This document shows positions 1 to 64,000 of a stretch of 64,000 nucleotides of DNA, one piece after another. The DNA comes from Gammaproteobacteria bacterium. GTDB taxonomy: Bacteria > Pseudomonadota > Gammaproteobacteria > Steroidobacterales > Foliamicaceae. The notes under the pieces are model-generated. The model had not been told where the DNA came from. It ran no database searches and saw nothing but the letters and a program-made list of their open reading frames with translations. How positions within the stretch are numbered: position 1 is the first letter of the stretch; each line of letters starts with the position of its first letter. Made by a program: the position numbers and the translations under genes. The DNA is taken from NCBI GenBank assembly GCA_965115835.1, contig OZ220471.1, positions 1,095,037 to 1,159,036 on the forward strand. The letters run 5' to 3'.

Positions 1-476
1 GGAGCCCCGTAGATTTGGCAGTCCGTTACCCCATAAGCGACTTCGTACCCCGCCGAGTCGAGACCTCGGACGAACGACCGGAAGGTTCGGGTGTGCGCCA
101 GTGGTGGCACGTTCTCCATTGAGACGATGTTGGGGCGTGTCAGATTGATGAGTTTCGCGAAGCGCTCAATAAGTCCCCATCTATGAGAATGGCATTTAGG
201 CGATGTAGGGCCTCGAGCGTAGGTCGAAAATGGCTGACAAGGAGCACAGCCGACGAGAATATGGATTGTGGCATCGTCCCACGCCGACCATGCATCGTTC
301 GCATCGTAGTCCCAAACATCCTTGGAGACGAATCGCGCCTTCGTATTGGTCTCGTATGCATACCGACATTGATCGTCCACATCAACCCCTTCCACGACAT
401 TCAGGCCAGCTTGCTCAAGCCCGTACGTGAGTCCGCCAGCACCGCAGAACAAGTCGACTACTTTCGCTTGTTTCAT
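1..476 (-). CDS. DNA (cytosine-5)-methyltransferase, N-terminal 158 codons; the gene continues past the left window edge
   Basis: Not in the ORF track because there is no stop inside the window. Hand translation of the minus strand from the ATG at 476-474 gives MKQAKVVDLFCGAGGLTYG (motif I FxGxGG), ILVGCAPCQPFS (motif IV PCQ) and IVSMENVP (motif VI ENV). It is still open at position 1 (...DCQIYGAP). The region is visibly more AT-rich than its neighbours. Confidence 0.85.
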   Translation of the reverse strand, partial: MKQAKVVDLFCGAGGLTYGLEQAGLNVVEGVDVDDQCRYAYETNTKARFVSKDVWDYDANDAWSAWDDATIHILVGCAPCQPFSTYARGPTSPKCHSHRWGLIERFAKLINLTRPNIVSMENVPPLAHTRTFRSFVRGLDSAGYEVAYGVTDCQIYGA

Positions 477-818
477 GCTGTGGATTCTACCCGGGCAAGT
501 CCGTACAGAGAACGAGAGCACCCCTCTCTACCAACATAGTTGGAAAACCGGCTATTTGAAACTATATAGAGCACGATGGATATGGGACAACAATGAAGCA
601 GACGGAAATTTGTTATGACAAGTGATAAATGCTGACGCGCCGATCTTGAAAGGAGAGTGATGAGCATGGCACTAGGCCCAAGGTCGATGTCATGCAAGCG
701 GTGGGTACCTCCAGACTCTTTCCCTCGTGCCGACTTTGCCAGTCTCGTTCCCCTTTCTGCCAACATTGTTGAGACACCGGCTACCCTTGGAATTATTGAA
801 GGGCGGTAGAGAGGAGTA

Positions 819-1313
819 ATGATGAAAGCAGACGACAGGGATTCAATGATGGTGATGGGTGCGAACGCGCCGGCCCTGGGGGGTGAGGAGCGTAGCGACG
901 AGGCCCCCAGGGCCGGGGCTCCGCCGGCGCGGCCCGGCCCAGATCCGGAGGTCATCGCCAAGCCGACCCGTCGCCGGTTCACCGCCGAGTACCGGCTGCG
1001 GATCGTCGAGGAGGCGGATCGCTGCGCGGAACCGGGCGAGGTTGGACGGCTGTTACGCCGCGAGGGGCTATACAGTTCGCATCTGTCGGCGTGGCGCAAG
1101 GCTCGTCGCCGGGGTGCGCTGCAGAGCCTGACACCGCGCAAGCGCGGCGCCAAGCCGGCGCAGTCCAACCCCGCCAGCGCCCAAGTTCGCCGGCTCGAAG
1201 CAAAAGTGGCGCGCCTGGAGAAGGAACTCGCCACCGCGCGCACGATTCTCGAAGTCCAGGGAAAAGTTGCCGGGCTGCTGGGATTGAGCCTCAACGGCGC
1301 GAACTCCTGCTGA
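819..1313 (+). CDS. IS3-family transposase OrfA (HTH)
   Basis: 164-aa ORF with RRRFTAEYRLRIVEEA... and a leucine-zipper-like C-terminus (LEAKVARLEKELATARTILEVQ), typical of IS3 OrfA. Its stop overlaps the orfB ATG. Confidence 0.8.
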   Translation: MMKADDRDSMMVMGANAPALGGEERSDEAPRAGAPPARPGPDPEVIAKPTRRRFTAEYRLRIVEEADRCAEPGEVGRLLRREGLYSSHLSAWRKARRRGALQSLTPRKRGAKPAQSNPASAQVRRLEAKVARLEKELATARTILEVQGKVAGLLGLSLNGANSC

Positions 1314-2314
1314 TGGCCGCCACCTCGCTCGCGACGAAAGTCGGCATTGCGCCGGCCTGCCGGGCGTTGGGGGTGTCCAGAGCAACGTTCTACCGTCGTC
1401 AAAGGCCCGCTCCCGGGCGCCAGCAGCCCCGAAAGACGCCCGCCCGGGCGCTGAGTGATAGCGAGCGCGAGCAGGTTCTCGAGGTGCTCGCCTGCGAACG
1501 ATTCGTCGACCGCTCGCCCGCCGAGATCGTCGCGACCCTGCTGGATGAAGGGCAATACCTGTGCTCGGAACGCACGATGTACCGCCTCCTGGCTGCTGAA
1601 CAGCCGGTGCGAGAACGGCGCAATCAACTTACCCATCCGCGCTATTCCAAACCCGAACTCGTCGCCAGCGCGCCGAATCAGGTCTGGTCATGGGACATCA
1701 CGCGCCTGCTCGGACCCAAACCCTGGACCGGCTTCTACCTCTATGTGTTGCTCGATATCTTCAGCCGCTATGTGGTGGGATGGATGGTCGCCGAACGCGA
1801 GAGCGCCGCGTTGGCCAGCCGGCTCATTGAGCAATCGTGCCTCAAACAGGGCATCCAGCCCCAGGTGCTTACCTTGCACTCCGACCGCGGCGCACCCATG
1901 ACCAGCCAGTGCACCGCACAACTCCTCGCCAACCTCGGCGTCACCCGCTCGCTCAGCCGCCCCAGGGTCAGCGACGACAACCCCTTCTCCGAGGCGCAGT
2001 TCAAGACCCTGAAATACCATCCCGGCTTCCCCGCGCGCTTTGAGGATATCGCCGACGCAACCGCCTTCTGCCGTACCTTCTTCCCTTGGTACAACTGCGA
2101 GCATCGGCATTCCGGAATCGCGATGCTCACCCCCGAGGATGTCCATCACGGGCGCGCCCGACACAGGCTTGAGAAACGCGAACGCACCCTGCGCCAAGCC
2201 TGGAGCCGGAACCCGGAGCGATTCGTGCGAGGGAGTCCCAAGCCCCAAGCGCTTCCCGAACAGGTCTGGATCAACCCGCCAGACCCAACCACTACATCGA
2301 AGGCTGCGCAGTAA
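1313..2314 (+). CDS. IS3-family transposase OrfB (DDE integrase core)
   Basis: The ATG at 1313 overlaps the orfA TGA. DDE-type motifs present: WSWDITRL, LHSDRGAPMTS, VSDDNPFSEAQFKTLKY, WYNCEHRHSG. Confidence 0.85.
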   Translation: MAATSLATKVGIAPACRALGVSRATFYRRQRPAPGRQQPRKTPARALSDSEREQVLEVLACERFVDRSPAEIVATLLDEGQYLCSERTMYRLLAAEQPVRERRNQLTHPRYSKPELVASAPNQVWSWDITRLLGPKPWTGFYLYVLLDIFSRYVVGWMVAERESAALASRLIEQSCLKQGIQPQVLTLHSDRGAPMTSQCTAQLLANLGVTRSLSRPRVSDDNPFSEAQFKTLKYHPGFPARFEDIADATAFCRTFFPWYNCEHRHSGIAMLTPEDVHHGRARHRLEKRERTLRQAWSRNPERFVRGSPKPQALPEQVWINPPDPTTTSKAAQ

Positions 2315-2422
2315 ATGAAAACAACCGCTGTCTCAATGGCGTTGACAGGTTCCGTTCCGCGGTCGTCGCCGAGTCAGGTCACAACCGGAGCCTACCTACC
2401 CCCCCAAAGTCCAATTGCTTTC

Positions 2423-2770
2423 TTAGAGTCTATGGCCACCCTCCGCTCCGTCTGGCGGGGCATTCGGTAACGACAGCGATTTGGCAGCAGACTCGGGCAG
2501 CAATGCCGAGACGAATCGCAGGATTTCCTCGACTTCATCCTTGCGTCCGGCCTTGATCAGGTCGCGGCGGAGAACTTGGGCAACAAACAACGCCGCCTTC
2601 GCGACCTGGATATCGAGTTCGGAGCGCGGCCATCCCCGTTGTTCGAGGGCCTCCATGACGAGTTCGACTACGAGTCGGTTGGCGGAGACATCGCGTTGTT
2701 CGGCGATCTTTTCGATTCTCTCCCACTGTTCCGGGGTCACCCGGATGGTTCTTGTCACTGTTTGCGCCAT
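2423..2770 (-). CDS. ribbon-helix-helix (CopG/MobC-like) protein, probable relaxosome/oriT accessory or regulator
   Basis: MAQTVTRTIRVTPEQWERIEKIAEQRDVSANRLVVELVMEAL matches the beta-strand plus two-helix RHH pattern. GGGAGG lies 12 nt upstream of the ATG at 2770. The gene sits next to the oriT-like block, as does its paralogue at 24821-25207. Confidence 0.6.
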   Translation of the reverse strand: MAQTVTRTIRVTPEQWERIEKIAEQRDVSANRLVVELVMEALEQRGWPRSELDIQVAKAALFVAQVLRRDLIKAGRKDEVEEILRFVSALLPESAAKSLSLPNAPPDGAEGGHRL

Positions 2771-2943
2771 CGGTTTTCGCACCCTCCCGTATAAATTCGA
2801 TCACCTTACAGTACGCCAGTCTGGCTGAAACTCGCAGCGAGGAGGCACCAAGAGACCCGCTTTTGTGTGGTTGAGGTGGCTCGAAAATGACTTCAGCCAT
2901 GCAGTCAAATTGACGGCTTTCAACAGCGGGCGCAATCATGCGC

Positions 2944-2960
2944 GCAGTCAGATTGACTGC
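2944..2960. repeat. perfect 7-bp-arm palindrome GCAGTCA-GAT-TGACTGC
   Basis: Read directly. The same arms with a different loop (AATC) recur at 25491-25507, in the paralogous position relative to the RHH gene and the oriT-like block. Confidence 0.7.
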
Positions 2961-3107
2961 TTTTAAGGAGCGAGACAATTTGCAAGTCTTGGGAAATTCC
3001 CTGCCGGTCCAACACAAGTCCTTGATATCGCGCCCTGTAACCGGGTCGTACTACGTTTGTATGCTCAAAAAACACACTCGTCCCAACAACGCTATGGCGT
3101 TCCAAGT

Positions 3108-3178
3108 CGTTGAAACGGCAAGGAAAGCAGGACAGGCGCGCGCTTGGGTTACAAGGCAGCGTGCTGCGTGGGGTGTGG
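3108..3178 (+). promoter_or_regulatory. candidate oriT core (copy A): conserved block with a hairpin plus an F-like nic motif
   Basis: An approximately 70-bp block is conserved with 25607-25677: CGTTGAAACGGCA..ACAGGACAGGCGCGCGC..ACAAGGCAGCGTGCTGCGT. It holds the hairpin GCAGC-GT-GCTGC (3156-3167), followed by GCGTGGGGTGTGG (3166-3178). That 13-mer is identical to the core of the F-plasmid T-strand nic region as I recall it (TTTGCGTGGGGTGT|GGTGCTTT). Confidence 0.5.
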
Positions 3179-3364
3179 AGGTGAGCCGGCTCCGCCGTAG
3201 AGACAGAGCCGACTTGGGAGCATTCACGACGGGGGAAATCGCCAGCGGCGAACTTGGCAGGGCGGAGCCGCCGCGGCGCCTGAGCGGACGCCGGTGCGGA
3301 TGGAGCCGCAGGCTGAAGTGTCAGGCGCGTCGTCGAAGACGACGGCGGCGTTGTATGCACGCTT

Positions 3365-4105
3365 GCGGGCAGGGATGCATCGCGCTGTGCGAAACCGGAT
3401 GCGAGGCGAAGTGCGGCAGCGCTCCGCAGGAGCGCGTGCACGAGCCGTGGCATCGGCGCGCGGCGAAGCCGACGCGAGTGATGCCCGCAACCGGCGTAGC
3501 CGGTCAGGGCAAACGAAGCGAAGCCGAACCACGGGCAGAACCGGACGCGAAGCGAGATGCGGCAGCGCTCCGCAGGAGCGCGCGCATGAGCCGTGGCATC
3601 GGTGCGTGGCGAAGTCGTCACGAGCGATGCCCGCAACCGGCGTAGCCGGTCAGGGCAAGCGAAGCGAAGCCGAGCCGCGGGCAGAACCGGACGCGAAGCG
3701 AGGTGCGGTAGCGCTCCGCAGGAGCGCGCGCATGAGCCGTGGCATCGGTGCGCGGCGAAGCCGACGCGAGTGATGCCCGCAACCGGCGTAGCCGGTCAGG
3801 GCAAGCGAAGCCGAGCCAAGCGGAACCGGACGCGAAGCGAGATGCGGCAGCGCTCCGCAGGAGCGCGCGCACGAGCCGAGGCATCGGCGCGCGGCGAAGC
3901 CGACGCGAGTGATGCCCGCAACCGGCGTAGCCGGTCAGGGCAAGCGAAGCGAAGCCGAGCTGTGCGGAACCGGACGCGAAGCGAGATGCGGCAGCGCTCC
4001 GCAGGAGCGCATGCACGAGCCGTGGCGTCGGTGCGCGGCGAAGCCGCCGCGAGCGATGCCCGCACCGGCGTAGCCGGTCAGGGCAAGCGAAGCGAAGCCA
4101 GACGC
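3365..4105. repeat. tandem array, about 5 copies of a 139-146 bp unit
   Basis: The unit marker GATGCCCGCA(A)CCGGCGTAGCCGGTCAGGGCAAGCGAAGC starts at 3480, 3626, 3772, 3911 and 4055. Each unit has two short hairpins: ACCGGC-GTA-GCCGGT and GCGCTCC-GCA-GGAGCGC. There are no unique spacers. Confidence 0.85.
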
Positions 4106-4138
4106 GCCACGCAGGTTGGCGCTGCCGACTGCGTACAG

Positions 4139-4172
4139 AAAAAAGGGCCACGCCGCCGAAGCGACGCGGCCC
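4139..4172 (-). terminator. rho-independent terminator after the DUF2493-like gene
   Basis: The minus strand reads GGGCCGCGTCGC-TTCG-GCGGCGTGGCCC followed by TTTTTT, starting 14 nt after the stop at 4186. Confidence 0.7.
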
Positions 4173-4185
4173 TTGAGGATGGCGC

Positions 4186-5106
4186 TTACGCCGCGCAGCG
4201 TTGCACCGGGATGCCGAGCTGGGTGGCCTTGTCGACAAGGTTCTCTGTAACGCCGCTGCCAGGGAATGCGATCACGCCCTTCGGCAGCAGGTTCAGCAGT
4301 TCGTCGTTGCGTCGAAACGGTGCGGCCCGTCCGTGAGCGTTCCAGTCCGGCTTGCAGACCACCTGATGCACGCCATGCCGTTCAGCCCACTGTGCGGCGA
4401 TGCGCTCCACCCCGGGGCCGCCGCCGTGGACGAGCACCATGTCCTGATACTTCGCGCGCGCCTTGTCGAGTCGCCGGAAGATGGCGTCGATGTCGGTGAC
4501 TTGCTTGCCGCCCGCGATTGCGATCAGGGTGCCGTCGGGCAGATGCGCGTTGGTCTCGCGTTCCTTGCGGGCGCGGAGGAAGTCGCGGGCGTCGATCGCT
4601 GCCGAGGTAAGTTGACGGGTCTGGCTGGTGTGCGATCCGTGCCGCGGCCGCCAGGTTTCTCCGGTGGATTCGCGGTAGGCGTCAGCAGCGCAGTCGCGCA
4701 GTTGCTCGAAGGCGTCGCGTCGGTCGCCGAGGTTGCGCGCACGGTGGGTCTTCAGTTCGAGTTCGCGGGCGTTGATCTCGGTGCCGTCCTGGGCGCGCTG
4801 CAGGTCGCGGATTTCAGGCGTGAGGCGGTCGATGCTGCGGTCGAGTCGCCTGACCTGCGCGGCCCACATGTTCACGAAGCCCCAGAGCATGGACTCGCGT
4901 TCGTCGGCGATCTGCATGCCATCGGGGGCGACGCCACGTGCCAGGATGCGGAACGCTTCGCTGACGGCTTCGAGCGCTTCGTCGCGGTCCCAGACGCTTC
5001 GGGGGTCGAACTCGTCGCGTTCCGGGGTTGCGCCGTAGAGTGCGGCGTTTTCGCAGATGACTGCAGTGTGGGATTGTGCCTGATGGATGTTGTCGGTATC
5101 GAACAT
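4186..5106 (-). CDS. DUF2493/SLOG-like protein with N-terminal coiled-coil extension (copy A)
   Basis: The start MFDTDNIHQ at 5106 is preceded by AAGGAGA. The C-terminal ...MVLVHGGGPGVERIAAQWAERHGVHQVVCKPDWNAHGRAAPFRRNDELL... matches my memory of DUF2493. Paralogue at 26488-27414. The track ORF's 5' extension to 5820 has no support. Confidence 0.8.
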   Translation of the reverse strand: MFDTDNIHQAQSHTAVICENAALYGATPERDEFDPRSVWDRDEALEAVSEAFRILARGVAPDGMQIADERESMLWGFVNMWAAQVRRLDRSIDRLTPEIRDLQRAQDGTEINARELELKTHRARNLGDRRDAFEQLRDCAADAYRESTGETWRPRHGSHTSQTRQLTSAAIDARDFLRARKERETNAHLPDGTLIAIAGGKQVTDIDAIFRRLDKARAKYQDMVLVHGGGPGVERIAAQWAERHGVHQVVCKPDWNAHGRAAPFRRNDELLNLLPKGVIAFPGSGVTENLVDKATQLGIPVQRCAA

Positions 5107-5510
5107 GGTTGTGTCTCCTTGGTAGTTCGAGGTTTTGAGTTGAGCCTTGATGGCCCGGTGTCGTCGGAAGAGCGCCTCCCGACATAGGTTTGTTGGGACA
5201 CGCGCGCGCAACGAAGCCACCCGCGCAAGCGGGTCGGAACGCAGTGGAGAACCCCGGAGGGGTTGGCGAAGTGAGCACGTGTGGCACAATGGGCCTATGT
5301 CGGGAGGTGCTTTTTGGGTTTGCAAAGCGTTCTTCCCGCAAGCAGGTTGTGCAGCGAACGGGCGAGCGGATGCGCAAGGGATTGCACCGGAAACCGGAGC
5401 TTGCGGAGCCTGCAACGTAAAGCCCGGTCGCGAAGCAACGCACACAGCTGTCTGCGGTTGAAGGCCGCCCGCCGCGCCCGATCCGGAGCGCTTCCTGTTT
5501 TCCCCGCCGG

Positions 5511-5741
5511 TCATCCGTAGAACGGGTGGGAGTCCAGAAGCTGCTGCGCCACCTGGCGGATGCGGCGACGGTCGCGCACACGCTTCGGCCCCCGCCAATC
5601 CTCCTGGAGGTGGACGACGTAGTAGTGCGTTCCCGGGTTGAGGAGGTCGTCCTCGCGGTAGGCATCGCCGACATGGTGACCGTCGGCGTTGTAGATTCGG
5701 GATTCGTGTGGGCTGACGCGCCTGAAAGTGATGGTGCTCAT
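5511..5741 (-). CDS. small conserved hypothetical protein (76 aa, copy A)
   Basis: MSTITFRRVSPHESRIYNADGHHVGDAY... is conserved with 27686-27913 (MSNITFKRVSPDESRIHDANGAYVGDVH...). GGAGAA lies upstream of the ATG at 5741. Confidence 0.55.
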   Translation of the reverse strand: MSTITFRRVSPHESRIYNADGHHVGDAYREDDLLNPGTHYYVVHLQEDWRGPKRVRDRRRIRQVAQQLLDSHPFYG

Positions 5742-5816
5742 CGGGTTCTCCGGTTGACTTGATGGAGGCGCGAGGGAACTCCCTCTCCTCTCTGCGCCGT
5801 TCACCCTCCACCCGCC

Positions 5817-6842
5817 TCACTCTCCTCCGGGACTCTGCAGGCGGTCAGGGTTCCCCGCCCCCGGGGCTGCTGTACCCCCCTCGAAGCGGAACAGGGGACC
5901 GAGCCGCGCGGCGAGCGTGTCGGGACCGAGTGCGACGAGGTCGTCGTTGAAGTCGCCGCCTTCGGGAACGACGACGGTGGCCTGGACACCCGCGTGCGCA
6001 CAGCGCCGCGCGAGCCGTTCGGCGGCACGGTCGCCCTCAGGGTCGTTATCGCGGGCGATGATGAGCCGCGCGACGCCGGGCGGAGGCGCGAACGCGCCGA
6101 GGCTTCCGGCGGAGAGCGCTGCGGCGGCGGTGATCCCGGGCACAGCGGTGACCAGCGACAGCACGGTCTCGATGCCTTCGCCGACCAGCAGCATGGCGTC
6201 GGGCGTTCCGAACCGCACGGCGCGCCCGTGGATGCGTCCGAGCGCCTTGCGCGGAGCAGCGACGCCCGCCTTGGCGGGCGAGCGGGGATCGAGCCAGGTG
6301 CGCTGCACACCGCTGACGGCGCCGTCGTCGCCGGTCACGGCGGCGACCAGCGCCGGAAGGCGGATGACCGATCCGTTCTCGCGGTAGCGTAGTGCAGGAT
6401 GAAAGCGCAGCGCCGCGAAGCGGCAGCGCGCGAGCCCCCGGGCATGCAGGTAGCGTTCGGCGTGGGTGCCGTCGATGTCGCGGCAGCGGCGCCACAGGCG
6501 CCGGGCCGCCGCGGTGGCGTCGTAGGCGCCGTGCTCGCCCGATGCCGGCGAAGCCGGCAGGGCGAGGAAGGCGCGGGCCTCGGCGAGCGCCGCGCGCAGC
6601 GTCGGCGCGCCCGAACGGTAGCGGACGAGGTCGAGCAGGTCGCCGTGCTCGCCGGTTGCGGCGTCGGTCCACTTGCCGGGGATGCCGGGACCTTCGAGAC
6701 GAACGTGGAGCGAGCGCCCTCGGGCGCCGTCGAGGTCGCCCGCGACCCAGTAGCGGCCCTGGCGGCGGCCGTAGGGCAGATAGCGGCGACACACAGCCTC
6801 GGCGCGCCGGGCGAGTTCGGCGGCGATGGCGGCGGCGTTCAC
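5817..6842 (-). CDS. Toprim-domain (primase-like) protein
   Basis: GTG start at 6842 preceded by GGGAGG. Toprim-like acidic motifs: LLVGEGIETVLS and IIARDNDPEGDRAAE. The N-terminus has the ...GDLDGARGRSLHVRL...GKWTDAATGEHGDLLDLV pattern seen in plasmid/ICE primase-like proteins. This gene is absent from the paralogous module B. Confidence 0.7.
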   Translation of the reverse strand: MNAAAIAAELARRAEAVCRRYLPYGRRQGRYWVAGDLDGARGRSLHVRLEGPGIPGKWTDAATGEHGDLLDLVRYRSGAPTLRAALAEARAFLALPASPASGEHGAYDATAAARRLWRRCRDIDGTHAERYLHARGLARCRFAALRFHPALRYRENGSVIRLPALVAAVTGDDGAVSGVQRTWLDPRSPAKAGVAAPRKALGRIHGRAVRFGTPDAMLLVGEGIETVLSLVTAVPGITAAAALSAGSLGAFAPPPGVARLIIARDNDPEGDRAAERLARRCAHAGVQATVVVPEGGDFNDDLVALGPDTLAARLGPLFRFEGGTAAPGAGNPDRLQSPGGE

Positions 6843-7066
6843 AGCGCCGACCTCCCGGTGTGACGTGGCGGCATGATGAAGACTCCTCTCGTTGCGGGGA
6901 ACGCCCCGATACCGGCCCGACCTCCGACTCCCGGCGGCGTAAGCGGGCGAACGCCCTGCGCGGAGCGCAGGCGCGAGGCCCGACCCGTTCGGGACTCGAA
7001 GCGGGCAGCAAAAAGGGGGACCGACGCCGAAACGCCGGTCCCCGGGGGAAGGACGGACAGTTCGCC

Positions 7067-7483
7067 TCAGAACGGGATCTCGTCGTCCGTCCCGTCGCCG
7101 TCGGCCGGCTGGGCCGGGGCGGCAGCCGAGGGCTGGGCGTCGGGCATCGCCGCGCCGTTGCCGTTCGGCTTGTCGAGGAACTGGACCCGGCAGCCCGGCG
7201 CCAGCAGGATCTCGGTCGAGAACCGGTCGGAGTCCTCGCCGTCCTTGCGCCAGCGTCGCGTCTGCAGCTTGCCGTCGACATACACCAGACGTCCCTTTCG
7301 GGCGTACTTGCCGAGCATCTCGACCAGCCCGTCCTGGAAGGTGACGATGCGGTGCCACTCGGTGCGGTCCACCCGCTCGCCGGTCTGCTTGTTGATATAG
7401 GACTCGTCGGTCGCAAGCGACAGATTGGCGACACGCCCCCCGCTTGTGAGGTGGTTGACGGCCCTCCCGTTATTTATGCGCAC
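7067..7483 (-). pseudogene. ssb: single-stranded DNA-binding protein, 3' portion only (5' end replaced at an insertion junction)
   Basis: ...SGGRVANLSLATDESYINKQTGERVDRTEWHRIVTF...GKLQTRRW... ending DDEIPF is a classic SSB OB fold plus acidic tail. Homology to the intact paralogue (28095-28544) stops at 7461. The ORF then runs into AT-rich DNA, with only a GTG at 7483 and no RBS. Confidence 0.75.
7454..7461. repeat. left copy of the 8-bp direct repeat GTTGACGG at the ssb break (candidate att core or TSD)
   Basis: The same 8-mer ends the 5' ssb fragment at 40131-40138. The intact paralogue has GTTGACTG at this position, so the two broken ends share a variant-specific overlap. Confidence 0.6.
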
Positions 7484-7640
7484 AGATGCGCAGAAAGTGC
7501 CAATAAATATGAAATATCAATGATATAAGAGGCTTATTCCTTACCAGATACCGTCAGGAGATAGTGGCGATACGCCCTGTTTTTCTTCTTGGGGTTGATT
7601 TCAGGGTTGATATTTATGGCATCGGCGGTATGATCGCCCC

Positions 7641-8912
7641 ATGATGAAACAGAAATCCGCAAAACGCGTCGCCAAGGTCAAGCTCACGCTCACCAAGCGC
7701 ACCGTCGAGGCATTGGAGCCCACCGGCAAGCCCTGGATCGCATGGGACGACAAGCTCATCGGCTTCGGCTGCCGTGTCCAGCCTTCCGGCACCAAGTCCT
7801 TCGTGGTCAACTACCGCGTCGGCGAAGGCGGGCGCAAGGCGCCCAACAAGCGGGTTGTTGTCGGTCGCTACGGGCGCGCCACTCCCGACCAAGCTCGGCG
7901 CCGTGCCCAAGAACTGCTCGGACGTGCCGCTGGCGGCGGCGACCCCGCCGGGGAGCGTGCCGATGCCCGCGGTCTGCCAACGCTGGGAGAGATTTGCGAC
8001 GACTACATCGAGTCCGGCCACAACCGCGCCGATGTCACGCAGCGATCCTATCGTCGCTATGCCAACCTTTATCTTGGCGACTGGCGCTCCCGGCCTATCG
8101 ATGCCATCACTCGCCGCGATGTCGAGAACCGCTTCCATCTTCTCACTGAGGGTCGCGGCGCCGTCCCGGCCAACCAGTGCCTGTCGTTCCTGCGTTCGGT
8201 TTACCGCCGGCCCTGCGTCGATTACGACGGGTTGCGCAATCCGGTCGAGCAGTGGCTTGCGGGCGGCGGGCGTTACCATCCCCACAGGCGACGCAAGATA
8301 TCGTCGCCGGCCGAGGTGCTTCCCAGATGGCGTGAAGGCATTGACAAGGTGGTGCGCAACCCCGTGCATCGTGACTTGATGCTGTTCGGAATCTACACTG
8401 GCATGCGTCGGGGCGAGATCGTCTCGCTGCGCTGGGAGCGGGTGGACCTTGAAGCGGGGCTGTTTCGAGTCGAGGAGACCAAGACCGGGGCGCCGCTTGA
8501 ACTGCCGATCACGCGCCAGTTGGGCGCTATCCTTGCGCGACGCCGAGCCAACAGCGACGCCATGCCGGCGGACATGCAGGGCTGGGTTTTCCCGTCGCTG
8601 TCCAGCAAATCGGGCCATGTCGAGGAACTCTTTGGCCACTACACCCGGATCGGCAAGGTTGCCGGTGCTCGCTTCTGGTTCCATGGCTTGCGCAACGCCT
8701 TTATCACGGTGGCCGAGCGCGAACTGATGCTGCCGCGTTCGCTGACTAAGCGGCTGGTCAATCACGCCCGGCCGACTGACGTGACCGAAGGCTATGCCGC
8801 CGACTGGACCGTCGAACAGCTTCGCGAACCGGCACAACGTATCGCCGACAAGATTGATGAACTGATGCTGATGGATGCGACGGGAGACTTGGAAGCAGCC
8901 ACGGCCCCGTAA
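7641..8912 (+). CDS. tyrosine-type site-specific integrase (P4-like, DUF4102-type N-terminus)
   Basis: N-terminus LTKRTVEALEPTGKPWIAWDDKLIGFGCRVQPSGTKSFVVNYRV. Catalytic-region motifs TGMRRGEIVSLRW, WFHGLRNAFIT and ...VTEGYA. Confidence 0.9.
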   Translation: MMKQKSAKRVAKVKLTLTKRTVEALEPTGKPWIAWDDKLIGFGCRVQPSGTKSFVVNYRVGEGGRKAPNKRVVVGRYGRATPDQARRRAQELLGRAAGGGDPAGERADARGLPTLGEICDDYIESGHNRADVTQRSYRRYANLYLGDWRSRPIDAITRRDVENRFHLLTEGRGAVPANQCLSFLRSVYRRPCVDYDGLRNPVEQWLAGGGRYHPHRRRKISSPAEVLPRWREGIDKVVRNPVHRDLMLFGIYTGMRRGEIVSLRWERVDLEAGLFRVEETKTGAPLELPITRQLGAILARRRANSDAMPADMQGWVFPSLSSKSGHVEELFGHYTRIGKVAGARFWFHGLRNAFITVAERELMLPRSLTKRLVNHARPTDVTEGYAADWTVEQLREPAQRIADKIDELMLMDATGDLEAATAP

Positions 8913-8976
8913 GCGCTGGCGTGAAAGGGCAAATTGGATTCGCCCGAACAACAGTTCTCTTAAGAGAACCGTTGGC

Positions 8977-9048
8977 TATTGTTCCTCTTCTACCCCCTTC
9001 AATAATTCCAAGGGTAGCCAGTGTCTCAACAATGTTGGCAGAAAGGGT
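8977..9048 (-). mobile_element. solo left-end fragment (about 70 bp) of the IS3-family element seen at 758-2347, inverted
   Basis: The reverse complement of 8977-9048 matches 751-822 almost base for base (CCCTTTCTGCCAACATTGTTGAGACAC(C/T)GGCTACCCTTGGAATTATTGAAGGG...). It abuts a truncated IS3-type orfB. Confidence 0.6.
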
Positions 9049-9592
9049 GTCGATCACGTCGCGCGAAGAGAGCTTGCGCCGAACCCGGATCGCCAGACTC
9101 TCGCGGGTGAACTCGTCGAGCACATTAAGCGTCCAGAAGGCTCGCCCGTCATGAGTCCGGTGATGCATGAAGTCATAGGACCATAGATGATCCGCCCGCT
9201 CAGCTCGCAGCCGGAGGCAGGAGCCGTCGTTCAGCCAGAGCCTACCTCGTTTCGGTTGCTTGCCGGGAACCGTCAGCCCCTCGTGCCGCCACAGACGCTC
9301 GACCCTCTTGGCGTTGACCCGCCAGCCAGCATCGCGAAGCAGAACCGAGATCCTTCAGGTGGCGTAGCTGGCCGCCGTTCATACCGGTATACTCCTTGCA
9401 CCACCTGTAGAAGGTGACCTCGCTGATCCCGAGCCGCCGGGTCGCATCCGCCATCGACAGTCCCTGACCGTGCAATATCTCCGCCTGCCGCAGCAGACGA
9501 ACAATCTCTTCTGGCTTGTAGCGCTTTCTTGCCATCGCCGAGCTTCCTCTTTTCCATAACCTGAGGGTGGGGCCGTTTCAGGGGGAAGATCA
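9049..9592 (-). pseudogene. IS3-family (IS407-like) element, 3'-truncated: intact-looking orfA (9242-9535) plus an orfB fragment
   Basis: OrfA reads MARKRYKPEEIVRLLRQAEILHGQGLSMADATRRLGISEVTFYRWCKEYTGM. The orfB fragment ...FMHHRTHDGRAFWTLNVLDEFTRESLAIRVRRKLSSRDVIDTL breaks off at 9049. The probable IS end is TGATCTTCCCCCTGAAACGG (reverse complement ending at 9592). Confidence 0.7.
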
Positions 9593-10290
9593 ATGTATCT
9601 ATGCGATTTACAGCATTCCCATGGCCCGCAAGGGTGTGAGCGCCATGCAGTTGAGCAAGGAGCTTGGTTGCCAAGACCGCACCGCATGGCATATGCTCCG
9701 CCGTGTGCGCGAGGCTTGCGTCGAAGGAACGTTCACGCTTGATAGGGTCGTCAAAGCAGACGAAACCCATGTCGGCGGGCGGGAGCGCAACAAATACAAC
9801 GACAAGAAACTCAGGGCTGGTCGGGGAACTGTGAGTAAAACTATGGTGATGGAAGCGAGAGAATACGGCAGCAATGTGGTGATCAAGCCTGTCGAGGCCA
9901 CTGATGTGGCAACCCTTATCCCATTTGTCGAGTTGAGCGTGGACGAGGGCGCGACCGTCTACACGGAAGAATTGAGTGCGTATACGAAACTCGCCTATCT
10001 GATCAACCAATACAAGCGTGAAACCGCAACCCATAGTTCCGGGGAGTATGCGCGGTAACGCACACCCCAACTCCATGGGGAGTGTCTGGGTGGTTCTCGA
10101 GCGCTCCATTCACGGCGCATGGCACCATGTGTTGCCCAAGCATCTTGAGCACTACGTCATCGAGGTTACGTTCAGGCTCAATGAGAGCAACTGCGAGGTT
10201 GACACCATCGGCTGCATTGGGGGCAAGCGGCTGTCCTCCGCCGGTCTCATTGCCGACAGTGGCAAGTCCACTCGGGTGCTTCCCGCATGA
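9593..10290 (+). pseudogene. IS1595-family (ISXO2-like) transposase, 5'-truncated and frameshifted
   Basis: ...GVSAMQLSKELGCQDRTAWHMLRRVREA...KADETHVGGRERNK...GRGTVSKTMVM... is followed, in another frame, by ...HPNSMGSVWVVLERSIHGAWHHVLPKHLEHYVIEVTFRLNE. The frame change is near 10040. The remnant ends in an ATGA overlap with the methyltransferase start. Confidence 0.65.
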
Positions 10291-11189
10291 GCCTCAAGGC
10301 CGTTGACCTGTTCAGTGGCTGCGGTGGACTTAGTGCCGGGCTGATTGATGCGGGCATTGACGTGGTTGGTGCCTACGACAATTGGGAGCCAGCCCTTGCC
10401 ACCTATCGCCGAAATATCGACAGCCATGCCGACGCGCTGGACATTGCGGATGTGTTCAAGGCCGCTCGCGCCATCCTGTCGCGGGAGCCTGACTTAATAG
10501 CCGGCGGCCCGCCCTGTCAGGACTTCTCGACGGCTGGCAAGCGCATTGAGGCGGGACGCGCCAACCTGACGCTTGCCTTCGGGCTTGTCATTGAGGCTTG
10601 CGGCGCTCCCTATTTCCTCATGGAGAACGTTCCCCAAGTGCGGCTCAGCGAAACCTACAGCCGAATGCGGGACAGTCTGATTGCAGCTGGTTACCAGATT
10701 GCAGAAACTGTGCTGGACGCTAGTCGTTGCGGTGTTCCGCAGGTGCGAAAGCGGTTCTTCGCCTTTGGCACCAAGGCGGGTGCATCGGTATCCTTACAGT
10801 TCCTTGAGTCGATCAACAGCCGGTTGGCCGATGAGCAACTGACCGTGAAGGCGTACTTTGGGGATGAGATTGACGTGGAACACTACTACCGCCATCCCCG
10901 CAACTACTCCCGCCGTTCGGTGTTTTCCGTGCATGAGCCGTCGCCTACCGTGCGCGGCGTGAACCGCCCGGTGCCAAAGGGCTACAAGGGCAACCATTTG
11001 GATTCGGCGGATCCGCAAACCGTGCGCCCGTTAACCACCGTTGAGCGCAGCCGCGTACAGACTTTCCCCAAGGAATGGGACTGGAACTGCGGCGACCGGA
11101 ACGCAGACGCTGAAACACAGATCGGCAACGCGGTTCCGGTCGCGTTAGCTTCCTTCATCGGGCGCGGCATAGTCGATGCCGTCCAGTAG
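10287..11189 (+). CDS. DNA (cytosine-5)-methyltransferase
   Basis: Motif I DLFSGCGGLSAG, motif IV GGPPCQDFSTAGKR, motif VI FLMENVP, motif VIII GVPQVRKRFF, motif X QIGNAVPV. Confidence 0.9.
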   Translation: MSLKAVDLFSGCGGLSAGLIDAGIDVVGAYDNWEPALATYRRNIDSHADALDIADVFKAARAILSREPDLIAGGPPCQDFSTAGKRIEAGRANLTLAFGLVIEACGAPYFLMENVPQVRLSETYSRMRDSLIAAGYQIAETVLDASRCGVPQVRKRFFAFGTKAGASVSLQFLESINSRLADEQLTVKAYFGDEIDVEHYYRHPRNYSRRSVFSVHEPSPTVRGVNRPVPKGYKGNHLDSADPQTVRPLTTVERSRVQTFPKEWDWNCGDRNADAETQIGNAVPVALASFIGRGIVDAVQ

Positions 11190-12243
11190 CCCCGGCCCGT
11201 CGCTGTACGGAATCTCAGCGGAAAACTCCAGCCGAAGCGGTTCCGGGCTTTGGGGTAAGAATCAGTTCAATTCCACTTTTCCGCTATCGCTTTGCCTGTA
11301 CATGAGAGACACAGGAATCCGCCCGGTAGCGGTGGTGTATGACGGTGCCAAAGTGACAACCAGCGACAGGCGATGGAGCATGGAAAAGGTCATAGGCCAA
11401 TCGCCCTATAACCCCTACTACCACTTTGAGAGCGAGTTTGAGCCTTATCGCGCCCTCTCGCGCAACATCACTGACCACATAGACATCGTGGTTGAGATTG
11501 GCGGGTGTCACGCAAGAGCGCTGGAAGTGAAGCTGACTGTGGTGCCTGACAAGGGAACCGCCGAACTGCCGGAATCCGAATGGGCACCGGAAATGGTGAT
11601 GCGCCCAGTAAGCTCGGCTCACGCCATGATGGGCGTGGCAATGGCGCTGAAACAAGCTGGAGGCAACAAGCGTGAGAAGGCCGTTCAGCTTCTGCGCACG
11701 GCGTACAACGGCATATCGTCATGGGACAACACGCCCGAAGTTCTAAGCCACGCACAAGCGCTGTCACAGGCTCTGACGGGCGTTCTTGGCTTAGCCCGCG
11801 CCATTGAGTCGCCGTTTCTGTTGCAGCCCATATGGCGCACGAAAGGGCAATCCCTGAGCCTCAAGAAGCAGTGCTTTGATGTGTTCGTGTGGTCCGATGT
11901 CGCTGTCATGGCCATTCCCCTGATTGAGCATGGCAAAAATCCCGATGCTCCGATGAGCCGATGGCTGCGCGAGATCACCCGCCATGTGCGCAGTCTGTAC
12001 GACATACTGACTACCGGCGACTACGATTACGCGGGAATCTACAAGGGGATGCCTCACGGCGGGCAAACGGACAAGTCTTTTGCGTTGCCGGGACGGAAAG
12101 CCCTGAGCTATCTGGCCCACGGGCGCCTTCAAAGTCCGGCACTCGGCAAGTCGATTCTGTCGCACTTGGTGGGAAAGGCCGGAGCCAATGAGTTGAAACC
12201 TGAACGGCGGTTTGATGCCGCCGTGAAGGCTCACATGCTATGA
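11176..12243 (+). CDS. probable type II restriction endonuclease partner of the C5-methyltransferase
   Basis: Overlaps the methyltransferase stop by 14 nt. It has a PD-(D/E)xK-like arrangement, ...ITDHIDIVVEIGGCHARALEVKLTVVPD (D...E-V-K). No other family assignment is possible by eye. Confidence 0.55.
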   Translation: MPSSSPGPSLYGISAENSSRSGSGLWGKNQFNSTFPLSLCLYMRDTGIRPVAVVYDGAKVTTSDRRWSMEKVIGQSPYNPYYHFESEFEPYRALSRNITDHIDIVVEIGGCHARALEVKLTVVPDKGTAELPESEWAPEMVMRPVSSAHAMMGVAMALKQAGGNKREKAVQLLRTAYNGISSWDNTPEVLSHAQALSQALTGVLGLARAIESPFLLQPIWRTKGQSLSLKKQCFDVFVWSDVAVMAIPLIEHGKNPDAPMSRWLREITRHVRSLYDILTTGDYDYAGIYKGMPHGGQTDKSFALPGRKALSYLAHGRLQSPALGKSILSHLVGKAGANELKPERRFDAAVKAHML

Positions 12244-12377
12244 GGATTGCCCCCTGAAGAACCTGCACCTATATCAACTAAGGAGCCGAGGAATGAGCCG
12301 TTGAAGAATGACTTCCTTGACGCGTTGGCTCAGGACATGCCATTTCCCCCGCCCAAAGGGCACGAACCGTAACCCCA

Positions 12378-13939
12378 CTAGGAGCCTGTGCGCCGTAAGA
12401 TGACGTGAGGCTTGGCGAATCGTCCGGAACCTCAACAACTGCGTCTTTGCGCGGGTGCCGTTGGCCTGCGGGCCGTGGAATGACTGTCTGGCGGCTCAAG
12501 AAAGCCCGAATCGCCCCCCGATCCGCCCCAAGGCCGGGCGGAATCCCGGTCATGCGGCTGCCAAACACCCACGCATCCTCTTGATGTTCAACGCCAGGCA
12601 CACCAAGTCCCACTCGCCGCGTACCTTGTGAAGGCCGCGCACACTGAACCGTCGAAATCCCAGCGCCTGTTTGATCCACCCGATCGGCGCCTCCGAAAGC
12701 CACTTGCGCTCGGCGTATTGTGCACGACCCGCCTCCGTCGACAGCTTCGCCGCCATGCGCGCTTTCGCCGGATACTTGTGCGCGTCCACCGCCGCCTTGC
12801 GACGACCCTCCCGACCCAACGCCACATAGCCGTCTACTCCGAGCGCCTCCAGCTTCCCAAGGTCGGATTCGTTGCAATACCCCGCGTCCGCCAGCACCGT
12901 CGCCGGACGCTTCCCATAGATCGCCTTCAATTCATCCAGCGGCTTCACCAACTGCCCCTGGTCGCTGGCGTTCGACGACACCTGCGCCGAAACGATCATC
13001 CGGTTCGCTCCATCCACCGCCAACTGCGCGTTGTAGCACTGCTGATACCCTTGCGCAGAAGTCTTCATGATCCGACTCTCCGGATCCGTGAAATTGTCCT
13101 GCGCCTTCTCCTCGAGTTCCCCATACCCCCGCTTGTAGCACCACCCACCCTTCGGATTGCGCTGTTCACCGGGCCGCCGACCGCGCGCATCGTCCGCCTC
13201 ACGCGCACGCGCCTCAATACGAGCCTTCGCCGCACGAATCGCCGTCAACCGATCTTCCCGACGACGCAACTCCTTCGGCAACTCGTCGCCCCGATACTCT
13301 TCCCCAAAGCGCTCGTCCTCCGACTCATCCACCGTTCGCGCACGATCCAGCAACAAACCAATCTCCGACTCCAAACGACGCTCTTCCTCCCGCATCCGAC
13401 CGTAACTCATCGCCTTGCGCTTGGATGCGTTCGGACGAACCTTGGTTCCGTCTATCGACAGCTTGCCAAAGTTCGCCACGCCCAACTCGCACGCCAGACG
13501 AACCATCTCCACAAACAGCCTCTTGAAGTCCGACAAATGACGACGACGAAACTCGCAGATCGTCCGGTGGTTCGGAAAGTTCCCCGCCGCCAATACCCGA
13601 AACGCCACATCTTCCTCCAGCTTGCGCGCCAAACCGCGCGAGGAAAACACACCCGTCGCATACCCGTAGATCAGCACCTTCAGCATCATCCGCGGTTCAT
13701 ACGGCGACTTGCGACGACCGTCGCCTTCATACGGCGCGTAAAACACACCCAAGTCCAGATCGTCCACCAAGTCGCTGACATGGTGCGCCAAGTGACCCTC
13801 CGGCAGCCAATCCTTCATATCCGGCGGAAGCAACAAACCCTGATTCGGGCAATACGGGCGAAACGTCGTCGGCATCTCAAAACCTCCACTTCCCTATATG
13901 GGAATTATCGCATTGCGTTCCTACGGCGCAGGCTCCTAG
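12378..13939 (-). mobile_element. IS1182-family insertion sequence
   Basis: Terminal inverted repeats: CTAGGAGCCTGTGCGCCGTAAGA (12378-) versus the reverse complement of the right end, CTAGGAGCCTGCGCCGTAGGAA (ending 13939). They enclose a single 441-aa transposase. Confidence 0.75.
12550..13875 (-). CDS. IS1182-family transposase
   Basis: N-terminus LLPPDMKDWLPEGHLAHHVSDLVDDLDL...YEPRMMLKVLIYGYATGVFSSRGLARKLEEDVAFRVL (DUF772-like). The DDE region reads ...VLADAGYCNE.... Confidence 0.85.
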   Translation of the reverse strand: MPTTFRPYCPNQGLLLPPDMKDWLPEGHLAHHVSDLVDDLDLGVFYAPYEGDGRRKSPYEPRMMLKVLIYGYATGVFSSRGLARKLEEDVAFRVLAAGNFPNHRTICEFRRRHLSDFKRLFVEMVRLACELGVANFGKLSIDGTKVRPNASKRKAMSYGRMREEERRLESEIGLLLDRARTVDESEDERFGEEYRGDELPKELRRREDRLTAIRAAKARIEARAREADDARGRRPGEQRNPKGGWCYKRGYGELEEKAQDNFTDPESRIMKTSAQGYQQCYNAQLAVDGANRMIVSAQVSSNASDQGQLVKPLDELKAIYGKRPATVLADAGYCNESDLGKLEALGVDGYVALGREGRRKAAVDAHKYPAKARMAAKLSTEAGRAQYAERKWLSEAPIGWIKQALGFRRFSVRGLHKVRGEWDLVCLALNIKRMRGCLAAA

Positions 13940-14150
13940 CGCTGGGTTACGAGGACCGCAATGACCATGACGAGTTGCGCCACGACCCGTTGATGGCGTT
14001 GCTGTGGGCCGCCCGTACTGGACGGGTGCGCGCTGGTCACATCGTCGCAACTGTGACCGTGCGCTGGCCGGTTCAAGCATCTTGAACCGCTTGGGGTTGG
14101 GCACACAGGGACGAACACCTCCCGATTGTCGAAAAGTTTCGGGGTGCATC
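13940..14150 (+). pseudogene. internal fragment of an IS1380-family transposase gene
   Basis: The nucleotide sequence and translation (ALGYEDRNDHDELRHDPLMALL...SSILNRLGLG) parallel 31115-31300 of the intact IS1380 copy. It is cut on the left by the IS1182 end. Confidence 0.6.
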
Positions 14151-14441
14151 CTATATGTCTGGCTGTCCAGATTCAGATAGTATGATGTTCTGACCTCGCA
14201 AACTTATGCACGGAAGGCTTTATTCCGCAGTATCAGTGATCTTCTGGACATCTTCAATCCCCGCCTCACCGTGCGTCAATTCTATGAAATTGGCCAAATC
14301 AATGCATCCTTACTTCGGTTGGCTTGTGCTGCAGATGATCGAGACTGGCATCCACGACCTCAGTGACCCACTTGACGAGAAAGAAGTGAAGCCTTGGTCA
14401 ACCGGTAGCCATAGGTGCCGCTACATCGTAAAGGCAACTAC

Positions 14442-14708
14442 ATGAGTGCGGAAAGCAAGAAGCCGATCACGGAAAACGATGACAGCACTCTGGCGAGCAG
14501 GGAGAATGTCAGAGAGTCCGCCGCGTTGCAGGCCAACTTCGAGCAACTGATCGCGCATCTGCCCAAGGACAGCCTCGCTGCAAAACTCGTGACCGCCTAC
14601 GCGACACCAAGCGAAACTACGCCCGCCGATGCTGTCGCGAAGGTCGCCGCAACCCGTCTTGATGAACTGAAGCAAAGCCATGACGACACCGAAGATCAAA
14701 AAGATTGA
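14442..14708 (+). CDS. small acidic hypothetical protein (88 aa) overlapping the ATPase start
   Basis: MSAESKKPITENDDSTLASRENVRESAALQANFEQLIAHL...HDDTEDQKD. It overlaps the downstream ATPase gene by 29 nt and has a weak RBS. Coding status is not proven. Confidence 0.4.
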   Translation: MSAESKKPITENDDSTLASRENVRESAALQANFEQLIAHLPKDSLAAKLVTAYATPSETTPADAVAKVAATRLDELKQSHDDTEDQKD

Positions 14709-17205
14709 GGTTCAGGGCTTCCGTGCGTTTGGCCGAAAGGGACAGACGCTCTTGTTCGACTCGGTACTTGCCGCCATCTGGGCATCCAACAGCCAAGGCA
14801 AGACTAGTCTTGCCGAAGCGTTCGAGTTTTTGCTAACCGGACAGATTGTTCGACGCCAGCTTGTAGCTAGTACCCAAGACGAATTTGCTGACGCCCTGCG
14901 CAATGCCCATATGCCGGCCCACATGCCCGCCTATGTCGAGGCAGAGATCACCGACACAGACGGCAAGCTACACAGGATCAGGCGGACACTTATCTCGGAC
15001 TATGCCAAGCGGAAAGACTGCCAGTCAGCGCTGCAAATTGATGGCAGAGACGTGAAGGAAAGCAATTTCGCTGCCCTCGGCATTGAGTTCTCACAACCGC
15101 CGCTCGCCGCGCCGGTGCTGGCGCAACATACGCTCGGCTATCTCTTTTCGGCCCGCCCAACGGATCGCTCCGCATATTTCAAGAAACTCCTTGAGGTCAC
15201 GAACCTAGAAGAGTTGCGTGGCGCGGTGGCTGTACTCGACACCAAGTTCAAAGCCAATGAGAACGACCAGTGGTGGGTACAGCTTAAGGCTGCCGCAGCG
15301 ATCAAAGACGCGGCGCCATTCCTGACGCCCCTCAAGACAGCTGTTCCGACACGTGCCAATATTGCCACCGCTCTTGATGAGGCGATCACAGCTATCTTGT
15401 CCACGAACGGACAGCCATTGTCGGCGATGCCCGACGAGCGCTTGGCAGCGCTTGACGAACTGCTCCTCAAGTATCGTGCCCGGGCTTTCCCTGTTGACGG
15501 ATTTGCTAGGAAAAGGCTAATAAATTGGGAGGAACCCGCCCAAGGAGAATGGGACAAGCTCAATGCCTACTTAGCGGTGCGCGAAACGGTCGAGGAGGAA
15601 ACGCGCCGACTGACTGTGCTCTTCAAGGAGGCCTTGGCTATCCCCACCGTCGATACGGCGACGCAACCCATCGATTGCCTGCTGTGCGGCAAAGAAGGCA
15701 GCCTGACACCCGAGCGCATTGCGCTTATCCGCACACGGACGCAAGAGACCGAGGCCTTTCAGGCCGCCAATACAGCTGCGATGGACGCTCTGCACGGCTT
15801 GGCCGCGTCCGCCCACGCTCTTGGTACTGCCACTGCCGCCTGCCCCCACTTTCTCACTATGAATTCAAGGGAGCGTCGGCTCAAGGGGTTCCGAGTAGAG
15901 CGTATTCGGGTGTTGCTGGGAGCGGATGCGCCTGCTGTCGTTGATCCTTGGCTACAGGCTCTCCGCAACCTTGCCCGCGCGCGAGTGGACATTGCTGCCA
16001 CCGCCAGAGCTCTCAGGGCCGAAGTCAACGGCTATATGGAGAAACCAGAGACCCTGCCTCATTTGCAACCCTTAAGGAGCCGCTTCAATGACGCTACCAC
16101 CGCTTATAACAGTTTCTCGAAGCTTCTGAGGCTCTACATTGATGCTCAAAAAGCTCTCCTGGAACGGATCGCGGCCGTCATTGATCCTGCTAGTGACGCT
16201 GGCGGCTGGCAGGCACTCATCAATCTTGCCAAAGACCAAGATTTGCTTCGAGCAAGCCTGATTGAGCGCCAAGCCCGGGTGACTCTGCAAAGGGAACTGA
16301 AGGAAGCGATACGCCAAATCGACAGGGGTAACGAGAAGGTTCTCGACAACAAATTCGCGGATCTGAGCAACGATATTCAGCACTGGTGGGAGTTGCTCCG
16401 CCCGGACGAGGCAACCTTCTTTTCGGCCGTTAGACCCCGTGAAGGTGCGCGGCGTACCGTGGACATCAAGGCCGGCCTATCGCTTGACGCCGGCCGAATC
16501 GCCCCGAAGTTGCGAAATGTCATCGCTGTGTTCAGCCAGTCCCAGCTTCACTGTCTGGGCCTCGCGCTCTTCATCGCCCGCGCTCTGCGCGAGGGGGCCG
16601 GTTTCGTGGTGCTTGATGATCCGATCTTGGCAAGCGATGAGGATTATCGGGCTTATTTCAAGACAGCCTTCCTTGAGAAGTTGATCGATGCCAATGTCCA
16701 GATAATTGTCCTTACCCAAGACCAGAAGATGTGGAAGGACTTAGAGCAACGATATGCCTACAAGAACATTGACATGTTCCAGTTGGCTTTAATAAACCGG
16801 TCGGCTGGCACAAAGGTCACCAATAAAGGCGACAACCTCATAGCCATGCTTTCTCGTGCCAAAGTGCTCGTACAGGGCGGCCTCCCCGAGGAATGCAAGC
16901 AGGCGGGTGAACTTCTGCGTAATGCCGCAGAGCGGTTCTGCAAGGAGATGCTGGTCAGGGACCGGTGGGCCAAGGGATACCGTGAAGCCGCCCTAAGTGA
17001 TTATGACGGCAATAACCTCGGGCAACTAGAACCCAAGGTGAGGCGGTTGCTCACGGCTGATCCGTCGCACTCAGGCAAGCTGCGCTCAATGGGTAGCCAA
17101 CTCAACCCTGCCAAGCACGACGACGACACGCCCGATCAAGGCACCATCAATGTCGTCCTCGGCGATCTAAAATGTCTTACAAAGAAGTATCTTCCTTACG
17201 CATAA
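14680..17205 (+). CDS. SMC/RecN/ABC-like AAA ATPase (841 aa) with long central coiled coil and an uncharacterised C-terminal domain
   Basis: The N-terminus IKKIEVQGFRAFG...WASNSQGKTSLAEAFEFLLTG is an SMC-head Walker A. About 350 aa of helical heptad-like sequence follows. The C-terminal head reads FSQSQLHCLGLALFIARAL...GFVVLDDPILASDEDYR (signature-like motif plus Walker B). About 190 aa of unassigned tail remains. GC is lower than in the flanks. Confidence 0.85.
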   Translation: MTTPKIKKIEVQGFRAFGRKGQTLLFDSVLAAIWASNSQGKTSLAEAFEFLLTGQIVRRQLVASTQDEFADALRNAHMPAHMPAYVEAEITDTDGKLHRIRRTLISDYAKRKDCQSALQIDGRDVKESNFAALGIEFSQPPLAAPVLAQHTLGYLFSARPTDRSAYFKKLLEVTNLEELRGAVAVLDTKFKANENDQWWVQLKAAAAIKDAAPFLTPLKTAVPTRANIATALDEAITAILSTNGQPLSAMPDERLAALDELLLKYRARAFPVDGFARKRLINWEEPAQGEWDKLNAYLAVRETVEEETRRLTVLFKEALAIPTVDTATQPIDCLLCGKEGSLTPERIALIRTRTQETEAFQAANTAAMDALHGLAASAHALGTATAACPHFLTMNSRERRLKGFRVERIRVLLGADAPAVVDPWLQALRNLARARVDIAATARALRAEVNGYMEKPETLPHLQPLRSRFNDATTAYNSFSKLLRLYIDAQKALLERIAAVIDPASDAGGWQALINLAKDQDLLRASLIERQARVTLQRELKEAIRQIDRGNEKVLDNKFADLSNDIQHWWELLRPDEATFFSAVRPREGARRTVDIKAGLSLDAGRIAPKLRNVIAVFSQSQLHCLGLALFIARALREGAGFVVLDDPILASDEDYRAYFKTAFLEKLIDANVQIIVLTQDQKMWKDLEQRYAYKNIDMFQLALINRSAGTKVTNKGDNLIAMLSRAKVLVQGGLPEECKQAGELLRNAAERFCKEMLVRDRWAKGYREAALSDYDGNNLGQLEPKVRRLLTADPSHSGKLRSMGSQLNPAKHDDDTPDQGTINVVLGDLKCLTKKYLPYA

Positions 17206-17289
17206 AGGCTCTCGGTCAATTTTCTACTTGCAATACGGGTCAGCCATGTGCGCAATCGGTCCCCTCGGGAAAGCTCAGCCTTCCTCCTG

Positions 17290-17715
17290 CGGATCGGCAG
17301 CACCGCTACGGTCTCACAGTCACTTTGGAGGTGCGCCGGGCGCGGGAGAATATTCTGGCGATGGCTTGGGACGGGGCGAGGCTGTGGGCCTCCGGGTTGG
17401 TCGGTGCGTTGCTGTGCCTGACGCTGATCTGGGTGCGGAGGGACGGGCACCGAACCCGGCGCTTCGCCCATGAGCGCGCGTTTGCACAGGAGCGACTGCC
17501 CTTAGTCGAGGGAAAGACTGGCGTTCGCGCCACCATCGCCTGAACGGATTTGCATCGGCGGCTTCTTCGCCCGGGCCTGCTGTTCTGCGTCCTGAGAAAC
17601 CGGATACCAAAGGCGCGGGGATGCAACGAAACCGCCAGCAGCAAGAACGGCGACTCGGCGCCTGCCCGCCACCCGTGAGTCAGGCGCGACTACGGGCGCT
17701 GGCTCTGATGGTCGC
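17290..17715 (+). pseudogene. relic of a second copy of the 2-TM gene 3' half plus the first 5 relaxase codons
   Basis: 17290-17715 aligns with 19028-19474 (for example GGTCTCACAGTCACTTTGGAGG...GACTACGGGCGCTGGCTCTGATGGTCGCCTCGA). Homology ends abruptly after ATGGTCGCCTCGA at 17715, where low-GC DNA begins. Confidence 0.6.
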
Positions 17716-17899
17716 CTCGACCGGCAAAATTGCTTATTCAGCTCAGTGACCGAACCGAGGTGTAGCAGGGTCAGGGTGTTGTCTGGACAGGGCGACATGG
17801 CTCTTGAAAAGCTCAGGCCTGAACACCACATCGTGTTACTACGGCAGGAAATACTTCAGCGTAGTAGCACCAAGCAAACTCGAAAAGGAGGTGATAGCG

Positions 17900-18040
17900 A
17901 TGGCGCGAAAGAAGAATCTTGAAGTAACGGGCAAGAAAGCAGCGTCCGCTGCATCCAAAGTACTTCGCAACCCGAGAGCTAGCAAGGCTGCCAAATCAGC
18001 AGCGGGCTCTGCGCTCACCCAACGGCCAAACAAGAAGTAG
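17900..18040 (+). CDS. small basic protein (46 aa), Lys/Ala-rich
   Basis: Strong RBS AAGGAGGTGA 7 nt upstream of the ATG. Sequence MARKKNLEVTGKKAASAASKVLRNPRASKAAKSAAGSALTQRPNKK. A hairpin follows about 50 nt downstream. Confidence 0.5.
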   Translation: MARKKNLEVTGKKAASAASKVLRNPRASKAAKSAAGSALTQRPNKK

Positions 18041-18091
18041 GCTGGCCTTTCCACTATTGATTGAGCGGATTTTATATTCGCTTTTCTGTCT

Positions 18092-18121
18092 ATGTTCTTG
18101 GCGTGATTGCGCCAAGAACAT
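18092..18121 (+). terminator. perfect 12-bp stem hairpin, possible terminator
   Basis: ATGTTCTTGGCG-TGATTG-CGCCAAGAACAT, followed by AAGTGCTTATTT. The T-tract is weak. Confidence 0.4.
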
Positions 18122-18779
18122 AAGTGCTTATTTGGGCTCTGAAAGGATGGCCACCTTGATCGGTGTAGTGGCGAATCCGCCCTAAGGCGCAAGCTATCAC
18201 GAAAAGGAAGCTGCCGCGGAAAGTATCCGCCCAAGCACTGGCATGCCCATGTTTGGTCAGGCAATGGCAATAAATCGCCCGGTCTCGAAGACCCGGTCGT
18301 CCCCAACGACTCAAGGCGGCGCTGAAAAGTATAGTGCCGAATGGCTCGGGGAAGTGCCTTGGCCGCAGGGTGGCGAAGGCTGCCAAAGCCTTGGTGCAAA
18401 ATGACTTTCACGGTTCCAAAGTCCGTCTTCCTCACCAAGCTGGTCGAGGGTGATGAGCACATTGTCGAGGTCCACAGCCGGGTGGCAGGCACACCCTTCC
18501 GGCCCATCAATGCTGCAATGTTTGTCCGCAGGATCAGAGCAGACCAAAGCTTCAATCATAGCCCTGCTGATATCGGCGCATGTGTGTCGACAAATCATTG
18601 GTATTCCTAAACTAATGTGATCAGAAAGGACACGATTTCGCATCATTTTTCCGCTATGATGGCAACGGGAACATCCCGCAAAGACTCCCTGGAAACCGCC
18701 CCATGACCCGGCATTTTGACAGGATGCGGCGATATTCCGGCAACGACCGCAGCAAGGAGAGCTATCACTGGAAAACCGC

Positions 18780-19460
18780 GTGCATCACAGGCGCCGCAAC
18801 GGATGGAGGAGAGCCTTCGATCCCGGGTTGTGGCGGGCGGCTCGCGCCGTCGGGATGGTGGGCGCGGCGTCGATGGCGATCCTTGCCTGCGCGGTCGCAT
18901 TGGCGCGGGATACCACGGGGCATGACTGGTACGCGGCTGTCAGGATTACGACCGCCGACCTTTTGATCGCTGTCGGCTTCGACGAAGACGCGCCAGTCGA
19001 ATACCGCAGGGCGGACGGATCTGTCGAGACCGTCAGCCGCTTCGGTCTCACAGTCACTTTGGAGGCTCGCTGGGCGCGGGAGGATATTCTGGAGACGGCC
19101 TGGGACGGGGCGACGCTGGGGGCGTTGTCCGGGTTGGGCGGCGCGCTGCTTTGTCTGGCGCAGATCTGGGGGCGGAGGGACGAGCGCCGAACCGGGCGCC
19201 CCGCATACGAACAGGCGATTGCGCAGGAGCCCGAAGCGCAGGAGGGACTGTCCTTGTCGAGGGAAAGGCTGGCCTCCGCACCGCCATCGCCCGCACCGGG
19301 CTTTGCATCGGCGGCCCCCTCGCCCGAAGCCACCGTTCTGCGTCCCGGGAAACCGGATGCCGTGGGCGCGGGATGCAACGAAACCGCCAGCGGCAAGAAC
19401 GACGACTCGGTGCCTGCCCGTCATACAAAGCCAAAGCGCGACTACGGGCGCTGGCTCTGA
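18780..19460 (+). CDS. hypothetical two-transmembrane protein translationally coupled to the relaxase
   Basis: Two hydrophobic segments (AVGMVGAASMAILACAVALA and LGALSGLGGALLCLAQIW). The stop overlaps the relaxase ATG (TGATG). The C-terminal half is duplicated at 17290-17700. The start codon is uncertain. Confidence 0.5.
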   Translation: MHHRRRNGWRRAFDPGLWRAARAVGMVGAASMAILACAVALARDTTGHDWYAAVRITTADLLIAVGFDEDAPVEYRRADGSVETVSRFGLTVTLEARWAREDILETAWDGATLGALSGLGGALLCLAQIWGRRDERRTGRPAYEQAIAQEPEAQEGLSLSRERLASAPPSPAPGFASAAPSPEATVLRPGKPDAVGAGCNETASGKNDDSVPARHTKPKRDYGRWL

Positions 19461-22438
19461 TGGTCGCCTCGATCGGCGCAGTCGCAAGCCCGTCCCAGGG
19501 CGCCAGCTACTACGAGAGGGACGGCTACTACGCAAAGGACTCGCCCGAGCACCGGGAAGCGAGCATGTGGATGGGCCAGGGCGCGGAAGCGCTTGGCCTC
19601 GAAGGGACAGTCGATCCCGAGAGCTTCAAGACAGTGCTGGAGGGTGAAGTGCCGGACGGCTCCGGGAAACGCTTGGGCCGAAGGCTCGGCGAGGGCGAGA
19701 TCCGCTATCGTCCGGGCCGCGACCTGACTTTCTCGGCCCCGAAGTCCGTTTCTCTTGCCGCACTCGTCGGCGGCGACGAACGCATCGTCAAGGCCCACAG
19801 TCGGGCGGTCGAACACGCACTGGACTGGTTCGAGAAAAACGCTGCCGAGACCCGGGTGCAGGACGGGGCAACCGGACGCATGGGCCGGGCCGGAGACCAG
19901 AAGACGGTGATCGCCACCTTCCGCCACGAGACCTCCCGCAACCTCGACCCAGCGCTGCACACCCATTCGGTGATCGCCAACATGCTGCTCGGTCCCGACG
20001 GCAAGTGGCGGACGATGGCGAACGAGAGCCTGTATGCGTCGAAGATGCTGCTGGGCGCCATGTACAGGAGCGAACTTGCCGGGGAACTTGCGAAACTCGG
20101 CTATGGCATCGAGAAGACCCATGCGGACGGGCGGTTCGAGATCGCGGGCGTGCCGCGCGAGATCGTCGAGGCGTTCTCGACGCGCCGCGCCGAGATTGAG
20201 GCGGCGATGGAAGACCGGGGGCTGGGCAGCACGGCGGAGAACCCGCATTTGGCCCGTCGCGCGGCGCTGATGACGCGGGCGGCCAAGCGCGATATCGACC
20301 GGGAGGCGCTGGGCGAGACCTGGACGAAGCAGGCCGACAACCTCGGCTTCGACGCACGAGGGCTGGTGGCGGAAGCAAGGGAACACAGCCCCGGCGTGGA
20401 CGGTAAGGAACACAACGGCATCGACACCAGCACGAACGGGCCATCCGCGGCAGCGCTTCAGGCCGACCTGTTCGAGCAGGCAGCACTGGCCGGTCCGGCG
20501 CGAGAGGCGGTAGCCTGGGCGCTCGCGCATCTCTCGGAGCGCGACGCGGTGTTCGCGAAGAACGATTTGCTTGCCGCTGCCCTCGCCTACAGTCCGGGCG
20601 CCGCGTCCATCGGCGAGATTGAGCGGGTCGTTGACGGCCTCAAACGTGAAAGCCGCTTGTACGAGGCCCCGGCGCTCAAGGGTGGCGGCGGACTCACCAC
20701 CGACAGGGCGGTAGCCCAGGAGCGCGAGACGATCGCGCTGATGCAAGACGGCGCAGGCCGGGGCAAGGCCCCGATGCGCGGCTGGGTTGTTGATCGCCAC
20801 CTGCGCAAGGGGCCGCTCACAACCGGGCAGAGAGAAGCAGTGAAGCTCATCCTCTCGGAGAAAGACCGCACCGTCGGCGTACAGGGCTACGCCGGCACCG
20901 GCAAGACGCGGATGCTGAACCGCGCCCGTACGCTCGCTCAGAAAAAAGGTTGGCGCATGGTTGGGCTGGCGCCGTCGGCTTCGGCGGCGCAGACGCTGGC
21001 GGCGGAATCGGGCATCAAGAGCGAGACCTTGCAACGGTTCCTGGCAAGAAACGCAGGCGTCGCCGAGGGCCGACTCACGAAGAAGGGCGCGAGAGCGCTG
21101 CGTGCGGCTTTTGCGAAAACGGCCCTGGTGGTCGACGAAGGCTCTCTCGCTTCTACGGTCCAGGCCCGCGACCTGCTCCGGATCGCGCGCGAACTGCGCA
21201 TCCCGAAGCTGGTGCTGGTGGGGGATTCCAGGCAATTGGACGCCGTCGATGCCGGCAAGCCCTTTGCGCAGTTGCAGCAGGCGGGCATGAAAACCGCCGT
21301 CATGGACGAGATCATGCGCCAGCGCGATCCCGACCTGAAGGCCGCCGTCGAGGCCAGTCTTGCGGGTGAAATCGGCAAGGCGTTCGACAAGCTCGGCTCC
21401 AACGTGGCGGAAGTGAAGCCCGACAACATCGCGGGCGCGGTGGCCGCGCGCTGGCTGAAGCTATCTTCCGAGGAACGCGAGCGCACCGGGGTGATGGCCC
21501 CGAGTCATGAATTGCGCGAGGGGATCAACGCCCATATCCGGGAACGCCTCGCCCGCGAGGGTCGCATTACCGGTCCGGCCCTGCAAACCCAGCGACTGGT
21601 CTCGAAGGGTTACACCCGAGCGGAGAAAGCGCTGGCCGCCAACTACGCGCCCGGCGATGTGGTCGCCTTTCACCGTCCCTACAAGCGTCTCGGAGTCGAG
21701 AAGGGCGACGAGCGTCGTGTCGAGCGTGTCGATCACGAAAACCGGACCGTACATCTCAACGCCCCGAACGGTTCGACCGTTGCCTGGAAGCCGTCACAGA
21801 TCGGCGGACGGCAGGGCGGGAGCGAGGTCTTCCGGTCCGAGACCATCGAACTTCGCGCCGGCGATCGTATCCGCTGGACCCGCAACGACAAGGGACTCGG
21901 ACTGGTCAACAGCGGCACGGCCGAGGTGGTGGGCGTACGCAAAGGGCGGGTGACGTTCCTGTTGGAGGAAGGGCGCAAGCTCACGCTGACCCCGGGCGAC
22001 CCGCAACTGCGGCATCTCGACCGCGCCTGGGCCTCGACCGTGCATGCTTTCCAGGGGCGCACGGTCGATAACGTGATTGCCGCGATGGAGGCGAACCATC
22101 CTCGGTTGACCACCGCCAAGGCGTTCTATGTCGAGATCAGCCGCGCCCGCGACCGGGCGGAACTGGTCACCGATGATGCGCAGGCGCTCAGGGAACGGCT
22201 CGAAGCGGTGACCGGCGAGCGCATCTCCGCGCTTGAAGGGATCGGCGAAAGCACGCAGCCGGAGCACGAATACGACCATGGAAAAGACGGGAAAGACAAG
22301 TCCGGCGTCGAACAACCGATCCCGGAGGCATCCGCGCCGCCCCCGCCGGAGAGAAAAATCGAGCCGTCAATACCCCGTGACAGGGTGCCCGAGCCGCCTG
22401 CCCGCGAGAAGCACATTGAGATGGACATGGGGCTTTGA
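19460..22438 (+). CDS. MobF-family conjugative relaxase/helicase (TrwC/TraI-like)
   Basis: Relaxase domain: GASYYERDGYYAKD (catalytic Tyr region) and the His triad FRHETSRNLDPALHTHSVIAN. RecD-like helicase: GVQGYAGTGKTRML (Walker A), LVVDEGSL (Walker B), VLVGDSRQLDAVDAGKPF, TVHAFQGRTVD. Confidence 0.9.
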   Translation: MVASIGAVASPSQGASYYERDGYYAKDSPEHREASMWMGQGAEALGLEGTVDPESFKTVLEGEVPDGSGKRLGRRLGEGEIRYRPGRDLTFSAPKSVSLAALVGGDERIVKAHSRAVEHALDWFEKNAAETRVQDGATGRMGRAGDQKTVIATFRHETSRNLDPALHTHSVIANMLLGPDGKWRTMANESLYASKMLLGAMYRSELAGELAKLGYGIEKTHADGRFEIAGVPREIVEAFSTRRAEIEAAMEDRGLGSTAENPHLARRAALMTRAAKRDIDREALGETWTKQADNLGFDARGLVAEAREHSPGVDGKEHNGIDTSTNGPSAAALQADLFEQAALAGPAREAVAWALAHLSERDAVFAKNDLLAAALAYSPGAASIGEIERVVDGLKRESRLYEAPALKGGGGLTTDRAVAQERETIALMQDGAGRGKAPMRGWVVDRHLRKGPLTTGQREAVKLILSEKDRTVGVQGYAGTGKTRMLNRARTLAQKKGWRMVGLAPSASAAQTLAAESGIKSETLQRFLARNAGVAEGRLTKKGARALRAAFAKTALVVDEGSLASTVQARDLLRIARELRIPKLVLVGDSRQLDAVDAGKPFAQLQQAGMKTAVMDEIMRQRDPDLKAAVEASLAGEIGKAFDKLGSNVAEVKPDNIAGAVAARWLKLSSEERERTGVMAPSHELREGINAHIRERLAREGRITGPALQTQRLVSKGYTRAEKALAANYAPGDVVAFHRPYKRLGVEKGDERRVERVDHENRTVHLNAPNGSTVAWKPSQIGGRQGGSEVFRSETIELRAGDRIRWTRNDKGLGLVNSGTAEVVGVRKGRVTFLLEEGRKLTLTPGDPQLRHLDRAWASTVHAFQGRTVDNVIAAMEANHPRLTTAKAFYVEISRARDRAELVTDDAQALRERLEAVTGERISALEGIGESTQPEHEYDHGKDGKDKSGVEQPIPEASAPPPPERKIEPSIPRDRVPEPPAREKHIEMDMGL

Positions 22439-22650
22439 GCAAGGGTCCTATGCGATCCCGAACGGCTACCGGCATATGCTTTTGCTTGGCACGACCGGTA
22501 CCGGAAAACAACTCTCGTGCGTCAGCTCATCGGCACCGCCCCGGCGAAGGAACGGTTTCCTTACGACCTCGACTTCGAAGACTGACCTGCCCCAGCGTCG
22601 CTTTCCTATTCACTTCATGTTGCCTGCTGATAGCATCCCTGCCATGGGAC

Positions 22651-23838
22651 ATGCAAGCGAGCGCCATCATGTTGATTACCGAAAAAGAAATACGGCCCCG
22701 CTTTCTGAAGCATCTTTCCTGGGCAACCGAAATTGATATTGCCACCGCCTGGACCACAAGCAACAAGGCATTGTGCGCTTTGCAGCAACGGGCGCCGGCC
22801 CCTGAGGTCCGCGCCATCGTGGGCCTCTGGGGCAACCTGACCGATCCCTTTGCCCTGAGAATGCTCGCCAACATTGGCCAACTTCGCGGCGCCGACTCGA
22901 CTCGGCGTTTTCACCCGAAAGTGTTTCTGTTCCGCGATGGCGAAAGGCAGGTAGCCTGGGTCGGAAGCGCAAATTTCACATCTGGCGGCTTTGGCATGAA
23001 TGAAGAGGCCATGTTCGAAACTCATGACACTCAATCTGTACAGAGCTGGTTCGATCACCTTTGGGAATACTGCAATCCATTGGACGGCGATGCCATCGAT
23101 GTCTATGCCGAGTCCCGTGACAAGTCGAGAAAGAATAGTCCGCCACCGCTTCGCCCCGCCAAGCCGCCAAATCTATCTCCCATGCAACTACTCGAAAAAA
23201 CAAATGACTGGCCAAGCTACGTCGCGGCATTGGAGCAGTGCGACGTTTGGTGGAGCAGTCGTCATTCGTGGTCCGTCTTGGGCGACCATAGCAGCTGGCG
23301 AGAAACCGTCGAGGTGCTGCACGACATGATCCGCCAGCAGGACTGGAACAAGCTCGACAAGTACGACCGTAATCGTTTGCTCGGATCGACTCGCGACGAG
23401 GGTTGGGCCTTGCTCGGTCGCATGTGGCACACCGCCCGGAATACAGTGTTCGGAGACAGAAGGGAAGAAATTCAGAACATCGTGCACACCGTCCTTGACG
23501 CTGAAGATGCCGCCTTCCCTCAGTTGGCATTTGAATCCTATGCCGCCCTCTGGGAAATTTATGGCGTAGGCTCTGGAATTGCGACGAGACTGCTTACCCT
23601 TGCCCGGCCTGATCGATTTGTTTCGCTGAACAAGGCATCAAGAGCAGGCTTGGCAAAGTTCTCCCGTCTGAAGCCCACCACCCTTGACAAACCAAGCAAC
23701 TACGCCCTTCTTCTCACCGCCATCTACGATCAGGATTGGTATACGGCGCCAATTCCGGGAAACATGCGCGAACGCGCTATCTTCCAGATGCGAGTCGCGT
23801 TGTTGGACTCATTCGTCTACGACCACAAAAAAGGATGA
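22651..23838 (+). CDS. single-HKD phospholipase-D-family (Nuc-like) nuclease domain protein with a C-terminal HhH-like domain
   Basis: HKD motif FHPKVFLFRDGERQVAWVGSANFTSGG. The C-terminal part has a helix-hairpin-helix-like IYGVGSGIATRLLTLARPDRFVSLN. The start is uncertain (ATG at 22651 or 22669; the track ORF start at 22435 overlaps the relaxase stop). Confidence 0.75.
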   Translation: MQASAIMLITEKEIRPRFLKHLSWATEIDIATAWTTSNKALCALQQRAPAPEVRAIVGLWGNLTDPFALRMLANIGQLRGADSTRRFHPKVFLFRDGERQVAWVGSANFTSGGFGMNEEAMFETHDTQSVQSWFDHLWEYCNPLDGDAIDVYAESRDKSRKNSPPPLRPAKPPNLSPMQLLEKTNDWPSYVAALEQCDVWWSSRHSWSVLGDHSSWRETVEVLHDMIRQQDWNKLDKYDRNRLLGSTRDEGWALLGRMWHTARNTVFGDRREEIQNIVHTVLDAEDAAFPQLAFESYAALWEIYGVGSGIATRLLTLARPDRFVSLNKASRAGLAKFSRLKPTTLDKPSNYALLLTAIYDQDWYTAPIPGNMRERAIFQMRVALLDSFVYDHKKG

Positions 23839-23886
23839 CTGATAATCATTCCCGGCGATAGCTTCAGTATGCCTTCAAGGACCAGC

Positions 23887-24022
23887 CCGGCGTCGAACAA
23901 CCGATCCCGGAGGCATCCGCGCCGTCCCCGCCGGAGAGAAAAATCGGGCCGACAATGCCCCGCGACAAGGTGCCCGAGCCGCCTGCTCGCGAAAAACACA
24001 TCGAGATGGATCTCGGCCTCTG
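23887..24022 (+). pseudogene. relic copy of a relaxase 3' end
   Basis: 23887-24022 aligns with 22303-22438 at roughly 85-90% identity. Translation ...GVEQPIPEASAPSPPERKIGPTMPRDKVPEPPAREKHIEMDLGL* versus ...GVEQPIPEASAPPPPERKIEPSIPRDRVPEPPAREKHIEMDMGL*. Confidence 0.65.
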
Positions 24023-24237
24023 ACCTATGGCGCATCTTGTCTTCTGATATCTCCGCAACATCATCATCATTTGGCATTCGTGTTGACGGCTACCGCGAAA
24101 GTCAGGCGGCAATGCCTGGGTCGACGCAATCCCGATTCTCACACTCCCCAATTGGCAGCTTCAGGCATATATTGCTGTCGCGCCAAACAGCCATGAAGCT
24201 TGGGAACGCGTGATACCGGTTTTGCCATTGAGGGAAA

Positions 24238-24720
24238 CTACGGAAACATCCAGAATCCGATGACACCCCACGATACAACGGTCAACAAGACGGCTGCCCA
24301 GTTTGAGAGTAGATCTGCCCCCCTTCTAACAAGAGGTTCAGCATCGCTCCACTCAATCTTCAAATACTTCGTTCCGCTAATGAACTGTGCCTGATTCTGC
24401 TCGACCTTCCCATCGTCTCGCAGGTGGAAATATCTCACGACATACCAATACACATGGGCAAGAACTGCCGTTGCGCCGAGAACGCGTACGCCCCATTCAT
24501 TCGATGGTTGTACGCCGAAAATCTCGAGATCTTGCGGGTTCGCGCCCGCTGCTTCGGACACGACTACAACACTTGCAAGCGCCAGAATGTTCCGTCGGCA
24601 TGCTCTTGCGCCGTCTGGCTCAATCAGCCTCTCGGGGATACTTCTTGCATGTTTTCGGTCCCGCGGCGGGTACACGCGCTCCAGGCCGAGCAAAAGAAAC
24701 AGAATCCGGCGCACTTTCAT
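24238..24720 (-). CDS. hypothetical membrane protein (160 aa)
   Basis: ORF in a lower-GC patch. Hydrophobic segments: ILALASVVVVSEAAG, VLGATAVLAHVYWYVV, NWAAVLLTVVSWGVIGFWMF. No family recognised. Confidence 0.4.
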   Translation of the reverse strand: MKVRRILFLLLGLERVYPPRDRKHARSIPERLIEPDGARACRRNILALASVVVVSEAAGANPQDLEIFGVQPSNEWGVRVLGATAVLAHVYWYVVRYFHLRDDGKVEQNQAQFISGTKYLKIEWSDAEPLVRRGADLLSNWAAVLLTVVSWGVIGFWMFP

Positions 24721-24820
24721 TTGCCCCTATTGTGCTCTTCCACCTGCACAACTGACAGAGTCAAGGAATACCCGGGTTCGATAAAGGGCGCGACCCGGCA
24801 CGATACATGACGGAAATCGC

Positions 24821-25207
24821 TCACGCCGCGCTTTCATTCATTGTCTGGATCATCGTTGTTTGAGCGGCGGCGATGAGGTCTTCGAGTTCCTTTTCCCGCC
24901 GAGCGTCGAGCAATTCATCCTGGTCGAGCGTGGCCATCACATAGACGAAGCGGTAGATTGCCTCGATCAGCGCTGCGTGACCCTTCGACAAGGTAGCTGG
25001 GGGAGGCTCGCCAAGGCGGTTCTCGGCGGCAGCAACCGCGCCCGAACGTACAAGTTCGCCGACGGGAATGCCGCGCCGCGCAGCAGCTTGTTCGATCAGA
25101 TTCCACTCGGAATCGGAGAAGCGGATTGATCGCGAACGGCGCGCATCGCTCTGGTTATCGTCGCGTTTGCTTCCGCTTTCGTGATGGTTCCGGTCGTTTT
25201 CCACCAT
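24821..25207 (-). CDS. ribbon-helix-helix / MobC-like protein (copy B)
   Basis: ...SRSIRFSDSEWNLIEQAAARRGIPVGELVRSGAV... fits the RHH/MobC-type pattern. It is adjacent to the palindrome cluster and the oriT-like block. Confidence 0.6.
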   Translation of the reverse strand: MVENDRNHHESGSKRDDNQSDARRSRSIRFSDSEWNLIEQAAARRGIPVGELVRSGAVAAAENRLGEPPPATLSKGHAALIEAIYRFVYVMATLDQDELLDARREKELEDLIAAAQTTMIQTMNESAA

Positions 25208-25425
25208 TCTTGCAGCCCTCTTCAGGTCAATTCTTGAGCTATTTTCACGCAGTTTCCTGCCTGAAAACGTATGCCGACATGCTGCTTTCGGTCGAAACTG
25301 TCATGCTCGAACAGCCCATCAAGACCCTTCCCACGCAGTCTTTCAATTGAGATTCCGCCAAGGGTTACGAGACTCCCAACCCCGCCCGAGACCCGGATCC
25401 AAGCCTCAAAGGGGTGTGTTTTTCC

Positions 25426-25576
25426 GTATGCTCAGAGCATACATTCCGCTTACAGAGCGTACTACATCGTAGTACGCCCCGTAGTACGGCGCAGTCAATC
25501 TGACTGCTCGCCGCGGCATACGCCGACAGGGCCGCGCGGCGGCATGACGATCCGGTGTAGTACAAAACGACTACAC
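25426..25576. repeat. cluster of four perfect palindromes sharing GTAGTAC/GTACTAC half-sites
   Basis: GTATGCTC-A-GAGCATAC (25426-25442); GCGTACTAC-ATC-GTAGTACGC (25457-25477) plus an extra GTAGTAC at 25481; GCAGTCA-ATC-TGACTGC (25491-25507); GTGTAGT-ACAAAACG-ACTACAC (25555-25576). Confidence 0.7.
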
Positions 25577-25606
25577 TCGCCCCGCAACAGGCCTGAGCGC
25601 CTGTGG

Positions 25607-25677
25607 CGTTGAAACGGCAGGGGATACAGGACAGGCGCGCGCCCGGGGCACAAGGCAGCGTGCTGCGTCCGGTGTGA
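25607..25677 (+). promoter_or_regulatory. candidate oriT core (copy B): conserved block, hairpin and nic-like motif
   Basis: Same conserved block as 3108-3178. Hairpin GCAGC-GT-GCTGC (25655-25666), followed by GCGTCCGGTGTGAGG. This has the GCGTnnGGTGTG pattern of F/R100-type nic regions as I recall them. Confidence 0.5.
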
Positions 25678-26487
25678 GGGTAAAGCTCCGCATGGAGTCG
25701 AGATTGGGCGAAGTTGTCCTGCACACCACTACCGCCTGAAACGCCGGCGTCACAAGGGATGGGAGCCGTCGCGGCGCTTGAGCGAGACGACCGGTCCGCG
25801 ATCTTCGAGTGCGTTCCGCGTTGTCTGTTCGCGAGTCAAGGTAACAGAGCGGGTTGCGCAGCGGAACAGGCAACGCGATTCATCACACGGCGCGCACCGA
25901 TGTTCCCTCACCGCAGACGTTTCGTCTCACATGTTCCATACACTCAACGAGCGTATGACACATGTTCCCGTAGTGCATCGGTGAACGGAGACGGCGCCGG
26001 TATTGCTGGCGATGCGGTCTCCATTCACTTGTTACCGCGAACGCAGAGGTCATGAGACACACGTTACCGCAGCGTGAGTTGCGCGGGTACGGTGACGGTT
26101 GCATGGGCTGTTGTGTGAAGCACATGATCGGACACGGTGACGGCAGCGCCTGCAGAGGAGACCCGACACAGTTTGCGGCAACAGTGCGTATAGAGCGGTG
26201 CGGGATGCCGGTGAACGGCGAAGCCGTCACCGGCGACGCGCAGAAAGAACGAACAAGTGCGCCGAGGCAATGGCCGATGTTGGCGCAACCAACGAGGGCG
26301 AGCCTGGCGAACGCCGCGACAGCGAGCAAGGCGCGAAGCGCCGACGCGAGTGGTGGCCGATATGCAATGGGCAGTGTGGATGTTGTCAGCACGGCGCTGC
26401 CTGCACTGCCGTGCCGGGTTGTGGCGTACGCAATGAACGGACCCGCGTCGCCTTCGATAACGACGCGGGCCCGTGAAGGCGTTGCGG

Positions 26488-27414
26488 TCATGCGACGGGC
26501 ACAACCATGACGGGGATGCCCATCGACTTCGCCTTGTCGATCAGGTTGCCGGTGATGCCGTTGCCGGGGAACGCGATCACGCCCTTCGGCAGCAGGTTCA
26601 GCAGTTCGTCGTTGCGCCGGAACGGGGCGGCACGTCCGTGCGCGTTCCAGTCCGGCTTGCAGACCACCTGGTGAACGCCGTGCTGTTCGGCCCACTGCGC
26701 GGCGATCTTCTCGACGCCGGGGCCGCCGCCGTGCACGAGCACCATGTCGGGATACTTCGCGCGCGCCTTGTCGAGGCTGCCGAAGACGGCGGCGGGGTTC
26801 GCGTCCTTGCCGCCGGCGACGGCGACGAGCGTTCCCTCGGGCAGATGCGCGCGGGTCTCGCGTTCCTTCCTGGCGCGCAGGAAGTCGCGGGCGTCGATGG
26901 CAGCGGAGGTGAGCTTGCCGGTGTGGCTGGTATGGCTGCCGCGCCTCGGACGCCAGACTTCGCCGGTCTCGGCGCGGTAGGCATCGGCGGCCGTGTCGCG
27001 CAGTCTCTCGAACGCATCGCGTCGGTCGCCGAGGTTGCGCGCGCGGTCGGTGACGAGTTCCAGTTCGCGGGCGTTGATCTCGGTGCCGTCCTGTGCGGCT
27101 TGCAGGTCGCGGAGCTTCGGGGTGAGCCGGTCGACACTGCGGTCGAGTCGTCTCATCTGTGCGTCGAGGGCGTTGACGATGCCCCACAGCAGGCTTTCGC
27201 GTTCGTCGGCGATCTGCCAGCCGTCGGGCGCGATGCCTTCGGCAAGGATGCGGAAGGCATCGCTTACTGCTGTGACAGCCCGGTCGCGGTCCCAGATTTC
27301 GCGGGGGTCGAACTCTCCGCGTTCGGGGGTGGCGCCGTAGAGCGCGGCGTTTTCGCAAACGACGGCGGTCGGGGAGTGCGCCTGGTGTGTGGTGATGTTG
27401 TCGATGTTTTGCAT
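26488..27414 (-). CDS. DUF2493/SLOG-like protein (copy B)
   Basis: Start MQNIDNITTHQ at 27414 with GGAGA upstream. It is collinear with 4186-5106 over its whole length (...MVLVHGGGPGVEKIAAQWAEQHGVHQVVCKPDWNAHGRAAPFRRNDELL...). Confidence 0.8.
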   Translation of the reverse strand: MQNIDNITTHQAHSPTAVVCENAALYGATPERGEFDPREIWDRDRAVTAVSDAFRILAEGIAPDGWQIADERESLLWGIVNALDAQMRRLDRSVDRLTPKLRDLQAAQDGTEINARELELVTDRARNLGDRRDAFERLRDTAADAYRAETGEVWRPRRGSHTSHTGKLTSAAIDARDFLRARKERETRAHLPEGTLVAVAGGKDANPAAVFGSLDKARAKYPDMVLVHGGGPGVEKIAAQWAEQHGVHQVVCKPDWNAHGRAAPFRRNDELLNLLPKGVIAFPGNGITGNLIDKAKSMGIPVMVVPVA

Positions 27415-27685
27415 GATGATCTCCTTGCTTTTCGTGTAATAGGCCCTTGGCCCGGTAATGCCGTATGCGATGCTCGCTCCGGCGTATGTTTCATTGGGAC
27501 ACGCGCGCGCAACGAAGCCACCCGCGCAAGCGGGCCGGAACGCAGTGGAGGACCCCGAAGGGGTTGGCGAAGTGAGCACGTGTGGCACGATGGGACATAC
27601 AGAGGAGGGAGCTTTGTTCGGGGTGGGCAAAGCTTCTTGAGAACCTCCGGCCTCGTGCGCCAGCGCCGCAGCGGGACGGCTGTTT

Positions 27686-27913
27686 TCATCGATACGGATG
27701 GGTCATCAGCCGCTGCTCGGCGACTTCGCGGATGCGGGAACGGTCGCGCACCGTAACCCAGCCCCGGGGGTCGTCCTCAAGCAGGACGAGGTAGACCCGC
27801 CGTCCGGGTTCGCGGGCGTCGTCGTGGGCATGGACATCGCCGACGTATGCGCCGTTGGCGTCGTGGATGCGGGATTCGTCGGGACTGACCCGCTTGAAGG
27901 TGATGTTGCTCAT
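27686..27913 (-). CDS. small conserved hypothetical protein (75 aa, copy B)
   Basis: Paralogue of 5511-5741. ATG at 27913 preceded by GGAGAA. Confidence 0.55.
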   Translation of the reverse strand: MSNITFKRVSPDESRIHDANGAYVGDVHAHDDAREPGRRVYLVLLEDDPRGWVTVRDRSRIREVAEQRLMTHPYR

Positions 27914-28094
27914 TGGGTTCTCCGGGTAACGTGACAGGCGCGCGAGCGGACTCCCTCTCCTCTCCGCGCGGTTCACCCGCTTTTCAGCCTCGCTCCCGCG
28001 TATGTGCCGTGGCGAGACTCGAACCGGTCTGCATAAAGAAAGGGGACCGGCGCAGCGAAGCACCGGCCCCCTTGGGAGCGAGCGAAATGCGGTA

Positions 28095-28544
28095 TCAGAA
28101 CGGGATCTGGTCCGTGTCCGGGTTGGCGTCGCCGTCCGGAGCGGGCGAACCGTTGGCAGGCGCCTGGGCTTCCGCCGCCGCGCCGTTGCCGTTCGGCTTG
28201 TCCAGAAACTGGATGCGCGAACCGGGCGCCAGCAGTATCTCGGTCGAGAAGCGGTCCGAGTCCTCGCCTTCCTTGCGCCAGCGACGCGTCTGCATCTTGC
28301 CCGCGAGATAGACCAGACGGCCCTTCCTGGCGTGCTTGACCAGCATGTCGACCAGGCCCGGCTGGAACGTCATCGCCCGATGCCACTCGGTGCGGTCCAC
28401 CCGCTCACCGGAGTTACGGTCGATATAGCTCTCATCGGTCGCGATGCTCAGGTTGGCCACACGGCCCCCCGACACCAGGTTGTTGACTGTGACGTCGGCG
28501 CCGAGGCGACCGATGACTTCCGCGCGATTCAATCCAAAGCTCAT
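28095..28544 (-). CDS. ssb: single-stranded DNA-binding protein (intact copy)
   Basis: MSFGLNRAEVIGRLGADVTVNNLVSGGRVANLSIATDESY...TEWHRAMTF...GKMQTRRW...DQIPF shows the OB fold, a Gly/Ala/Pro linker and the acidic D-x-IPF tail. AAGGAGAA precedes the ATG. Confidence 0.9.
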   Translation of the reverse strand: MSFGLNRAEVIGRLGADVTVNNLVSGGRVANLSIATDESYIDRNSGERVDRTEWHRAMTFQPGLVDMLVKHARKGRLVYLAGKMQTRRWRKEGEDSDRFSTEILLAPGSRIQFLDKPNGNGAAAEAQAPANGSPAPDGDANPDTDQIPF

Positions 28545-28623
28545 GGGATTCTCCTTTTGCTGAATGATGACAATGGGTGAGTGAACGGCCAGGGAACCGG
28601 AGCCTCTCTCCGGCCCCTCCCGT

Positions 28624-28800
28624 TCATCCCTCCCCCGCTTCCCTCCAACTCCCGGTCTCCGCGACTTCGCGGTCGGGACAACGGCGGGTCCAATCGTCGG
28701 CGAGGGTCTCACGCACGGACGGAACGTCGATGCCCAGTTCCGCGAGCAAGGCGTCGCCGGTGGGGGTGATAAGGTCGTAGTCGGTGTCGGGTGCAAACAT
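28624..28800 (-). CDS. small hypothetical protein (58 aa)
   Basis: MFAPDTDYDLITPTGDALLAELGIDVPSVRETLADDW... with AAGGAGA upstream. The N-terminal 30 aa are conserved with 40178-40456. Confidence 0.5.
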   Translation of the reverse strand: MFAPDTDYDLITPTGDALLAELGIDVPSVRETLADDWTRRCPDREVAETGSWREAGEG

Positions 28801-29027
28801 GCGGGTCTCCTTCGGTGGTCGCGCCCGGGACGGGGGAGCCTTTCTCCCTCCACTCTCCCGGACGCTTGCCCGGCGCTTCGCGAAACTCCGACTCTTGAGA
28901 ACAGCAACAGGAATGCGACGGCGCGGTAATCGGCACAGACGGCAGGTCAATCCGGGACGGCGCCCCCCGCAGGCGTGCCGAGCAGACGCCAAGGCTGAAA
29001 GCCCCCTGCAACCGCTGTCCGCCGGCG

Positions 29028-30047
29028 TCACTCCCAGCCCGTCAGGGTGGCGAGCGGATGCACATCGCGGATCACCACGACCTGATCCCCGGACAGCTTC
29101 TCGAAGGCGATGAAGGCAGCCGCCTCCATCTCGTCGTCGAAGGTTCCCAGACACTCCTCCGTTGCGACCAGGATTACCGCGAAGCTCGGCGGATACACCG
29201 GCATGCCGCGGACATGACCGGAGCGTTCATACGACCGGCGGGCGCAAGTCTCGCAACGAGCTGCCCCGTGGGAAGGAGCGCCGCAATGCGTGCATCGGCG
29301 GGCCGCCCTGCGGCTCCAGTACCGGCGTCGCGAGGCGGCGTTTTTCCGTTCGGGCGAACCGCGCTCGGCCTCCAGGGCGGAACAGGGCGCACAGCGGGAG
29401 CCGCCGTCGCTCGCAGGCCCTCCGCACACTGTGCATAACCGGGCGGCGCGCCGGGCCGCATACAGTTCGCGCTCGGCGGCTTGGCGAACCTCCCGGCACG
29501 GTTCGCATGTTGTGCCGCCGGCGGCGGGCGGACGGCAGCCGCACCGTACGCACACCCCGGCATCAAGCCGTGCTTGCCGGCGTTTCCGGCTCGCGGCGCG
29601 GGCGCTTCTGCGCTTGGCCCGCACATTCTTGCCGCCGTACTTCAGCCCCGCCGACCGCGCTCTGGCGTACCGGATGCGTTCGGCCTCGCGCCTCTTTTTG
29701 GCGCACCATTCGCACAGGCGGCGGGCGGGCTCGGCAGGCTGCTGCCCGCACTTGAGGCACAACCCCGCCTCACGGCGCCGATCGGCCTGCCGGCGCGCCC
29801 GCTCGCGCTCGCAGGCTTTCGCCCGCACGGGATCGCGTCGGGGCTTCCCGGCAGCGCGCAGCCGGGCGTCTCGCGCACGGTCGGCGGCGCGAGATCGCTC
29901 ATTGCACGGCTCACAAATACTTCGATCGGGCGCAGGCCGGCGCTTTCCGCACTTCGGGCACAAGCCGGCGGTGCGCCGTTCGGCAGTACGCCGGGCCACC
30001 CGCTCGCGGTCGCGCACCCGACGCATCTCGGGGTTCTTCCAAGGCAT
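29028..30047 (-). CDS. Arg-rich protein with five tandem CxxC...CxxC zinc-ribbon repeats (339 aa, copy B)
   Basis: Repeats read GLCPKCGKRRPAPDRSICEPC, GLCLKCGQQPAEPARRLCEWC, GVCVRCGCRPPAAGGTTCEPC, CTVCGGPASDGGSRCAPC, CTHCGAPSHGAARCETC. Each is followed by an Arg/Ala helix. An acidic approximately 60-aa C-terminal domain follows. Start MPWKNPEM at 30047. Confidence 0.7.
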   Translation of the reverse strand: MPWKNPEMRRVRDRERVARRTAERRTAGLCPKCGKRRPAPDRSICEPCNERSRAADRARDARLRAAGKPRRDPVRAKACERERARRQADRRREAGLCLKCGQQPAEPARRLCEWCAKKRREAERIRYARARSAGLKYGGKNVRAKRRSARAASRKRRQARLDAGVCVRCGCRPPAAGGTTCEPCREVRQAAERELYAARRAARLCTVCGGPASDGGSRCAPCSALEAERGSPERKNAASRRRYWSRRAARRCTHCGAPSHGAARCETCARRSYERSGHVRGMPVYPPSFAVILVATEECLGTFDDEMEAAAFIAFEKLSGDQVVVIRDVHPLATLTGWE

Positions 30048-30134
30048 GAGGGCATCTCCAGTCTCGGTGGAAGTCGGGACGGCAGGACACCCTGCCGGCA
30101 AAGGACCGGCGGGGCGTTCCAGGGAGCTTGCCCT

Positions 30135-30461
30135 TCAGCCCTTCTGGCGACGCTCCACAAAGATGCCCATGGCCCGCCAGCCCCACAGCTGCACCCCGCA
30201 ATTGCGCTGCTTGATCCCCGTTGCGATGATGATCTCGTCGCGGGCCGGGCGCATCTTCTCGACCTCTTTCAGCGAGACAATGACCAAGCGCGGCTTGCGC
30301 CGTCCTTTCGGTCTGGCGCCGTCGGTCTCGACGGGAACGATGTCGCCGTCCGCTCGGGACAGGTAGCGCTGAATGACGTAGCGGTCGTCGTCGAGTCCGC
30401 TGCCTGTGAAGTGGGTGAGAAAGGTGCGCGCGTCGCCGCGCGGTGCAAGTGCCGCCTGCAT
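30135..30461 (-). CDS. conserved hypothetical protein (108 aa), first gene of module B
   Basis: MQAALAPRGDARTFLTHFTGSGLDDDRYVIQRYLSRADGDIVPVE... with GAGGAG upstream. 95% identical paralogue at 41791-42117. Confidence 0.6.
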   Translation of the reverse strand: MQAALAPRGDARTFLTHFTGSGLDDDRYVIQRYLSRADGDIVPVETDGARPKGRRKPRLVIVSLKEVEKMRPARDEIIIATGIKQRNCGVQLWGWRAMGIFVERRQKG

Positions 30462-30785
30462 CGTGCCGTGCTCCTCAAGGTCAGGTGAAAGGGAACGGCG
30501 GCAGCGACTTCCTCGGGAGCGCGACCGCCGTCCCCCTTCCGGCCAGACTCCGCCTCTCGATGGCGCAAGGCGACGCAGCGGCGCAGGCAAATGACAGCCC
30601 CTGCGACGGCTATGCCTATACCGACTGGCGTGGCGGATGCCCGGCACCAACCATGTTTGTTGGAATGGCTGCTGCCACTACCGTCTTGTGCCCCTCGGGA
30701 AAGCGCCCAAAGCGCTTCTGTGTGATTACTGGCGAGGCCAGCAATTCCCGCTAACGATGCAGAGTCGTTCGTTCAGGGCCGGATG

Positions 30786-32527
30786 CCTAGCCCGCATATT
30801 TCACCGAATGGGAGAGATGGGGCCTTGAACTGTATAATAATCAGTGTCTTAAATGACCTATACAGGAGGCCCCAATGGTGACACAGTGTACCCCAAAATC
30901 CCTTTCTTTTTCCCCCTCCGGTCGACGTCAGGTAATCGGTCGATTCGATGGCGGTCCGATGACCTCGGACGCGGGGGGTCTGCTGCTGCGCGAGACGGAT
31001 TTTCGCATCGGGCTGTCGAGGCGTTTGAAGTCGTGCTTTGCGGACTACCGCAACCCCAACAGTGTGGAGCACAGGCTGCGGCCATTGCTGGCGCAGCGGG
31101 TGATCGGTCTGGCGCTGGGTTACGAGGATCTCAACGACCATGACGAGTTGCGCCGCGATCCGTTGATGGCGTTGCTGGTGGGGCGCTCGGACGGGACGGG
31201 TGCGCGCCGGGCACGCCGTGCGCGTCGGGCACGCCGTCGCAACGGTGACCGTGCGCTGGCCGGTTCAAGCACCTTGAATCGCCTGGAGTTGGGCGACGAA
31301 GGAGCGGCTTGGGATCGCTACAAGCGCATTGTTGGGAACCCGAAGGCGATGGACCGGTTGCTGGTGGATGTGTTCATGGAGTCTTATGCCAAGCCGCCGG
31401 AGGCGATCTGGCTGGATTTGGATGCGACCGACGACCCGCTGCACGGCAATCAGCAGGGGCGATTTTTCCATGGCTACTATGGGCAGTATTGCTATCTGCC
31501 TTTGTATATCTTTTGCGGCGAGCACCTGCTGTGTGCCCGCCTTCGCGAGGCGGATGTGGATCCCGCCGCCGGCAGCGTGGAAGAGTTGGAGCGGATCGTT
31601 GGGCAGATTCGCACAAGGTGGCCGAGCGTTCCCATCGTCGTGCGGGGCGACTCGGGGTTTTGCCGGGAGGCCATCATGGCCTGGTGCGAGCAACACGGCG
31701 TGGAGTATGTCTTGGGGCTGGGAGGCAATGCCCGATTGGTGAAACGGATCGACAAGGCGCTGCGCAAGTCCCGCGCCCGTCACGTGGCCACCGGGCAGCC
31801 GTCGCGGCGATTCCGGTCGTTTCGATACCGCACGCGCAAAACCTGGGGTCGAGCGCGGCGTGTGGTGGGCAAGGCGGAATGGTTGGCCAAGGGAGCCAAC
31901 CCACGGTTTGTGGTCACCAGCCTGCCCTGCCAGGTCGCCGGCGCCCAGCATTTGTATGAGGATCTTTATTGCGCCCGCGGCGAGATGGAGAACCGGATCA
32001 AGGAACAGCAACTGGGCCTGTTCGCCGACCGCACCAGCAGCGCCAGCATGCGGGCCAACCAACTGCGGCTGTACTTTGCCTCGTTCGCCTATGTGCTGAT
32101 GCAGGGTCTGCGGCGGCTGGGACTGGCCGGTACCGCCTGGGCCAAGGCGCAATGCACCACGATCCGGTTGCAATGGCTGAAGCTGGCTGCGCGTGTGCGG
32201 ATCACCGCGCGCAAGGTCTGGCTGTCGTTCTCCGAGTCCTACCCCCGCGCGGAGGCCTTCGGGCAGATCCTGGAGCGCCTGCGCACCCATCCGCCCTGGC
32301 AAGCAACCGGGTAAAGCCCCTTTGCATGCCCTTTTGCCCGGCGAGCACCCTCGCCGATGGCTTCCTTCGCACGGCATCCGCACCATCCTCCGAAACAGCG
32401 CGAAAACTACCGTTTCAACGCTTGCCACCATCCACTCGAAGCCTCGATCAAGGCTGGCTCATCCCAAAAACCGCCCCCAACGCCAAATTGGGCCTATCCA
32501 TGCAATTGGTGAAATATGCGGGCTAGG
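30786..32527 (+). mobile_element. IS1380-family insertion sequence, complete
   Basis: Perfect 20-bp terminal inverted repeats: CCTAGCCCGCATATTTCACC (30786-30805) and its reverse complement ending at 32527. Single 479-aa transposase. TSD not resolved. Confidence 0.85.
30875..32314 (+). CDS. IS1380-family transposase
   Basis: Typical N-terminus ...GRFDGGPMTSDAGGLLLRETD...LAQRVIGLALGYEDLNDHDELRRDPL... and DDE region ...WLDLDATDDPLHGNQQGRFFHGYY...VVRGDSGFC.... Confidence 0.9.
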   Translation: MVTQCTPKSLSFSPSGRRQVIGRFDGGPMTSDAGGLLLRETDFRIGLSRRLKSCFADYRNPNSVEHRLRPLLAQRVIGLALGYEDLNDHDELRRDPLMALLVGRSDGTGARRARRARRARRRNGDRALAGSSTLNRLELGDEGAAWDRYKRIVGNPKAMDRLLVDVFMESYAKPPEAIWLDLDATDDPLHGNQQGRFFHGYYGQYCYLPLYIFCGEHLLCARLREADVDPAAGSVEELERIVGQIRTRWPSVPIVVRGDSGFCREAIMAWCEQHGVEYVLGLGGNARLVKRIDKALRKSRARHVATGQPSRRFRSFRYRTRKTWGRARRVVGKAEWLAKGANPRFVVTSLPCQVAGAQHLYEDLYCARGEMENRIKEQQLGLFADRTSSASMRANQLRLYFASFAYVLMQGLRRLGLAGTAWAKAQCTTIRLQWLKLAARVRITARKVWLSFSESYPRAEAFGQILERLRTHPPWQATG

Positions 32528-32602
32528 GTTGTGACCATTCAGGCGTTGGACCGGAACTGATTTTCGAGCATTGTCACGCTTGGCAGGAATTGCTGTGGCG
32601 AG

Positions 32603-34502
32603 CAGGACCATTCCAAAGTCGTGGCGAGTCCAGCTCTATGCGCCGAGGTGCAGCGAGATGGTCCGTGCGTGGTCCGCTGGCGCGTCGGATGCCGTGGTTT
32701 CAGCGGCCGAAGCCGCGTCGGGTGATCTGCCGCATTGCGTCGCCCTGTCGGGCGGCGAAGTGGCGGTGGACTTGCGGCATGTAGTCGAATCGTTCGTCGA
32801 GTCGCACGATCAAGATGGCCGCGTTTACGAGGCAAGCGAGGTTGCGGCGGAGACGCTTTGCCTTGACGCGGTTGCGGTCCTCGTCGTAACTGACGTCTCG
32901 CACATAGTGCAGCCGGTTCTCGATCTCCCAATGGCCCCGGTTGAGGCGAAGCAATTCACTCGCCGATGCCTGTTCCGGCCCCAGCGAGGTGACGCCGTAC
33001 ACGGTTTCGGTCGAGGTGCGCCGGGTGCGCAGGACATGCCGTTCGCGCTCAATGCGGATGGCTTGGCGGCGGTGAGGCATCGCAACGCAATCGGGCGAGA
33101 CGAGATCGAGAGGGATCACCCGACAGCGGCGGGTCTCGATGCGTTCATGCCCCTTCTCGACCGTCTTGTGCCCGGTGGCCGCGACTTGCGCGGCCTCCCA
33201 GTCGAGGCCCGAGGTCAGGCCGTCAAGCAGTTCCTGCTGGTTGCCCTTGACCGTCATCAGGTAGAACCCGCCGCGCTCGGCGATCAATTGCGCCGTCTTG
33301 CGCTGCGTGTGCAGGGCGTCGAGCGTCACCACCCGATCCTGGATGTCGAGACGCTGCAGCAGCGCGCGCGCACCCAGAATCTCGCCGCCAGCCCCGTCGC
33401 AGGCCTCCTGACCGCAGACCAGACCGCTGCCGTGCTCGACCACCGCCACCAGCACGCGCTCGCTGTCCTTGCCCTGGATCCACTCTGCCGCAGTCACCTT
33501 GCCGTCAACCGCAACCGCGCCGTGCGGAGACCGGTTCTGCTCAATGAAGCGGCTCAGCGCTTCGTCGAGCACTTCCGGAGCAACCTGCGACAGCACCCGG
33601 TGAAACGAGGTTCGCGACGGCGCGACATAGCGCTTGCGGCTCGGACTCCAGAACGCCCGTACCGCCGCCAGTTGCGCCTGGGTCAGACGAGCAGCGAACT
33701 CCCCGATCGTCACCACCCCGCGCACCCCTGCCAGCTTCGCCGCCAGAGCAATCGAAAAGATCGTCGCCAACGAGTGGCGGATGCCCCGCGCCTTGCGATA
33801 CTCCGGCACTTGGCGGAAAAACTCATACAGGCTCCTGAGACGCTCGACCTCCGGCAGTCGCGGCGGCGCCGCGACCAGCCCCCACTCCTCGTCGTCCTCC
33901 GGCTGGCGCAAGGCCGTGCATGCCGACGAGCGCAACTCCCGTATCAGCACCCTCTTCGGCTCGCCGTGCTCGCGCCAGCCACCCCCCGGAACCCGCGCAT
34001 AGCCGCGCGTCCTGCCAATCTCCCGCCAGTTGGCGGCACGGTAGCAGGTTCCGCTGAACCGGGCCGGATCGACGAAGGTCTCCGCCAGCAACACCGGATG
34101 GCCGGTCTGCGCCTTCATGTCCTGCGACAGCCGACGCAGCGACAAGCCGAGAACCCGCGAGGCGAGATTGGGCGCGCGAGCGCCCGGCAGCACCAGAAAC
34201 CGCGTGTTGTCCGCGACCAGCCGCAGCCGACGAAACTGCTGCTCGCGAGTCCAGCCGATCAGACGATCACGCACTCCGACCTTGAACGAACCCGCATGCC
34301 AGCCCAGCAGCGCCAGCCAGGTCCCGTCCGGCAACTCCGCGACCTGACGGACACCGCCACCAACCAGACCACGAAACCCAAGATAGTGGTGACGGGACAT
34401 CAGCACATCCCAGCGAGCGGACTCGGCTCGATCCGTCACCGGCCGCACCGACACCTCCGCCAGATCGAACCTGGACCAAGCAACTGACATCTCCATCGCC
34501 GA
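32603..34502 (-). mobile_element. ISAs1-like element copy 1 (lacks its 5' terminal repeat)
   Basis: The right-end sequence CAGGACCATTCCAAAGTCGTGGCGAG lies at 32603. Only 7 bp remain upstream of the transposase ATG before another IS end begins. It lacks a roughly 110-bp 3'-UTR segment present in the other copies. Confidence 0.8.
32700..34496 (-). CDS. transposase: DUF4338-like N-terminal domain fused to an ISAs1-family DDE domain (598 aa)
   Basis: N-terminus ...MSRHHYLGFRGLVGGG...LGWHAGSFKVGVRDRLIGWT...NNTRFLVLPG...NLASRVLG...LAETFVDPARFSGTCYRAANW (DUF4338-like, from memory). C-terminus ...VAVDGKV...VTLDALHTQRKTAQ...HWEIENRLHYVRDVSYDEDRNRV (ISAs1/H-repeat type). Confidence 0.85.
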   Translation of the reverse strand: MEMSVAWSRFDLAEVSVRPVTDRAESARWDVLMSRHHYLGFRGLVGGGVRQVAELPDGTWLALLGWHAGSFKVGVRDRLIGWTREQQFRRLRLVADNTRFLVLPGARAPNLASRVLGLSLRRLSQDMKAQTGHPVLLAETFVDPARFSGTCYRAANWREIGRTRGYARVPGGGWREHGEPKRVLIRELRSSACTALRQPEDDEEWGLVAAPPRLPEVERLRSLYEFFRQVPEYRKARGIRHSLATIFSIALAAKLAGVRGVVTIGEFAARLTQAQLAAVRAFWSPSRKRYVAPSRTSFHRVLSQVAPEVLDEALSRFIEQNRSPHGAVAVDGKVTAAEWIQGKDSERVLVAVVEHGSGLVCGQEACDGAGGEILGARALLQRLDIQDRVVTLDALHTQRKTAQLIAERGGFYLMTVKGNQQELLDGLTSGLDWEAAQVAATGHKTVEKGHERIETRRCRVIPLDLVSPDCVAMPHRRQAIRIERERHVLRTRRTSTETVYGVTSLGPEQASASELLRLNRGHWEIENRLHYVRDVSYDEDRNRVKAKRLRRNLACLVNAAILIVRLDERFDYMPQVHRHFAARQGDAMRQITRRGFGR

Positions 34503-34708
34503 CAGGACCATTCCAAAGTCGTGGCGAGTCCAAGTTCGTGCGCCGAGGTGCAGCGAGATGGTCCGTGCGTGGTCCGCTGGCGCGTCGGGTAGTCGGGGAT
34601 TTTGGCAGGCCGGCGCTTTCCGGGCCGTCGGTTCCAGGCTTTTTGGCGGCCCGCGTCGTCGAGTGACGCAGTTCGGGCAGAGTGGGTGCGTCGTATGCCG
34701 TCGTTTCA
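34503..34708 (-). mobile_element. inverted ISAs1-like 3'-end fragment (stop codon plus 3' UTR plus terminal repeat)
   Basis: The reverse complement of 34503-34708 matches 37988-38193 of copy 3. It is joined head-on at 34708 to the middle of another transposase copy. Confidence 0.65.
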
Positions 34709-36087
34709 GTCGCGGCGCCGCCGCGACTGCCGGAGGTCGAGCGTCTCAGGAGCCTGTATGAGTTTCTCCGCCAAGTGCCGGAATATCGCAAGGCGCGGGG
34801 TATCCGCCACTCGTTGGCGACGATCTTTTCGATTGCTCTGGCGGCGAAGCTGGCGGGGGTGCGCGGGGTGGTGACGATCGGGGAGTTCGCTGCACATCTG
34901 ACCCAGGCGCAACTGGCGGCGGTGCGGGCGTTTTGGAGTCCCAGCCGCAAGCGCTATGTCGCGCCGTCGCGAACCTCGTTTTACCGGGTGCTGTCGCAGG
35001 TTGCTCCGGAAGTGCTCGACGAAGCGCTGAGCCGCTTCATCGAGCAGAACCGGTCTCCGCACGGCGCGGTTGCGGTTGACGGCAAGGTGACTGCGGCGGA
35101 GTGGATCCAGGGCAAGGACAGCGAGCGCGTGCTGGTGGCGGCGGTCGAGCACGGCAGCGGTCTGGTCTGCGGTCAGGAGGCCTGCGACGGGGCCGGCGGC
35201 GAGATTCTGGGTGCGCGCGCGCTGCTGCAGCGTCTCGACATCCAGGATCGGGTGGTAACGCTCGACGCCCTGCACACGCAGCGCAAGACCGCGCAATTGA
35301 TCGCCGAGCGCGGCGGGTTCTACCTGATGACGGTCAAGGGCAACCAGCAGGAACTGCTCGACGGCCTGGCCTCGGGCCTCGACTGGGAGGCCGCGCAAGT
35401 CGCGGCCACCGAGCACGAGACGGTCGAGAAGGGGCATGGACGCATCGAGACCCGCCGCTGTCGGGTGATCCCTCTCGATCTCGTCTCGCCCGATTGCGTT
35501 GCGATGCCCCACCGCCGCCAAGCCATCCGCATTGAGCGCGAACGGCATGTCCTGCGCACCCGGCGCACCTCGACCGAAACCGTGTACGGCGTCACCTCGC
35601 TGGGGCCGGAACAGGCCTCGGCGAGTGAATTGCTTCGCCTCAACCGAGGCCATTGGGAGATCGAGAACCGGCTGCACTATGTGCGTGATGTCAGCTACGA
35701 CGAAGACCGCAACCGCGTCAAGGCAAAGCGTCTGCGCCGCAACCTCGCCTGTCTCGCAAACGCGGCCATCTCGATCGTGCGACTCGACGAACGATTCGAC
35801 TACATGTCCCAGGCTCACCGCCACTTCGCCGCCCGACAGGGCGACGCCATGCGACAAGTCACCCGACGCGGCTTCGGCCGCTGAAACGACGGCATCCGAC
35901 GCCTCCACTCCGCCCGAACTGCGTCACCCGACGACGCGGGCCGCCAAAAAGCCCAGAACCGACGGCCCGGAAAGCGCCGGCCTGCCGAAATCCCCGACTA
36001 CCCGACGCGCCAGCGGACCACATACGGACCATCTCGCTGCGCCTCAGCGCACGAACTTGGACTCACCGCGACTTTGGAATGGTCCTG
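34708..36087 (+). pseudogene. ISAs1-like element copy 2, 5'-truncated (transposase codons about 205-598 plus 3' end)
   Basis: Begins at ...VAAPPRLPEVERLRSLYEF. It is collinear with copy 3 from 36812 onward and ends with ...GACTTTGGAATGGTCCTG at 36087. Confidence 0.75.
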
Positions 36088-36098
36088 GTGGAACCGGT

Positions 36099-38193
36099 CA
36101 GGGCTGTTTCAAAGTCGTGGTCAGATTATTGGCCTGACAGTTTGTTTGCGGTGTACTGGACATTGAGCGGGTATTCGGTCATGATGGTCGGCGATGGAGA
36201 TGTCAGTTGCCATGTCCGGGTTCGATCTGGCGGAGGTGTCGGTGCGGCCGGTGACGGATCGAGCCGAGTCCGCTCGCTGGGATGTACTGATGTCCCGTCA
36301 CCACTATCTCGGCTTCCGCGGTCTGGTCGGTGGCGGTGTCCGTCAGGTGGCGGAGTTGCCGGACGGGACTTGGCTGGCGCTGCTGGGCTGGCATGCGGGT
36401 TCATTCAAGGTCGGAGTGCGTGATCGTCTGATCGGCTGGACTCGCGAGCAGCAGTTTCGTCGTCTGCGTCTGGTTGCGAACAACACGCGGTTTCTGGTGC
36501 TGCCGGGCGCTCGGATGCCGAATCTCGCCTCGCGGGTTCTCGGCTTGTCGCTGCGTCGGCTGTCGCAGGACATGAAGGCGCAGACCGGCCACCCGGTATT
36601 GCTGGCGGAGACCTTTGTCGATCCGGCCCGGTTCAGCGGGACCTGCTACCGTGCCGCCAACTGGCGGGAGATTGGCAGGACGCGCGGCTATGCGCGGGTT
36701 CCGGGGGGCGGCTGGCGCGAGCACGGCGAGCCGAAGAGGGTGTTGATACGGGAGTTGCGTTCGTCGGCATGTGCGGCCTTGCGTCAGCCGCAGGACGATC
36801 AGGAATGGGGGCTGGTCGCGGCGCCGCCGCGACTGCCGGAGGTCGAGCGTCTCAGGAGCCTGTATGAGTTTCTCCGCCAAGTGCCGGAGTATCGCAAGGC
36901 GCGGGGCATCCGCCACTCGTTGGCGACGATCTTTTCGATTGCTCTGGCGGCGAAGCTGGCGGGGGTGCGCGGGGTGGTGACGATCGGGGAGTTCGCTGCT
37001 CGTCTGACCCAGGCGCAACTGGCGGCGGTGCGGGCGTTCTGGAGTCCGAGCCGCAAGCGCTATGTCGCGCCGTCGCGAACCTCGTTTCACCGAGTGCTGT
37101 CGCAGGTTGCTCCGGAAGTGCTCGACGAAGCGCTGAGCCGCTTCATTGAGCAGAACCGGTCTCCGCACGGCGCGGTTGCGGTTGACGGCAAGGTGACTGT
37201 GGCCGAGTGGATACAGGGCAAGGACAGCGAGCGCGTGCTGGTGGCGGCGGTCGAGCACGGCAGCGGTCTGGTCTGCGGTCAAGAGGCCTGCGACGGGGCC
37301 GGCGGCGAGATTCTGGGTGCGCGCGCGCTGCTGCAGCGTCTCGACATCCGGGATCGGGTGGTGACGCTCGACGCCCTGCACACGCAGCGCAAGACGGCGC
37401 AGTTGATCGCCGAGCGCGGCGGGTTCTACCTGATGACGGTCAAGGGCAACCAGCAGGAACTGCTTGACGGTCTGGCCTCCGGCCTCGACTGGGAGGCCGC
37501 GCAAGTCGCGGCCACCGAGCACGAGACGGTCGAGAAGGGGCATGGACGCATCGAAACCCGCCGCTGTCGGGTGATCCCTCTCGATCTCGTCTCGCCCGAT
37601 TGCGTTGCGATGCCTCACCGCCGCCAAGCCATCCGCATTGAGCGCGAGCGGCATGTCCTGCGCACCCGGCGCACCTCGACCGAAACCGTGTACGGCGTCA
37701 CCTCGCTGGGGCCGGAACAGGCATCGGCGAGTGAATTGCTTCGCCTCAACCGAGGCCATTGGGAGATCGAGAACCGGCTGCACTATGTGCGTGATGTCAG
37801 CTACGACGAAGACCGCAACCGCGTCAAGGCAAAGCGTCTGCGCCGCAACCTCGCCTGCCTCGCAAACGCCGCCATCTCGATCGTGCGACTTGACGAACGA
37901 TTCGACTACATGCCCCAGGCTCACCGCCACTTCGCCGCCCGACAGGGCGACGCCATGCGACAAGTCACACGACGCGGCTTCCGCCGCTGAAACCACGGCA
38001 TCCGACGCACCCACTCTGCCCGAACGGCGTCACGCGACGACGCGGGCCGCCAAAAAGCCCGGAACCGACGGCCCGGAAAGCGCCGGCCTGCCGAAATCCC
38101 CGACTACCCGACGCGCCAGCGGATCACGCACGGACCATCTCGCTGCACCTCGGCGCACGAACTTGGACTCACCACGACTTTGGAATGGTCCTG
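36099..38193 (+). mobile_element. ISAs1-like element copy 3, complete, with a 10-bp target-site duplication
   Basis: The left inverted repeat (IRL) is CAGGGCTGTTTCAAAGTCGTGGTCAG (36099-). The reverse complement of the right inverted repeat (IRR) is CAGGACCATTCCAAAGTCGTGGTGAG (ending 38193). It is flanked by TGGAACCGGT at 36089-36098 and 38194-38203. Confidence 0.85.
36194..37990 (+). CDS. DUF4338-like/ISAs1-family transposase (598 aa)
   Basis: Full-length paralogue of 32700-34496, with the same motifs. Confidence 0.9.
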   Translation: MEMSVAMSGFDLAEVSVRPVTDRAESARWDVLMSRHHYLGFRGLVGGGVRQVAELPDGTWLALLGWHAGSFKVGVRDRLIGWTREQQFRRLRLVANNTRFLVLPGARMPNLASRVLGLSLRRLSQDMKAQTGHPVLLAETFVDPARFSGTCYRAANWREIGRTRGYARVPGGGWREHGEPKRVLIRELRSSACAALRQPQDDQEWGLVAAPPRLPEVERLRSLYEFLRQVPEYRKARGIRHSLATIFSIALAAKLAGVRGVVTIGEFAARLTQAQLAAVRAFWSPSRKRYVAPSRTSFHRVLSQVAPEVLDEALSRFIEQNRSPHGAVAVDGKVTVAEWIQGKDSERVLVAAVEHGSGLVCGQEACDGAGGEILGARALLQRLDIRDRVVTLDALHTQRKTAQLIAERGGFYLMTVKGNQQELLDGLASGLDWEAAQVAATEHETVEKGHGRIETRRCRVIPLDLVSPDCVAMPHRRQAIRIERERHVLRTRRTSTETVYGVTSLGPEQASASELLRLNRGHWEIENRLHYVRDVSYDEDRNRVKAKRLRRNLACLANAAISIVRLDERFDYMPQAHRHFAARQGDAMRQVTRRGFRR

Positions 38194-38211
38194 TGGAACC
38201 GGTACAACCGG

Positions 38212-38240
38212 TTGACAAGTGTCCAAGAATTTGCTATGGG
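38212..38240 (+). promoter_or_regulatory. sigma70-like promoter candidate for the small-protein cassette
   Basis: TTGACA (38212-38217), a 17-nt spacer, then TATGGG (38235-38240). It lies about 39 nt upstream of the ATG at 38279. Confidence 0.4.
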
Positions 38241-38278
38241 TAGAAAATAACACCTTAGATTGGGAGAAGGGGGAGAAG

Positions 38279-38701
38279 ATGAAAAAGTCAAACAAGTGGC
38301 TCCGAGGGGGAGCTGTGGGGCTGCTTTCTGTGGTCTTTCTTTCGGCATCTCCAAAAGCTTTTGCCGATATATGGCGATATCCAGATAGCTATGGTCATTG
38401 TCCAGCAGGGTACTCCCATATTCCTCAAACCGAATTATTCCTTGCGGGGCGTTGGGATGCACCTTCTGTGGGTATGTGCCTTGATAGACAGTATGTTCTT
38501 ACCCGGAACGGTGGGGTGCAGTTGGCGAGTACGCACGGTTGCCATATGATTGCAGATGGCATGGGAGGCATATCCGCAATGTGGGGGCTCGGTGCCGGCA
38601 TAACGGCAATTATTCCTGGTGCGCAAGTGCATGCTGCGGCTTTCGCCTTGATTGGTGCAGGTTTCAGCTTGGCATCGTATTTTGTGCGCCAAAGCTGCTG
38701 A
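38279..38701 (+). CDS. secreted or membrane-anchored Cys-containing protein with a Gly-zipper-like hydrophobic C-terminus (140 aa)
   Basis: RBS GGGGGAG. Signal peptide MKKSNKWLRGGAVGLLSVVFLSASPKAFA|D. C-terminus GMGGISAMWGLGAGITAIIPGAQVHAAAFALIGAGFSLASYF. Low-GC cassette. Confidence 0.55.
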   Translation: MKKSNKWLRGGAVGLLSVVFLSASPKAFADIWRYPDSYGHCPAGYSHIPQTELFLAGRWDAPSVGMCLDRQYVLTRNGGVQLASTHGCHMIADGMGGISAMWGLGAGITAIIPGAQVHAAAFALIGAGFSLASYFVRQSC

Positions 38702-38717
38702 TGAAAAGGAGCACAAG

Positions 38718-38993
38718 ATGAGCTTGAACATTATCCGCAATAACAAGAACAAACTGCTGGGCGGCGTGGCTATTGTGCTTTCGCTTTTTTCCGTGGGCAT
38801 GGCTGCGTACGTCCATATTCTTGGTAAAGGCGATGAATACATGCTCGGGATAATAATATTTTATGCACTGCTGTATATAACGGCATTGTGTATCGGCTTG
38901 GCTATTCGATCCGTTATTTTGAAGCTGAAAAGGGATTTGAAGCAGGATTTGAAGCAGGATTTGATGCGGGATTTACAACAGGAAGCTTCATGA
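38718..38993 (+). CDS. small two-TM protein with a charged repeat tail (91 aa)
   Basis: RBS AAAGGAG. Two hydrophobic helices, then KLKRDLKQDLKQDLMRDLQQEAS. Confidence 0.5.
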   Translation: MSLNIIRNNKNKLLGGVAIVLSLFSVGMAAYVHILGKGDEYMLGIIIFYALLYITALCIGLAIRSVILKLKRDLKQDLKQDLMRDLQQEAS

Positions 38994-39229
38994 ATTTCAC
39001 TTGGCTGGGCCGGGGTTTGGCGATCATTTGGTGGGGTGCAATAGGATACTTGGTCGGTGTCTTCATTCTTGGGATTCTTGGCTACTTTTTCTTGCAGGGG
39101 GAGGTGCATCAGGAGGCCCTGATTAAGTGGGGGAGGCTTATAACTGCTATCCCTTACCTTGTTGCCCTTTCTTTTGCATGGTTCTTTGCTGGCCGTCGAT
39201 ACTGGAAGCAGTCAAAAAGACAACCGTGA
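38990..39229 (+). CDS. small two-TM protein with a basic C-terminus (79 aa)
   Basis: The ATG overlaps the previous stop (ATGA). Sequence GLAIIWWGAIGYLVGVFILGILGYFFL ... LITAIPYLVALSFAWFFAGRRYWKQSKRQP. Confidence 0.5.
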   Translation: MNFTWLGRGLAIIWWGAIGYLVGVFILGILGYFFLQGEVHQEALIKWGRLITAIPYLVALSFAWFFAGRRYWKQSKRQP

Positions 39230-39655
39230 ATCGCCATAACCTTAGGATGACGGAAAACGTCAAGAGACCAGTCGGGACGCCTGCCCGCACAATGCGTCTG
39301 GGATCGTAGATGTCCTTTCCGTTCATCAATAACCGGAAGATGATGGCGACAGGCGGCAACCGCAATTGTGGCAGCTTCGCCATCGCCTAGTGAGGGGCTT
39401 CCCGACACGAGGGTTTCGTAAACCACATGCTCGCGTTCATTCAGGGTAGTGAGTTGAACTTTGCCCGACGCGGCCAAATCTTGGATAAACTGATACTCAC
39501 CGTTGTTCCTACCCGTCTCATGCTCAAGCTCCACTGCTACAATTTCCGTCACCAGCATGAAGGTTTATCAGGACACTCGTGTCGATGATCAGCGGGCTCG
39601 AGTCATCAGCTAGGAAGCTTGAGTAAGTATCCGTCTCGCTATCCTTGAGCACGGT
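39154..39655 (-). pseudogene. PIN-domain (VapC-like) gene, frameshifted
   Basis: One frame upstream of 39558 reads ...PLIIDTSVLINLHAG (PIN N-terminal Asp). After a frame change the ORF continues ...GDGEAATIAVAACRHHLPVIDERKG. The C-terminal third looks degenerate. Confidence 0.45.
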
Positions 39656-40130
39656 TAGAGTTGATCTTCTCGGCTACAGATTATGGACGATCCGAATCCG
39701 TTTCAAGAGATTGGCACCTATCGACTGCTTCTGACGAGCTGGTTGAGCAAACGAGGCTGAGAATCGCTCATTGCTTTGTTGATGCTGGTTATGCATAAGC
39801 GCGTTTGACCTGCCCCCGACGATGGATCCAGTTTCAATGTTGGTGCATTGACGATTTCTCTGCCATGCTGGGCGAGATGAGTCAGTGCCGCGAGCAGCGA
39901 GTCATCACCGTGTTGATCGTTATCGGGACGATTGCGACAGACACGGCCCAACGGCGACAAAAGTCGCCATGAGGCGCCGCACAGCGCGGCAATTGGCGTC
40001 GAACGCGGTGTTGCAATGGTGTTGACTGTCGGGACAGACGCGGGCAGCAGCATTTGCTTCATCTCCGCAAATAATTGATATAAAGGTTCTTTTCCCGCCT
40101 GAAAAAGTTGCGTATTCCCTGCACGGAAGC

Positions 40131-40138
40131 GTTGACGG
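40131..40138. repeat. right copy of the 8-bp direct repeat GTTGACGG
   Basis: See 7454-7461. Confidence 0.6.
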
Positions 40139-40193
40139 TCACGTCGGCGCCGAGGCGGCCGATGAGTTCCACGCGATTCAATCCAAATGCCAT
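40131..40193 (-). pseudogene. ssb: ssb 5' fragment (first 21 codons) at the right insertion junction
   Basis: ATG at 40193 with GGAGAA upstream. It encodes MAFGLNRVELIGRLGADVTVN. Homology to ssb ends exactly at GTTGACGG (40131-40138). Confidence 0.7.
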
Positions 40194-40456
40194 GACTGTT
40201 CTCCTGGTTGGTTGTTGTGACGATGGGTTGCGAGCGACCGGAGACCGAGGCGATCTCTCTCCCCGGCCCCCTGCCGCTCACCCTTCCTTCTCCTTCCCTC
40301 CAACTCCTTGTCCCGCGTCGGTTTGCGATCCGGGCAGCGACATGCCCGATCGTCGGTCAGGGCGTCGCGCACGGACGGAACATCGATGCCCAGTTCCGCG
40401 AGCAAGGCGTCGCCGGTGGGAGTGATGAGGTCGTAATCGGTGTCGGGTGCGAACAT
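40178..40456 (-). CDS. small hypothetical protein (paralogue of 28624-28800, divergent and longer C-terminus)
   Basis: MFAPDTDYDLITPTGDALLAELGIDVPSVRDALTDD... with AAGGAGA upstream. The 3' end runs into the ssb fragment, so the true stop may be altered. Confidence 0.45.
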   Translation of the reverse strand: MFAPDTDYDLITPTGDALLAELGIDVPSVRDALTDDRACRCPDRKPTRDKELEGRRRKGERQGAGERDRLGLRSLATHRHNNQPGEQSWHLD

Positions 40457-40682
40457 GCGGGTCTCCTTCGGTGGTCGCGCCCGGGACGGGGGAGCCTTTC
40501 TCCCTCCACTCTCCCGGATGCTTGCCCGGCACCCCGCGAAACTCCGACTCTTGAGAACAGCGACAGGAACGCGACGGCGCAGCAATTCGCGGGGCGGCGG
40601 ATCAATCCGGGACGGCTCCCCCCGCAGGCGTACCGAGCAGACGGCGGGGCCGAAAGCCCTCTGCAACCGCTGTCCGTCGGCG

Positions 40683-41702
40683 TCACTCCCAGCCTGTCAG
40701 GGTTGCGAGAGGATGCACATCGCGGATCACCACGACCTGATCCCCGGACAGCTTCTCGAAGGCGATGAAGGCGGCCGCTTCCATCTCGTCGTCGAAGGTT
40801 CCCAGACACTCCTCGGTCGCAACCAGGATTACCGCGAAGCTCGGCGGATACACCGGCATGCCGCGGACATGGCCGGAGCGCTCGTACGACCGGCGGGCGC
40901 AAGTCTCGCAACGAGCCGCCCCGTGGGCAGGAGCGCCGCAATGCGTGCATCGGCGGGCCGCCCTGCGGCTCCAGTACCGGCGTCGCGAGGCGGCGTTCTT
41001 TCGTTCGGGCGAACCGCGCTCGGCCTCCAGAGCGGAACAGGGCGCACAGCGGGAGCCGCCGTCACTCGAAGGCCCTCCGCACACTGTGCATAACCGGGCG
41101 GCGCGCCGGGACGCATACAGTTCGCGCTCGGCGGCCTGGCGAACCTCCCGGCACGGTTCGCATGTTGTGCCGCCGGCGGCGGGCGGACGGCAGCCGCACC
41201 GTACGCACATCCCGGTATCGAGCCGGGTTTGCCGGCGTTTCCGGCTCGCGGCGCGGGCGTTTCTGCGTTTGGCCTGCACGTTCTTGCCGCCGTACTTCAG
41301 CCCCGCAGCCCGGGCCCTGGCGTACCGGATGCGCTCGGCCTCGCGTCTCTTTTGGGCGCATCCTTCGCACAGACGGCGGGCCCGCTCCGCAGGCTGCTGT
41401 CCGCACTTGAGGCACAACCCCGCCTCGCGGCGCTGGTCGACCTGTCGGCGCGCCCGCTCGCGCTCACAGGCTTTCGCCCGCACGGGATCGCGTCGCGGCT
41501 TGCCGGCAGCGCGCAGCCGGGCGTCCCGCGCACGGTCGACGGCGCGAGATTGCACAGCGCACGGCTCGCAAAGGCTTCGATCGGGCGCAGGCCGCCGCTT
41601 TCCGCACTTCGGGCACAGGCCGGCGGCGCGCCGTTCGGCAGTGCGCCGGGCCACCCGCTCGCGGTCGCGCGCCCGACGCATCTCGGGGTTCTTCCAGGGC
41701 AT
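40683..41702 (-). CDS. five-zinc-ribbon Arg-rich protein (339 aa, copy C)
   Basis: About 90% identical to 29028-30047, with the same CxxC spacing and the same C-terminal domain. Confidence 0.7.
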   Translation of the reverse strand: MPWKNPEMRRARDRERVARRTAERRAAGLCPKCGKRRPAPDRSLCEPCAVQSRAVDRARDARLRAAGKPRRDPVRAKACERERARRQVDQRREAGLCLKCGQQPAERARRLCEGCAQKRREAERIRYARARAAGLKYGGKNVQAKRRNARAASRKRRQTRLDTGMCVRCGCRPPAAGGTTCEPCREVRQAAERELYASRRAARLCTVCGGPSSDGGSRCAPCSALEAERGSPERKNAASRRRYWSRRAARRCTHCGAPAHGAARCETCARRSYERSGHVRGMPVYPPSFAVILVATEECLGTFDDEMEAAAFIAFEKLSGDQVVVIRDVHPLATLTGWE

Positions 41703-41790
41703 GAGGGCATCTCCAGTCTCGGTGGATGTCGGGACGGCAGGACGCCCCATCGGCAAAGGACCGGCAGGGCGTTCCAGAGAGACTTGCGCC

Positions 41791-42117
41791 TCAGCCCTTC
41801 TGGCGGCGCTCCACAAAGATCCCCATGGCCCGCCAGCCCCACAGCTGCACCCCGCAATTGCGCAGCCTGATCCCCGTCGCGATGATGATCTCGTCGCGGG
41901 CCGGGCGCATCTTCTCGACCTCTTTCAGCGAGACAATGACCAAGCGCGGCTTGCGCCGCCCTTTCGGTCGGGCGCCGCCAGTCTCGACGGGAACGATGTC
42001 GCCGTCCGCCCGGGACAGGTAGCGCTGAATGACGTAGCGGTCGTCGTCGAGTCCGCCGCCGACGAAGTGGGTGAGAAAGGTGCGCGCGTCGCCGCGCGGT
42101 GCGAGTGCCGCCTGCAT
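41791..42117 (-). CDS. conserved hypothetical protein (108 aa, copy C)
   Basis: Paralogue of 30135-30461. Confidence 0.6.
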   Translation of the reverse strand: MQAALAPRGDARTFLTHFVGGGLDDDRYVIQRYLSRADGDIVPVETGGARPKGRRKPRLVIVSLKEVEKMRPARDEIIIATGIRLRNCGVQLWGWRAMGIFVERRQKG

Positions 42118-42294
42118 CGTGCCGTGCTCCTCATGGTCGGATGAAAGGGAACGGCGGCTGCGACTTCCTCCGGAGCGCAACCGCCGTCCTCCTTCCGGCC
42201 AGACTCCGCCTCTTGATGGCGCAACACGATGGTGGCGGCTTCAGAAGCACAGCCTCGCCAGCGCCACTGGTTGCCAAAGCTGACTCAGCGGCGA

Positions 42295-42452
42295 GAGCAC
42301 ACGGATCAGGTTGGACCAAGCAAGCCAGATCGGTTCGAGACTGAAACACATACTTGAGGATGCGAACCGCCTTGCTGGACTCATTCGTCCACGACCACGG
42401 AACAAGGATGACTGACAATCATTCCCGACGATGGCTTCAGTGTGCCTCAAGG
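42295..42452 (+). pseudogene. 3' remnant of a second PLD-family cargo gene plus its 42-bp downstream sequence
   Basis: 42358-42452 aligns with 23789-23880 (ATGCGA..C..TGGACTCATTCGTC.ACGACCAC...GGATGACTGA.AATCATTCCCG.CGAT.GCTTCAGT.TGCCT.CAAGG). There is an indel near the stop, and weaker similarity extends back to about 42295. Confidence 0.6.
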
Positions 42453-43022
42453 TTTTGACGGCCCGACTCCGGTCGGGGCCGAGGACGCTACAACCGCAAC
42501 AAGCTCCACAAAGGTAGCTGGCTCCGCCCCCTCCGAAGCGATTGGCAGCGCACACTCAATCGGTAAAATCACCGGCGCCGTCGGACTGTGCGATCAATCA
42601 GGCGGCGACTTCCACGGCCCGATGGAACCATTGCTCTTGGGTAAACGGTTACAGCGAGCATTTGGGCGACACACCTCTGCTTGAGTGCGCCTCGTTTGGA
42701 ATGAATCTGCTTGCGGGTTGCTTACGATAGCAAGAATCAATTTGTTAAAGCGCTGTTATTCAAGGTATATTTTATGCTATCTCTTACTCCGGGCTGGGAG
42801 GCCCTGTATCGGGCCATCGCCTTCGGCCACCACCCAACCGAACTGGCGCCCTTCGACACCTCCTGAACCCATCGCCGTGGTCGGGTGTGCGACGAGCGGG
42901 TTCTTCGGGGAAACAGCGTAGCCAAACCACTTATCCGGCGCCGGCCGGAGGGGTAGCCTTCCCCAAGCGATCCGCCAACCGGCCATCCGCGCCAGAATGC
43001 CGCCCCATCAGCACCGCAAAAT

Positions 43023-43040
43023 GGCTTGGCGGGAATTGCT
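43023..43040. mobile_element. solo right terminus of the MITE-like element
   Basis: GCTTGGCGGGAATTGCTG is identical to 60303-60320. The receptor-like coding homology begins immediately after it. Confidence 0.45.
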
Positions 43041-44788
43041 GTTATCCACTGAGGGAGGTGCAGGAAGGGCGCATACCCTGGGCCTACACGGAAAGCGAAA
43101 ACAAGCAGCGCAACTATGCGGCGGGTTTCTACTGGCAGCTTGCGGACAAGCACCAGTTGCAACTGGACCTCTCGCTCTCGGAGTCCAGGAAACGCGGTTG
43201 GCAGATAAGAACCTCCTGGCGGAGGAATCGCGGGGACCCGAGCGCCGAGACTTTCTACCGGGCGCTTGACAGTTCGGACCCCGATGTTGCACTGAACCTG
43301 TTTGGCGACGGCACGGTGCAGGATTCGGCGTTCGAGGAATTGTTCACCAATACCTTGGGGCCCACTCTGGGCTTTACGGACATCACGACTATCAAGCCCT
43401 ATGTACGCGGCGAAATCTTCGAAATATGGGCCGGCCCGGCCCGTTACGTCATCGGCGGGGAGTCCATGACACGCAAGGTATACAGCTATTCCGAATTCTG
43501 GGGCCAGGAAGGGCAGGAGCGCGCAGACAATTTTGAAAGTATTGAAGGCGTCAGGGAGCCCACTCAGAAAAATACCGCCTGGTACGTCGAGTTGGCGTTG
43601 CCGCTCGCAAGCCCGGACAACTCCTGGCCCGGACTGCACTCCTTGCAGCTCAGCCTGCAGCTCCGGCGGGACAGCCACGACTATGAAGGCGCTGCCGGAG
43701 GCACTGACGGGAGAAGCGTTCCGGCGCCGCGCTGGGCGTGGATTGATGGCGGCTGGGTCCAAGTTCCGTATTCTCGGTGGGAAAATCAAGGCGACCCCAA
43801 CATCGTCGGGCTGACCAAGAGCGACAACACTTGGCGGGCCGGTCTTTTTTATCAACCGGTGGAAGAGCTTACGGTGCGGGCTTCGCAGACGAGGACATTC
43901 AAGCCGCCCAAGTACAACTCGCTCTTCGATATAAGCAACCCCTTGACAAGACCGGGATACTTCGTCGACCCGTACAACCCGGATGGACCGACGGAAATTG
44001 TCCGTCCACCCACTACCCGCTCGTCTTTCAATTCGGACATCAAGTCCGAAACCGGACGCACCATACGGATTGCAGCGGACTGGACGCCGCCAGCAGTGCC
44101 CGGCCTGACGCTCTCGGCAGACTGGTCGAAGGCCGTGCAAAAGGACAAGATCCATTACTCGACCAGCATTCTGTATGACCATCCGGAAATTGGCTTCCGC
44201 CTGCCGGTGATCGTAAAACGGGATGCCGATGGACGGATCACGCAGATAAACTCCTTCGACATCAATCTGGCAGAAAAAGTAAACGAGCTGCTGATCCTTT
44301 ATGGGGAGTATTCCTTTCAAACGAGGCTGGGAGATTTCAATCCAAGGCTGACCTATACGCGAGTGCTGGACGAGTACTTCACCGTGGTACCGGGTAGCCC
44401 TGAAGTTGACCGCGTCGGTACAATCAAGGGAAGCGACAAGTACAAGTTGCAAGGGTCGCTCACGTGGCTCTGGAACCGATTTGCTGCCGATCTGTTCGTC
44501 GATTACAGGCCCAGCTACGAGAACAACCGCACGGGGATCTGCTTTGAAGTGGTTGGACGCTGCTCGCGACTCTACGAAAACAGGCCTACTATTGAGGTGG
44601 ACTCCCTGACGACGGTCGATCTTACGCTGACATACCAGTTCGACAACGGCCTGCGGTTGCGCGGCGGCGGACGCAATATCCTTTACGAAAAGTCCTACAC
44701 TGTCTTCGAGGGCAGACTCAACTACGACCCAACCCGCTGGAATGCCCGGGGCCGGGTGTTCTTCCTCGAATTACAGTACGAGATGTAA
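43041..44788 (+). pseudogene. TonB-dependent-receptor-like outer-membrane beta-barrel, 5'-truncated (no signal peptide, TonB box or plug)
   Basis: Alternating beta-strand pattern with a TBDR-like C-terminus ...GLRLRGGGRNILYEKSY...GRVFFLELQYEM. The ORF's first approximately 50 codons (42887-43040) are not receptor-like. Confidence 0.55.
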
Positions 44789-44853
44789 TAATGAGAAGCC
44801 TTTAACCCCCAGGCTCCTGCCCACACGGCGCCGGACGCGCGGGATTTTCTGAC

Positions 44854-44895
44854 AAGCCCTCCAAGCCGCAAAATGGCTTGGAGGGCTTGCTTTTT
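44854..44895 (+). terminator. rho-independent terminator
   Basis: AAGCCCTCCAAGCC-GCAAAAT-GGCTTGGAGGGCTT (14-bp perfect stem), followed by GCTTTTT. Confidence 0.8.
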
Positions 44896-44955
44896 CCGGC
44901 ACGATCCTCGCTTCATGCATGAAGCGCCCCCCTGCCGGGCCGCCGTTCCGCAGCC

Positions 44956-45327
44956 GTGCGCCCCGCTTCGACGGACATTGACCTGCGACACAACCCGATG
45001 ATCCTGGGCGACAACCGCAAGATGGAAGGCGTCCTTGATAACCACTACAGCGTCGTGGTTTACGATCCGCCGCATGTCGAGCCAAAGGGCCGCGACAAGA
45101 GCAGCAAGAGCGGTTTGACATTGACTTCGGCGCCACCATGCCGCCCTGCGGCGCGAAACAGGGCTGGACGCTGTCCCCTCCCCCTCCTGAAGCAAGCCTG
45201 GCGCGTGCTGAAGCCGGATGGACTATCCTGCGGTTGCGCTTCCCCCGGCGAGCAGTTTGCGGGCGGAGGCAAGAAATCCATGACCCCGCGGAGGGAACGC
45301 GGGCGGTCGACGCGTCGGGCTGCGTGA
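44956..45327 (+). pseudogene. degenerate N6/N4 DNA methyltransferase fragment
   Basis: ILGDNRKMEGVLDNHYSVVVYDPPH resembles the ..GD...l..l.d.svdlvvtDPPY motif, and ...AWRVLKPDG resembles the RvLKpgG motif. The spacing is too short and the remainder is Arg/Pro-rich noise. Confidence 0.3.
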
Positions 45328-45402
45328 ATAACGCTGCCGGGCACTGCCCCAACCCCGCAGGACTACTTCATGCTCCCTGTGCTGGCGCCCGCAAGCAGCG
45401 CG

Positions 45403-45744
45403 TCAAATGTCGGTAGGCATGGGTATGGGGTTGTCGGCGGAAAGTGGTTCGGAGGGGGTAAATTCCTCCAGGACTTCCTCGCTCTGCAGGGCTTCTTCGA
45501 TACGGGCCAGATCCTCATCAATCGAAACGGCTTCGGCGGAGAGTTCGGGGATGGCGGGAGGCGAAGCGTCCTGATTCCCGGAAGCTTCTGTCTCTGCTCC
45601 CGCCTCCACCCCCTCTCCGATTTGCTCCTCCTCTCCGGCAGGGTCCGGCTGCCGGAAGCCCAGCCATCCGGCCACCTCTGCGGCAGCCCATGTCAGGCTC
45701 AGCCCCAAGCCGATGACGGCGGCGACGCCGATCACTTTCTTCAT
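45403..45744 (-). CDS. small secreted/anchored acidic protein (113 aa), last gene of the operon
   Basis: The ATG overlaps the upstream stop (ATGA). Hydrophobic N-terminus MKKVIGVAAVIGLGLSLTWAAA, then a Glu/Asp-rich tail. Confidence 0.6.
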   Translation of the reverse strand: MKKVIGVAAVIGLGLSLTWAAAEVAGWLGFRQPDPAGEEEQIGEGVEAGAETEASGNQDASPPAIPELSAEAVSIDEDLARIEEALQSEEVLEEFTPSEPLSADNPIPMPTDI

Positions 45745-48173
45745 GGCTGTTTCCTTCCTTCCGGATCCGATTGTTCCGCATAGCGCGCCAAGCGAAATCC
45801 TACATCGATGCGTTCTTTGTCGCCAGCTTCGCGAAACGCCCAGCGCAACTCCCGCAGCGTGCCGTGCAGCCAGCTCGATCCGCGAATGACGTACAGCCGT
45901 CCCTCCGCCGCGCCGCGCGGGTCCACCTCGGTGTCGGGATAGAGCGTGTCGGCGCCGTAAAAGTCGCCCGTCCATTCGGCAACGTTGCCGCCCAGATCGA
46001 AAAGTCCGGCCGGATTGGCCGGGAACGACCCCACCGGGGCGGTAAACGGAAAATTGTCGTTATAGGCGGTGACCACGGGGATTCCCAGGCCGCTGGCCGA
46101 CTGGTCGGCGTAATTCCCGGAACGCGGCGCCGGCGGCATCCGCTCGCCCCACGGATAGCGCGAATCGCCCGCCCCGCCGCCATGACGCGCCGCCCACACC
46201 CATTCCGCTTCCGTGGGCAGACGATAGCCGATGCCCGACTCATCGACCGGCTGCAGGCGACCTGCCCGACTGACGTACTGGAGCGGCAGGTTCTCCTGCG
46301 AGCTCAGCCAGTTGCAGAAGGCGGCCGCGGCCTGCCAATCGAGGTTCACCGCAGGACTGCTGTCCGCCGCCAGAGACCGGAAGCGTTCCGCGCCCGAGGT
46401 ATGTGTGGGCCGGAATGCGCGAAACTCGCGGTTGGTCACCTCGGTGACGCCCAGGTAGTAGCGCCTGTCCAGCCGCACCCTGCGCCGAACCTCGTTATTG
46501 CGCCATCCCTGACTGCCGCGTTGCGATCCCATCTCGAACTCGCCGGGAAACAGCATGACCAGTTTCCCGCCCAGCGAGTTCTCGATCTCTCTCGGCTGCG
46601 CAGCCAACCACGCCTGAACGGGAGTCAGCATTTCCACAACGACTTCCTGGGGATACGCGGGCTGCGGAACAATTTCACGCGACACATCCACATAACCTTC
46701 CTGCTTCAGTTCGAGAAGGTGCCCGATGGACGGCAGCGCCAGTTCGAGCGGTGTTCGCCCGCTCTCCCGGCCGTTGACAAATACCGCGACTCCGGCAGGA
46801 AGACTCACCACACGAACCTTGCCGAGGCGCGGCTCCAGGCGAACATCCAGCGTGTACTTCTCGCCCCGTCCCAGCGTCACGGATCGTTCCTGCGATTCAT
46901 GCCCGGCAAGAGACAGCAACACGCGATGCGCGCGGTCCGGGCTGACCTCCACCGTTGCCGGCGCGGCCCCCCGAAAGTCGCCGTCCACGGTAATGCTGGC
47001 GCCCGGCGGCTCGGTGGTAACGCGCAGCACTCCGGCAGCCGGCTGCAAACGAATGTCGGCCAGAGTTCGGTCCGCGCCTGCAACAACGGTCAACTCCTCG
47101 CGGTGGGTCGCAAATCCGGGCTTGGAAAAGGTCAGGATCTGCTTGCCGGAAAGCAGGTCCAATGTTGCCGGAGTAAGGCCCAACACCTCGCCCCCCGCAC
47201 CGACCTCGGCCCCGGAAGGCGTGCTGCTCACGGAAATGGCCGCCCAGTCCGGTTCGAGCTCGGCGGAAAAGGACTCCCGCTCGCCGCCTCCCCGAACGGC
47301 CAACACGGTTCTCAGCGCCTTGTAGCGGGGCGCGGACACATCCATCGCATAGGTTCCCGGCGCCAGCCGGAATTCCTCTCCCGGCCCGAAGACGCCTTCG
47401 ACGCCTTCCAGGGAAATCCGGGCGTCTTCCACGGCGTCCACCACTACGCGTGCGGGCAAAAGTTGCATGGCGAAGCGAAATTCCTCGCCGCCCGTGCCCA
47501 GCACCTCGATGGATTCGTCCAGCGGGTAGTAACGCGGCAACTCCGCCCGGACCCGATATTTTCCAGGCCACAACAGATAACGGCTTCCTGCATGAGGCGT
47601 GGGAAGAAAGGCCTCGACCCGGACTTTCGCGTCTTCAGGCTCCACCTCCACCAGCACGCCCCCGGCGGTAAACACGAACAGTGCGCACACCCCCAGGACG
47701 ACCAGAGCCGCTCCCAGGACCGCGCGCAGCCACAACCGGCGCACATTCCGGCGCGCGCCTGCGGCGGTTCCCCGGGCGCGCCGCAGGGGAATGGACGCCG
47801 CGGACTCCTCCTCCGCGACAAGCTCCGGGGGGCGCGTATCCCAGGCCCGGGCCGAATAGCGCACGACGAGCTTGAGCCCCTCGGGATCCAGCGACTCCAC
47901 AGCCACTTCCACGCCGGCGATCGACAAGCGGTCGTCCGCCTTGAGCCAACGGGCGCCGGCGACTGCCTCGCCGTTCAATTGCAGCCCGGAGACGCCCGCG
48001 TAGCACTGCACCAGCGCCCGCCCTTCGAGGAGATTGATGCTGGCGGCCGGCGCCGCCGCAGTTGGGCCGGGAAGGCGGATATGGGCGCTGGCGCCGCTGC
48101 CCAGCAGCACCGGCAGTTCGTTCGCCTCCAGTTCGCGCTCGCCCTCGGGCAGCGCAATCACTACCCGCGTCAT
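45741..48173 (-). CDS. FHA domain - TM - PEGA repeats - FGE-sulfatase (SUMF1-like) domain protein (810 aa)
   Basis: FHA-like N-terminus (LPVLLGSGASAHIRL...LQLNGEAV...LSIAGVEV). TM segment LRAVLGAALVVLGVCALFVF. Several PEGA-like units (for example VSSTPSGAEVGAGGEVLGLTPATL, TTEPPGASITVDGDFRGAAP, VSLPAGVAVFVNGRESGRTPLEL). C-terminal FGE/SUMF1 motifs: YYLGVTEVTNREFRAF, YRLPTEAEWVWAAR, GLFDLGGNVAEWT, RGSSW, GFRLAR. Confidence 0.9.
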   Translation of the reverse strand: MTRVVIALPEGERELEANELPVLLGSGASAHIRLPGPTAAAPAASINLLEGRALVQCYAGVSGLQLNGEAVAGARWLKADDRLSIAGVEVAVESLDPEGLKLVVRYSARAWDTRPPELVAEEESAASIPLRRARGTAAGARRNVRRLWLRAVLGAALVVLGVCALFVFTAGGVLVEVEPEDAKVRVEAFLPTPHAGSRYLLWPGKYRVRAELPRYYPLDESIEVLGTGGEEFRFAMQLLPARVVVDAVEDARISLEGVEGVFGPGEEFRLAPGTYAMDVSAPRYKALRTVLAVRGGGERESFSAELEPDWAAISVSSTPSGAEVGAGGEVLGLTPATLDLLSGKQILTFSKPGFATHREELTVVAGADRTLADIRLQPAAGVLRVTTEPPGASITVDGDFRGAAPATVEVSPDRAHRVLLSLAGHESQERSVTLGRGEKYTLDVRLEPRLGKVRVVSLPAGVAVFVNGRESGRTPLELALPSIGHLLELKQEGYVDVSREIVPQPAYPQEVVVEMLTPVQAWLAAQPREIENSLGGKLVMLFPGEFEMGSQRGSQGWRNNEVRRRVRLDRRYYLGVTEVTNREFRAFRPTHTSGAERFRSLAADSSPAVNLDWQAAAAFCNWLSSQENLPLQYVSRAGRLQPVDESGIGYRLPTEAEWVWAARHGGGAGDSRYPWGERMPPAPRSGNYADQSASGLGIPVVTAYNDNFPFTAPVGSFPANPAGLFDLGGNVAEWTGDFYGADTLYPDTEVDPRGAAEGRLYVIRGSSWLHGTLRELRWAFREAGDKERIDVGFRLARYAEQSDPEGRKQP

Positions 48174-50473
48174 CAGATAGGTTGTGTGCAGATCAGAACC
48201 ACGGGAGCGGACAAGCCTTGCGGAGGCACGACAAATTCCCGGCGCACATCCCGGAACCCGTCGCGTTGGCCAACCGCCGTGTAGGCGCCGGGCCTTAACT
48301 CGAGGACCCGATCACTGAAGCTTCCCAACCGGCCCACGTGAAAAATCGTGACCTTGGTGAAACCATCGGACTGCAAACGCACCGGCGCGGGCGTGGCGGC
48401 CACCGTCAGGACCCGGTCCAGGCGCTCGATCTGACCGTTCAGTCGGGGGCCGGGCTCGGCAATGCTGCCGGCTTGTTCCAACAGCCCCCGGCCCTGCTCC
48501 CAGGCGTCGTTGCGATTCAGCCCCTGCGCATTGGCAATGGTCTGTTCCAGGGCATCGTCCAGGCGCGCCCGGCTCTCCGCCTCGGCCAAACCCTGCCGGG
48601 CGGAAACGATGCTGGCCTCGATCTTGAGCATTTCACGGTAGTGGTTCGCCACGGAACGCCACTCTTCGCGAAAACGGGCGGCTACCGCCGCTGCCTGCAA
48701 TTCCGCCAGCCGCTGGCCTCTTTCCTCCAGTTGCAGGGCAGCCAGAGCCTCCACCGGCGCCGGATCGTCGGGACGTTGTCTGTTGGCCGCCTCGAAGGCC
48801 TCGCGGGCGGCGGCGAGATCGCCCTCCCCCATGGCTGTGTGCCCGCGTGACATCCGGGAACCGAACAGGCGGGCCTCGAGGTCCGCGTTGACCGCCGCCA
48901 GGGCCTGACGGGCGGACTGCCGCATGGGATCCAGTTTCAGCACTTGCCGCCAGGCGTCGCGCTGCGCCTCGAGACGGCCTTCGCGGGCAAGCGCGCGCGC
49001 TTCGTCCACCGCCTGCATGATTTCCGGCAGTTTTGCAGCTCTTCGCCGGGCTGTCTCAACATCCGGGTCGGCTTCTCCCAGGAGAATGCCTGCCTTCTCC
49101 AGTTCGGCCAGGGCAACAGCCTGATCGCCGCTTTCCAAGGCCTCCTGCGCCGCTTCCAGAGCCTTTTGGCCAATGTCCGGCGCTTGCTCGCGCAACGGAC
49201 GCAGCAAATCCGCAACCTTGCGGTAGCGGGCCTGCGCATCGGGATATTCACGCTTTCGATAGTGTTCGTCGGCCGCCTGCTCCTGCGCAAGGGCCTGTTC
49301 CCACACCCCGCCCGACCACAGCGACGGCTGCAGGGACGCCAGATAGTTCCGGTCCCTGAGCATGTCGCCCATGGTCACATCCGCGGCATTGCGCTGCGCC
49401 TTCAGCAATTCCAGGTCTACCTTTGGCGGCTCGGCCTGCGGAACTGTTGCCCGGGGGAGCGGCCGGGCAGCGGCCCTGTCCTGCGCAAGACGGGGAAGAA
49501 AGGCAAACAATGCCACGGCCACCGCCAGCATCAAGCCTCCCAGGGCGTACGCCAGACCCGCCGGTACGCCGCGCCGCTGTTGCAGAGTGGCAGGTTGCCC
49601 GCCGTTCGCGGCCCGAGTCCGGGCGACAATCGCCGCACTCGGCGCCGGCTCCGCCGGGGAGTCCTTGAGTATCTCCTCCAATGTGCTGCGCACGGCCTGA
49701 AGCGTCACCGGACGCCGGGAAGCGTCCGACGCGAGCATCGACAAGGTCAATTCGCCCAGGGCTTCGGGCAGGCGCGGCATTCCGGGGGGCGCCGCGAGCG
49801 GTTCGATCTTCCCCACCCAAACACATTCTTGGTCGAGGTGCGTGGCGTCCGGCGGGCGGCCGCAAAACTGCTGGTGAAAAATACCGCCCAAGGCATAGAT
49901 GTCATCGCCGGGTTCGGCAGGCTGGCCGTCGAGAAGCTGCGGGCTCATATAGGTAAACGAACCCCCGGGTCGCCGGATGCGGTCGTCCCCGGCGGCATCG
50001 CGGACCCGCGCGGCGCCGAAATCGGTCAAGCGCGCCGCTCCGTGTTCATCCAGCAGGATATTCTCCGGCTTGAGGTCGCCATGCGCCACGCCCTTGCGGT
50101 GCGCGTACGCCAATGCATCGCAGATGGGCAAGAGCCGCCTTGCGCTCTCGCCCCAAGGCCGGCTTGCGCTTTCCCCCAGATGGCCTCCGGGCATCACCGG
50201 CATCGTGAAGAAAGCCCCGCCCTCGTCCGGGAAGAATTCCTCGGGACGCAAGATGTCCGGGTGAACCAGCGACTGCGCGATGGAAAACTCGCGCCGGAAC
50301 AGTTCCTGGCGCGCGGGATCGCGCGCGAACTCGCCCGCCAGCCTCTTCAGGGCCACCTCACGCGCCTGGGAAATATCCTCGGCCAGCCACACTTCGCCCA
50401 ACCCGCCCTTGCCGAGCAGGCGCAAACACCGAAATCGGGACGCCAGCAGTTGGCCCTCGCGAGGCGGGTTCAT
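48173..50473 (-). CDS. Hanks-type Ser/Thr protein kinase - TM - TPR-like helical repeats - C-terminal beta domain (766 aa)
   Basis: LGKGGLGEVWLAED (Gly loop), VALKRL, HRKGVAHGDLKPENILL, LTDFGAARV. TM segment GLAYALGGLMLAVAVALFAFL. A long Ala/Glu/Arg helical region follows. The stop shares one nucleotide with the downstream ATG (TGATG). Confidence 0.9.
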   Translation of the reverse strand: MNPPREGQLLASRFRCLRLLGKGGLGEVWLAEDISQAREVALKRLAGEFARDPARQELFRREFSIAQSLVHPDILRPEEFFPDEGGAFFTMPVMPGGHLGESASRPWGESARRLLPICDALAYAHRKGVAHGDLKPENILLDEHGAARLTDFGAARVRDAAGDDRIRRPGGSFTYMSPQLLDGQPAEPGDDIYALGGIFHQQFCGRPPDATHLDQECVWVGKIEPLAAPPGMPRLPEALGELTLSMLASDASRRPVTLQAVRSTLEEILKDSPAEPAPSAAIVARTRAANGGQPATLQQRRGVPAGLAYALGGLMLAVAVALFAFLPRLAQDRAAARPLPRATVPQAEPPKVDLELLKAQRNAADVTMGDMLRDRNYLASLQPSLWSGGVWEQALAQEQAADEHYRKREYPDAQARYRKVADLLRPLREQAPDIGQKALEAAQEALESGDQAVALAELEKAGILLGEADPDVETARRRAAKLPEIMQAVDEARALAREGRLEAQRDAWRQVLKLDPMRQSARQALAAVNADLEARLFGSRMSRGHTAMGEGDLAAAREAFEAANRQRPDDPAPVEALAALQLEERGQRLAELQAAAVAARFREEWRSVANHYREMLKIEASIVSARQGLAEAESRARLDDALEQTIANAQGLNRNDAWEQGRGLLEQAGSIAEPGPRLNGQIERLDRVLTVAATPAPVRLQSDGFTKVTIFHVGRLGSFSDRVLELRPGAYTAVGQRDGFRDVRREFVVPPQGLSAPVVLICTQPI

Positions 50474-50541
50474 GGTTTTGTTGCGAAGCTGGGGTTTCCT
50501 GCCTTCAGGAACGCGGCAGGGAAGTTCCCTTCGGGATTCCC

Positions 50542-51795
50542 TTACGAGCCTTCCTCGACCGGCGGCTCGATTTCGCCCGTCTCGCGAGCGTAGATTTCAC
50601 GCAGCAGGCGGCGCCATTCCCGAAACCGTTCCTCTGCGGATCCGGTCAGCCGCCGGGTCTGGCCCTCCAGTTCCACCACCATGGGCTCGGCCTCGGCATC
50701 GAAGGATTCACCTGCCTCCCGCAGGGTCTCCGCATGCAGCTTGGCTTCCTCGCGGTCACTCAGCCCGGACTGTATGCCCATGATGCCAGCCTGCACCATC
50801 GTGCCGGTAACCGCCGCCTTGTCGCCGCCGGCGGATTCGTAGGCAATCGCACCGAGAATTCCCAGCACGCCCAGCAGCATGCGGGTGTTCGCCGCCCCGC
50901 GCATCTCCTCGTAACTCATGCGCCCTTCGCGCGCCGTGCCCCGCCAGTCGGTATAGGGCGCGCGCAAGCCGTTGTACAAGTTCGCGTAGTGCTCGTTTAT
51001 GGCGTCGATCAGCGCGTATTCGCGCTCGCGCACCGCGCGCATCCGGCTTACCATCGGCTCGTCCGCCGCCGGAAGCCGCCGGAGTTGATACTGGCCGTCC
51101 TTGTCCCACGCCAGATAGCCATCGAACGCCTGCGGCGCCAGGCTCTTTCCGTAACGCAGATCGCCGACATCCCGAATCCGCTGCAACTCCGCAGCGCCAA
51201 GCTGGGCGCGAAACTGCAGCAGGTCGTTGGCGATCTGGTTATAAACGTTTTCGTAGGGGTCCCGAGGGAGATTGCTACTTTGATGGGGGGCGACATAAGC
51301 CATTTCGCTCACCATCATTTCGTAGCTCTTGTTGAACCACTCGCGGGCGGAAGAGTCCCAGGCGGCCACCCGCAACTTCACGCTGTAGCCGTCCGACGCT
51401 TCGATCCGCCCCGATACCACGAGATCCACAATCGGGCTGAACTCGGGCAATACGCTCACCGCACCCCAGTAGCCCGACGCTTCCAGTCTGGTCTTGAGGT
51501 GATAGGGCATCAAGCGCGCCTCGGCGCGGCGGATTTCCGGAAAGATCCATTTTTCGTGGAGCTGCTGGTCGCTGGCGTCTTCCGGAAGACCTGCGTCGAA
51601 CACCAATATGCCCACATTGAGCAATGCTTCCCGGGCAATGTCCGTTTCCGCACGCTCCAGCTTGACCTCGGTGTACTGGACTTCGCGAGTCGATGTGCAG
51701 GCCGCCAGCAACACCGTGCAAGCGACCAGCCCCAACAATCGGTTGATCCTGTTCACTTCGCCTTGATTCCCATGTGCTTGCGATACTCGTCCCAA
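50542..51795 (-). CDS. putative lipoprotein (about 400 aa)
   Basis: Lipobox ...LLGLVACTVLLAAC|TS. An alternative GTG start at 51756 overlaps the upstream TGA (GTGA) and gives a canonical 20-aa signal. There is a Gly-rich hydrophobic segment near the C-terminus (LLGVLGILGAIAYESAGG...AGIMGIQSGL). Confidence 0.7.
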   Translation of the reverse strand: MGRVSQAHGNQGEVNRINRLLGLVACTVLLAACTSTREVQYTEVKLERAETDIAREALLNVGILVFDAGLPEDASDQQLHEKWIFPEIRRAEARLMPYHLKTRLEASGYWGAVSVLPEFSPIVDLVVSGRIEASDGYSVKLRVAAWDSSAREWFNKSYEMMVSEMAYVAPHQSSNLPRDPYENVYNQIANDLLQFRAQLGAAELQRIRDVGDLRYGKSLAPQAFDGYLAWDKDGQYQLRRLPAADEPMVSRMRAVREREYALIDAINEHYANLYNGLRAPYTDWRGTAREGRMSYEEMRGAANTRMLLGVLGILGAIAYESAGGDKAAVTGTMVQAGIMGIQSGLSDREEAKLHAETLREAGESFDAEAEPMVVELEGQTRRLTGSAEERFREWRRLLREIYARETGEIEPPVEEGS

Positions 51796-53192
51796 AGCGC
51801 CTTGCGAAGGCGCGGATCCTCTTCCTGTTCCGCCGCTTCGCGAATCTGCCGCGCCACCTGATCTTCCCTGCCCGACGCCTTGGCGATATCTTCAGGAATC
51901 TCGACCTTGGAAGCGGGCTGATCTCCATTTCCAGGGCTCCCCCCGCCCTCACCGGAGGACATGCCGCCGCCGTTGTTTCCTCCGCCGCCCTGGCCGCTGC
52001 CGGAGTTCCTTCCGCCATCCTGACCGGCGTCGTTGCCCGCTCCCATGCCTCCGTCTCCCCCGCCGCCCGACATGCTGGGAATGATCACCATGGGGCCGTC
52101 GGAGCCTCCGGGGCCGCCGGAAGTTCCAGCCATGCCGCCCGCACTGCCTGCGCCGGCGGCCGTTCCCTGACCGGAGGAAGCCATCGCGCCGCGCTCGCGA
52201 GCGATTTCGCGATCGTATCCCTCCATGGATTCACGCAGAACGCCCTCGAGGTCGCCGCCACTGCCGGAAGCGCCAGCGCCGCTCGCCCCGCCTGCTTGCC
52301 CGCCGCCAATGCCGCCGCCGGTTCCCACGGAACCCTGCGTACCGCCGCGAGAACCCGACGCGCCGCCGACCGAACCCGGAAGACCGCCGCCGCGGGAACC
52401 CGACGCGCCGCCGACCGAACCCGGAAGACCGCTGCCGCGAGAACCCGACGCACCGCCGACCGAACCCGGAAGACCGCCGCTGCGAGAACCCGACGCGCCG
52501 CCGACCGAACCCGGAAGACCGCTGCCGCGAGAACCCGACGCGCCGCCGCCAGAACCCGGAAGACCGCTGCCGCGAGAACCCGACGCACCGCCGACCGAAC
52601 CCGGAAGACCGCCGCCGCGGGAACCCGACGCGCCGCCGACCGAACCCGGAAGACCGCTGCCGCGAGAACCCGACGCGCCGCCGCCAGAACCCGGAAGACC
52701 GCTGCCGCGAGAACCCGACGCGCCGCCGCCCGAACCCGGAAGACCGCCGCCGCGGGAACCCGACGCGCCGCCGACCGAACCCGGAAGACCGCCGCTGCGA
52801 GAACCCGACGCGCCGCCGACCGAACCCGGAAGACCGCCGCTGCGAGAACCCGACGCGCCGCCGACCGAACCCGGAAGACCGCCGCTGCGAGAACCCGACG
52901 CGCCGCCGACCGAACCCGGAAGACCGCCGCTGCGAGAACCCGACGCGCCGCCGACCGAACCCGGAAGACCGCTGCCGCGAGAACCCGACGCGCCGCCGCC
53001 AGAACCCGGAAGACCGCCGCTGCGAGAACCCGACGCGCCGCCGGAGGCGCCGGAACTCCCTCCGGGCGACGGCATGGACACCGGGGGGCCGCCCGACGGG
53101 GAGGACACGCCGCCGGTAGTCTGACAACCTGCGGAAAACAGCGCAAGCGTGAACGCCAGGAAAACACTCGAAACGCCAATGACCGGTTTCAT
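51753..53192 (-). CDS. Gly/Ser-rich repeat lipoprotein (479 aa), first gene of the operon
   Basis: Signal plus lipobox MKPVIGVSSVFLAFTLALFSAGC|QT. About 16 tandem 15-aa units GGASGSR(S/G)(G/S)GLPGS(V/G). Non-repetitive charged C-terminus ...DQVARQIREAAEQEEDPRLRKALWDEYRKHMGIKAK. Coupled to the next gene. Confidence 0.7.
   Translation of the reverse strand: MKPVIGVSSVFLAFTLALFSAGCQTTGGVSSPSGGPPVSMPSPGGSSGASGGASGSRSGGLPGSGGGASGSRGSGLPGSVGGASGSRSGGLPGSVGGASGSRSGGLPGSVGGASGSRSGGLPGSVGGASGSRSGGLPGSVGGASGSRGGGLPGSGGGASGSRGSGLPGSGGGASGSRGSGLPGSVGGASGSRGGGLPGSVGGASGSRGSGLPGSGGGASGSRGSGLPGSVGGASGSRSGGLPGSVGGASGSRGSGLPGSVGGASGSRGGGLPGSVGGASGSRGGTQGSVGTGGGIGGGQAGGASGAGASGSGGDLEGVLRESMEGYDREIARERGAMASSGQGTAAGAGSAGGMAGTSGGPGGSDGPMVIIPSMSGGGGDGGMGAGNDAGQDGGRNSGSGQGGGGNNGGGMSSGEGGGSPGNGDQPASKVEIPEDIAKASGREDQVARQIREAAEQEEDPRLRKALWDEYRKHMGIKAK
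52343..53045. repeat. 45-bp tandem repeat, about 15.6 copies (coding)
   Basis: The unit GAACCCGACGCGCCGCCGACCGAACCCGGAAGACCGCC(G/T)C(C/T)GCG(G/A) repeats head to tail, with a few point variants per unit. Confidence 0.9.
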
Positions 53193-53583
53193 TTCGATGA
53201 ACCTAATCGAACTCTATGGAACCAAGCATACCACCGTCCCCGAAAGGCGAGGCCTTGCCTGTGTGGATGCGCGAATCAGCTCTCGCGTCGCTTCTTGTAC
53301 TCCTCGTAATTCAGGCGGCCGGAGCGAACCGCAGGAGGATAGTGACCGTATCTCTCCTGTTCGCGCTCCTTCAGGTGCCGTTTGGCGAGCCAGGTAAACA
53401 GGTTGAACAGCCCGGCAATAACCAATGCGACAAGCAGGCCGATGTTGTCGAGAAGGAAGCTGTACATTGTCGCAAACCCAAGCGCTTCGCAAAACCCGAA
53501 GGGCGTTTCCAACGCCTTTATTTTACGCAGAATGCGGTAGTACTATCAAAGCCATGATTCCGTCGGTCCTGCATCGGAAATAA

Positions 53584-54102
53584 ATGCGCACACGCTACCG
53601 GAACCTGCTGGTCGCCGCTTTTCTGGCAGGCGTTCTCGTTCTCGTGTGGCGCCTCCAGGGCAGCGAAGCCACCACCACGATCCTGCTGCTGACATCCGCC
53701 GAACGCCAAAAAGGCGATTCGGCGTCCCTGAGCGCCGCCGGACTGGCCCGCTCCGAATCCCTGAGCCGTCTGGCGGGAAACCTTGCCGCCCCGGACCAAC
53801 TCGCCGCGATCCTGAGTGCCGGCGGCGAGCCCGAGCGTGAGACCGTCCGCATGCTGGCCAAACGGCTTGAAAGACCGATTTCCGATGTGTTGATCGAGGA
53901 TCCTGCCGCCTTCGCCCGGGGGCTCGCAAGGCGATATCGCGGCAAGGTCGTGGTGATTGTGGCCAGCACCAGTCTGGCAGCAGCCCTGCTGGCGGAACTG
54001 GACGGCGCTGCGCTGGAACGGGCCCAGTTCGGACCGGGCCGCCTTCACCTTGTCAACCTGCCTTCCTTCGGCCAGCCGCGCACTCTGGCGCTCAACTACT
54101 GA
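53584..54102 (+). CDS. hypothetical membrane-anchored protein (172 aa)
   Basis: N-terminal TM segment NLLVAAFLAGVLVLVW. No catalytic motif recognised. Confidence 0.45.
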   Translation: MRTRYRNLLVAAFLAGVLVLVWRLQGSEATTTILLLTSAERQKGDSASLSAAGLARSESLSRLAGNLAAPDQLAAILSAGGEPERETVRMLAKRLERPISDVLIEDPAAFARGLARRYRGKVVVIVASTSLAAALLAELDGAALERAQFGPGRLHLVNLPSFGQPRTLALNY

Positions 54103-54346
54103 ACGCCGGATCACACGCCACGGCAGTCCGAACGCGCCTGAACGACAACCATGGCGGCCCTGCCGCCGTCTTTCCGGGGATTTCGCACCCCCGGGCGCGG
54201 GCTTCATTCCACCTCGTTGCCAGCCGCGAGCAAGGCGCCGCGAGAGAGGCGGCCAGCGCTCGTGCAGCGAGGTCGCCGCAGCGCTTCGGCCGACAAGGCA
54301 GCGCCCTGCTCGCCAGCAGGACCCAACATGGCTTTCGCTGTACTGC

Positions 54347-56458
54347 TCAAAAGTGCGAGCGGAATCCGAGGACCAGATTGCGACCCGGCAGCGGCACTGT
54401 GTCCTTGACCAGCGAGCTGTGCCGGCGCGCGTCTTCGTCGCCCAGATTGCGCCCGTGCACGAACAGATCGAAGGTGATTCCGCCCGAAGTTTCGATGGTC
54501 CAGGTGAAGTCCGCGTTGATCATCGTGTAGCCTTCCGTCGATGTTTCGATGGCGGCGACCCGATCCTGATCGTCGTAGACCGTCACCTCCAGCCCGGCGA
54601 GGAACCGTTCGTTGTGGAACTGGATACGCGAACCGTAACGCAACGGCGGAATCCTCGGGAGATAGGCGCCGTTGGCGAGTTTGCCCCTGACGTAATCGGC
54701 AAACAAGCGGATGTCCAGTTCCGCGTCGCCGACCATGAAGAGAGGTGTGAAGAATTCCGCCTCGACCCCTGTAAAGTCCGCGTCCCGCTGCACGTAATTG
54801 AAGATCGGGAACTCTCCGTGGTCATCGAACTCGCCTGAATCCTCGGGATAGATGAAGTCGGCGAAATCGGTAAGAAACGCTGTAATGCTCCAGCTCATGT
54901 CACCTTGCGACCTGCGCAGGCCGATGTCCATGTGTCGCGAGGTTTCCACGCCGAGACCGGGATTGCCAATCTCGACCGTACGAGTCGCCACATGCAGCCC
55001 GTTCGCATAGAGCTCCTCGGCTGCCGGCAAGCGCTCCGCGAGCGCCGCGTTGATCGCAAGTGAATAGCCGTTGCCGAAATCGCGGATTCCCTCCAGCGAA
55101 AGGCTGGCGGCGCTGCCGCTGACCTCCGGCGAGTTGCCCGACGACTTCTGCTTCTGGTATTCCAGTCGGCCGCCCACCGATACGCGCCAATCCGCGAAGG
55201 CGCGCTGTTCGACGACGAATGCGCCGTAACTCGATGTCTCGAACGGCGGAAGAAAGGCTTCGTCGCCGGTGACCGTCAACTCCCGGCGACCGAGTTGCAC
55301 TCCGAACGCTCCGTCCCAGTTGCCGAGAGGGGCATGCATGAATTCGAGCCGCCCGTCCCAGATATCACTCTCGAATTGGGCGCCCACCTCGTCGCCTTCG
55401 AATTCCAGATGCTCGTAGTCGCTGACTCCGAGCCTTGCGTTGATCGCATCGACAACGCCGGAAAGACCAACCCAGCCTCCCTTGAGATCGAAGCGGGTCT
55501 GCTTCATGTCGATGCGGACGGCCTCGTCGCCCTCATGCTCATGCTCGTCATCGTGATCCTCCTCTTCCTCGTGGTGGTGATGACCCGGAAGGCCGTATTT
55601 GGTGTTGAAACCACTCACGGACACGCCGAAGAAGCCGTTATCGTGCAGCCAGCTTCCGCCAAGCGAAAACGTGTTGCCGTCCAGATCGCTGTTTTCCACA
55701 ATACCGAATATCGGCTCCTCGTGATCCTCGTCATCGTGATCCTCCCCCTCGTGCTCATCGTGGTGTTCGAGAGCCGCGTCCCGATCTGCAAAACCGGGAA
55801 TCTCGTAGTCTTTCGACTGTCTGCCGATCACATCGAGATGCCAGGCAAAGCGATCGTTGCCGCCGTTCAGGGCAACCAGACCGCTGCGGGACTCCGCAAC
55901 CGAATCACCGCTAACCTGGAATACGCCCTCGAATCCATCGGCAGGACTGTATACGGGGATGCGGTTCGTGATGGTATTGACCACGCCGCCAACCGCGCCG
56001 TTGCCGTAGAGCAGGGTCGTCGGCCCGCGAAATATCTCGATCTGCTCGGCGATGAGCGGGTCGATGCTCACCGCATGGTCCACGCTCACGACCGAGGCGT
56101 CCATGGATTCGACGCCGTCCTCCATTGTCCTTACCCGCGTGCCGGCCAGGCCGCGGATGATCGGCCGCGACGCGCCGGCGCCGAAAAACGATGCGCTCAC
56201 GCCGAGCTGATCGCCCAGCGTTTCGCCCAGGGTCGCACGAGTGATCCGCTCCAGCGTCTGTTCGCGAATAACGGTGATCGACTGGGCCAGTTCATCGGCG
56301 GACCGCTCGCGGAGCACGCCTGTGACGTGCAACTCCTCCAGCGGGCGGACGGCATTGTCCTGTTCGGCCTGCGCCGCGGCGGCACAGGGAAAAAGAACAA
56401 AGGGAAAAACCAGCGAAATTGCTTTCGCCGATGTGCGGAAAGTATCAGGGAATTGCAT
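54347..56458 (-). CDS. TonB-dependent receptor with two His/Asp/Glu-rich loops (703 aa)
   Basis: Start MQFPDTF... with signal ...VLFPCAAAAQA. Plug motifs LHVTGV..., IEIFRGPTTLLYGNGAVGGVVN. His-rich inserts HHDEHEGEDHDDEDHEE and GHHHHEEEEDHDDEHEHEGDE. C-terminal ...GRNLVLGFRSHF. Confidence 0.85.
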   Translation of the reverse strand: MQFPDTFRTSAKAISLVFPFVLFPCAAAAQAEQDNAVRPLEELHVTGVLRERSADELAQSITVIREQTLERITRATLGETLGDQLGVSASFFGAGASRPIIRGLAGTRVRTMEDGVESMDASVVSVDHAVSIDPLIAEQIEIFRGPTTLLYGNGAVGGVVNTITNRIPVYSPADGFEGVFQVSGDSVAESRSGLVALNGGNDRFAWHLDVIGRQSKDYEIPGFADRDAALEHHDEHEGEDHDDEDHEEPIFGIVENSDLDGNTFSLGGSWLHDNGFFGVSVSGFNTKYGLPGHHHHEEEEDHDDEHEHEGDEAVRIDMKQTRFDLKGGWVGLSGVVDAINARLGVSDYEHLEFEGDEVGAQFESDIWDGRLEFMHAPLGNWDGAFGVQLGRRELTVTGDEAFLPPFETSSYGAFVVEQRAFADWRVSVGGRLEYQKQKSSGNSPEVSGSAASLSLEGIRDFGNGYSLAINAALAERLPAAEELYANGLHVATRTVEIGNPGLGVETSRHMDIGLRRSQGDMSWSITAFLTDFADFIYPEDSGEFDDHGEFPIFNYVQRDADFTGVEAEFFTPLFMVGDAELDIRLFADYVRGKLANGAYLPRIPPLRYGSRIQFHNERFLAGLEVTVYDDQDRVAAIETSTEGYTMINADFTWTIETSGGITFDLFVHGRNLGDEDARRHSSLVKDTVPLPGRNLVLGFRSHF

Positions 56459-56537
56459 GGACTGCTCCGGAATCTCGAATGTGAAGTACGCCCCGCGCTC
56501 CGAATCCGATCCGGAACGGCGAGGACTTGAGCGAGGT

Positions 56538-56867
56538 TCAGGAAGCAGGCGGTGGAGCGCGCGCGAACCGTGTCTTGCGGAAGGAGTCCGACGCTGGCCG
56601 ACGACTGGCCGGAGCAGGCAGGGAAACAGAAACCGCCAGTGGCGAGACAGCCTTGACAGCATGGACATTTGCGTCAGCCAAGCTGGCGCCGACGACACAG
56701 TATTCGCAGATGCTGCCGGGGGCGTGATGGTCGTCGGCGGGAGCGTGATTATCGCCGGCGAAGACATGGCTCACAGCGATCGACTGCACCGCGACGAGGG
56801 CTGACGCCATCACCGCCGCAAAGAGCGTACGTCTGTCCGTCAAGTTTTTGAGCCAGCCTGCATTCAC
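56538..56867 (-). CDS. small exported His/Cys protein, DUF2946-like
   Basis: GTG start. Signal ...TLFAAVMASALVAVQSIAVSHVFA|GD, then NHAPADDHHAPGSICEYCVV. It lies upstream of the TonB receptor, as DUF2946 genes often do. TATAAT sits 7 nt upstream of the GTG. Confidence 0.45.
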   Translation of the reverse strand: MNAGWLKNLTDRRTLFAAVMASALVAVQSIAVSHVFAGDNHAPADDHHAPGSICEYCVVGASLADANVHAVKAVSPLAVSVSLPAPASRRPASDSFRKTRFARAPPPAS

Positions 56868-56882
56868 GCGACGATTATAAGC

Positions 56883-56913
56883 AAAAAAGCCCGCGCCTCA
56901 CAAACTGCCCGGG
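56883..56913 (-). terminator. possible terminator after the dehydratase gene
   Basis: The minus strand reads CCCGGGC-AGTTTGTGAG-GCGCGGG (one mismatch), followed by CTTTTTTG. Confidence 0.4.
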
Positions 56914-57096
56914 TTCGCCGCCGATAAGGTAACGGGCGCTTGAAGGCGCCCCTGTGAATAGATGCGAGGACCGTTTCCTGACTGCCTCCCGACAGTCCCT
57001 GCGACAAGCTGTGCTATCGCAAACCAGATCAAGATCCCTGGACAGTCGCCGCCAGCAAATCCATGGCTTGCGCCCACATCCTGCCGGAACTTCGGG

Positions 57097-58068
57097 CTAC
57101 AGGAGGCCCCGGAAGGTGGCGAGGTCGATATTGGAGCCGCAAAACAGCACTCCGGCGTGTTTGCCCTCCAGGCGTTCCCGGAGCGGTCCCAGCGCGGCCG
57201 CCGTGGCAGTGGCGCAGGCGGGCTCCACCATCATCTTCAGTTCCCCGAGTATCAGGCGCATGGCGTCCCTGATTTCGGCGTCGGATACCTGCCCCAGCGA
57301 ATCCATGTAGCGATGGGCCAACTCGAAGCTGTATTCCCGCGCATTGGGGGCTCGCAGGCTGTCGGCGATCGAATCCATGCGGTGCGCGGAAACCGGCGCT
57401 TTCCGGGCCAGACTCTGGAACATCGAATCGGCGCCCACGGGTTCGGCGCCGTACACGGCGATCTCCGGACGGATCTGTTTTGCGGCCGCCGCCATGCCGG
57501 CAATGAGCCCGCCGCCGCCAACCGGGATGACCAGAGCATCCAGGTCCGGAACCTGTTCCAGCCACTCCATCGCCAGCGCGCCCGTGCCGATGGCGATCGG
57601 GCGTCCCTCGAAGGGATGCACCAGCGTGCGCCCCGCCTCGCTTTCGATGTTCAGGACGCGCTGAAAACCGGCGGCGGCGCTGTCCGCCATTTCCACCTGC
57701 GCGCCCCAGGCCCTGGCCTGCTGAACCCGCGCCGGATTGGCCGGAGAGATGATCACCACATGCGCGGAAGCGCCCACCACATGCGCGGCCCAGGCCACCG
57801 CGATAGCGTGATTTCCGGCGCTTATCGCGGTCACGCCTCTATCGATTTGCTCCCTGGAAAGCGAGAGCATCCAGGCCAGGGCGCCCCTGGCCTTGAATGT
57901 GCCGGTCATCTGCAGCAATTCAAGCTTCACGCAGACCCGCAGGCCGGGCGCCTGCTCACGAATTGCCGGGCCGCGCCATTCATGCACCGGGGTGCGCGCC
58001 ACACGGTCGCGAACCGCCTCGCGGTAGGCGCGTATCTCCGCAAGCGAAGGAGGCTGATGATCTTTCAT
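57097..58068 (-). CDS. PLP-dependent threonine/serine dehydratase family protein
   Basis: PLP-lysine motif LQMTGTFKARGA. Also SAGNHAIAVAWAA and the Gly-rich loop IPVGGGGLIAGMA. Confidence 0.9.
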   Translation of the reverse strand: MKDHQPPSLAEIRAYREAVRDRVARTPVHEWRGPAIREQAPGLRVCVKLELLQMTGTFKARGALAWMLSLSREQIDRGVTAISAGNHAIAVAWAAHVVGASAHVVIISPANPARVQQARAWGAQVEMADSAAAGFQRVLNIESEAGRTLVHPFEGRPIAIGTGALAMEWLEQVPDLDALVIPVGGGGLIAGMAAAAKQIRPEIAVYGAEPVGADSMFQSLARKAPVSAHRMDSIADSLRAPNAREYSFELAHRYMDSLGQVSDAEIRDAMRLILGELKMMVEPACATATAAALGPLRERLEGKHAGVLFCGSNIDLATFRGLL

Positions 58069-58117
58069 GCCATGACTCCCCCGGTAGCGCCGCGGCGTCG
58101 CGCCCCGCGCACGAACT

Positions 58118-59386
58118 TCATTCGAACCTCGCCAGAGCGTAATCCGCCAGCGGAATATCCGGCGTCTGGCCAGTCAGATGCTGCGCCAGCGCCTTGCCGG
58201 TACCGGTCGCCATGGACCAGCCGAGATGACCATGTCCGGTAGCCAGATGCAATCCCTCAACGGGAGTGGGGCCGATGATGGGCACGCCGTCGGGGGATGC
58301 GGGCCGCAGACCGCACCACGGACGCATGTCGTCGGGCGCAATCCGCTCCGCATGCCGGGGAAGAACCGCAGCCAGAAGATTGCGCAGGTTGGCGACGCGC
58401 TCGGGCGAAAGGTTGCTGTTGAAGCCCGTGAACTCCACGGTCCCTCCTACCCGGATCCGCTGGCCTCCGAGCGGTACCACGCCGGCCTTGTAGCGGTCAT
58501 CCAGAACCGCGTGCTCCAGCGGCTGCAAACCCTCCGGCATGGGCGTCGTCAGCGAATAGCCCTTGGCCGGATACACCGGAACTGCGACTCCCAGCGGGCG
58601 CACCAGACCTGGGGTATAGCTGCCGGCGGCCACCACCACGCCATCGGCGCGAAGCTCCTCCCCGCCACGCAAGCGAACGCCGCATACTCGCCCCTGCGTC
58701 GCCACCAGACCCTCGGCCGTTTCGCCGAAGCGGAACACGGCGCCGCGTTCCGAAGCCAGCCGGGCAAGACCGCAACTGAACTTGTGTGCGTCGCCCACCC
58801 GGTCCGCACGGAAATGGAAGCCGCCCGCCAGCTCGCCGGCGACCGGCTCCAGCGCCGGCTCGCGCTCCACCACTCCCCGGGGATTCAGTTCCTCCACGGG
58901 CACCGCGTCGGCGCCGAGCAAACGACAATGCTCGCGCCCTCGTTTCATCGCAGCCTCATCACGACACACTTCGATAATTCCGGACTGGTCCGCATCGAAA
59001 TCCATGGGAAAACCGGAATTGATTTCATCCATTACTTCAATGGAATAATTGCATAGCCTCAGGTTTTTTCTGATATTCGATTCATGCCGTGCGGGACTGC
59101 TGTTGCGCAGGAAGCGGTAGCCCCAGGCAAGCAGTCCGGGGAAGGCGGCGGGCCTGACCAGAAGTGCGGCCTCCTTGCGGCCGAAGTACTTCAGCAGGGT
59201 CAGCCAAACGCCCGGGGAATTCCACGGCGCCGACAGGCTGGGCGTAAGCATGCTCCCGTTGGCAAAACTGGTTTCCAGCGCCGGGCCGTCGCAGCGCTCG
59301 ACTACGGTCACGGCAGCGCCGGCCCGAATCAGGAACCAGGCCGCAGTGACGCCGATGACGCCACAGCCTATGACGATGACATGCAT
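58118..59386 (-). CDS. dadA: FAD-dependent D-amino-acid dehydrogenase-like oxidoreductase
   Basis: MHVIVIGCGVIGVTAAWFL (GxGxxG), ALETSFANGSMLTP, VYPAKGYSLT, GLRPASPDGVPIIG and TGHGHLGWSMA are collinear with E. coli DadA as I recall it. Confidence 0.85.
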   Translation of the reverse strand: MHVIVIGCGVIGVTAAWFLIRAGAAVTVVERCDGPALETSFANGSMLTPSLSAPWNSPGVWLTLLKYFGRKEAALLVRPAAFPGLLAWGYRFLRNSSPARHESNIRKNLRLCNYSIEVMDEINSGFPMDFDADQSGIIEVCRDEAAMKRGREHCRLLGADAVPVEELNPRGVVEREPALEPVAGELAGGFHFRADRVGDAHKFSCGLARLASERGAVFRFGETAEGLVATQGRVCGVRLRGGEELRADGVVVAAGSYTPGLVRPLGVAVPVYPAKGYSLTTPMPEGLQPLEHAVLDDRYKAGVVPLGGQRIRVGGTVEFTGFNSNLSPERVANLRNLLAAVLPRHAERIAPDDMRPWCGLRPASPDGVPIIGPTPVEGLHLATGHGHLGWSMATGTGKALAQHLTGQTPDIPLADYALARFE

Positions 59387-59410
59387 GAAGCGCGTGTCGC
59401 GGCGCCGACC

Positions 59411-60124
59411 TCAATCGGCGATCAGGCGGGCAAATCGCGTGAATACGCGCCGGCCGAGCTCCATGGAGCGGGTCATGCAGGAGCGGGTATCCGCCAGTAT
59501 CCTCCTGGCGCTGATGCGTCCTTCCTCCGCCAACCAACCCCTGGCTGCATCCCGCCGCACCCACTCCTCGATCATGGGCTGCAGGATTTCCAGGTGAAAC
59601 TGGATTGCGTAGCCAGCCTCGCCGTAGCGGAAGGCCTGATTGACGCAATCGGGCGAAGACGCCAGGAGAGCGGCGCCTTTCGGCAAATCGAATGTATCGC
59701 CATGCCATTGCAACACGACCTCGCGCTCTTCCAATGCGGCAAACAGGGGATCCCGGCCGGCATCGTCGGTTACGTTCAGGTCGTACCACCCCACCTCGCG
59801 GACCGGATTGGGATAGACCTCGCTGCCCAGCGTCCTGGCCATGATCTGGGCGCCGAGACAGACACCCAGGGAGGGAAGCGACCTTTCCATGAACCGGGCC
59901 AGGAGTCGCTCCACATGAAGCAGGTGCGGGTAACGGGCGGTGTCATTGGCGCCCATCGGCCCACCCATCACGACCAGCCCGGCATGTCCGTCGAGACCCG
60001 GGCGCGCCGAGGCGTCGCGCTGAAAGTCGACGATATCAAGCGCGAGCCCCTCGTTTGCGAGGAGCGGCTCCAGCAAACCTTCCGTCTCGTAGCTTACGTT
60101 GCGAATTACCAGTACTTTCTTCAT
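59411..60124 (-). CDS. class I glutamine amidotransferase-like protein
   Basis: MKKVLVIRNVSYETEG...LVVMGGPMGANDT...PSLGVCLGAQIMA (nucleophile Cys)...LQWHGDTF. Start chosen at 60124 (MKKVLV). Confidence 0.8.
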   Translation of the reverse strand: MKKVLVIRNVSYETEGLLEPLLANEGLALDIVDFQRDASARPGLDGHAGLVVMGGPMGANDTARYPHLLHVERLLARFMERSLPSLGVCLGAQIMARTLGSEVYPNPVREVGWYDLNVTDDAGRDPLFAALEEREVVLQWHGDTFDLPKGAALLASSPDCVNQAFRYGEAGYAIQFHLEILQPMIEEWVRRDAARGWLAEEGRISARRILADTRSCMTRSMELGRRVFTRFARLIAD

Positions 60125-60199
60125 CGCTTTACATTTGCACAGCATGCGCGATAAGGACAGGGGATTGTAACCGCCGGAAAACGAAAAGCGGCCGGGTTA

Positions 60200-60320
60200 C
60201 AGCCATTCTCGCTAATGATGCAGAGTCGTTCGTTCAGGGCCGGATACCCGGGCTTGTGACTATTCAGGCGTTGGACCGGAGCTGATTTTCGAGCATTGTC
60301 ACGCTTGGCGGGAATTGCTG
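60200..60320. mobile_element. MITE-like element, uninterrupted copy (121 bp)
   Basis: Aligns with 30739-30785 plus 32528-32595. Termini are CAGCCATTCTCGC and GCGGGAATTGCTG. It contains an internal AACGA-TGCAGAG-TCGTT hairpin. Confidence 0.6.
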
Positions 60321-60567
60321 GGCGGATCATGAAGGCCAGCCTCGGGCTTCCGTTCCGGCTTGCAGACAAGCGTTCGTTCGAGCCCTGGAATCGAATAGCC
60401 TGCGGGAGGGGTGGATAGACATAGCTACCCGATTTGCCGAGTCAGCGGCCAATTTCCGTCCCCGCGGCCTCGGAGTTCCGAGGCTCGTCCCAACAGTTAC
60501 GCTGGCAGCCCCAGCAGACGAGGGCGCCCTGCCCTCGCCGAACCTGTCCCTTGCGGCTCTTTTCTCC

Positions 60568-62661
60568 CTACTGCACCAGCACGCGCGCTGCAACGGTCTC
60601 CGTTTTCGGCAGCAGGCACAGGTCGTCCTTGCAGGTCTGGTAGGTGACCTCGGCGCTGACCTCGTAAAGCCCCGGCAGGACGCTGGCCTGCGCCTGTAGC
60701 GACTGCGTCCAGATAACACCCCGGCCCCTGTGAACATCGTACGAACCCTTGAATCCGAAGGGCGGCGACTTCACCTCGCTGGCGGCCTCCAATCCGTCCG
60801 GCACGCTGAAGGTCACGCGGGTTTCCTTCATGCCCTGGGCATCGTTCCGTCCCGTGGAGGCGTAGACGTACCAACCATCCTGCATGTCGAGCCGAACGCT
60901 GACCTCCACGCTGCCCCCCTGATCCAGCACGGCCAGCGGCGGGTCCATGCTGACCGTTACCGGCGAAGCGTCCGGGGCGTTCGGCAAAACATCCGAAGCG
61001 TCCGGGGCCTTCGACAAGCGCCCGTCGTCCATGCCTGCGCTCGCCTCGGGCGCGGCATTTCCAGCCATCGCCGGCCCGTCGCCGGCTGCATTCCTGCTGC
61101 CCAGCATCACGTACACGCGCCCCTGATGCCGCATCGTCAGCCAGTGGCCCTTCCCTTCCCTGTAGAGCCTGCCGACCGAATCCTCCCAATAGGGCAATTG
61201 CTCCCTGGCCATTTTCTCCAACTCTTCGTCGCCGGGCATTTCGACCGTCACGCCCTCGGCTGCCCGCATGGCAATGATTTCCTCATACATCGCCCGCTGC
61301 GTTTCCAGTGTGGGACGAGGACGCGGTGGATACCGCCCCGGGTCCTTGCCGGCGCTCTCGACCTTGTTCACATCTTCCCACTCCCAAGACAGTTCGTCGC
61401 TGAACTCGCCGTCGTTGACGGTCGCCACGCTCGCGCCGATGATCAGGTCGTTCACGCCGTCCGAGTTCCAGTCGTCCACGTAAACCCGCTGGCCGCTGCC
61501 CGGAAGGGCCTTGGCCCCGCCTTGCGCGGGCAACAGATCAATGCCCGGCTCGAAACGATGGCCTGCCGGAGTCTTGACGCCACGAAAGAACGAAACGGCG
61601 CGGCTGATGGGCTTTCGGTACGAATCGGTCACCAGCAAGTCCAGTACGCCATCCTGGTCCCAGTCCACAGCAAGCGGATTGGGCTTGCCGTCGCCGGAGG
61701 GCGCCAGCCGCTCGCCCGCTCGCATGGACTGCGCCAGTGGGGTGCGCGCGAGCGGTCCGGAGTACGGGTCCAGCCGCTCGCCCGCCCGCATGTACTGCAC
61801 TTCCTTGTCCGTGTATCGGCGGGTTTGCAGCGGCTTGCCGTGGACATCCAGCAGCAACTCGCGAACTCCGAAGCGAGGATTCGCAGGGCCGCCAATGTTC
61901 TCGCTGACTCGCAAACCGCCGCTGCCGCCAACGATCAGGTCGTAGTCGCCGTCATCGTCCAGATCGCCGAACGTGGCCGATGTGTATACCCAATAATCGA
62001 AGCTGCCGATATCACCCGGTTCGCCATCGTAGCCGAAGGCCGGGTTGCCGTCCGAAGCCGGGTCGCCCTCCTGGGGCAACGTCTGGCCTGGCAGGAAGCC
62101 ATCGGGACTGCCCCGGAACCAGGTGACCTCGCCCGGATGGTACTGGCCGGTGATCATGTCCTTGTGCCCGTCGGCGTCCAGGTCGTAGAACATGGGCGTG
62201 AAACCGATGCAGCACCACTGGGGAACTTCCATGATGGCGCCTTCCGTATCCCGCGCCCACTCGAATTCCTCCGCAAACCGCGGTTCGGGATCCGTCCCGA
62301 CATTCCGATAAACCCGGATCGTCGACCCATCCGCTCCCATGGGAAAGTCCGAGGAATTTGTCTCGAACTCGCCCACCAGCAGGTCTCGCCTGCCGTCGCC
62401 GTCCCAGTCCCACAGCGCCGGCGCCGCCAGACCATGCTTTTCGGTAAGCACCGGCCCGTCGCCGGCCATCACCAGAAACGGCTCGCCAAGGATTGGCGCC
62501 CCCGGAACCGCCGCGGGCATCAGCGTGGGAAAACCCATCTCGCCAAGACTCGGCGCTCCCGGAACCGCCTGGGGCGCCGACTTGGGAAAACTCATCTCGC
62601 CGGGACTCCCGCATCCCGCCAAGACCACGGTAACGATCAATAGTGTGTAGAACTTGCGCAT
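60568..62661 (-). CDS. FG-GAP/VCBS-repeat lipoprotein with a C-terminal DsbD-N-like domain (697 aa)
   Basis: RBS GGGAGG. Lipobox LIVTVVLAGC|GS. Repeats DWDGDGRRDLLVGE, DLDADGHKDMITGQ, GDLDDDGDYDLIVGG, VDWDQDGVLDLLVTD, DDWNSDGVNDLIIGA. C-terminus ...EVTYQTCKDDLCLLP. Confidence 0.85.
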   Translation of the reverse strand: MRKFYTLLIVTVVLAGCGSPGEMSFPKSAPQAVPGAPSLGEMGFPTLMPAAVPGAPILGEPFLVMAGDGPVLTEKHGLAAPALWDWDGDGRRDLLVGEFETNSSDFPMGADGSTIRVYRNVGTDPEPRFAEEFEWARDTEGAIMEVPQWCCIGFTPMFYDLDADGHKDMITGQYHPGEVTWFRGSPDGFLPGQTLPQEGDPASDGNPAFGYDGEPGDIGSFDYWVYTSATFGDLDDDGDYDLIVGGSGGLRVSENIGGPANPRFGVRELLLDVHGKPLQTRRYTDKEVQYMRAGERLDPYSGPLARTPLAQSMRAGERLAPSGDGKPNPLAVDWDQDGVLDLLVTDSYRKPISRAVSFFRGVKTPAGHRFEPGIDLLPAQGGAKALPGSGQRVYVDDWNSDGVNDLIIGASVATVNDGEFSDELSWEWEDVNKVESAGKDPGRYPPRPRPTLETQRAMYEEIIAMRAAEGVTVEMPGDEELEKMAREQLPYWEDSVGRLYREGKGHWLTMRHQGRVYVMLGSRNAAGDGPAMAGNAAPEASAGMDDGRLSKAPDASDVLPNAPDASPVTVSMDPPLAVLDQGGSVEVSVRLDMQDGWYVYASTGRNDAQGMKETRVTFSVPDGLEAASEVKSPPFGFKGSYDVHRGRGVIWTQSLQAQASVLPGLYEVSAEVTYQTCKDDLCLLPKTETVAARVLVQ

Positions 62662-62920
62662 CCGAAACCTCCCCTGCTGTTTCCTCATCAAGTCACGATT
62701 CCTGCGTTCGCATCATTTCCGCATCTACGCCTACCCTATCACAAAAATCAGCGCTGCATCGCCACATCGCGCACGCCCGCCAACGCGGCGAGACAGCGGC
62801 CAAAATAGTGGTGCGTGAAGTTCGCATCTGCACAGTTCGCGCGCACAATGCCCACTTGGCCAGTTGCGCGCTGACCTCCGGCTGTTGCCTGCACCGCACG
62901 CGCTACGCGGCGCGCACTGA

Positions 62921-64000
62921 TCAGATGCGCGCGAGCTCGCGGCGGAAGCAGCGCAGCGTCACCGGCGCAAGCGCAAGGACCAGGGCGCCGTAAATCAACG
63001 GCACGGCGGCAAATGCAAGAGCCAGACTCCTGGCGCCGGTAACGCCCGGCATCACGGATTCCAGAAACGCGTCGAAAGCGGCAATCCCGGTGCCGCCTTT
63101 GAACCAGTCGGACAGCCAGCCGACGGTGGACGGCCCCAGCGTCAGGCCGGCAATACTGATAGCCATGTAGTAGACGGCGGCAATCTGGCCGCGAAACTGC
63201 GCCGGCGTAATCATCAACAGCGCCGTCAGGCCGGTTGAGGTGGTCGTGGCAATGCCCACGAGACTGATGCCCAGCACAACGAATGCCGATGTCGTGCTCG
63301 GCATCAAGGCAATCAGGAAGCCAGTCGGCACGAAAAGGAATGCACCCGCAACGGCAATCAGCAAGGGAGCGTTGTCACGCCCTCTTCGCACCAGGAAATC
63401 GGACAGGGCGCCCGCCGCGAAAACGGCGCCCGGCGCACAAACCAGTGTGACAACGGCCTTGATCTTGGCGAATTCGGGAGTCTCCATTCCCCAAGTGCGC
63501 TCAAACATCGCAGGCATCCAGAAATGCGAGTACGCCACCGTGGTCATCAGGCAAAACGGCAGCAGGAAGGTCACGTAGGTTTTCCAGCGCGAGAAAAAAT
63601 GCCGGAGCATGCGCCACGGCGCCGTGGAGACGCCCTGTTTCAGATCCCGGCGCACAGGCTCCCTCACGGTCAGCATGGCGACAGACAGCAGCAGGCCGGG
63701 CAGCCCCACAATGATGAAAACCGCCTGCCAGGGCTTGACGGGACCGACCAGCGGCCAGTTCAGCACCTCCACGCCGCGCAGCGCGGCCAGCAACGTTCCG
63801 ATCGCGTAATAGGCTGTGGCGGTGCCGAGGGAGAGGGCCATGGAGTACACCGCAATCGCCTTGCCGCGCTTCTCTTTGGGGAAGCTGTCGGCGATCATCG
63901 ACATGGTGCATGGGCTCAAGGCCGCCTCGCCCACCCCGACGCTCATGCGCAAGAGGAACAACTGCAAGTAGTTGCGCGCCAGCCCGCAAAAGGCGGTCGC
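62921..64000 (-). CDS. MFS transporter, C-terminal about 360 codons; the gene starts beyond the right window edge
   Basis: The frame stays open to 64000 (...ATAFCGLARNYLQLFLLRMSVGVGEAALSP...). There are multiple hydrophobic helices. Confidence 0.85.
   Translation of the reverse strand, partial: ATAFCGLARNYLQLFLLRMSVGVGEAALSPCTMSMIADSFPKEKRGKAIAVYSMALSLGTATAYYAIGTLLAALRGVEVLNWPLVGPVKPWQAVFIIVGLPGLLLSVAMLTVREPVRRDLKQGVSTAPWRMLRHFFSRWKTYVTFLLPFCLMTTVAYSHFWMPAMFERTWGMETPEFAKIKAVVTLVCAPGAVFAAGALSDFLVRRGRDNAPLLIAVAGAFLFVPTGFLIALMPSTTSAFVVLGISLVGIATTTSTGLTALLMITPAQFRGQIAAVYYMAISIAGLTLGPSTVGWLSDWFKGGTGIAAFDAFLESVMPGVTGARSLALAFAAVPLIYGALVLALAPVTLRCFRRELARI

Follow-up and report, generated by a model that had tools for sequence, protein, structure and literature searches.

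Gene content of the element and its six-gene block

The window analyzed here is a 64,000-nucleotide stretch of a gammaproteobacterial contig, and positions 7484-40130 of it form an integrative mobilizable element with an integrase, a MOBF relaxase, and a putative ribbon-helix-helix (RHH) accessory protein. Every ORF of at least 400 aa within 7484-40130 could be accounted for, and none encodes a coupling protein or a secretion ATPase; the island has no room for a coupling protein or a type IV secretion system. In uncultivated Alpha- and Gammaproteobacteria, Binatia, and Chloroflexota, the family occurs in multiple copies.

Six conserved ORFs are found between 26488 and 30461, all on the minus strand. 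The original prediction spoke of seven; its statement on the strand holds, but its own list contains six genes. From the left, these are a SLOG/YAcAr (DUF2493) gene (26488-27414; 308 aa; Pfam PF10686, E 3e-22), p75 (27686-27913), ssb (28095-28544; 149 aa; PF00436, E 6e-18, TIGR00621, phrog_44), p58 (28624-28800), the gene for a 339-aa, arginine-rich protein with five Cys4 zinc ribbons (29028-30047), and p108 (30135-30461). The SLOG protein has a conserved N-terminal region of ~190 aa and is conserved in frame along its whole length, with third-codon-position bias; 353 relatives are present in genomes. The conserved 75-aa protein p75 and the conserved acidic 58-aa protein p58 have 37 and 40 distinct homologues, respectively, in the loci, and neither gave a family match in the libraries searched. 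Five invariant CxxC...CxxC pairs (20/20 Cys invariant) and a small C-terminal α/β domain make up the zinc-ribbon protein, whose AF2 model (pLDDT 83) gave no fold match in the PDB; it has >778 homologues, none of them named, and was not found in the plasmid collection. The basic 108-aa protein p108 is highly conserved (232 homologues, 83% mean column identity), was modeled with a pLDDT of 82 in one of five AF2 models, and has no PDB or Pfam match. Since the uncharacterized proteins match nothing in Pfam, NCBIfam, PHROGs, or PADLOC (none of them built specifically for anti-defence) or among solved folds, an anti-defence role for them can be hypothesized from position only. No known anti-defence gene, whether psiB, ardA, klcA, a methyltransferase gene, or another, is present in the element.

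A second, outer copy of the module lies split on either side of the element, as had been proposed, with the same arrangement on the minus strand. Its left part (4186-7483), identified by Pfam and self-similarity, consists of SLOG, a p75-like ORF, a DUF7146+Toprim primase-like gene (5817-7358, minus strand; phrog_510 DNA primase, E 5e-40), and a 5'-truncated ssb; its right part (40131-42117), for which the junction was aligned, holds the ssb 5' end, p58, the zinc-ribbon protein gene, and p108. The self-matches amount to 79% identity for 4205-5293 against 26510-27594, 75% for 6990-7441 against 28013-28469, and 91% for 40131-42224 against 28482-30568. An IS insertion at 30788-32525 damages the window copy upstream of p108.

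The order p108-zinc ribbon-p58-SSB-(Toprim)-p75-SLOG is co-oriented in every locus found, and recurrent cargo genes within the block, such as an AlkB-like oxygenase in 11 loci, are co-oriented too. In a Chloroflexota MAG, public gene calls show six genes of matching size (108, 339, 58, 154, 75, and 305 aa), all on one strand. A terminator-like minus-strand hairpin after ssb (28040-28073; a 14-pair stem, then a T-rich tail) suggests at least two transcription units, and the six genes would therefore not constitute one early operon.

A conserved F-like nick motif on the plus strand beside the block

The predicted oriT core (25607-25676, plus strand) comprises a hairpin, GCAGC-GT-GCTGC (25655-25666), followed by GTCCGGTGT|G, with a predicted nick at 25675|25676; the plus strand at the putative relaxase cut site reads ...GCAGCGTGCTGCGTCCGGTGTGAGG. 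The experimentally mapped nic of F is 5'-TTTGCGTGGGGTGT|GGT, in which roles have been described for bases -1, -2, and -4 (PMC2504302). The core at 25607-25676 matches F nic TTTGCGTGGGGTGT|GG, and these three bases are invariant throughout the element family. An outer core at 3108-3177 (plus strand; predicted nick 3176|3177) is 86% identical, and its TGCGTGGGGTGT|GG equals F over 14 nt. The motif has two matches in the whole window, 25658-25676 and 3159-3177, both on the plus strand, against a chance expectation of 0.31.

Iterated nhmmer searches recovered the core in ~75/80 related loci, 300-1100 nt beyond the SLOG stop and on the same strand relative to the genes throughout; because these loci are homologous, related elements, the counts (~75, 80) do not represent independent events. 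Across the family the core is a hairpin and then G-T-S-S-G-G-T-G-T|G. The hairpin is 93.9% paired, with covariation matched by 0/500 shuffles, and pair 14-20 occurs as UA35/GC22/CG17/UG3, three Watson-Crick types with no unpaired cells; the plus strand is stabler than its complement in 57/77 sequences. A small candidate hairpin, CTCCGCATGGAG followed by TC, is located 16-30 nt 3' of the predicted nick (25692-25705, plus strand), and most relatives have a counterpart of variable sequence followed by GTC.

To the left of the nick, inverted and direct GTAGTAC repeats (25451-25580, plus strand; inverted repeats I2 and I15) fold stably in the local context and are probably binding sites of an accessory protein. 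The gene at 24821-25207 (minus strand) may encode the RHH relaxosome accessory protein, a weak assignment from NikA-like, DUF6290, and RelB-type matches (E ~0.002); it is transcribed away from the nick, and many loci have a homologue after the nick. This gene and a 160-aa ORF (24238-24720) are both minus-strand genes, and the orientation of the block thus continues across the nick. The TrwC/TraI-type (MOBF) relaxase-helicase gene (19151-22438, plus strand; Pfam TrwC, E 1e-84; AAA_30, E 1e-45; UvrD_C_2) is convergent with the block and is predicted to be the last to enter. A relaxase homologue is found on the opposite strand, 2-9 kb past the nick, in ~36/80 loci, for which flanks of 10 kb were read.

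Near-identity to the mapped F nic, a covarying hairpin 5' of the cut, and a MOBF relaxase in cis make the plus-strand nick at 25675|25676 a well-supported prediction, in agreement with the one made originally. From a nick in this position it follows that DNA to the right would enter first, that the plus strand would be transferred, and that this strand would be the template for all six genes. Six co-oriented genes are by themselves unremarkable; it is the constant polarity between nick motif and block across the ~75 related loci that exceeds chance, and this is the comparison that had been proposed as a check.

A strand-specific hairpin upstream of SLOG

A new feature of these elements is a conserved, strand-specific hairpin immediately upstream of SLOG, which is predicted to be the first gene to enter. 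It is long and imperfect, spans 27484-27600 on the plus (transferred) strand, and ends ~70 nt upstream of the SLOG start codon; it is present in 75/80 loci at a median distance to SLOG of 63 nt. Among 30 distinct homologues, the hairpin is 89.2% paired versus 33-45% when the structure is slid, 13 pairs are altered on both sides, and covariation is 0.255 versus 0.117, with 0/500 shuffles equally high. A long variant folds at -86.3 kcal/mol (z -5.9). There are 110 G.T pairs on the T-strand versus 23 on the sense strand. Folding energies are -26.5 and -20.1 kcal/mol, respectively, but the plus strand is G-rich over the non-coding spacer, enough alone for better folding there, so the energy bias over the whole gap is unspecific and only the pair-level wobble count is specific.

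The 3' arm bears TTGGCG-N16-CACGAT together with an extended -10 TG (27564-27591). Both the arm and the orientation are those that transcription of SLOG from single-stranded DNA would require. The matches to the E. coli consensus are weak (4/6 at -35 and 3-4/6 at -10), and a generic promoter scan of 24000-31000 found no promoter. TTG, the G of TG, A2, and T6 are invariant in 54 distinct hairpin copies; because most of the arm is conserved, structure alone may account for this. In duplex form the hexamers point the opposite way, antisense to p75. The hairpin is thus a candidate single-stranded-DNA promoter or single-strand origin, by analogy with F Frpo or an sso.

The sole other conserved hairpin is an 85-nt structure in the p108 5' leader (30462-30546, minus strand; -46.6 kcal/mol, z -3.6), conserved in 34 sequences and without an Rfam match. 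Its base-stem pairs are GU in 47 cases versus AC in 4, and the sense strand is stabler in 33/34 sequences. It folds better on the mRNA strand and is therefore unlike a single-stranded-DNA promoter, leaving such a candidate for at most one transcription unit. The idea that the block could be transcribed from the incoming strand is accordingly supported in part: the SLOG hairpin is of the kind needed and strand specific, but the p108 hairpin favors the mRNA strand.

Discussion

If the relaxase cut elsewhere or on the other strand, the block would be a trailing region and its orientation meaningless for transfer. A second GGTGT does follow an inverted repeat at 25553-25580, and the relaxase gene is convergent and, at 3.2 kb, unusually distant. 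The alternative GGTGT site, however, is likewise on the plus strand and is not kept in the outer copy, whereas the conserved motif occurs on the plus strand only, has its hairpin located 5' of the cut just as F and R388 do, and in the outer copy is identical to the mapped nic of F across 14 nt; the repeat-rich stretch of putative accessory sites lies, together with the RHH gene, on the other side, an arrangement shared with F. We regard a misplaced nick as very improbable.

A different function for the block deserves more weight, although we consider it rather unlikely: the excised element might replicate by rolling circle from oriT like ICEBs1, with ssb, the primase, and the T-strand hairpin (then purely a single-strand origin) serving second-strand synthesis in donors and recipients and the genes expressed normally from duplex DNA. 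SSB, the Toprim primase, and AlkB are DNA-metabolism functions, a known anti-defence gene was not found in the element, and the structure and strand bias of the hairpin suit an sso as well as a promoter; in ICEBs1 an orientation-specific stem-loop sso adjoins the relaxase gene, and ssos recruit RNA polymerase or primase (PMC4595007). A free-standing origin, however, needs no tie to a gene start, and the hairpin keeps its median 63 nt to SLOG regardless of the upstream gene, with promoter-like bases whose arm and orientation both lead into SLOG. The two roles are also compatible, since F Frpo does both (PMC12672017). The hairpin could instead belong to a plus-strand antisense RNA (FinP- or Sok-like) controlling SLOG translation, with gene orientation reflecting mere operon structure. 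Such an RNA would show a G.U wobble bias identical to that of the T-strand, and in duplex DNA TTGGCG-N16-CACGAT would serve as a normal promoter reading rightward; plasmids commonly control leader regions by antisense RNA. RNA from this motif would begin at ~27598 and exclude the hairpin, however, and an RNA containing it would require a further promoter, located within the coding region of SLOG or its leader. What lies downstream of the motif varies by locus (p75, Toprim, or ssb) and so offers no conserved antisense target, and Rfam gave no family match. Antisense control thus seems quite unlikely.

Like F, the element has a MOBF relaxase, an almost identical nic-proximal sequence (GCGTGGGGTGT|GG), ssb and small genes 3' of the nick with the transferred strand as template for all, a long T-strand hairpin with -35/-10-like boxes upstream of a leading gene (alike in form), and, on its trailing side, a putative RHH accessory gene with putative binding repeats. 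Unlike F, it is an island in the chromosome that bears an integrase and lacks both tra/T4SS genes and the anti-defence genes listed above; its ssb is accompanied by SLOG/DUF2493, the zinc-ribbon protein, and three small orphan proteins, its relaxase gene is convergent rather than co-oriented, and its hosts are uncultivated marine-type bacteria of several phyla. R388 (IncW) shares a TrwC-family relaxase-helicase, a transferred-strand hairpin that precedes the nick by a few nucleotides, and ssb in the first-entering DNA, there an establishment region with ardC, ssb, and others. R388-type nic is TGTCT|A, whereas the site here is of F type (GGTGT|G), and ArdC, a trwA-trwB-trwC operon, and a coupling protein are absent from the element. 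ICEBs1 sso1 and the ssos of rolling-circle plasmids resemble the SLOG hairpin as orientation-specific structured T-strand elements, in ICEBs1, as here, near DNA-processing genes of an integrative element, and the candidate here could likewise prime a second strand; there is no sequence relationship, the relaxase family differs, and the hairpin here is tied to a gene start with promoter-like bases leading into the gene. Full-length SLOG homologues (~46% identity) occur on 737 alphaproteobacterial plasmids, of which 471 are predicted to be conjugative. In pTiCFBP4996 the homologue directly follows a toprim gene, a few kilobases from traG/traD/traC, and the outer window copy shares this Toprim-SLOG neighborhood; unlike the element, the alphaproteobacterial Toprim-DUF2493 plasmids lack the zinc-ribbon protein, and the relaxase is MOBQ in the one checked. 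Toprim_3 proteins are primases of conjugative elements (PMC5512222). In leading regions the genes all point the same way, and promoters of the single-stranded-DNA type are hairpins that carry -35/-10 boxes and have no activity in duplex form (PMC11541004; PMC12672017).

We conclude that the region is probably the leading region of a chromosomal integrative mobilizable element, the first DNA into a new cell on conjugation. In the mechanism that we propose, the relaxase would recognize the plus strand by its short hairpin and F-like GTCCGGTGT|G, cut at 25675|25676, and remain bound to the 5' end, and a helper type IV secretion system would export the plus strand 5' to 3'. A spacer of ~0.8 kb would enter, then SLOG, p75, ssb, p58, the zinc-ribbon gene, and p108, with the incoming strand as template for all six. 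The hairpin upstream of SLOG, best folded on that strand, would hold the -35/extended -10-like bases of its distal arm in duplex, so that RNA polymerase could start at the hairpin base and make a SLOG transcript and/or a primer before a complement exists. SSB, together with the primase or AlkB-like enzyme of sister elements, would then care for and convert the incoming single strand, and the other four proteins may act at the same stage as SSB.

Gene content and orientation of the block

Six genes with starts fixed by homology lie on the minus strand between positions 26488 and 30461: SLOG, encoding a SLOG/YAcAr (DUF2493) protein (26488-27414); p75 (27686-27913); ssb (28095-28544); p58 (28624-28800); the gene for a protein with five zinc ribbons (29028-30047); and p108 (30135-30461). 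The original prediction placed seven genes here, all in one orientation; the orientation holds, and the number is corrected to six. Left of a 1.28-kb non-coding gap, likewise on the minus strand, are a gene for an RHH/NikA-like protein (24821-25207; a weak match) and a family-less 160-aa ORF (24238-24720). Further left, on the plus strand, follow genes for a PLD nuclease, identified with Pfam (22435-23838), and a TrwC-type relaxase-helicase (19151-22438; PF08751, E value of 1e-84, plus helicase domains). The 3' end of the relaxase gene (22292-22438) is repeated at 88% just past the PLD-nuclease gene (23877-24023), as in a cassette insertion, and a 5' relaxase fragment is repeated upstream (17303-17725 versus 19037-19477, 80% identity). 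A second, split copy of the module had also been proposed; it is real (4186-7483 and 40131-42117), carries a DUF7146+Toprim primase-like gene, and is 75 to 79% identical to the inner copy in its left part and 91% in its right part.

We retrieved 80 loci with genes for relatives of SLOG and confirmed at least 353 relatives at 72 to 82% identity, all in metagenome-assembled genomes, with hosts that include Alpha- and Gammaproteobacteria, Binatia, and Chloroflexota. Such protein identity across several phyla would imply a recent spread of the element family. Several genomes hold at least 10 copies of it; members of the family include OZ219785-OZ219788 and the fetched locus L081 (in the series L001-L083). 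Searching the loci with the window proteins by tblastn recovered a fixed order on one strand, p108, zinc-ribbon protein, p58, ssb, (Toprim), p75, and SLOG, with the predicted nick downstream of SLOG, often followed by an RHH gene; in ∼36 loci, a relaxase homologue lies on the opposite strand within the 10-kb flank, 2 to 9 kb beyond the nick. Public gene calls for one Chloroflexota genome give the identical six gene sizes.

Variable slots in the block hold recurrent co-oriented genes: a 166-aa family (26 loci), an AlkB-like oxygenase (11 loci), and a 115-aa family (9 loci). ORFs on the minus strand of these slots were called as transposases, recombinases, or singletons, and a group II intron reverse transcriptase occurs there on both strands. 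Examples of the extra co-oriented genes in sister elements are found at L035:7094-7672, L015:6856-7356, and related loci, and include the AlkB-like 2OG-Fe(II) oxygenase and the 166-aa family; AlkB-like 2OG-Fe(II) oxygenases are a single-stranded DNA repair family. Gene calls based on GC3 gave co-orientation of 60 to 95% on the leading side versus 12 to 48% on the other side, values that are noisy because spurious antisense ORFs arise in GC-rich DNA; our orientation counts were therefore based on homology-anchored genes instead.

A predicted F-like nic site

Both copies of the module share a 70-nt block (25607-25676 and 3108-3177; 86% identical), which iterated nhmmer searches recovered in ∼75 of the 80 loci, 300 to 1,100 nt past the SLOG stop codon and always on the same strand relative to SLOG. 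Its core is a short hairpin followed by G-T-S-S-G-G-T-G-T/G-A-G, where the slash marks the predicted cut. The family consensus, GCGTSSGGTGT/G, compares with GCGTGGGGTGT/G in F, and T at -1, G at -2, and G at -4 are invariant in 77 sequences. The mapped F nic site reads 5'-TTTGCGTGGGGTGT/GGT, and its bases -1, -2, and -4 form a specificity-determining three-base interaction (PMC2504302). The inner copy has GCGTCCGGTGT/GA and the outer copy TGCGTGGGGTGT/GG, both on the plus strand, and the motif has just these two occurrences in the window; a plus-strand oligonucleotide for the predicted nick site reads AAGGCAGCGTGCTGCGTCCGGTGTGAGGGTAAAG. The hairpin, of 5 to 6 bp, lies on the nicked strand, 9 nt ahead of the cut. 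It is 93.9% paired, with covariation reached by none of 500 shuffles; one pair is UA (35 sequences), GC (22), CG (17), or UG (3) and is never unpaired. The plus strand folds more stably than its complement in 57 of the 77 sequences.

The site has three features of a MOBF oriT: a TrwC-type relaxase in cis, an F-like nic sequence, and a hairpin 5' of the nick. The conserved motif, confined to the plus strand, and the MOBF relaxase in cis argue for cleavage of the plus strand by the relaxase between 25675 and 25676. From such a cut the plus strand would exit 5' to 3' rightwards, and this strand is the template for all six window genes; the core genes are co-oriented in all related loci. By analogy with F and R388, we infer that the block region is the first DNA to enter a recipient. 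Repeat-rich DNA (25451-25580) and the RHH gene are found on the opposite side of the predicted cut from the block, placed as are the accessory sites and traY/traM in F. The direction of transfer argued for in the original prediction is well supported by this comparison: the check it had proposed, of nic polarity across homologous elements, gave a polarity fixed relative to SLOG in ∼75 of 80 loci. By the leading-region criteria of Samuel et al. 2024, the block is on the 3' side of the predicted nick in the transferred strand, and of the marker genes it includes ssb; the orientation of the block relative to the nick, as first noticed, is confirmed.

At 12 to 30 nt on the 3' side of the predicted nick, most relatives have a small, sequence-variable hairpin that precedes GTC (25692-25705 in the window; equivalents in L001-L080). 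Its position is unusual, because known MOBF repeats are located 5' of the nick; it may act as a terminator of leftward transcripts or as a protein-binding site. In the outer copy, the spacer between nick and SLOG contains ∼5 tandem copies of a ∼146-nt unit (3393-4100).

A conserved strand-biased hairpin upstream of SLOG

In leading regions, the transferred strand is expected to carry hairpin promoters that have no activity in double-stranded form (PMC11541004; PMC12672017), and we compared the folding of both strands for every intergenic gap across the loci. Asymmetry over whole gaps was dropped as a single-strand signal; it is non-specific, given the G-richness of the plus strand in the spacer. 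That first-entering spacer (25676-26487) and its equivalents in 68 loci have a G-rich transferred strand (mean GC skew of +0.135), which is the more stably folding strand in 67 of 68 cases, and form a mosaic of conserved patches. The bias may reflect either composition or further single-strand elements.

The hairpin upstream of SLOG (plus strand, 27484-27600) is long and imperfect, as is typical of Frpo, the single-stranded DNA promoter of F, and is conserved in 30 distinct sequences. In these, 89.2% of cells are paired versus 33 to 45% with slid partners, and 13 pairs are altered on both sides; covariation is 0.255 versus 0.117, a value matched by none of 500 shuffles. The G.T pairs number 110 on the transferred strand versus 23 on the sense strand (14 versus 2 pair positions), and the window sequence folds with -26.5 kcal/mol on the transferred strand versus -20.1 on the sense strand. 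Most relatives have a ∼130-nt insertion that lengthens the hairpin; one long variant, of 260 nt, reaches -86.3 kcal/mol (z of -5.9) on the transferred strand versus -74.3 on the other, exceeding the -75 kcal/mol used in a screen of pESBL for single-stranded DNA promoters (PMC12672017). Of the 80 loci, 75 carry the hairpin, as do both window copies, with constant polarity, and it ends a median of 63 nt before the SLOG start irrespective of the upstream gene.

The distal (3') arm contains TTGGCG, then 16 nt ending in TGG, then CACGAT. Across 54 distinct copies the spacing of the pattern TTG-N3-N16-(TG)n-NACRAT does not vary, and neither do TTG, the G of TG, and hexamer positions 2 and 6. In the folded transferred strand, the distal arm would form the non-template strand, with the -35-like hexamer nearer the loop and the -10-like hexamer nearer the base, so that transcription would exit the base at ∼27484, into SLOG. 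This geometry is the one required of an Frpo-type promoter and makes the hairpin a candidate for one. The hexamers are in the correct arm and orientation but are weak relative to the consensus and lie within a generally conserved arm, and a generic sigma-70 scan was negative. The same structure would equally suit a single-strand origin that depends on RNA polymerase, such as sso1 of ICEBs1 (PMC4595007), and the two functions may coincide, as F Frpo acts as both promoter and single-strand origin (PMC12672017). Less likely, the hairpin is part of a plus-strand antisense RNA.

A second structure, at 30462-30546 on the minus strand (42118-42202 in the second module), behaves differently. This conserved 85-nt hairpin directly precedes the ribosome-binding site of p108, which is the most upstream of the six genes. 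The closing helix of the hairpin pairs GGCCG with CGGC beside the start codon, and it folds with -46.6 kcal/mol (z of -3.6). A role as a single-strand promoter was ruled out by its base stem, with 47 GU versus 4 AC combinations, and by the greater stability of the sense strand in 33 of 34 sequences. It resembles a leader RNA structure and is a candidate cis-regulatory RNA; an Rfam search of the whole window, repeated more sensitively for 25000-30900, gave no match, this hairpin included.

Proteins encoded by the block

Clear family assignments were obtained for ssb and the primase; Toprim_3 proteins are DnaG-like primases of conjugative elements (PMC5512222). The SLOG protein shows in-frame conservation over its full 308 aa, with third-position bias. 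Full-length homologues with ∼46% identity are encoded on 737 alphaproteobacterial plasmids, of which 471 are predicted to be conjugative, and on an Agrobacterium Ti-type plasmid the homologue immediately follows a toprim gene. For the YAcAr branch of SLOG, binding or processing of NAD-derived nucleotides has been predicted (PMC7824862), and DUF2493 is essentially unstudied in the literature. Sequence and profile searches against solved structures returned only a glycine-loop resemblance to Rossmann enzymes; the SLOG domain may be either DprA-like or of the signalling type.

The zinc-ribbon protein has >778 unnamed homologues, with 20 invariant cysteines, arginine-rich helices, and a small C-terminal domain. 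Its confident model (pLDDT of 83) matched no solved fold, an exact-sequence look-up of the window protein returned nothing, and the protein is absent from the plasmid collection. A megablast search of 24500-30700 against plasmids likewise found nothing. For p108, 232 homologues have a mean column identity of 83%; apart from a single C-terminal helix its model is all-beta, and it matched no solved fold. An AlpA/Xis-type helix-turn-helix excisionase, guessed from the sequence, was ruled out by the all-beta model and by the lack of any Pfam match in 32 members. The p75 and p58 proteins, the latter strongly acidic, are each kept in ∼40 loci, and no family was found for either. Searches of the module proteins against Pfam, NCBIfam, PHROGs, and PADLOC gave nothing beyond ssb, primase, and the SLOG domain, and specifically no known anti-defence or anti-SOS family; it is therefore by position that the other proteins are candidates for anti-defence functions.

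The block resides in a relaxase-only integrated element

The window is a patchwork of GC-rich mobile DNA within chromosomal sequence, with TonB receptors and metabolic genes to the right. The inner block is housed in a 32.6-kb segment (7484-40130) with a P4-type integrase gene at its left end (7641-8912). The segment sits within the ssb gene of the older, outer module, which is split because of this insertion; the sequence GTTGACGG occurs at both junctions (7476-7483 and 40123-40132), and the interrupted ssb can be rejoined across 7483/40131. AT-rich repeats of the type TGATATAA(G/A)G are found close to both ends. The junction sequences had no matches, and no second example of the junction was found; in locus L033, an ssb fragment lies beside an integrase gene of 67% identity, but the position differs.

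All ORFs of at least 400 aa in the segment were identified, as the integrase, transposases, an SMC-like ATPase, the relaxase, and the PLD nuclease. None is a component of a type IV secretion system or a type IV coupling protein, and there is no room for either. With an integrase, a relaxase, and an oriT and without mating-pair formation or coupling protein genes, the segment is a relaxase-only integrative mobilizable element.

Several further features were recorded in the window. An IS1380-type element (30788-32525) interrupts the minus-strand block on its upstream side; its flanks (30739-30787 and 32526-32600) are contiguous at 60200-60324, an empty site showing that it landed in a short repeated element. 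Another IS is present in three copies (32700-34511, 34682-35884, and 36194-37990), in two of which the N-terminal domain of the DDE transposase matches Druantia DruA (E value of 1e-17). Cargo on the trailing side includes a C5 methylase and a HindVP-like endonuclease, which form a type II restriction-modification pair (10287-12243), and an 841-aa SMC-like ATPase with weak similarity to Lamassu LmuB (14680-17205). A very GC-rich ORF (52231-53127) contains a repeat array in a 45-nt register (52342-53043).

DISCUSSION

The architecture described here exemplifies a rule for leading regions that was published in 2024, and the concept is not new. What is new is the setting, relaxase-only islands with an F-type nic in uncultivated bacteria of several phyla; a conserved gene set in which searches of Pfam, NCBIfam, PHROGs, and PADLOC recognised no known leading-region effector except ssb and primase; and a covarying, strand-biased hairpin that, as a candidate element, is placed where it could drive expression of, or priming at, the gene that enters first.

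Cyclic ADP-ribose isomers are ligands of the SLOG domains in Thoeris effectors, and one possibility, by analogy, is that the SLOG domain of the block binds or destroys nucleotide immune signals. A wider reading, which we put forward tentatively and consider rather doubtful as a whole, is that the hairpin represents a new class of single-stranded DNA promoter outside Enterobacteria, also usable as a single-strand origin; that SLOG would be the first product made in the recipient; and that SLOG, the zinc-ribbon protein, p108, p75, and p58 would form an unrecognised establishment or anti-defence kit common to islands across at least four bacterial classes or phyla.

To our knowledge, nearly all demonstrations of leading regions and single-stranded DNA promoters come from the F and IncI1 plasmids of E. 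coli, and we are aware of little on strand conversion or expression upon entry of integrative elements. The family provides a compact and highly conserved example in a setting far from those plasmids, and it suggests a rule by which leading regions may be found in integrated elements: an F-like nic motif, its polarity, and a SLOG gene. Conjugative plasmids of cultivable Rhizobiales and Rhodobacterales commonly carry SLOG, and part of the hypothesis is therefore testable in tractable hosts. In these islands the first-entering six-gene block is fixed and encodes mostly orphan proteins, with a hairpin exactly where a single-strand promoter is expected; the hairpin, SLOG, the zinc-ribbon protein, and p108 are clonable candidates for new establishment or anti-defence functions.

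Follow-up and report, generated by a model that had tools for sequence, protein, structure and literature searches.

The five genes at positions 45403-53192 on the minus strand of the window (the whole stretch of 64,000 nucleotides that was analysed) make up the first half of a nine-gene envelope system that is as yet uncharacterised. The five, called g1 to g5 here, encode two lipoproteins, a Hanks Ser/Thr kinase, an FHA-like/TM/PEGA/FGE protein and a small acidic exported protein, and many uncultured Gammaproteobacteria from marine and soil habitats hold them as one group. In relatives further removed, the cluster goes on with four further genes, whose products include a second FHA protein and the parts of a TolQ-like/vWA motor. 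A motor of this type, a Hanks kinase, lipoproteins and a PEGA-FGE protein are linked there in one conserved cluster, a combination of which no earlier description was found. As to function, the best reading, with a probability of roughly one in two, is that the first five products form a sensor and scaffold based on threonine phosphorylation, which controls the motor or acts as its partner within this nine-gene system.

All five ORFs lie on the minus strand in the order proposed by the first-pass annotation, an earlier reading of this DNA. The layout of the locus, with the family letters used for the orthologues of each gene, is as follows.

53520..53549, minus strand: promoter-like site, TTGATA / 18-nt spacer / TAAAAT, upstream of g0, with 10/12 consensus matches
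53276..53467, minus strand: g0, which lies immediately upstream of g1 and encodes 63 aa with a single membrane helix
51753..53192, minus strand: g1 (family A), a 479-aa lipoprotein with the lipobox LFSAG-C23, a disordered spacer rich in Gly and Ser and, at the C-terminus, a conserved helical segment
52342..53043, minus strand: 45-bp tandem repeat inside g1, 15.6 copies with 94% matches, encoding 15 copies of GGASGSR(G/S)(G/S)GLPGS(G/V)
50542..51756, minus strand: g2 (family B), a 404-aa lipoprotein with the lipobox LLAA-C20, an N-terminal alpha/beta domain and a helical C-terminal part
50474..50541, minus strand: 68-nt gap between g2 and g3, the sole junction without an overlap (family median B-K gap, 19 nt)
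48173..50473, minus strand: g3 (family K), a Ser/Thr kinase of the Hanks type that has a single membrane helix (Pkinase 4e-35)
45741..48173, minus strand: g4 (family P), with an FHA-like domain, a membrane helix, five PEGA repeats and an FGE domain, in that order
45403..45744, minus strand: g5 (family S), a 113-aa acidic protein with a signal peptide and the C-terminus ...PMPTDI

Read directly from the sequence, the junctions are a GTGA overlap between g1 and g2 (through the GTG start of g2), a TGATG overlap between g3 and g4 and an ATGA overlap between g4 and g5. The operon had been described as translationally coupled throughout; because of the 68-nt gap between g2 and g3, this holds for three of the four junctions only. 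A TTG start of g2, with a 43-nt overlap with g1, is a less likely alternative to the GTG start, which gives a positively charged n-region that matches the orthologues. Upstream, g0 falls outside the five genes first described, and we count it with them in the sensor and scaffold half. It is kept at 59-66% identity upstream of g1 in close (sponge-clade) loci, is not found in loci L015 or L019 and has no Pfam match. The promoter-like site is a consensus match only, being one of two such sites found where about one is expected by chance, and an Rfam scan of the whole 64-kb window returned no matches.

The gene order g1-g5 recurs in 18/18 genome loci and in every sufficiently long metagenome locus, which is far beyond chance, and the order g1-g2-g3-g4(-g5) is held down to 35-53% identity with differing flanks. 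Family B was seen beside these kinase and PEGA-FGE genes in more than 50 sampled loci. The five genes therefore stand as a conserved block, as had been supposed, but not as a whole, since they are only one half of what the ancestral cluster held. The order in relatives further removed is A-B-K-P-S-M-F-V-W (A to S corresponding to g1 to g5), and the nine genes are contiguous in about 30 loci, that is, in all of the more distant loci long enough to hold them. The median gaps are short or negative (BK 19, KP 17, PS -4, SM 23, MF 16, FV -11 and VW 10 nt).

The second half of the cluster would give the system its likely output. The M gene encodes a MotA/ExbB/TolQ-like channel protein. The V and W proteins are paralogous, and each has a membrane helix with an invariant Asp, a coiled coil and a vWA domain whose MIDAS motif, DxSxS, is intact. 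A TolQ/ExbB-like gene together with such paired vWA proteins, and with no TolR or ExbD, is present in about 30 related loci that also have the first five genes. TolQ-like proteins accompanied by vWA proteins with a transpore-helix Asp, also without TolR/ExbD, have been put forward on bioinformatic grounds as force transducers powered by the PMF, with no function assigned to them (PMC12204202, Mol Biol Evol 2025). The description of these TolQ-like/TPH-vWA transducers, including the heterologous vWA pair, fits the M, V and W proteins; the published family is from Idiomarina, and in the present case the motor genes are absent from the 64-kb window. A kinase is never mentioned in that paper, and its sole word beginning with FHA is FhaC, an unrelated protein (PMC12204202).

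The remaining gene of the second half, F, encodes an FHA domain in which the SRxH and Asn (NG) signature is retained (Pfam 8e-10; Rv0020c FHA 1e-8). In this domain Ser or Thr replaces the Arg that follows the conserved Gly, so phosphothreonine binding by F is plausible and not assured. With a signature-keeping FHA protein and a TolQ-like/TPH-vWA motor encoded in the other half of the cluster, the likely output of the kinase changes from what the five genes by themselves would suggest. No PP2C phosphatase gene was found in the cluster, which speaks against the proposed function. The N-terminal part of F is weakly Hsp70-like, with many weak matches (E 0.16-0.7), and is noted here as a lead only.

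The clade to which the window belongs has rearranged this cluster. In the sponge-symbiont clade, ppx, ppk and a TonB-receptor gene sit between S and M, and W has been lost; the clade has thus split the cluster, and rearrangement has separated the M-F-V half from the sensor half. In the window itself, tblastn and tblastx searches of all 64 kb found none of M, F, V and W, and neither ppk nor ppx. The boundary downstream of g5 has two features.

42887..44889, plus strand: convergent TonB-dependent receptor gene, the first ~390 residues of which are missing
44853-44889: hairpin with a 16-bp stem after the truncated TonB-receptor gene

The truncated ORF aligns to residues 393-976 only of a full-length relative, and it marks the point where the second half of the cluster was separated. 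Beyond this breakpoint, Pfam searches of the ORFs at 38-42 kb gave nothing informative. The intervening genes, the loss of W and the absence of M, F, V and W from the window mean that the two halves may be functionally separable.

Turning to the individual proteins, the parts of g3 are as follows.

49688..50425, minus strand: cytoplasmic kinase domain, aa 17-262 (PF00069 4.1e-35), catalytic residues intact
49493..49558, minus strand: membrane helix, aa 306-327, hydropathy 2.29 over 19 residues
48407..49492, minus strand: helical region in the periplasm, aa 328-689, with TPR-like repeats (weak TPR matches) and conservation across the family alignment
48176..48406, minus strand: C-terminal PEGA-like beta domain, aa 690-766, strongly conserved

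In the alignment of family K, the VAIK lysine (Lys43) is present in 55/56 sequences, and the catalytic Asp, the Asn and the DFG Asp are each present in 56/56, from which g3 is predicted to be a catalytically competent Hanks kinase. The HRD motif reads HRD in 32 of the 56 sequences and HGD in 24; HGD is the form found in the window's clade, including g3, which makes g3 a non-RD kinase. The kinase domain and membrane helix first described are both upheld, and the periplasmic TPR-like repeats less so, as the TPR matches are weak (TPR_14 at 0.0069, with faint TPR families on orthologues). The C-terminal domain resembles PEGA units 1 and 4 of g4 when compared by hhalign (31-38 columns, probability 93-94%, E about 1e-7). 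In PpkA, a transmembrane Hanks kinase of Pseudomonas aeruginosa, the periplasmic part differs from this TPR/PEGA-like one.

The g4 protein is made up of the following parts.

47859..48173, minus strand: cytoplasmic FHA-fold domain, aa 1-105, assigned from the family profile and AF2/Foldseek, phosphothreonine pocket degenerate
47826..47837, minus strand: Thr113-x-Pro-Pro motif in the cytoplasmic linker, a candidate phospho-acceptor site
47661..47723, minus strand: membrane helix, aa 151-171, hydropathy 2.6, preceded by an Arg-rich segment
46608..47660, minus strand: five periplasmic PEGA-like repeats, aa 172-522 (PF08308 5.3e-43, three stretches above threshold)
45783..46562, minus strand: periplasmic FGE/SUMF1-fold domain, aa 538-797 (PF03781 6.3e-43)

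Neither the Pfam FHA model (even at E=10) nor any NCBIfam model matched the g4 N-terminus. The family profile, by comparison, matched the FHA domains of Ki-67 (1.5e-5), KIF13B (0.0017) and Rv1747 (0.014), and every Foldseek match checked for the AF2 model was an FHA domain at a probability of about 1 (Ki-67, CT664, EssC, Rv0020c and PscD). This model has a pLDDT of 69 and was built on a shallow alignment of 8 sequences; the homologue search with residues 1-257 had yielded only 7 close partial proteins, with low-complexity words probably swamping the candidates, and the N-terminal family alignment was therefore made of orthologues translated from the loci. Profile and model together predict an FHA fold for the domain. 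Its pocket is another matter: among 50 homologues the phosphate-contacting residues are missing (Arg 0/50, Ser 2/50, His 0/50), whereas Gly (50/50) and Asn (49/50) are kept. The FHA domain that had been assigned to g4 is accordingly retained as a fold, and its binding of phosphothreonine is unlikely. The nearby TxPP motif is almost invariant (Thr 50/50, Pro115 49/50, Pro116 50/50).

On the periplasmic side, four or five PEGA repeats had been counted at first, and five is the number reached here, as hhalign matches each of the five to unit 4 (probability 96.6-99%). Among PDB chains, catalytic FGE structures match the FGE domain at about 3e-18 and PorK at about 5e-15. In the alignment with the Streptomyces coelicolor FGE, g4 reads ...SWL-HGT-L... 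where the enzyme has ...YLCHDSYC..., the catalytic C-x4-C. Retention of this Cys pair had been left as a point to check, and it is not retained: neither cysteine is present in 51/51 aligned family sequences. The domain is thus predicted to be non-catalytic, which fits a binding or scaffold role.

The two lipoproteins were called from lipoboxes read directly from the sequence (L-x-x-C criterion), and in each the residue after the lipid-modified Cys is not Asp. The g1 protein is 35% Gly and 19% Ser. Its spacer is built from other repeat units in relatives (GGGGSM, GSSGGSM, GSPSASV), which implies that it evolves fast, and its C-terminal helical segment, IPEDI...EDQVARQIREAA...LWDEYRKHMG, is conserved in 60 loci. 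In g2, the lipobox Cys is invariant across the family and the C-terminal part holds a conserved glycine-rich hydrophobic stretch. The AF2 model of g2 has an overall pLDDT of 64.5 and is confident at residues 40-230; its N-domain bears a likeness to the TolB N-domain, PelC and LptE (Foldseek E 3e-3 to 3e-2), which is a marginal fold match, with E at about 3e-3 and TM at about 0.2 over the whole model. The g2 family comprises 1563 representative clusters. Orthologues of g5 are present in 47 loci, with P[ST]DI as the C-terminal end in most. No Pfam or NCBIfam match was found for g1, g2 or g5, and the g2 family as a whole has no Pfam domain.

Taken together, the predicted topology fits an envelope-spanning complex, with the kinase and FHA-like domains in the cytoplasm, the TPR, PEGA and FGE regions in the periplasm, and two lipoproteins. 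A sensing or scaffolding complex at the envelope had been suggested in the first-pass annotation; the conserved unit, this topology and the non-catalytic FGE domain all favour the idea, but not as a self-contained set, as half of the cluster lies outside. In the mechanism we propose, A, B and S, together with the regions of K and P that lie in the periplasm, would assemble between the inner and outer membranes and report the state of the envelope, or a ligand, to the kinase. The kinase would then phosphorylate a cytoplasmic threonine, for which the invariant Thr113-x-Pro-Pro of the P linker is the best candidate. This phosphothreonine would be read by the FHA domain of F rather than by the degenerate one of P, and its reading would couple the signal to the proton-driven M/V/W motor. 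The FHA-like domain of P may serve instead as a phospho-independent docking module, as in YscD/PscD of the T3SS and EssC of the T7SS. In the window's genome, the M-F-V half, if still present, would have to act from elsewhere on the chromosome. The full version of this scheme, an unrecognised trans-envelope machine in which a TolQ-like/TPH-vWA 5:2 proton motor is switched by threonine phosphorylation, with the signal passing from the lipoprotein/PEGA/FGE sensor to the Hanks kinase, the TxPP threonine of P and the Hsp70-like FHA protein, is put forward tentatively, with the odds against it.

Literature searches for this gene combination found no described system, which agrees with the first-pass statement that none of this composition had been characterised. 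One alternative is that the five genes are a self-contained module, in which the kinase acts on itself or on a partner, and the resulting phosphothreonine is bound by the FHA domain of g4, which brings the PEGA-FGE protein to the kinase. The FHA fold of g4, the translational coupling of its gene to that of the kinase and the intact state of the five genes here, with no M, F, V or W nearby, are all as this would predict. The module is nonetheless quite improbable, given that g4 lacks the phosphate-contacting residues family-wide and escapes the Pfam FHA model, and that a signature-keeping FHA protein is encoded downstream, in the same operon, in every sufficiently long distant locus. Another alternative is a remote T6SS regulator. 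The TagQRST-PpkA-Fha1-PppA pathway also places an outer-membrane lipoprotein and an FGE-fold periplasmic protein upstream of a transmembrane Hanks kinase, and the cluster could be a fused version of it, having in common one or more lipoproteins, a COG1262-type FGE-fold periplasmic domain, the kinase and FHA. However, no T6SS core gene, TagS/TagT ABC pair or PppA was found among the scanned window ORFs or the called genes of loci L019, L020 and L101-L113, and the conserved neighbours are motor and vWA genes instead. In g4, moreover, one polypeptide joins the FGE domain to PEGA repeats, a membrane helix and a degenerate FHA domain, and no TagR model appears among its NCBIfam matches. A role as a T6SS regulator is very unlikely indeed. 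What the pathway does provide is a precedent: in the P. aeruginosa H1-T6SS, the transmembrane Hanks kinase PpkA can be activated by a lipoprotein together with a periplasmic COG1262 protein, and an FHA protein that governs the assembly of an envelope machine reads the phosphothreonine that PpkA leaves (PMC13584744).

A further possibility is that the cluster encodes a structural trans-envelope machine for export, anchoring or surface motility, with a PEGA-FGE periplasmic ring like that of PorK/GldK, lipoproteins under the outer membrane, the TolQ-like/vWA motor for energy and a kinase that only tunes assembly. Non-catalytic bacterial FGE proteins are known, PEGA-FGE forms included, and one of them oligomerises in the periplasm (PMC5915273). 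PorK/GldK, OCTIN, TagR and PvdO all have an FGE/SUMF1 fold without catalytic cysteines as a structural or binding module in the periplasm, and GldK/PorK (TIGR03525, 7.6e-29) is the best curated-family match of the g4 FGE domain, although PorK ranks behind catalytic FGE among PDB chains. The score is 101 bits against a cut-off of 350, however, and g4 is an inner-membrane protein that starts with a cytoplasmic domain, not a lipoprotein; no PorL, PorM or PorN gene was found in the loci. The same machine would suit the likeness of g2 to PelC, LptE and the TolB N-domain, the presence of motor genes in the ancestral operon and the architecture of g4, which parallels YscD/PscD and EssC (both among its fold matches) in having an N-terminal cytoplasmic FHA fold without phosphothreonine residues, then a membrane helix, then repeated periplasmic or extracellular domains. 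That parallel is one of fold and architecture only, as there are no secretion-system genes here. With no outer-membrane barrel, secretin, ATPase or cargo gene conserved in the cluster loci, a purely structural role is judged unlikely. An anti-phage defence system around a Ser/Thr kinase was also considered. The kinase domain matches the PADLOC models PD-T4-6 (2e-49) and mad6 (8e-47), and FGE domains are found in conflict systems, where they act in binding (PMC7159879). This reading was rejected as highly improbable, because these matches cover the generic kinase domain only. The seven other scanned proteins had no credible PADLOC match (a marginal JetC match, 0.0065, falls on the V coiled coil only), and the cluster lies in conserved chromosomal synteny with housekeeping genes clade-wide, being highly conserved and not patchy or fast-evolving.

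If the sensor-and-motor reading is true, orphan vWA force transducers would gain a regulatory input, in the form of a Hanks kinase, as well as candidate partners in the outer membrane and envelope. It would also be the second case, after TagQR-PpkA-Fha of the T6SS, of a lipoprotein and an FGE-fold sensor feeding a transmembrane kinase in Gram-negatives. The Thr113-x-Pro-Pro motif offers a concrete, testable site for the phosphorylation step. The sponge clade, with its split cluster and the loss of one vWA paralogue, is a natural experiment on which parts of the system work alone. And with a g2 family of more than 1500 representative clusters, none with a Pfam domain, this would be a large and widespread envelope system.

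The minus-strand operon at 45403-53192 consists of five open reading frames (ORFs), g1 to g5, all intact and with high third-position GC. Their families are designated A, B, K, P, and S, respectively. The operon and its upstream elements are laid out as follows:

53520-53549, minus strand: promoter-like site, preceding the gene for a 63-aa one-helix protein
53276-53467, minus strand: small gene for the 63-aa one-helix protein, directly upstream of g1
51753-53192, minus strand: g1 (A), 479 aa, lipoprotein signal, Gly/Ser-rich
preferred start GTG 51756, minus strand: g2 (B), lipoprotein, MNRINRLLGLVACTVLLAA-C20
48173-50473, minus strand: g3 (K), Hanks kinase (Pkinase, 4e-35)
45741-48173, minus strand: g4 (P), PEGA (5e-43) and FGE-sulfatase (6e-43)
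45403-45744, minus strand: g5 (S), 113 aa, acidic, signal peptide

The ORFs, domains, and junctions agree with the first-pass annotation, which had described a five-gene operon encoding a transmembrane kinase, an FHA-PEGA-FGE protein, and two lipoproteins, and the operon itself is confirmed. The translational coupling also claimed applies to the overlapping junctions, which are g3/g4 (one base, TGATG), g4/g5 (ATGA), and g1/g2 (GTGA when g2 starts at GTG 51756), but not to g2/g3, where a 68-nt gap means no coupling. The GTG start of g2 is preferred because it makes g2 overlap g1 and yields a charged n-region that matches orthologues. The 63-aa one-helix gene is conserved in the sponge clade (59-66% identity); neither of the two more distant loci checked, L015 and L019, was found to have it. 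A divergent 172-aa ORF (53584-54102, plus strand) that lacks a Pfam match and has a membrane helix at its N-terminus adjoins the operon in all sponge-clade loci (71-79% identity). Farther away, a 707-aa protein (60568-62691, minus strand) has an unusual pairing: FG-GAP repeats and, at the C-terminal end, a DsbD N-terminal-like domain.

The operon is part of a widespread family. More than 900 close homologues of g2 were found, all unnamed proteins without Pfam domains; uncultured Gammaproteobacteria are their main source, with sponge metagenomes and ‘Candidatus Foliamicus’ represented. A profile search gave 1563 representative clusters, of which 537 reach E<=1e-30. Around g2 homologues, 18 genome and 80 metagenome loci were compared. 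The order A-B-K-P occurs in every sufficiently long locus, usually with S next, and is kept down to 35-45% identity despite unrelated flanking genes, so the genes co-occur as the unit that the first-pass annotation had supposed. Outside the sponge clade, about 30 loci run straight on from S into four further genes, M, F, V, and W, with small or negative intergenic distances throughout. As judged from gene order, the nine genes are tightly co-inherited.

M (265 aa) matches MotA/ExbB/TolQ (6e-10). F (about 459 aa) ends in an FHA domain (Pfam 8e-10; Rv0020c 1e-8) in which the GVSRxHC and NG motifs are retained and Ser/Thr takes the place of the Arg after the conserved Gly; its N-terminal region of about 330 aa (gene at 17078-18457 of L019) has many weak matches to the Hsp70 nucleotide-binding domain (E 0.16-0.7). 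V (365 aa) and W (331 aa) are paralogues of each other. Both carry an N-terminal membrane helix whose Asp (F-L-D) is invariant, a coiled coil, and a vWA domain in which the DxSxS motif never varies.

Within the sponge-symbiont clade, the polyphosphate metabolism genes ppx and ppk, on the opposite strand, and a small histidine-phosphatase-like gene interrupt the cluster after S; M-F-V follow the inserted genes, and W is lost. In loci L101-L113 (e.g., L101 5639-9990; L112), the phosphatase-like gene (172-178 aa) immediately precedes M in the same orientation and might serve as the missing protein phosphatase. In one sponge-clade genome, the insertion between S and M includes a TonB-dependent receptor gene as well. 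In the window, a convergent TonB-dependent receptor ORF (42887-44889) lies downstream of S and aligns solely to residues 393-976 of a full-length relative, so that an N-terminal part of about 390 residues, which contains the plug, is gone. A strong hairpin with a 16-bp stem (44853-44889) comes after this ORF. No ppk, ppx, M, F, V, or W was found anywhere in the 64 kb. Because S is followed by the shortened receptor ORF and these six genes are missing, the window holds an intact sensor half, the partner of which has been either lost or relocated. The rearrangement breakpoint is probably near 43.0 kb, the alternative being a join in the MAG assembly. On the far side of the receptor ORF, a DDE transposase (36194-37990), whose N-terminal region matches DruA of Druantia (6.5e-18), adjoins a stretch at 38000-40000 with GC of 0.52 vs about 0.65 and ORFs without a Pfam match; this could be mobile DNA connected with the rearrangement.

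The g3 kinase is predicted to be catalytically competent, as every catalytic residue checked is kept; in the clade that includes the window, HGD replaces HRD. Its single membrane helix (aa 306-327) is followed by about 360 helical, weakly TPR-like residues and a C-terminal 77-residue beta domain related to PEGA (hhalign, probability 93-94%).

The FHA domain of g4 has no Pfam match even at E=10, and more than Pfam is needed to see it. A profile built from 26 orthologous N-termini matches solved FHA domains (Ki-67 1.5e-5, KIF13B 0.0017, Rv1747 0.014, Rv0020c 0.025). With an AF2 model from a shallow alignment (pLDDT 69), all Foldseek matches checked were FHA domains, including the membrane-machine FHA-like EssC and PscD. 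On this basis the FHA fold stands. Among 50 members of P, the conserved Gly (50/50) and Asn (49/50) are kept, and the phosphothreonine contacts are not: the Arg after the Gly is never present (0/50; Ser, Thr, or a gap instead), the Ser of SxxH is found in 2, and its His in none. Judged by these residues, the canonical phosphothreonine pocket of P is lost. Among cytoplasmic features that lie outside the domains, Thr113-x-Pro-Pro is the best conserved (50/50). Beyond a membrane helix (aa 151-171) and five PEGA-like units (hhalign), the FGE domain can be aligned from end to end with bacterial and human FGE (3e-18). The catalytic Cys pair, singled out for checking in the first-pass annotation, is not retained in g4 or in 51/51 relatives, neither position being cysteine, and catalysis is evidently lost. 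The best curated-family match is the T9SS ring lipoprotein GldK/PorK (7.6e-29, far under the family cut-off).

A and B are probably outer-membrane lipoproteins, with Gln and Thr, respectively, after the lipid-modified Cys. The g1 N-terminus, MKPVIGVSSVFLAFTLALFSAG-C23, is a lipoprotein signal, and Gly makes up 35% and Ser 19% of the protein. A 45-bp tandem repeat (52342-53043, 15.6 copies, 94% matches) encodes the central part, which contains 15 copies of GGASGSR..GLPGS. The spacer evolves fast and probably varies in length: the unit is GGASGSRxxGLPGSx in the window and GGGGSM, GSSGGSM, or GSPSASV in relatives (L001, L002, and L016 orthologues), and full-length orthologues are typically about 250-420 aa, the window's 479 aa being the longest of all measured. 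The similarity of the N-terminal domain of B to the TolB N-domain, PelC, and LptE is of marginal significance. Most S proteins have P-[ST]-D-I at the C-terminal end, and 55/58 A proteins have [IVL]-P-x-D-[IV] within the last 90 residues, just ahead of a conserved C-terminal helix; the common motif could be a shared docking motif.

With topology and domain content established for each protein, we infer a function and give the overall mechanistic picture a probability of about 0.5. The periplasm-spanning complex proposed to gate the kinase would contain A, B, and S, along with the PEGA repeats and FGE domain from P and the TPR and PEGA-like parts from K. Thr113-x-Pro-Pro of P would be the candidate phospho-acceptor, a much less secure choice, and the FHA domain of F may read phosphorylated Thr113, by analogy with Agrobacterium TssL-pThr/Fha and Pseudomonas PpkA/Fha1 (PMC13584744). 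The FHA-like domain of P itself would offer a docking surface constitutively, and the output would be the TolQ-like/vWA motor.

The first-pass annotation favored a self-contained five-gene model in which the g4 FHA domain reads phosphothreonine. This interpretation is partly supported: the conserved unit stands and the FGE domain is non-catalytic, but the dead pocket counts against a canonical reader and so weakens the model. A serious alternative, which overlaps the gated-kinase picture, is a mainly structural machine made of a PorK-like ring, a PelC-like lipoprotein, and the motor, although the cluster has no conserved barrel, ATPase, or cargo gene. Regulation of a T6SS is poorly supported, as no T6SS, TagST, or PppA genes were seen among the window ORFs scanned or the called genes of L019, L020, and L101-L113, and so is anti-phage defence, for which PADLOC yields generic kinase matches only.

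The closest working analogue of the cluster is the TagQ/TagR-PpkA-Fha pathway. COG1262 is the FGE-family COG. TagR is assigned to COG1262 (PMC13584744). PEGA-FGE and kinase-FGE architectures have already been noted, with such FGE domains being non-catalytic and oligomerising (PMC5915273). For the missing half, the TPH-vWA motors are the nearest relatives described so far. In 2025, TolQ-like genes without TolR/ExbD were described beside heterologous vWA pairs, with a “transpore helix” holding the proton-binding Asp, and were suggested to be PMF-driven force transducers of unknown function (PMC12204202). The M/V/W arrangement fits this class. In the text of that paper the word “kinase” is absent, and the sole word starting with “FHA” is FhaC, an unrelated protein. 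A literature search for this gene combination found no description. Its components are of known kinds, and the system would pair an orphan 5:2-type motor with Hanks-kinase/FHA control of an envelope machine; taken whole, the nine genes stand a real chance of encoding a new machine. The window carries just half of the system; the family is large, conserved, and unstudied, and its link to the recently proposed class of motors can be tested.
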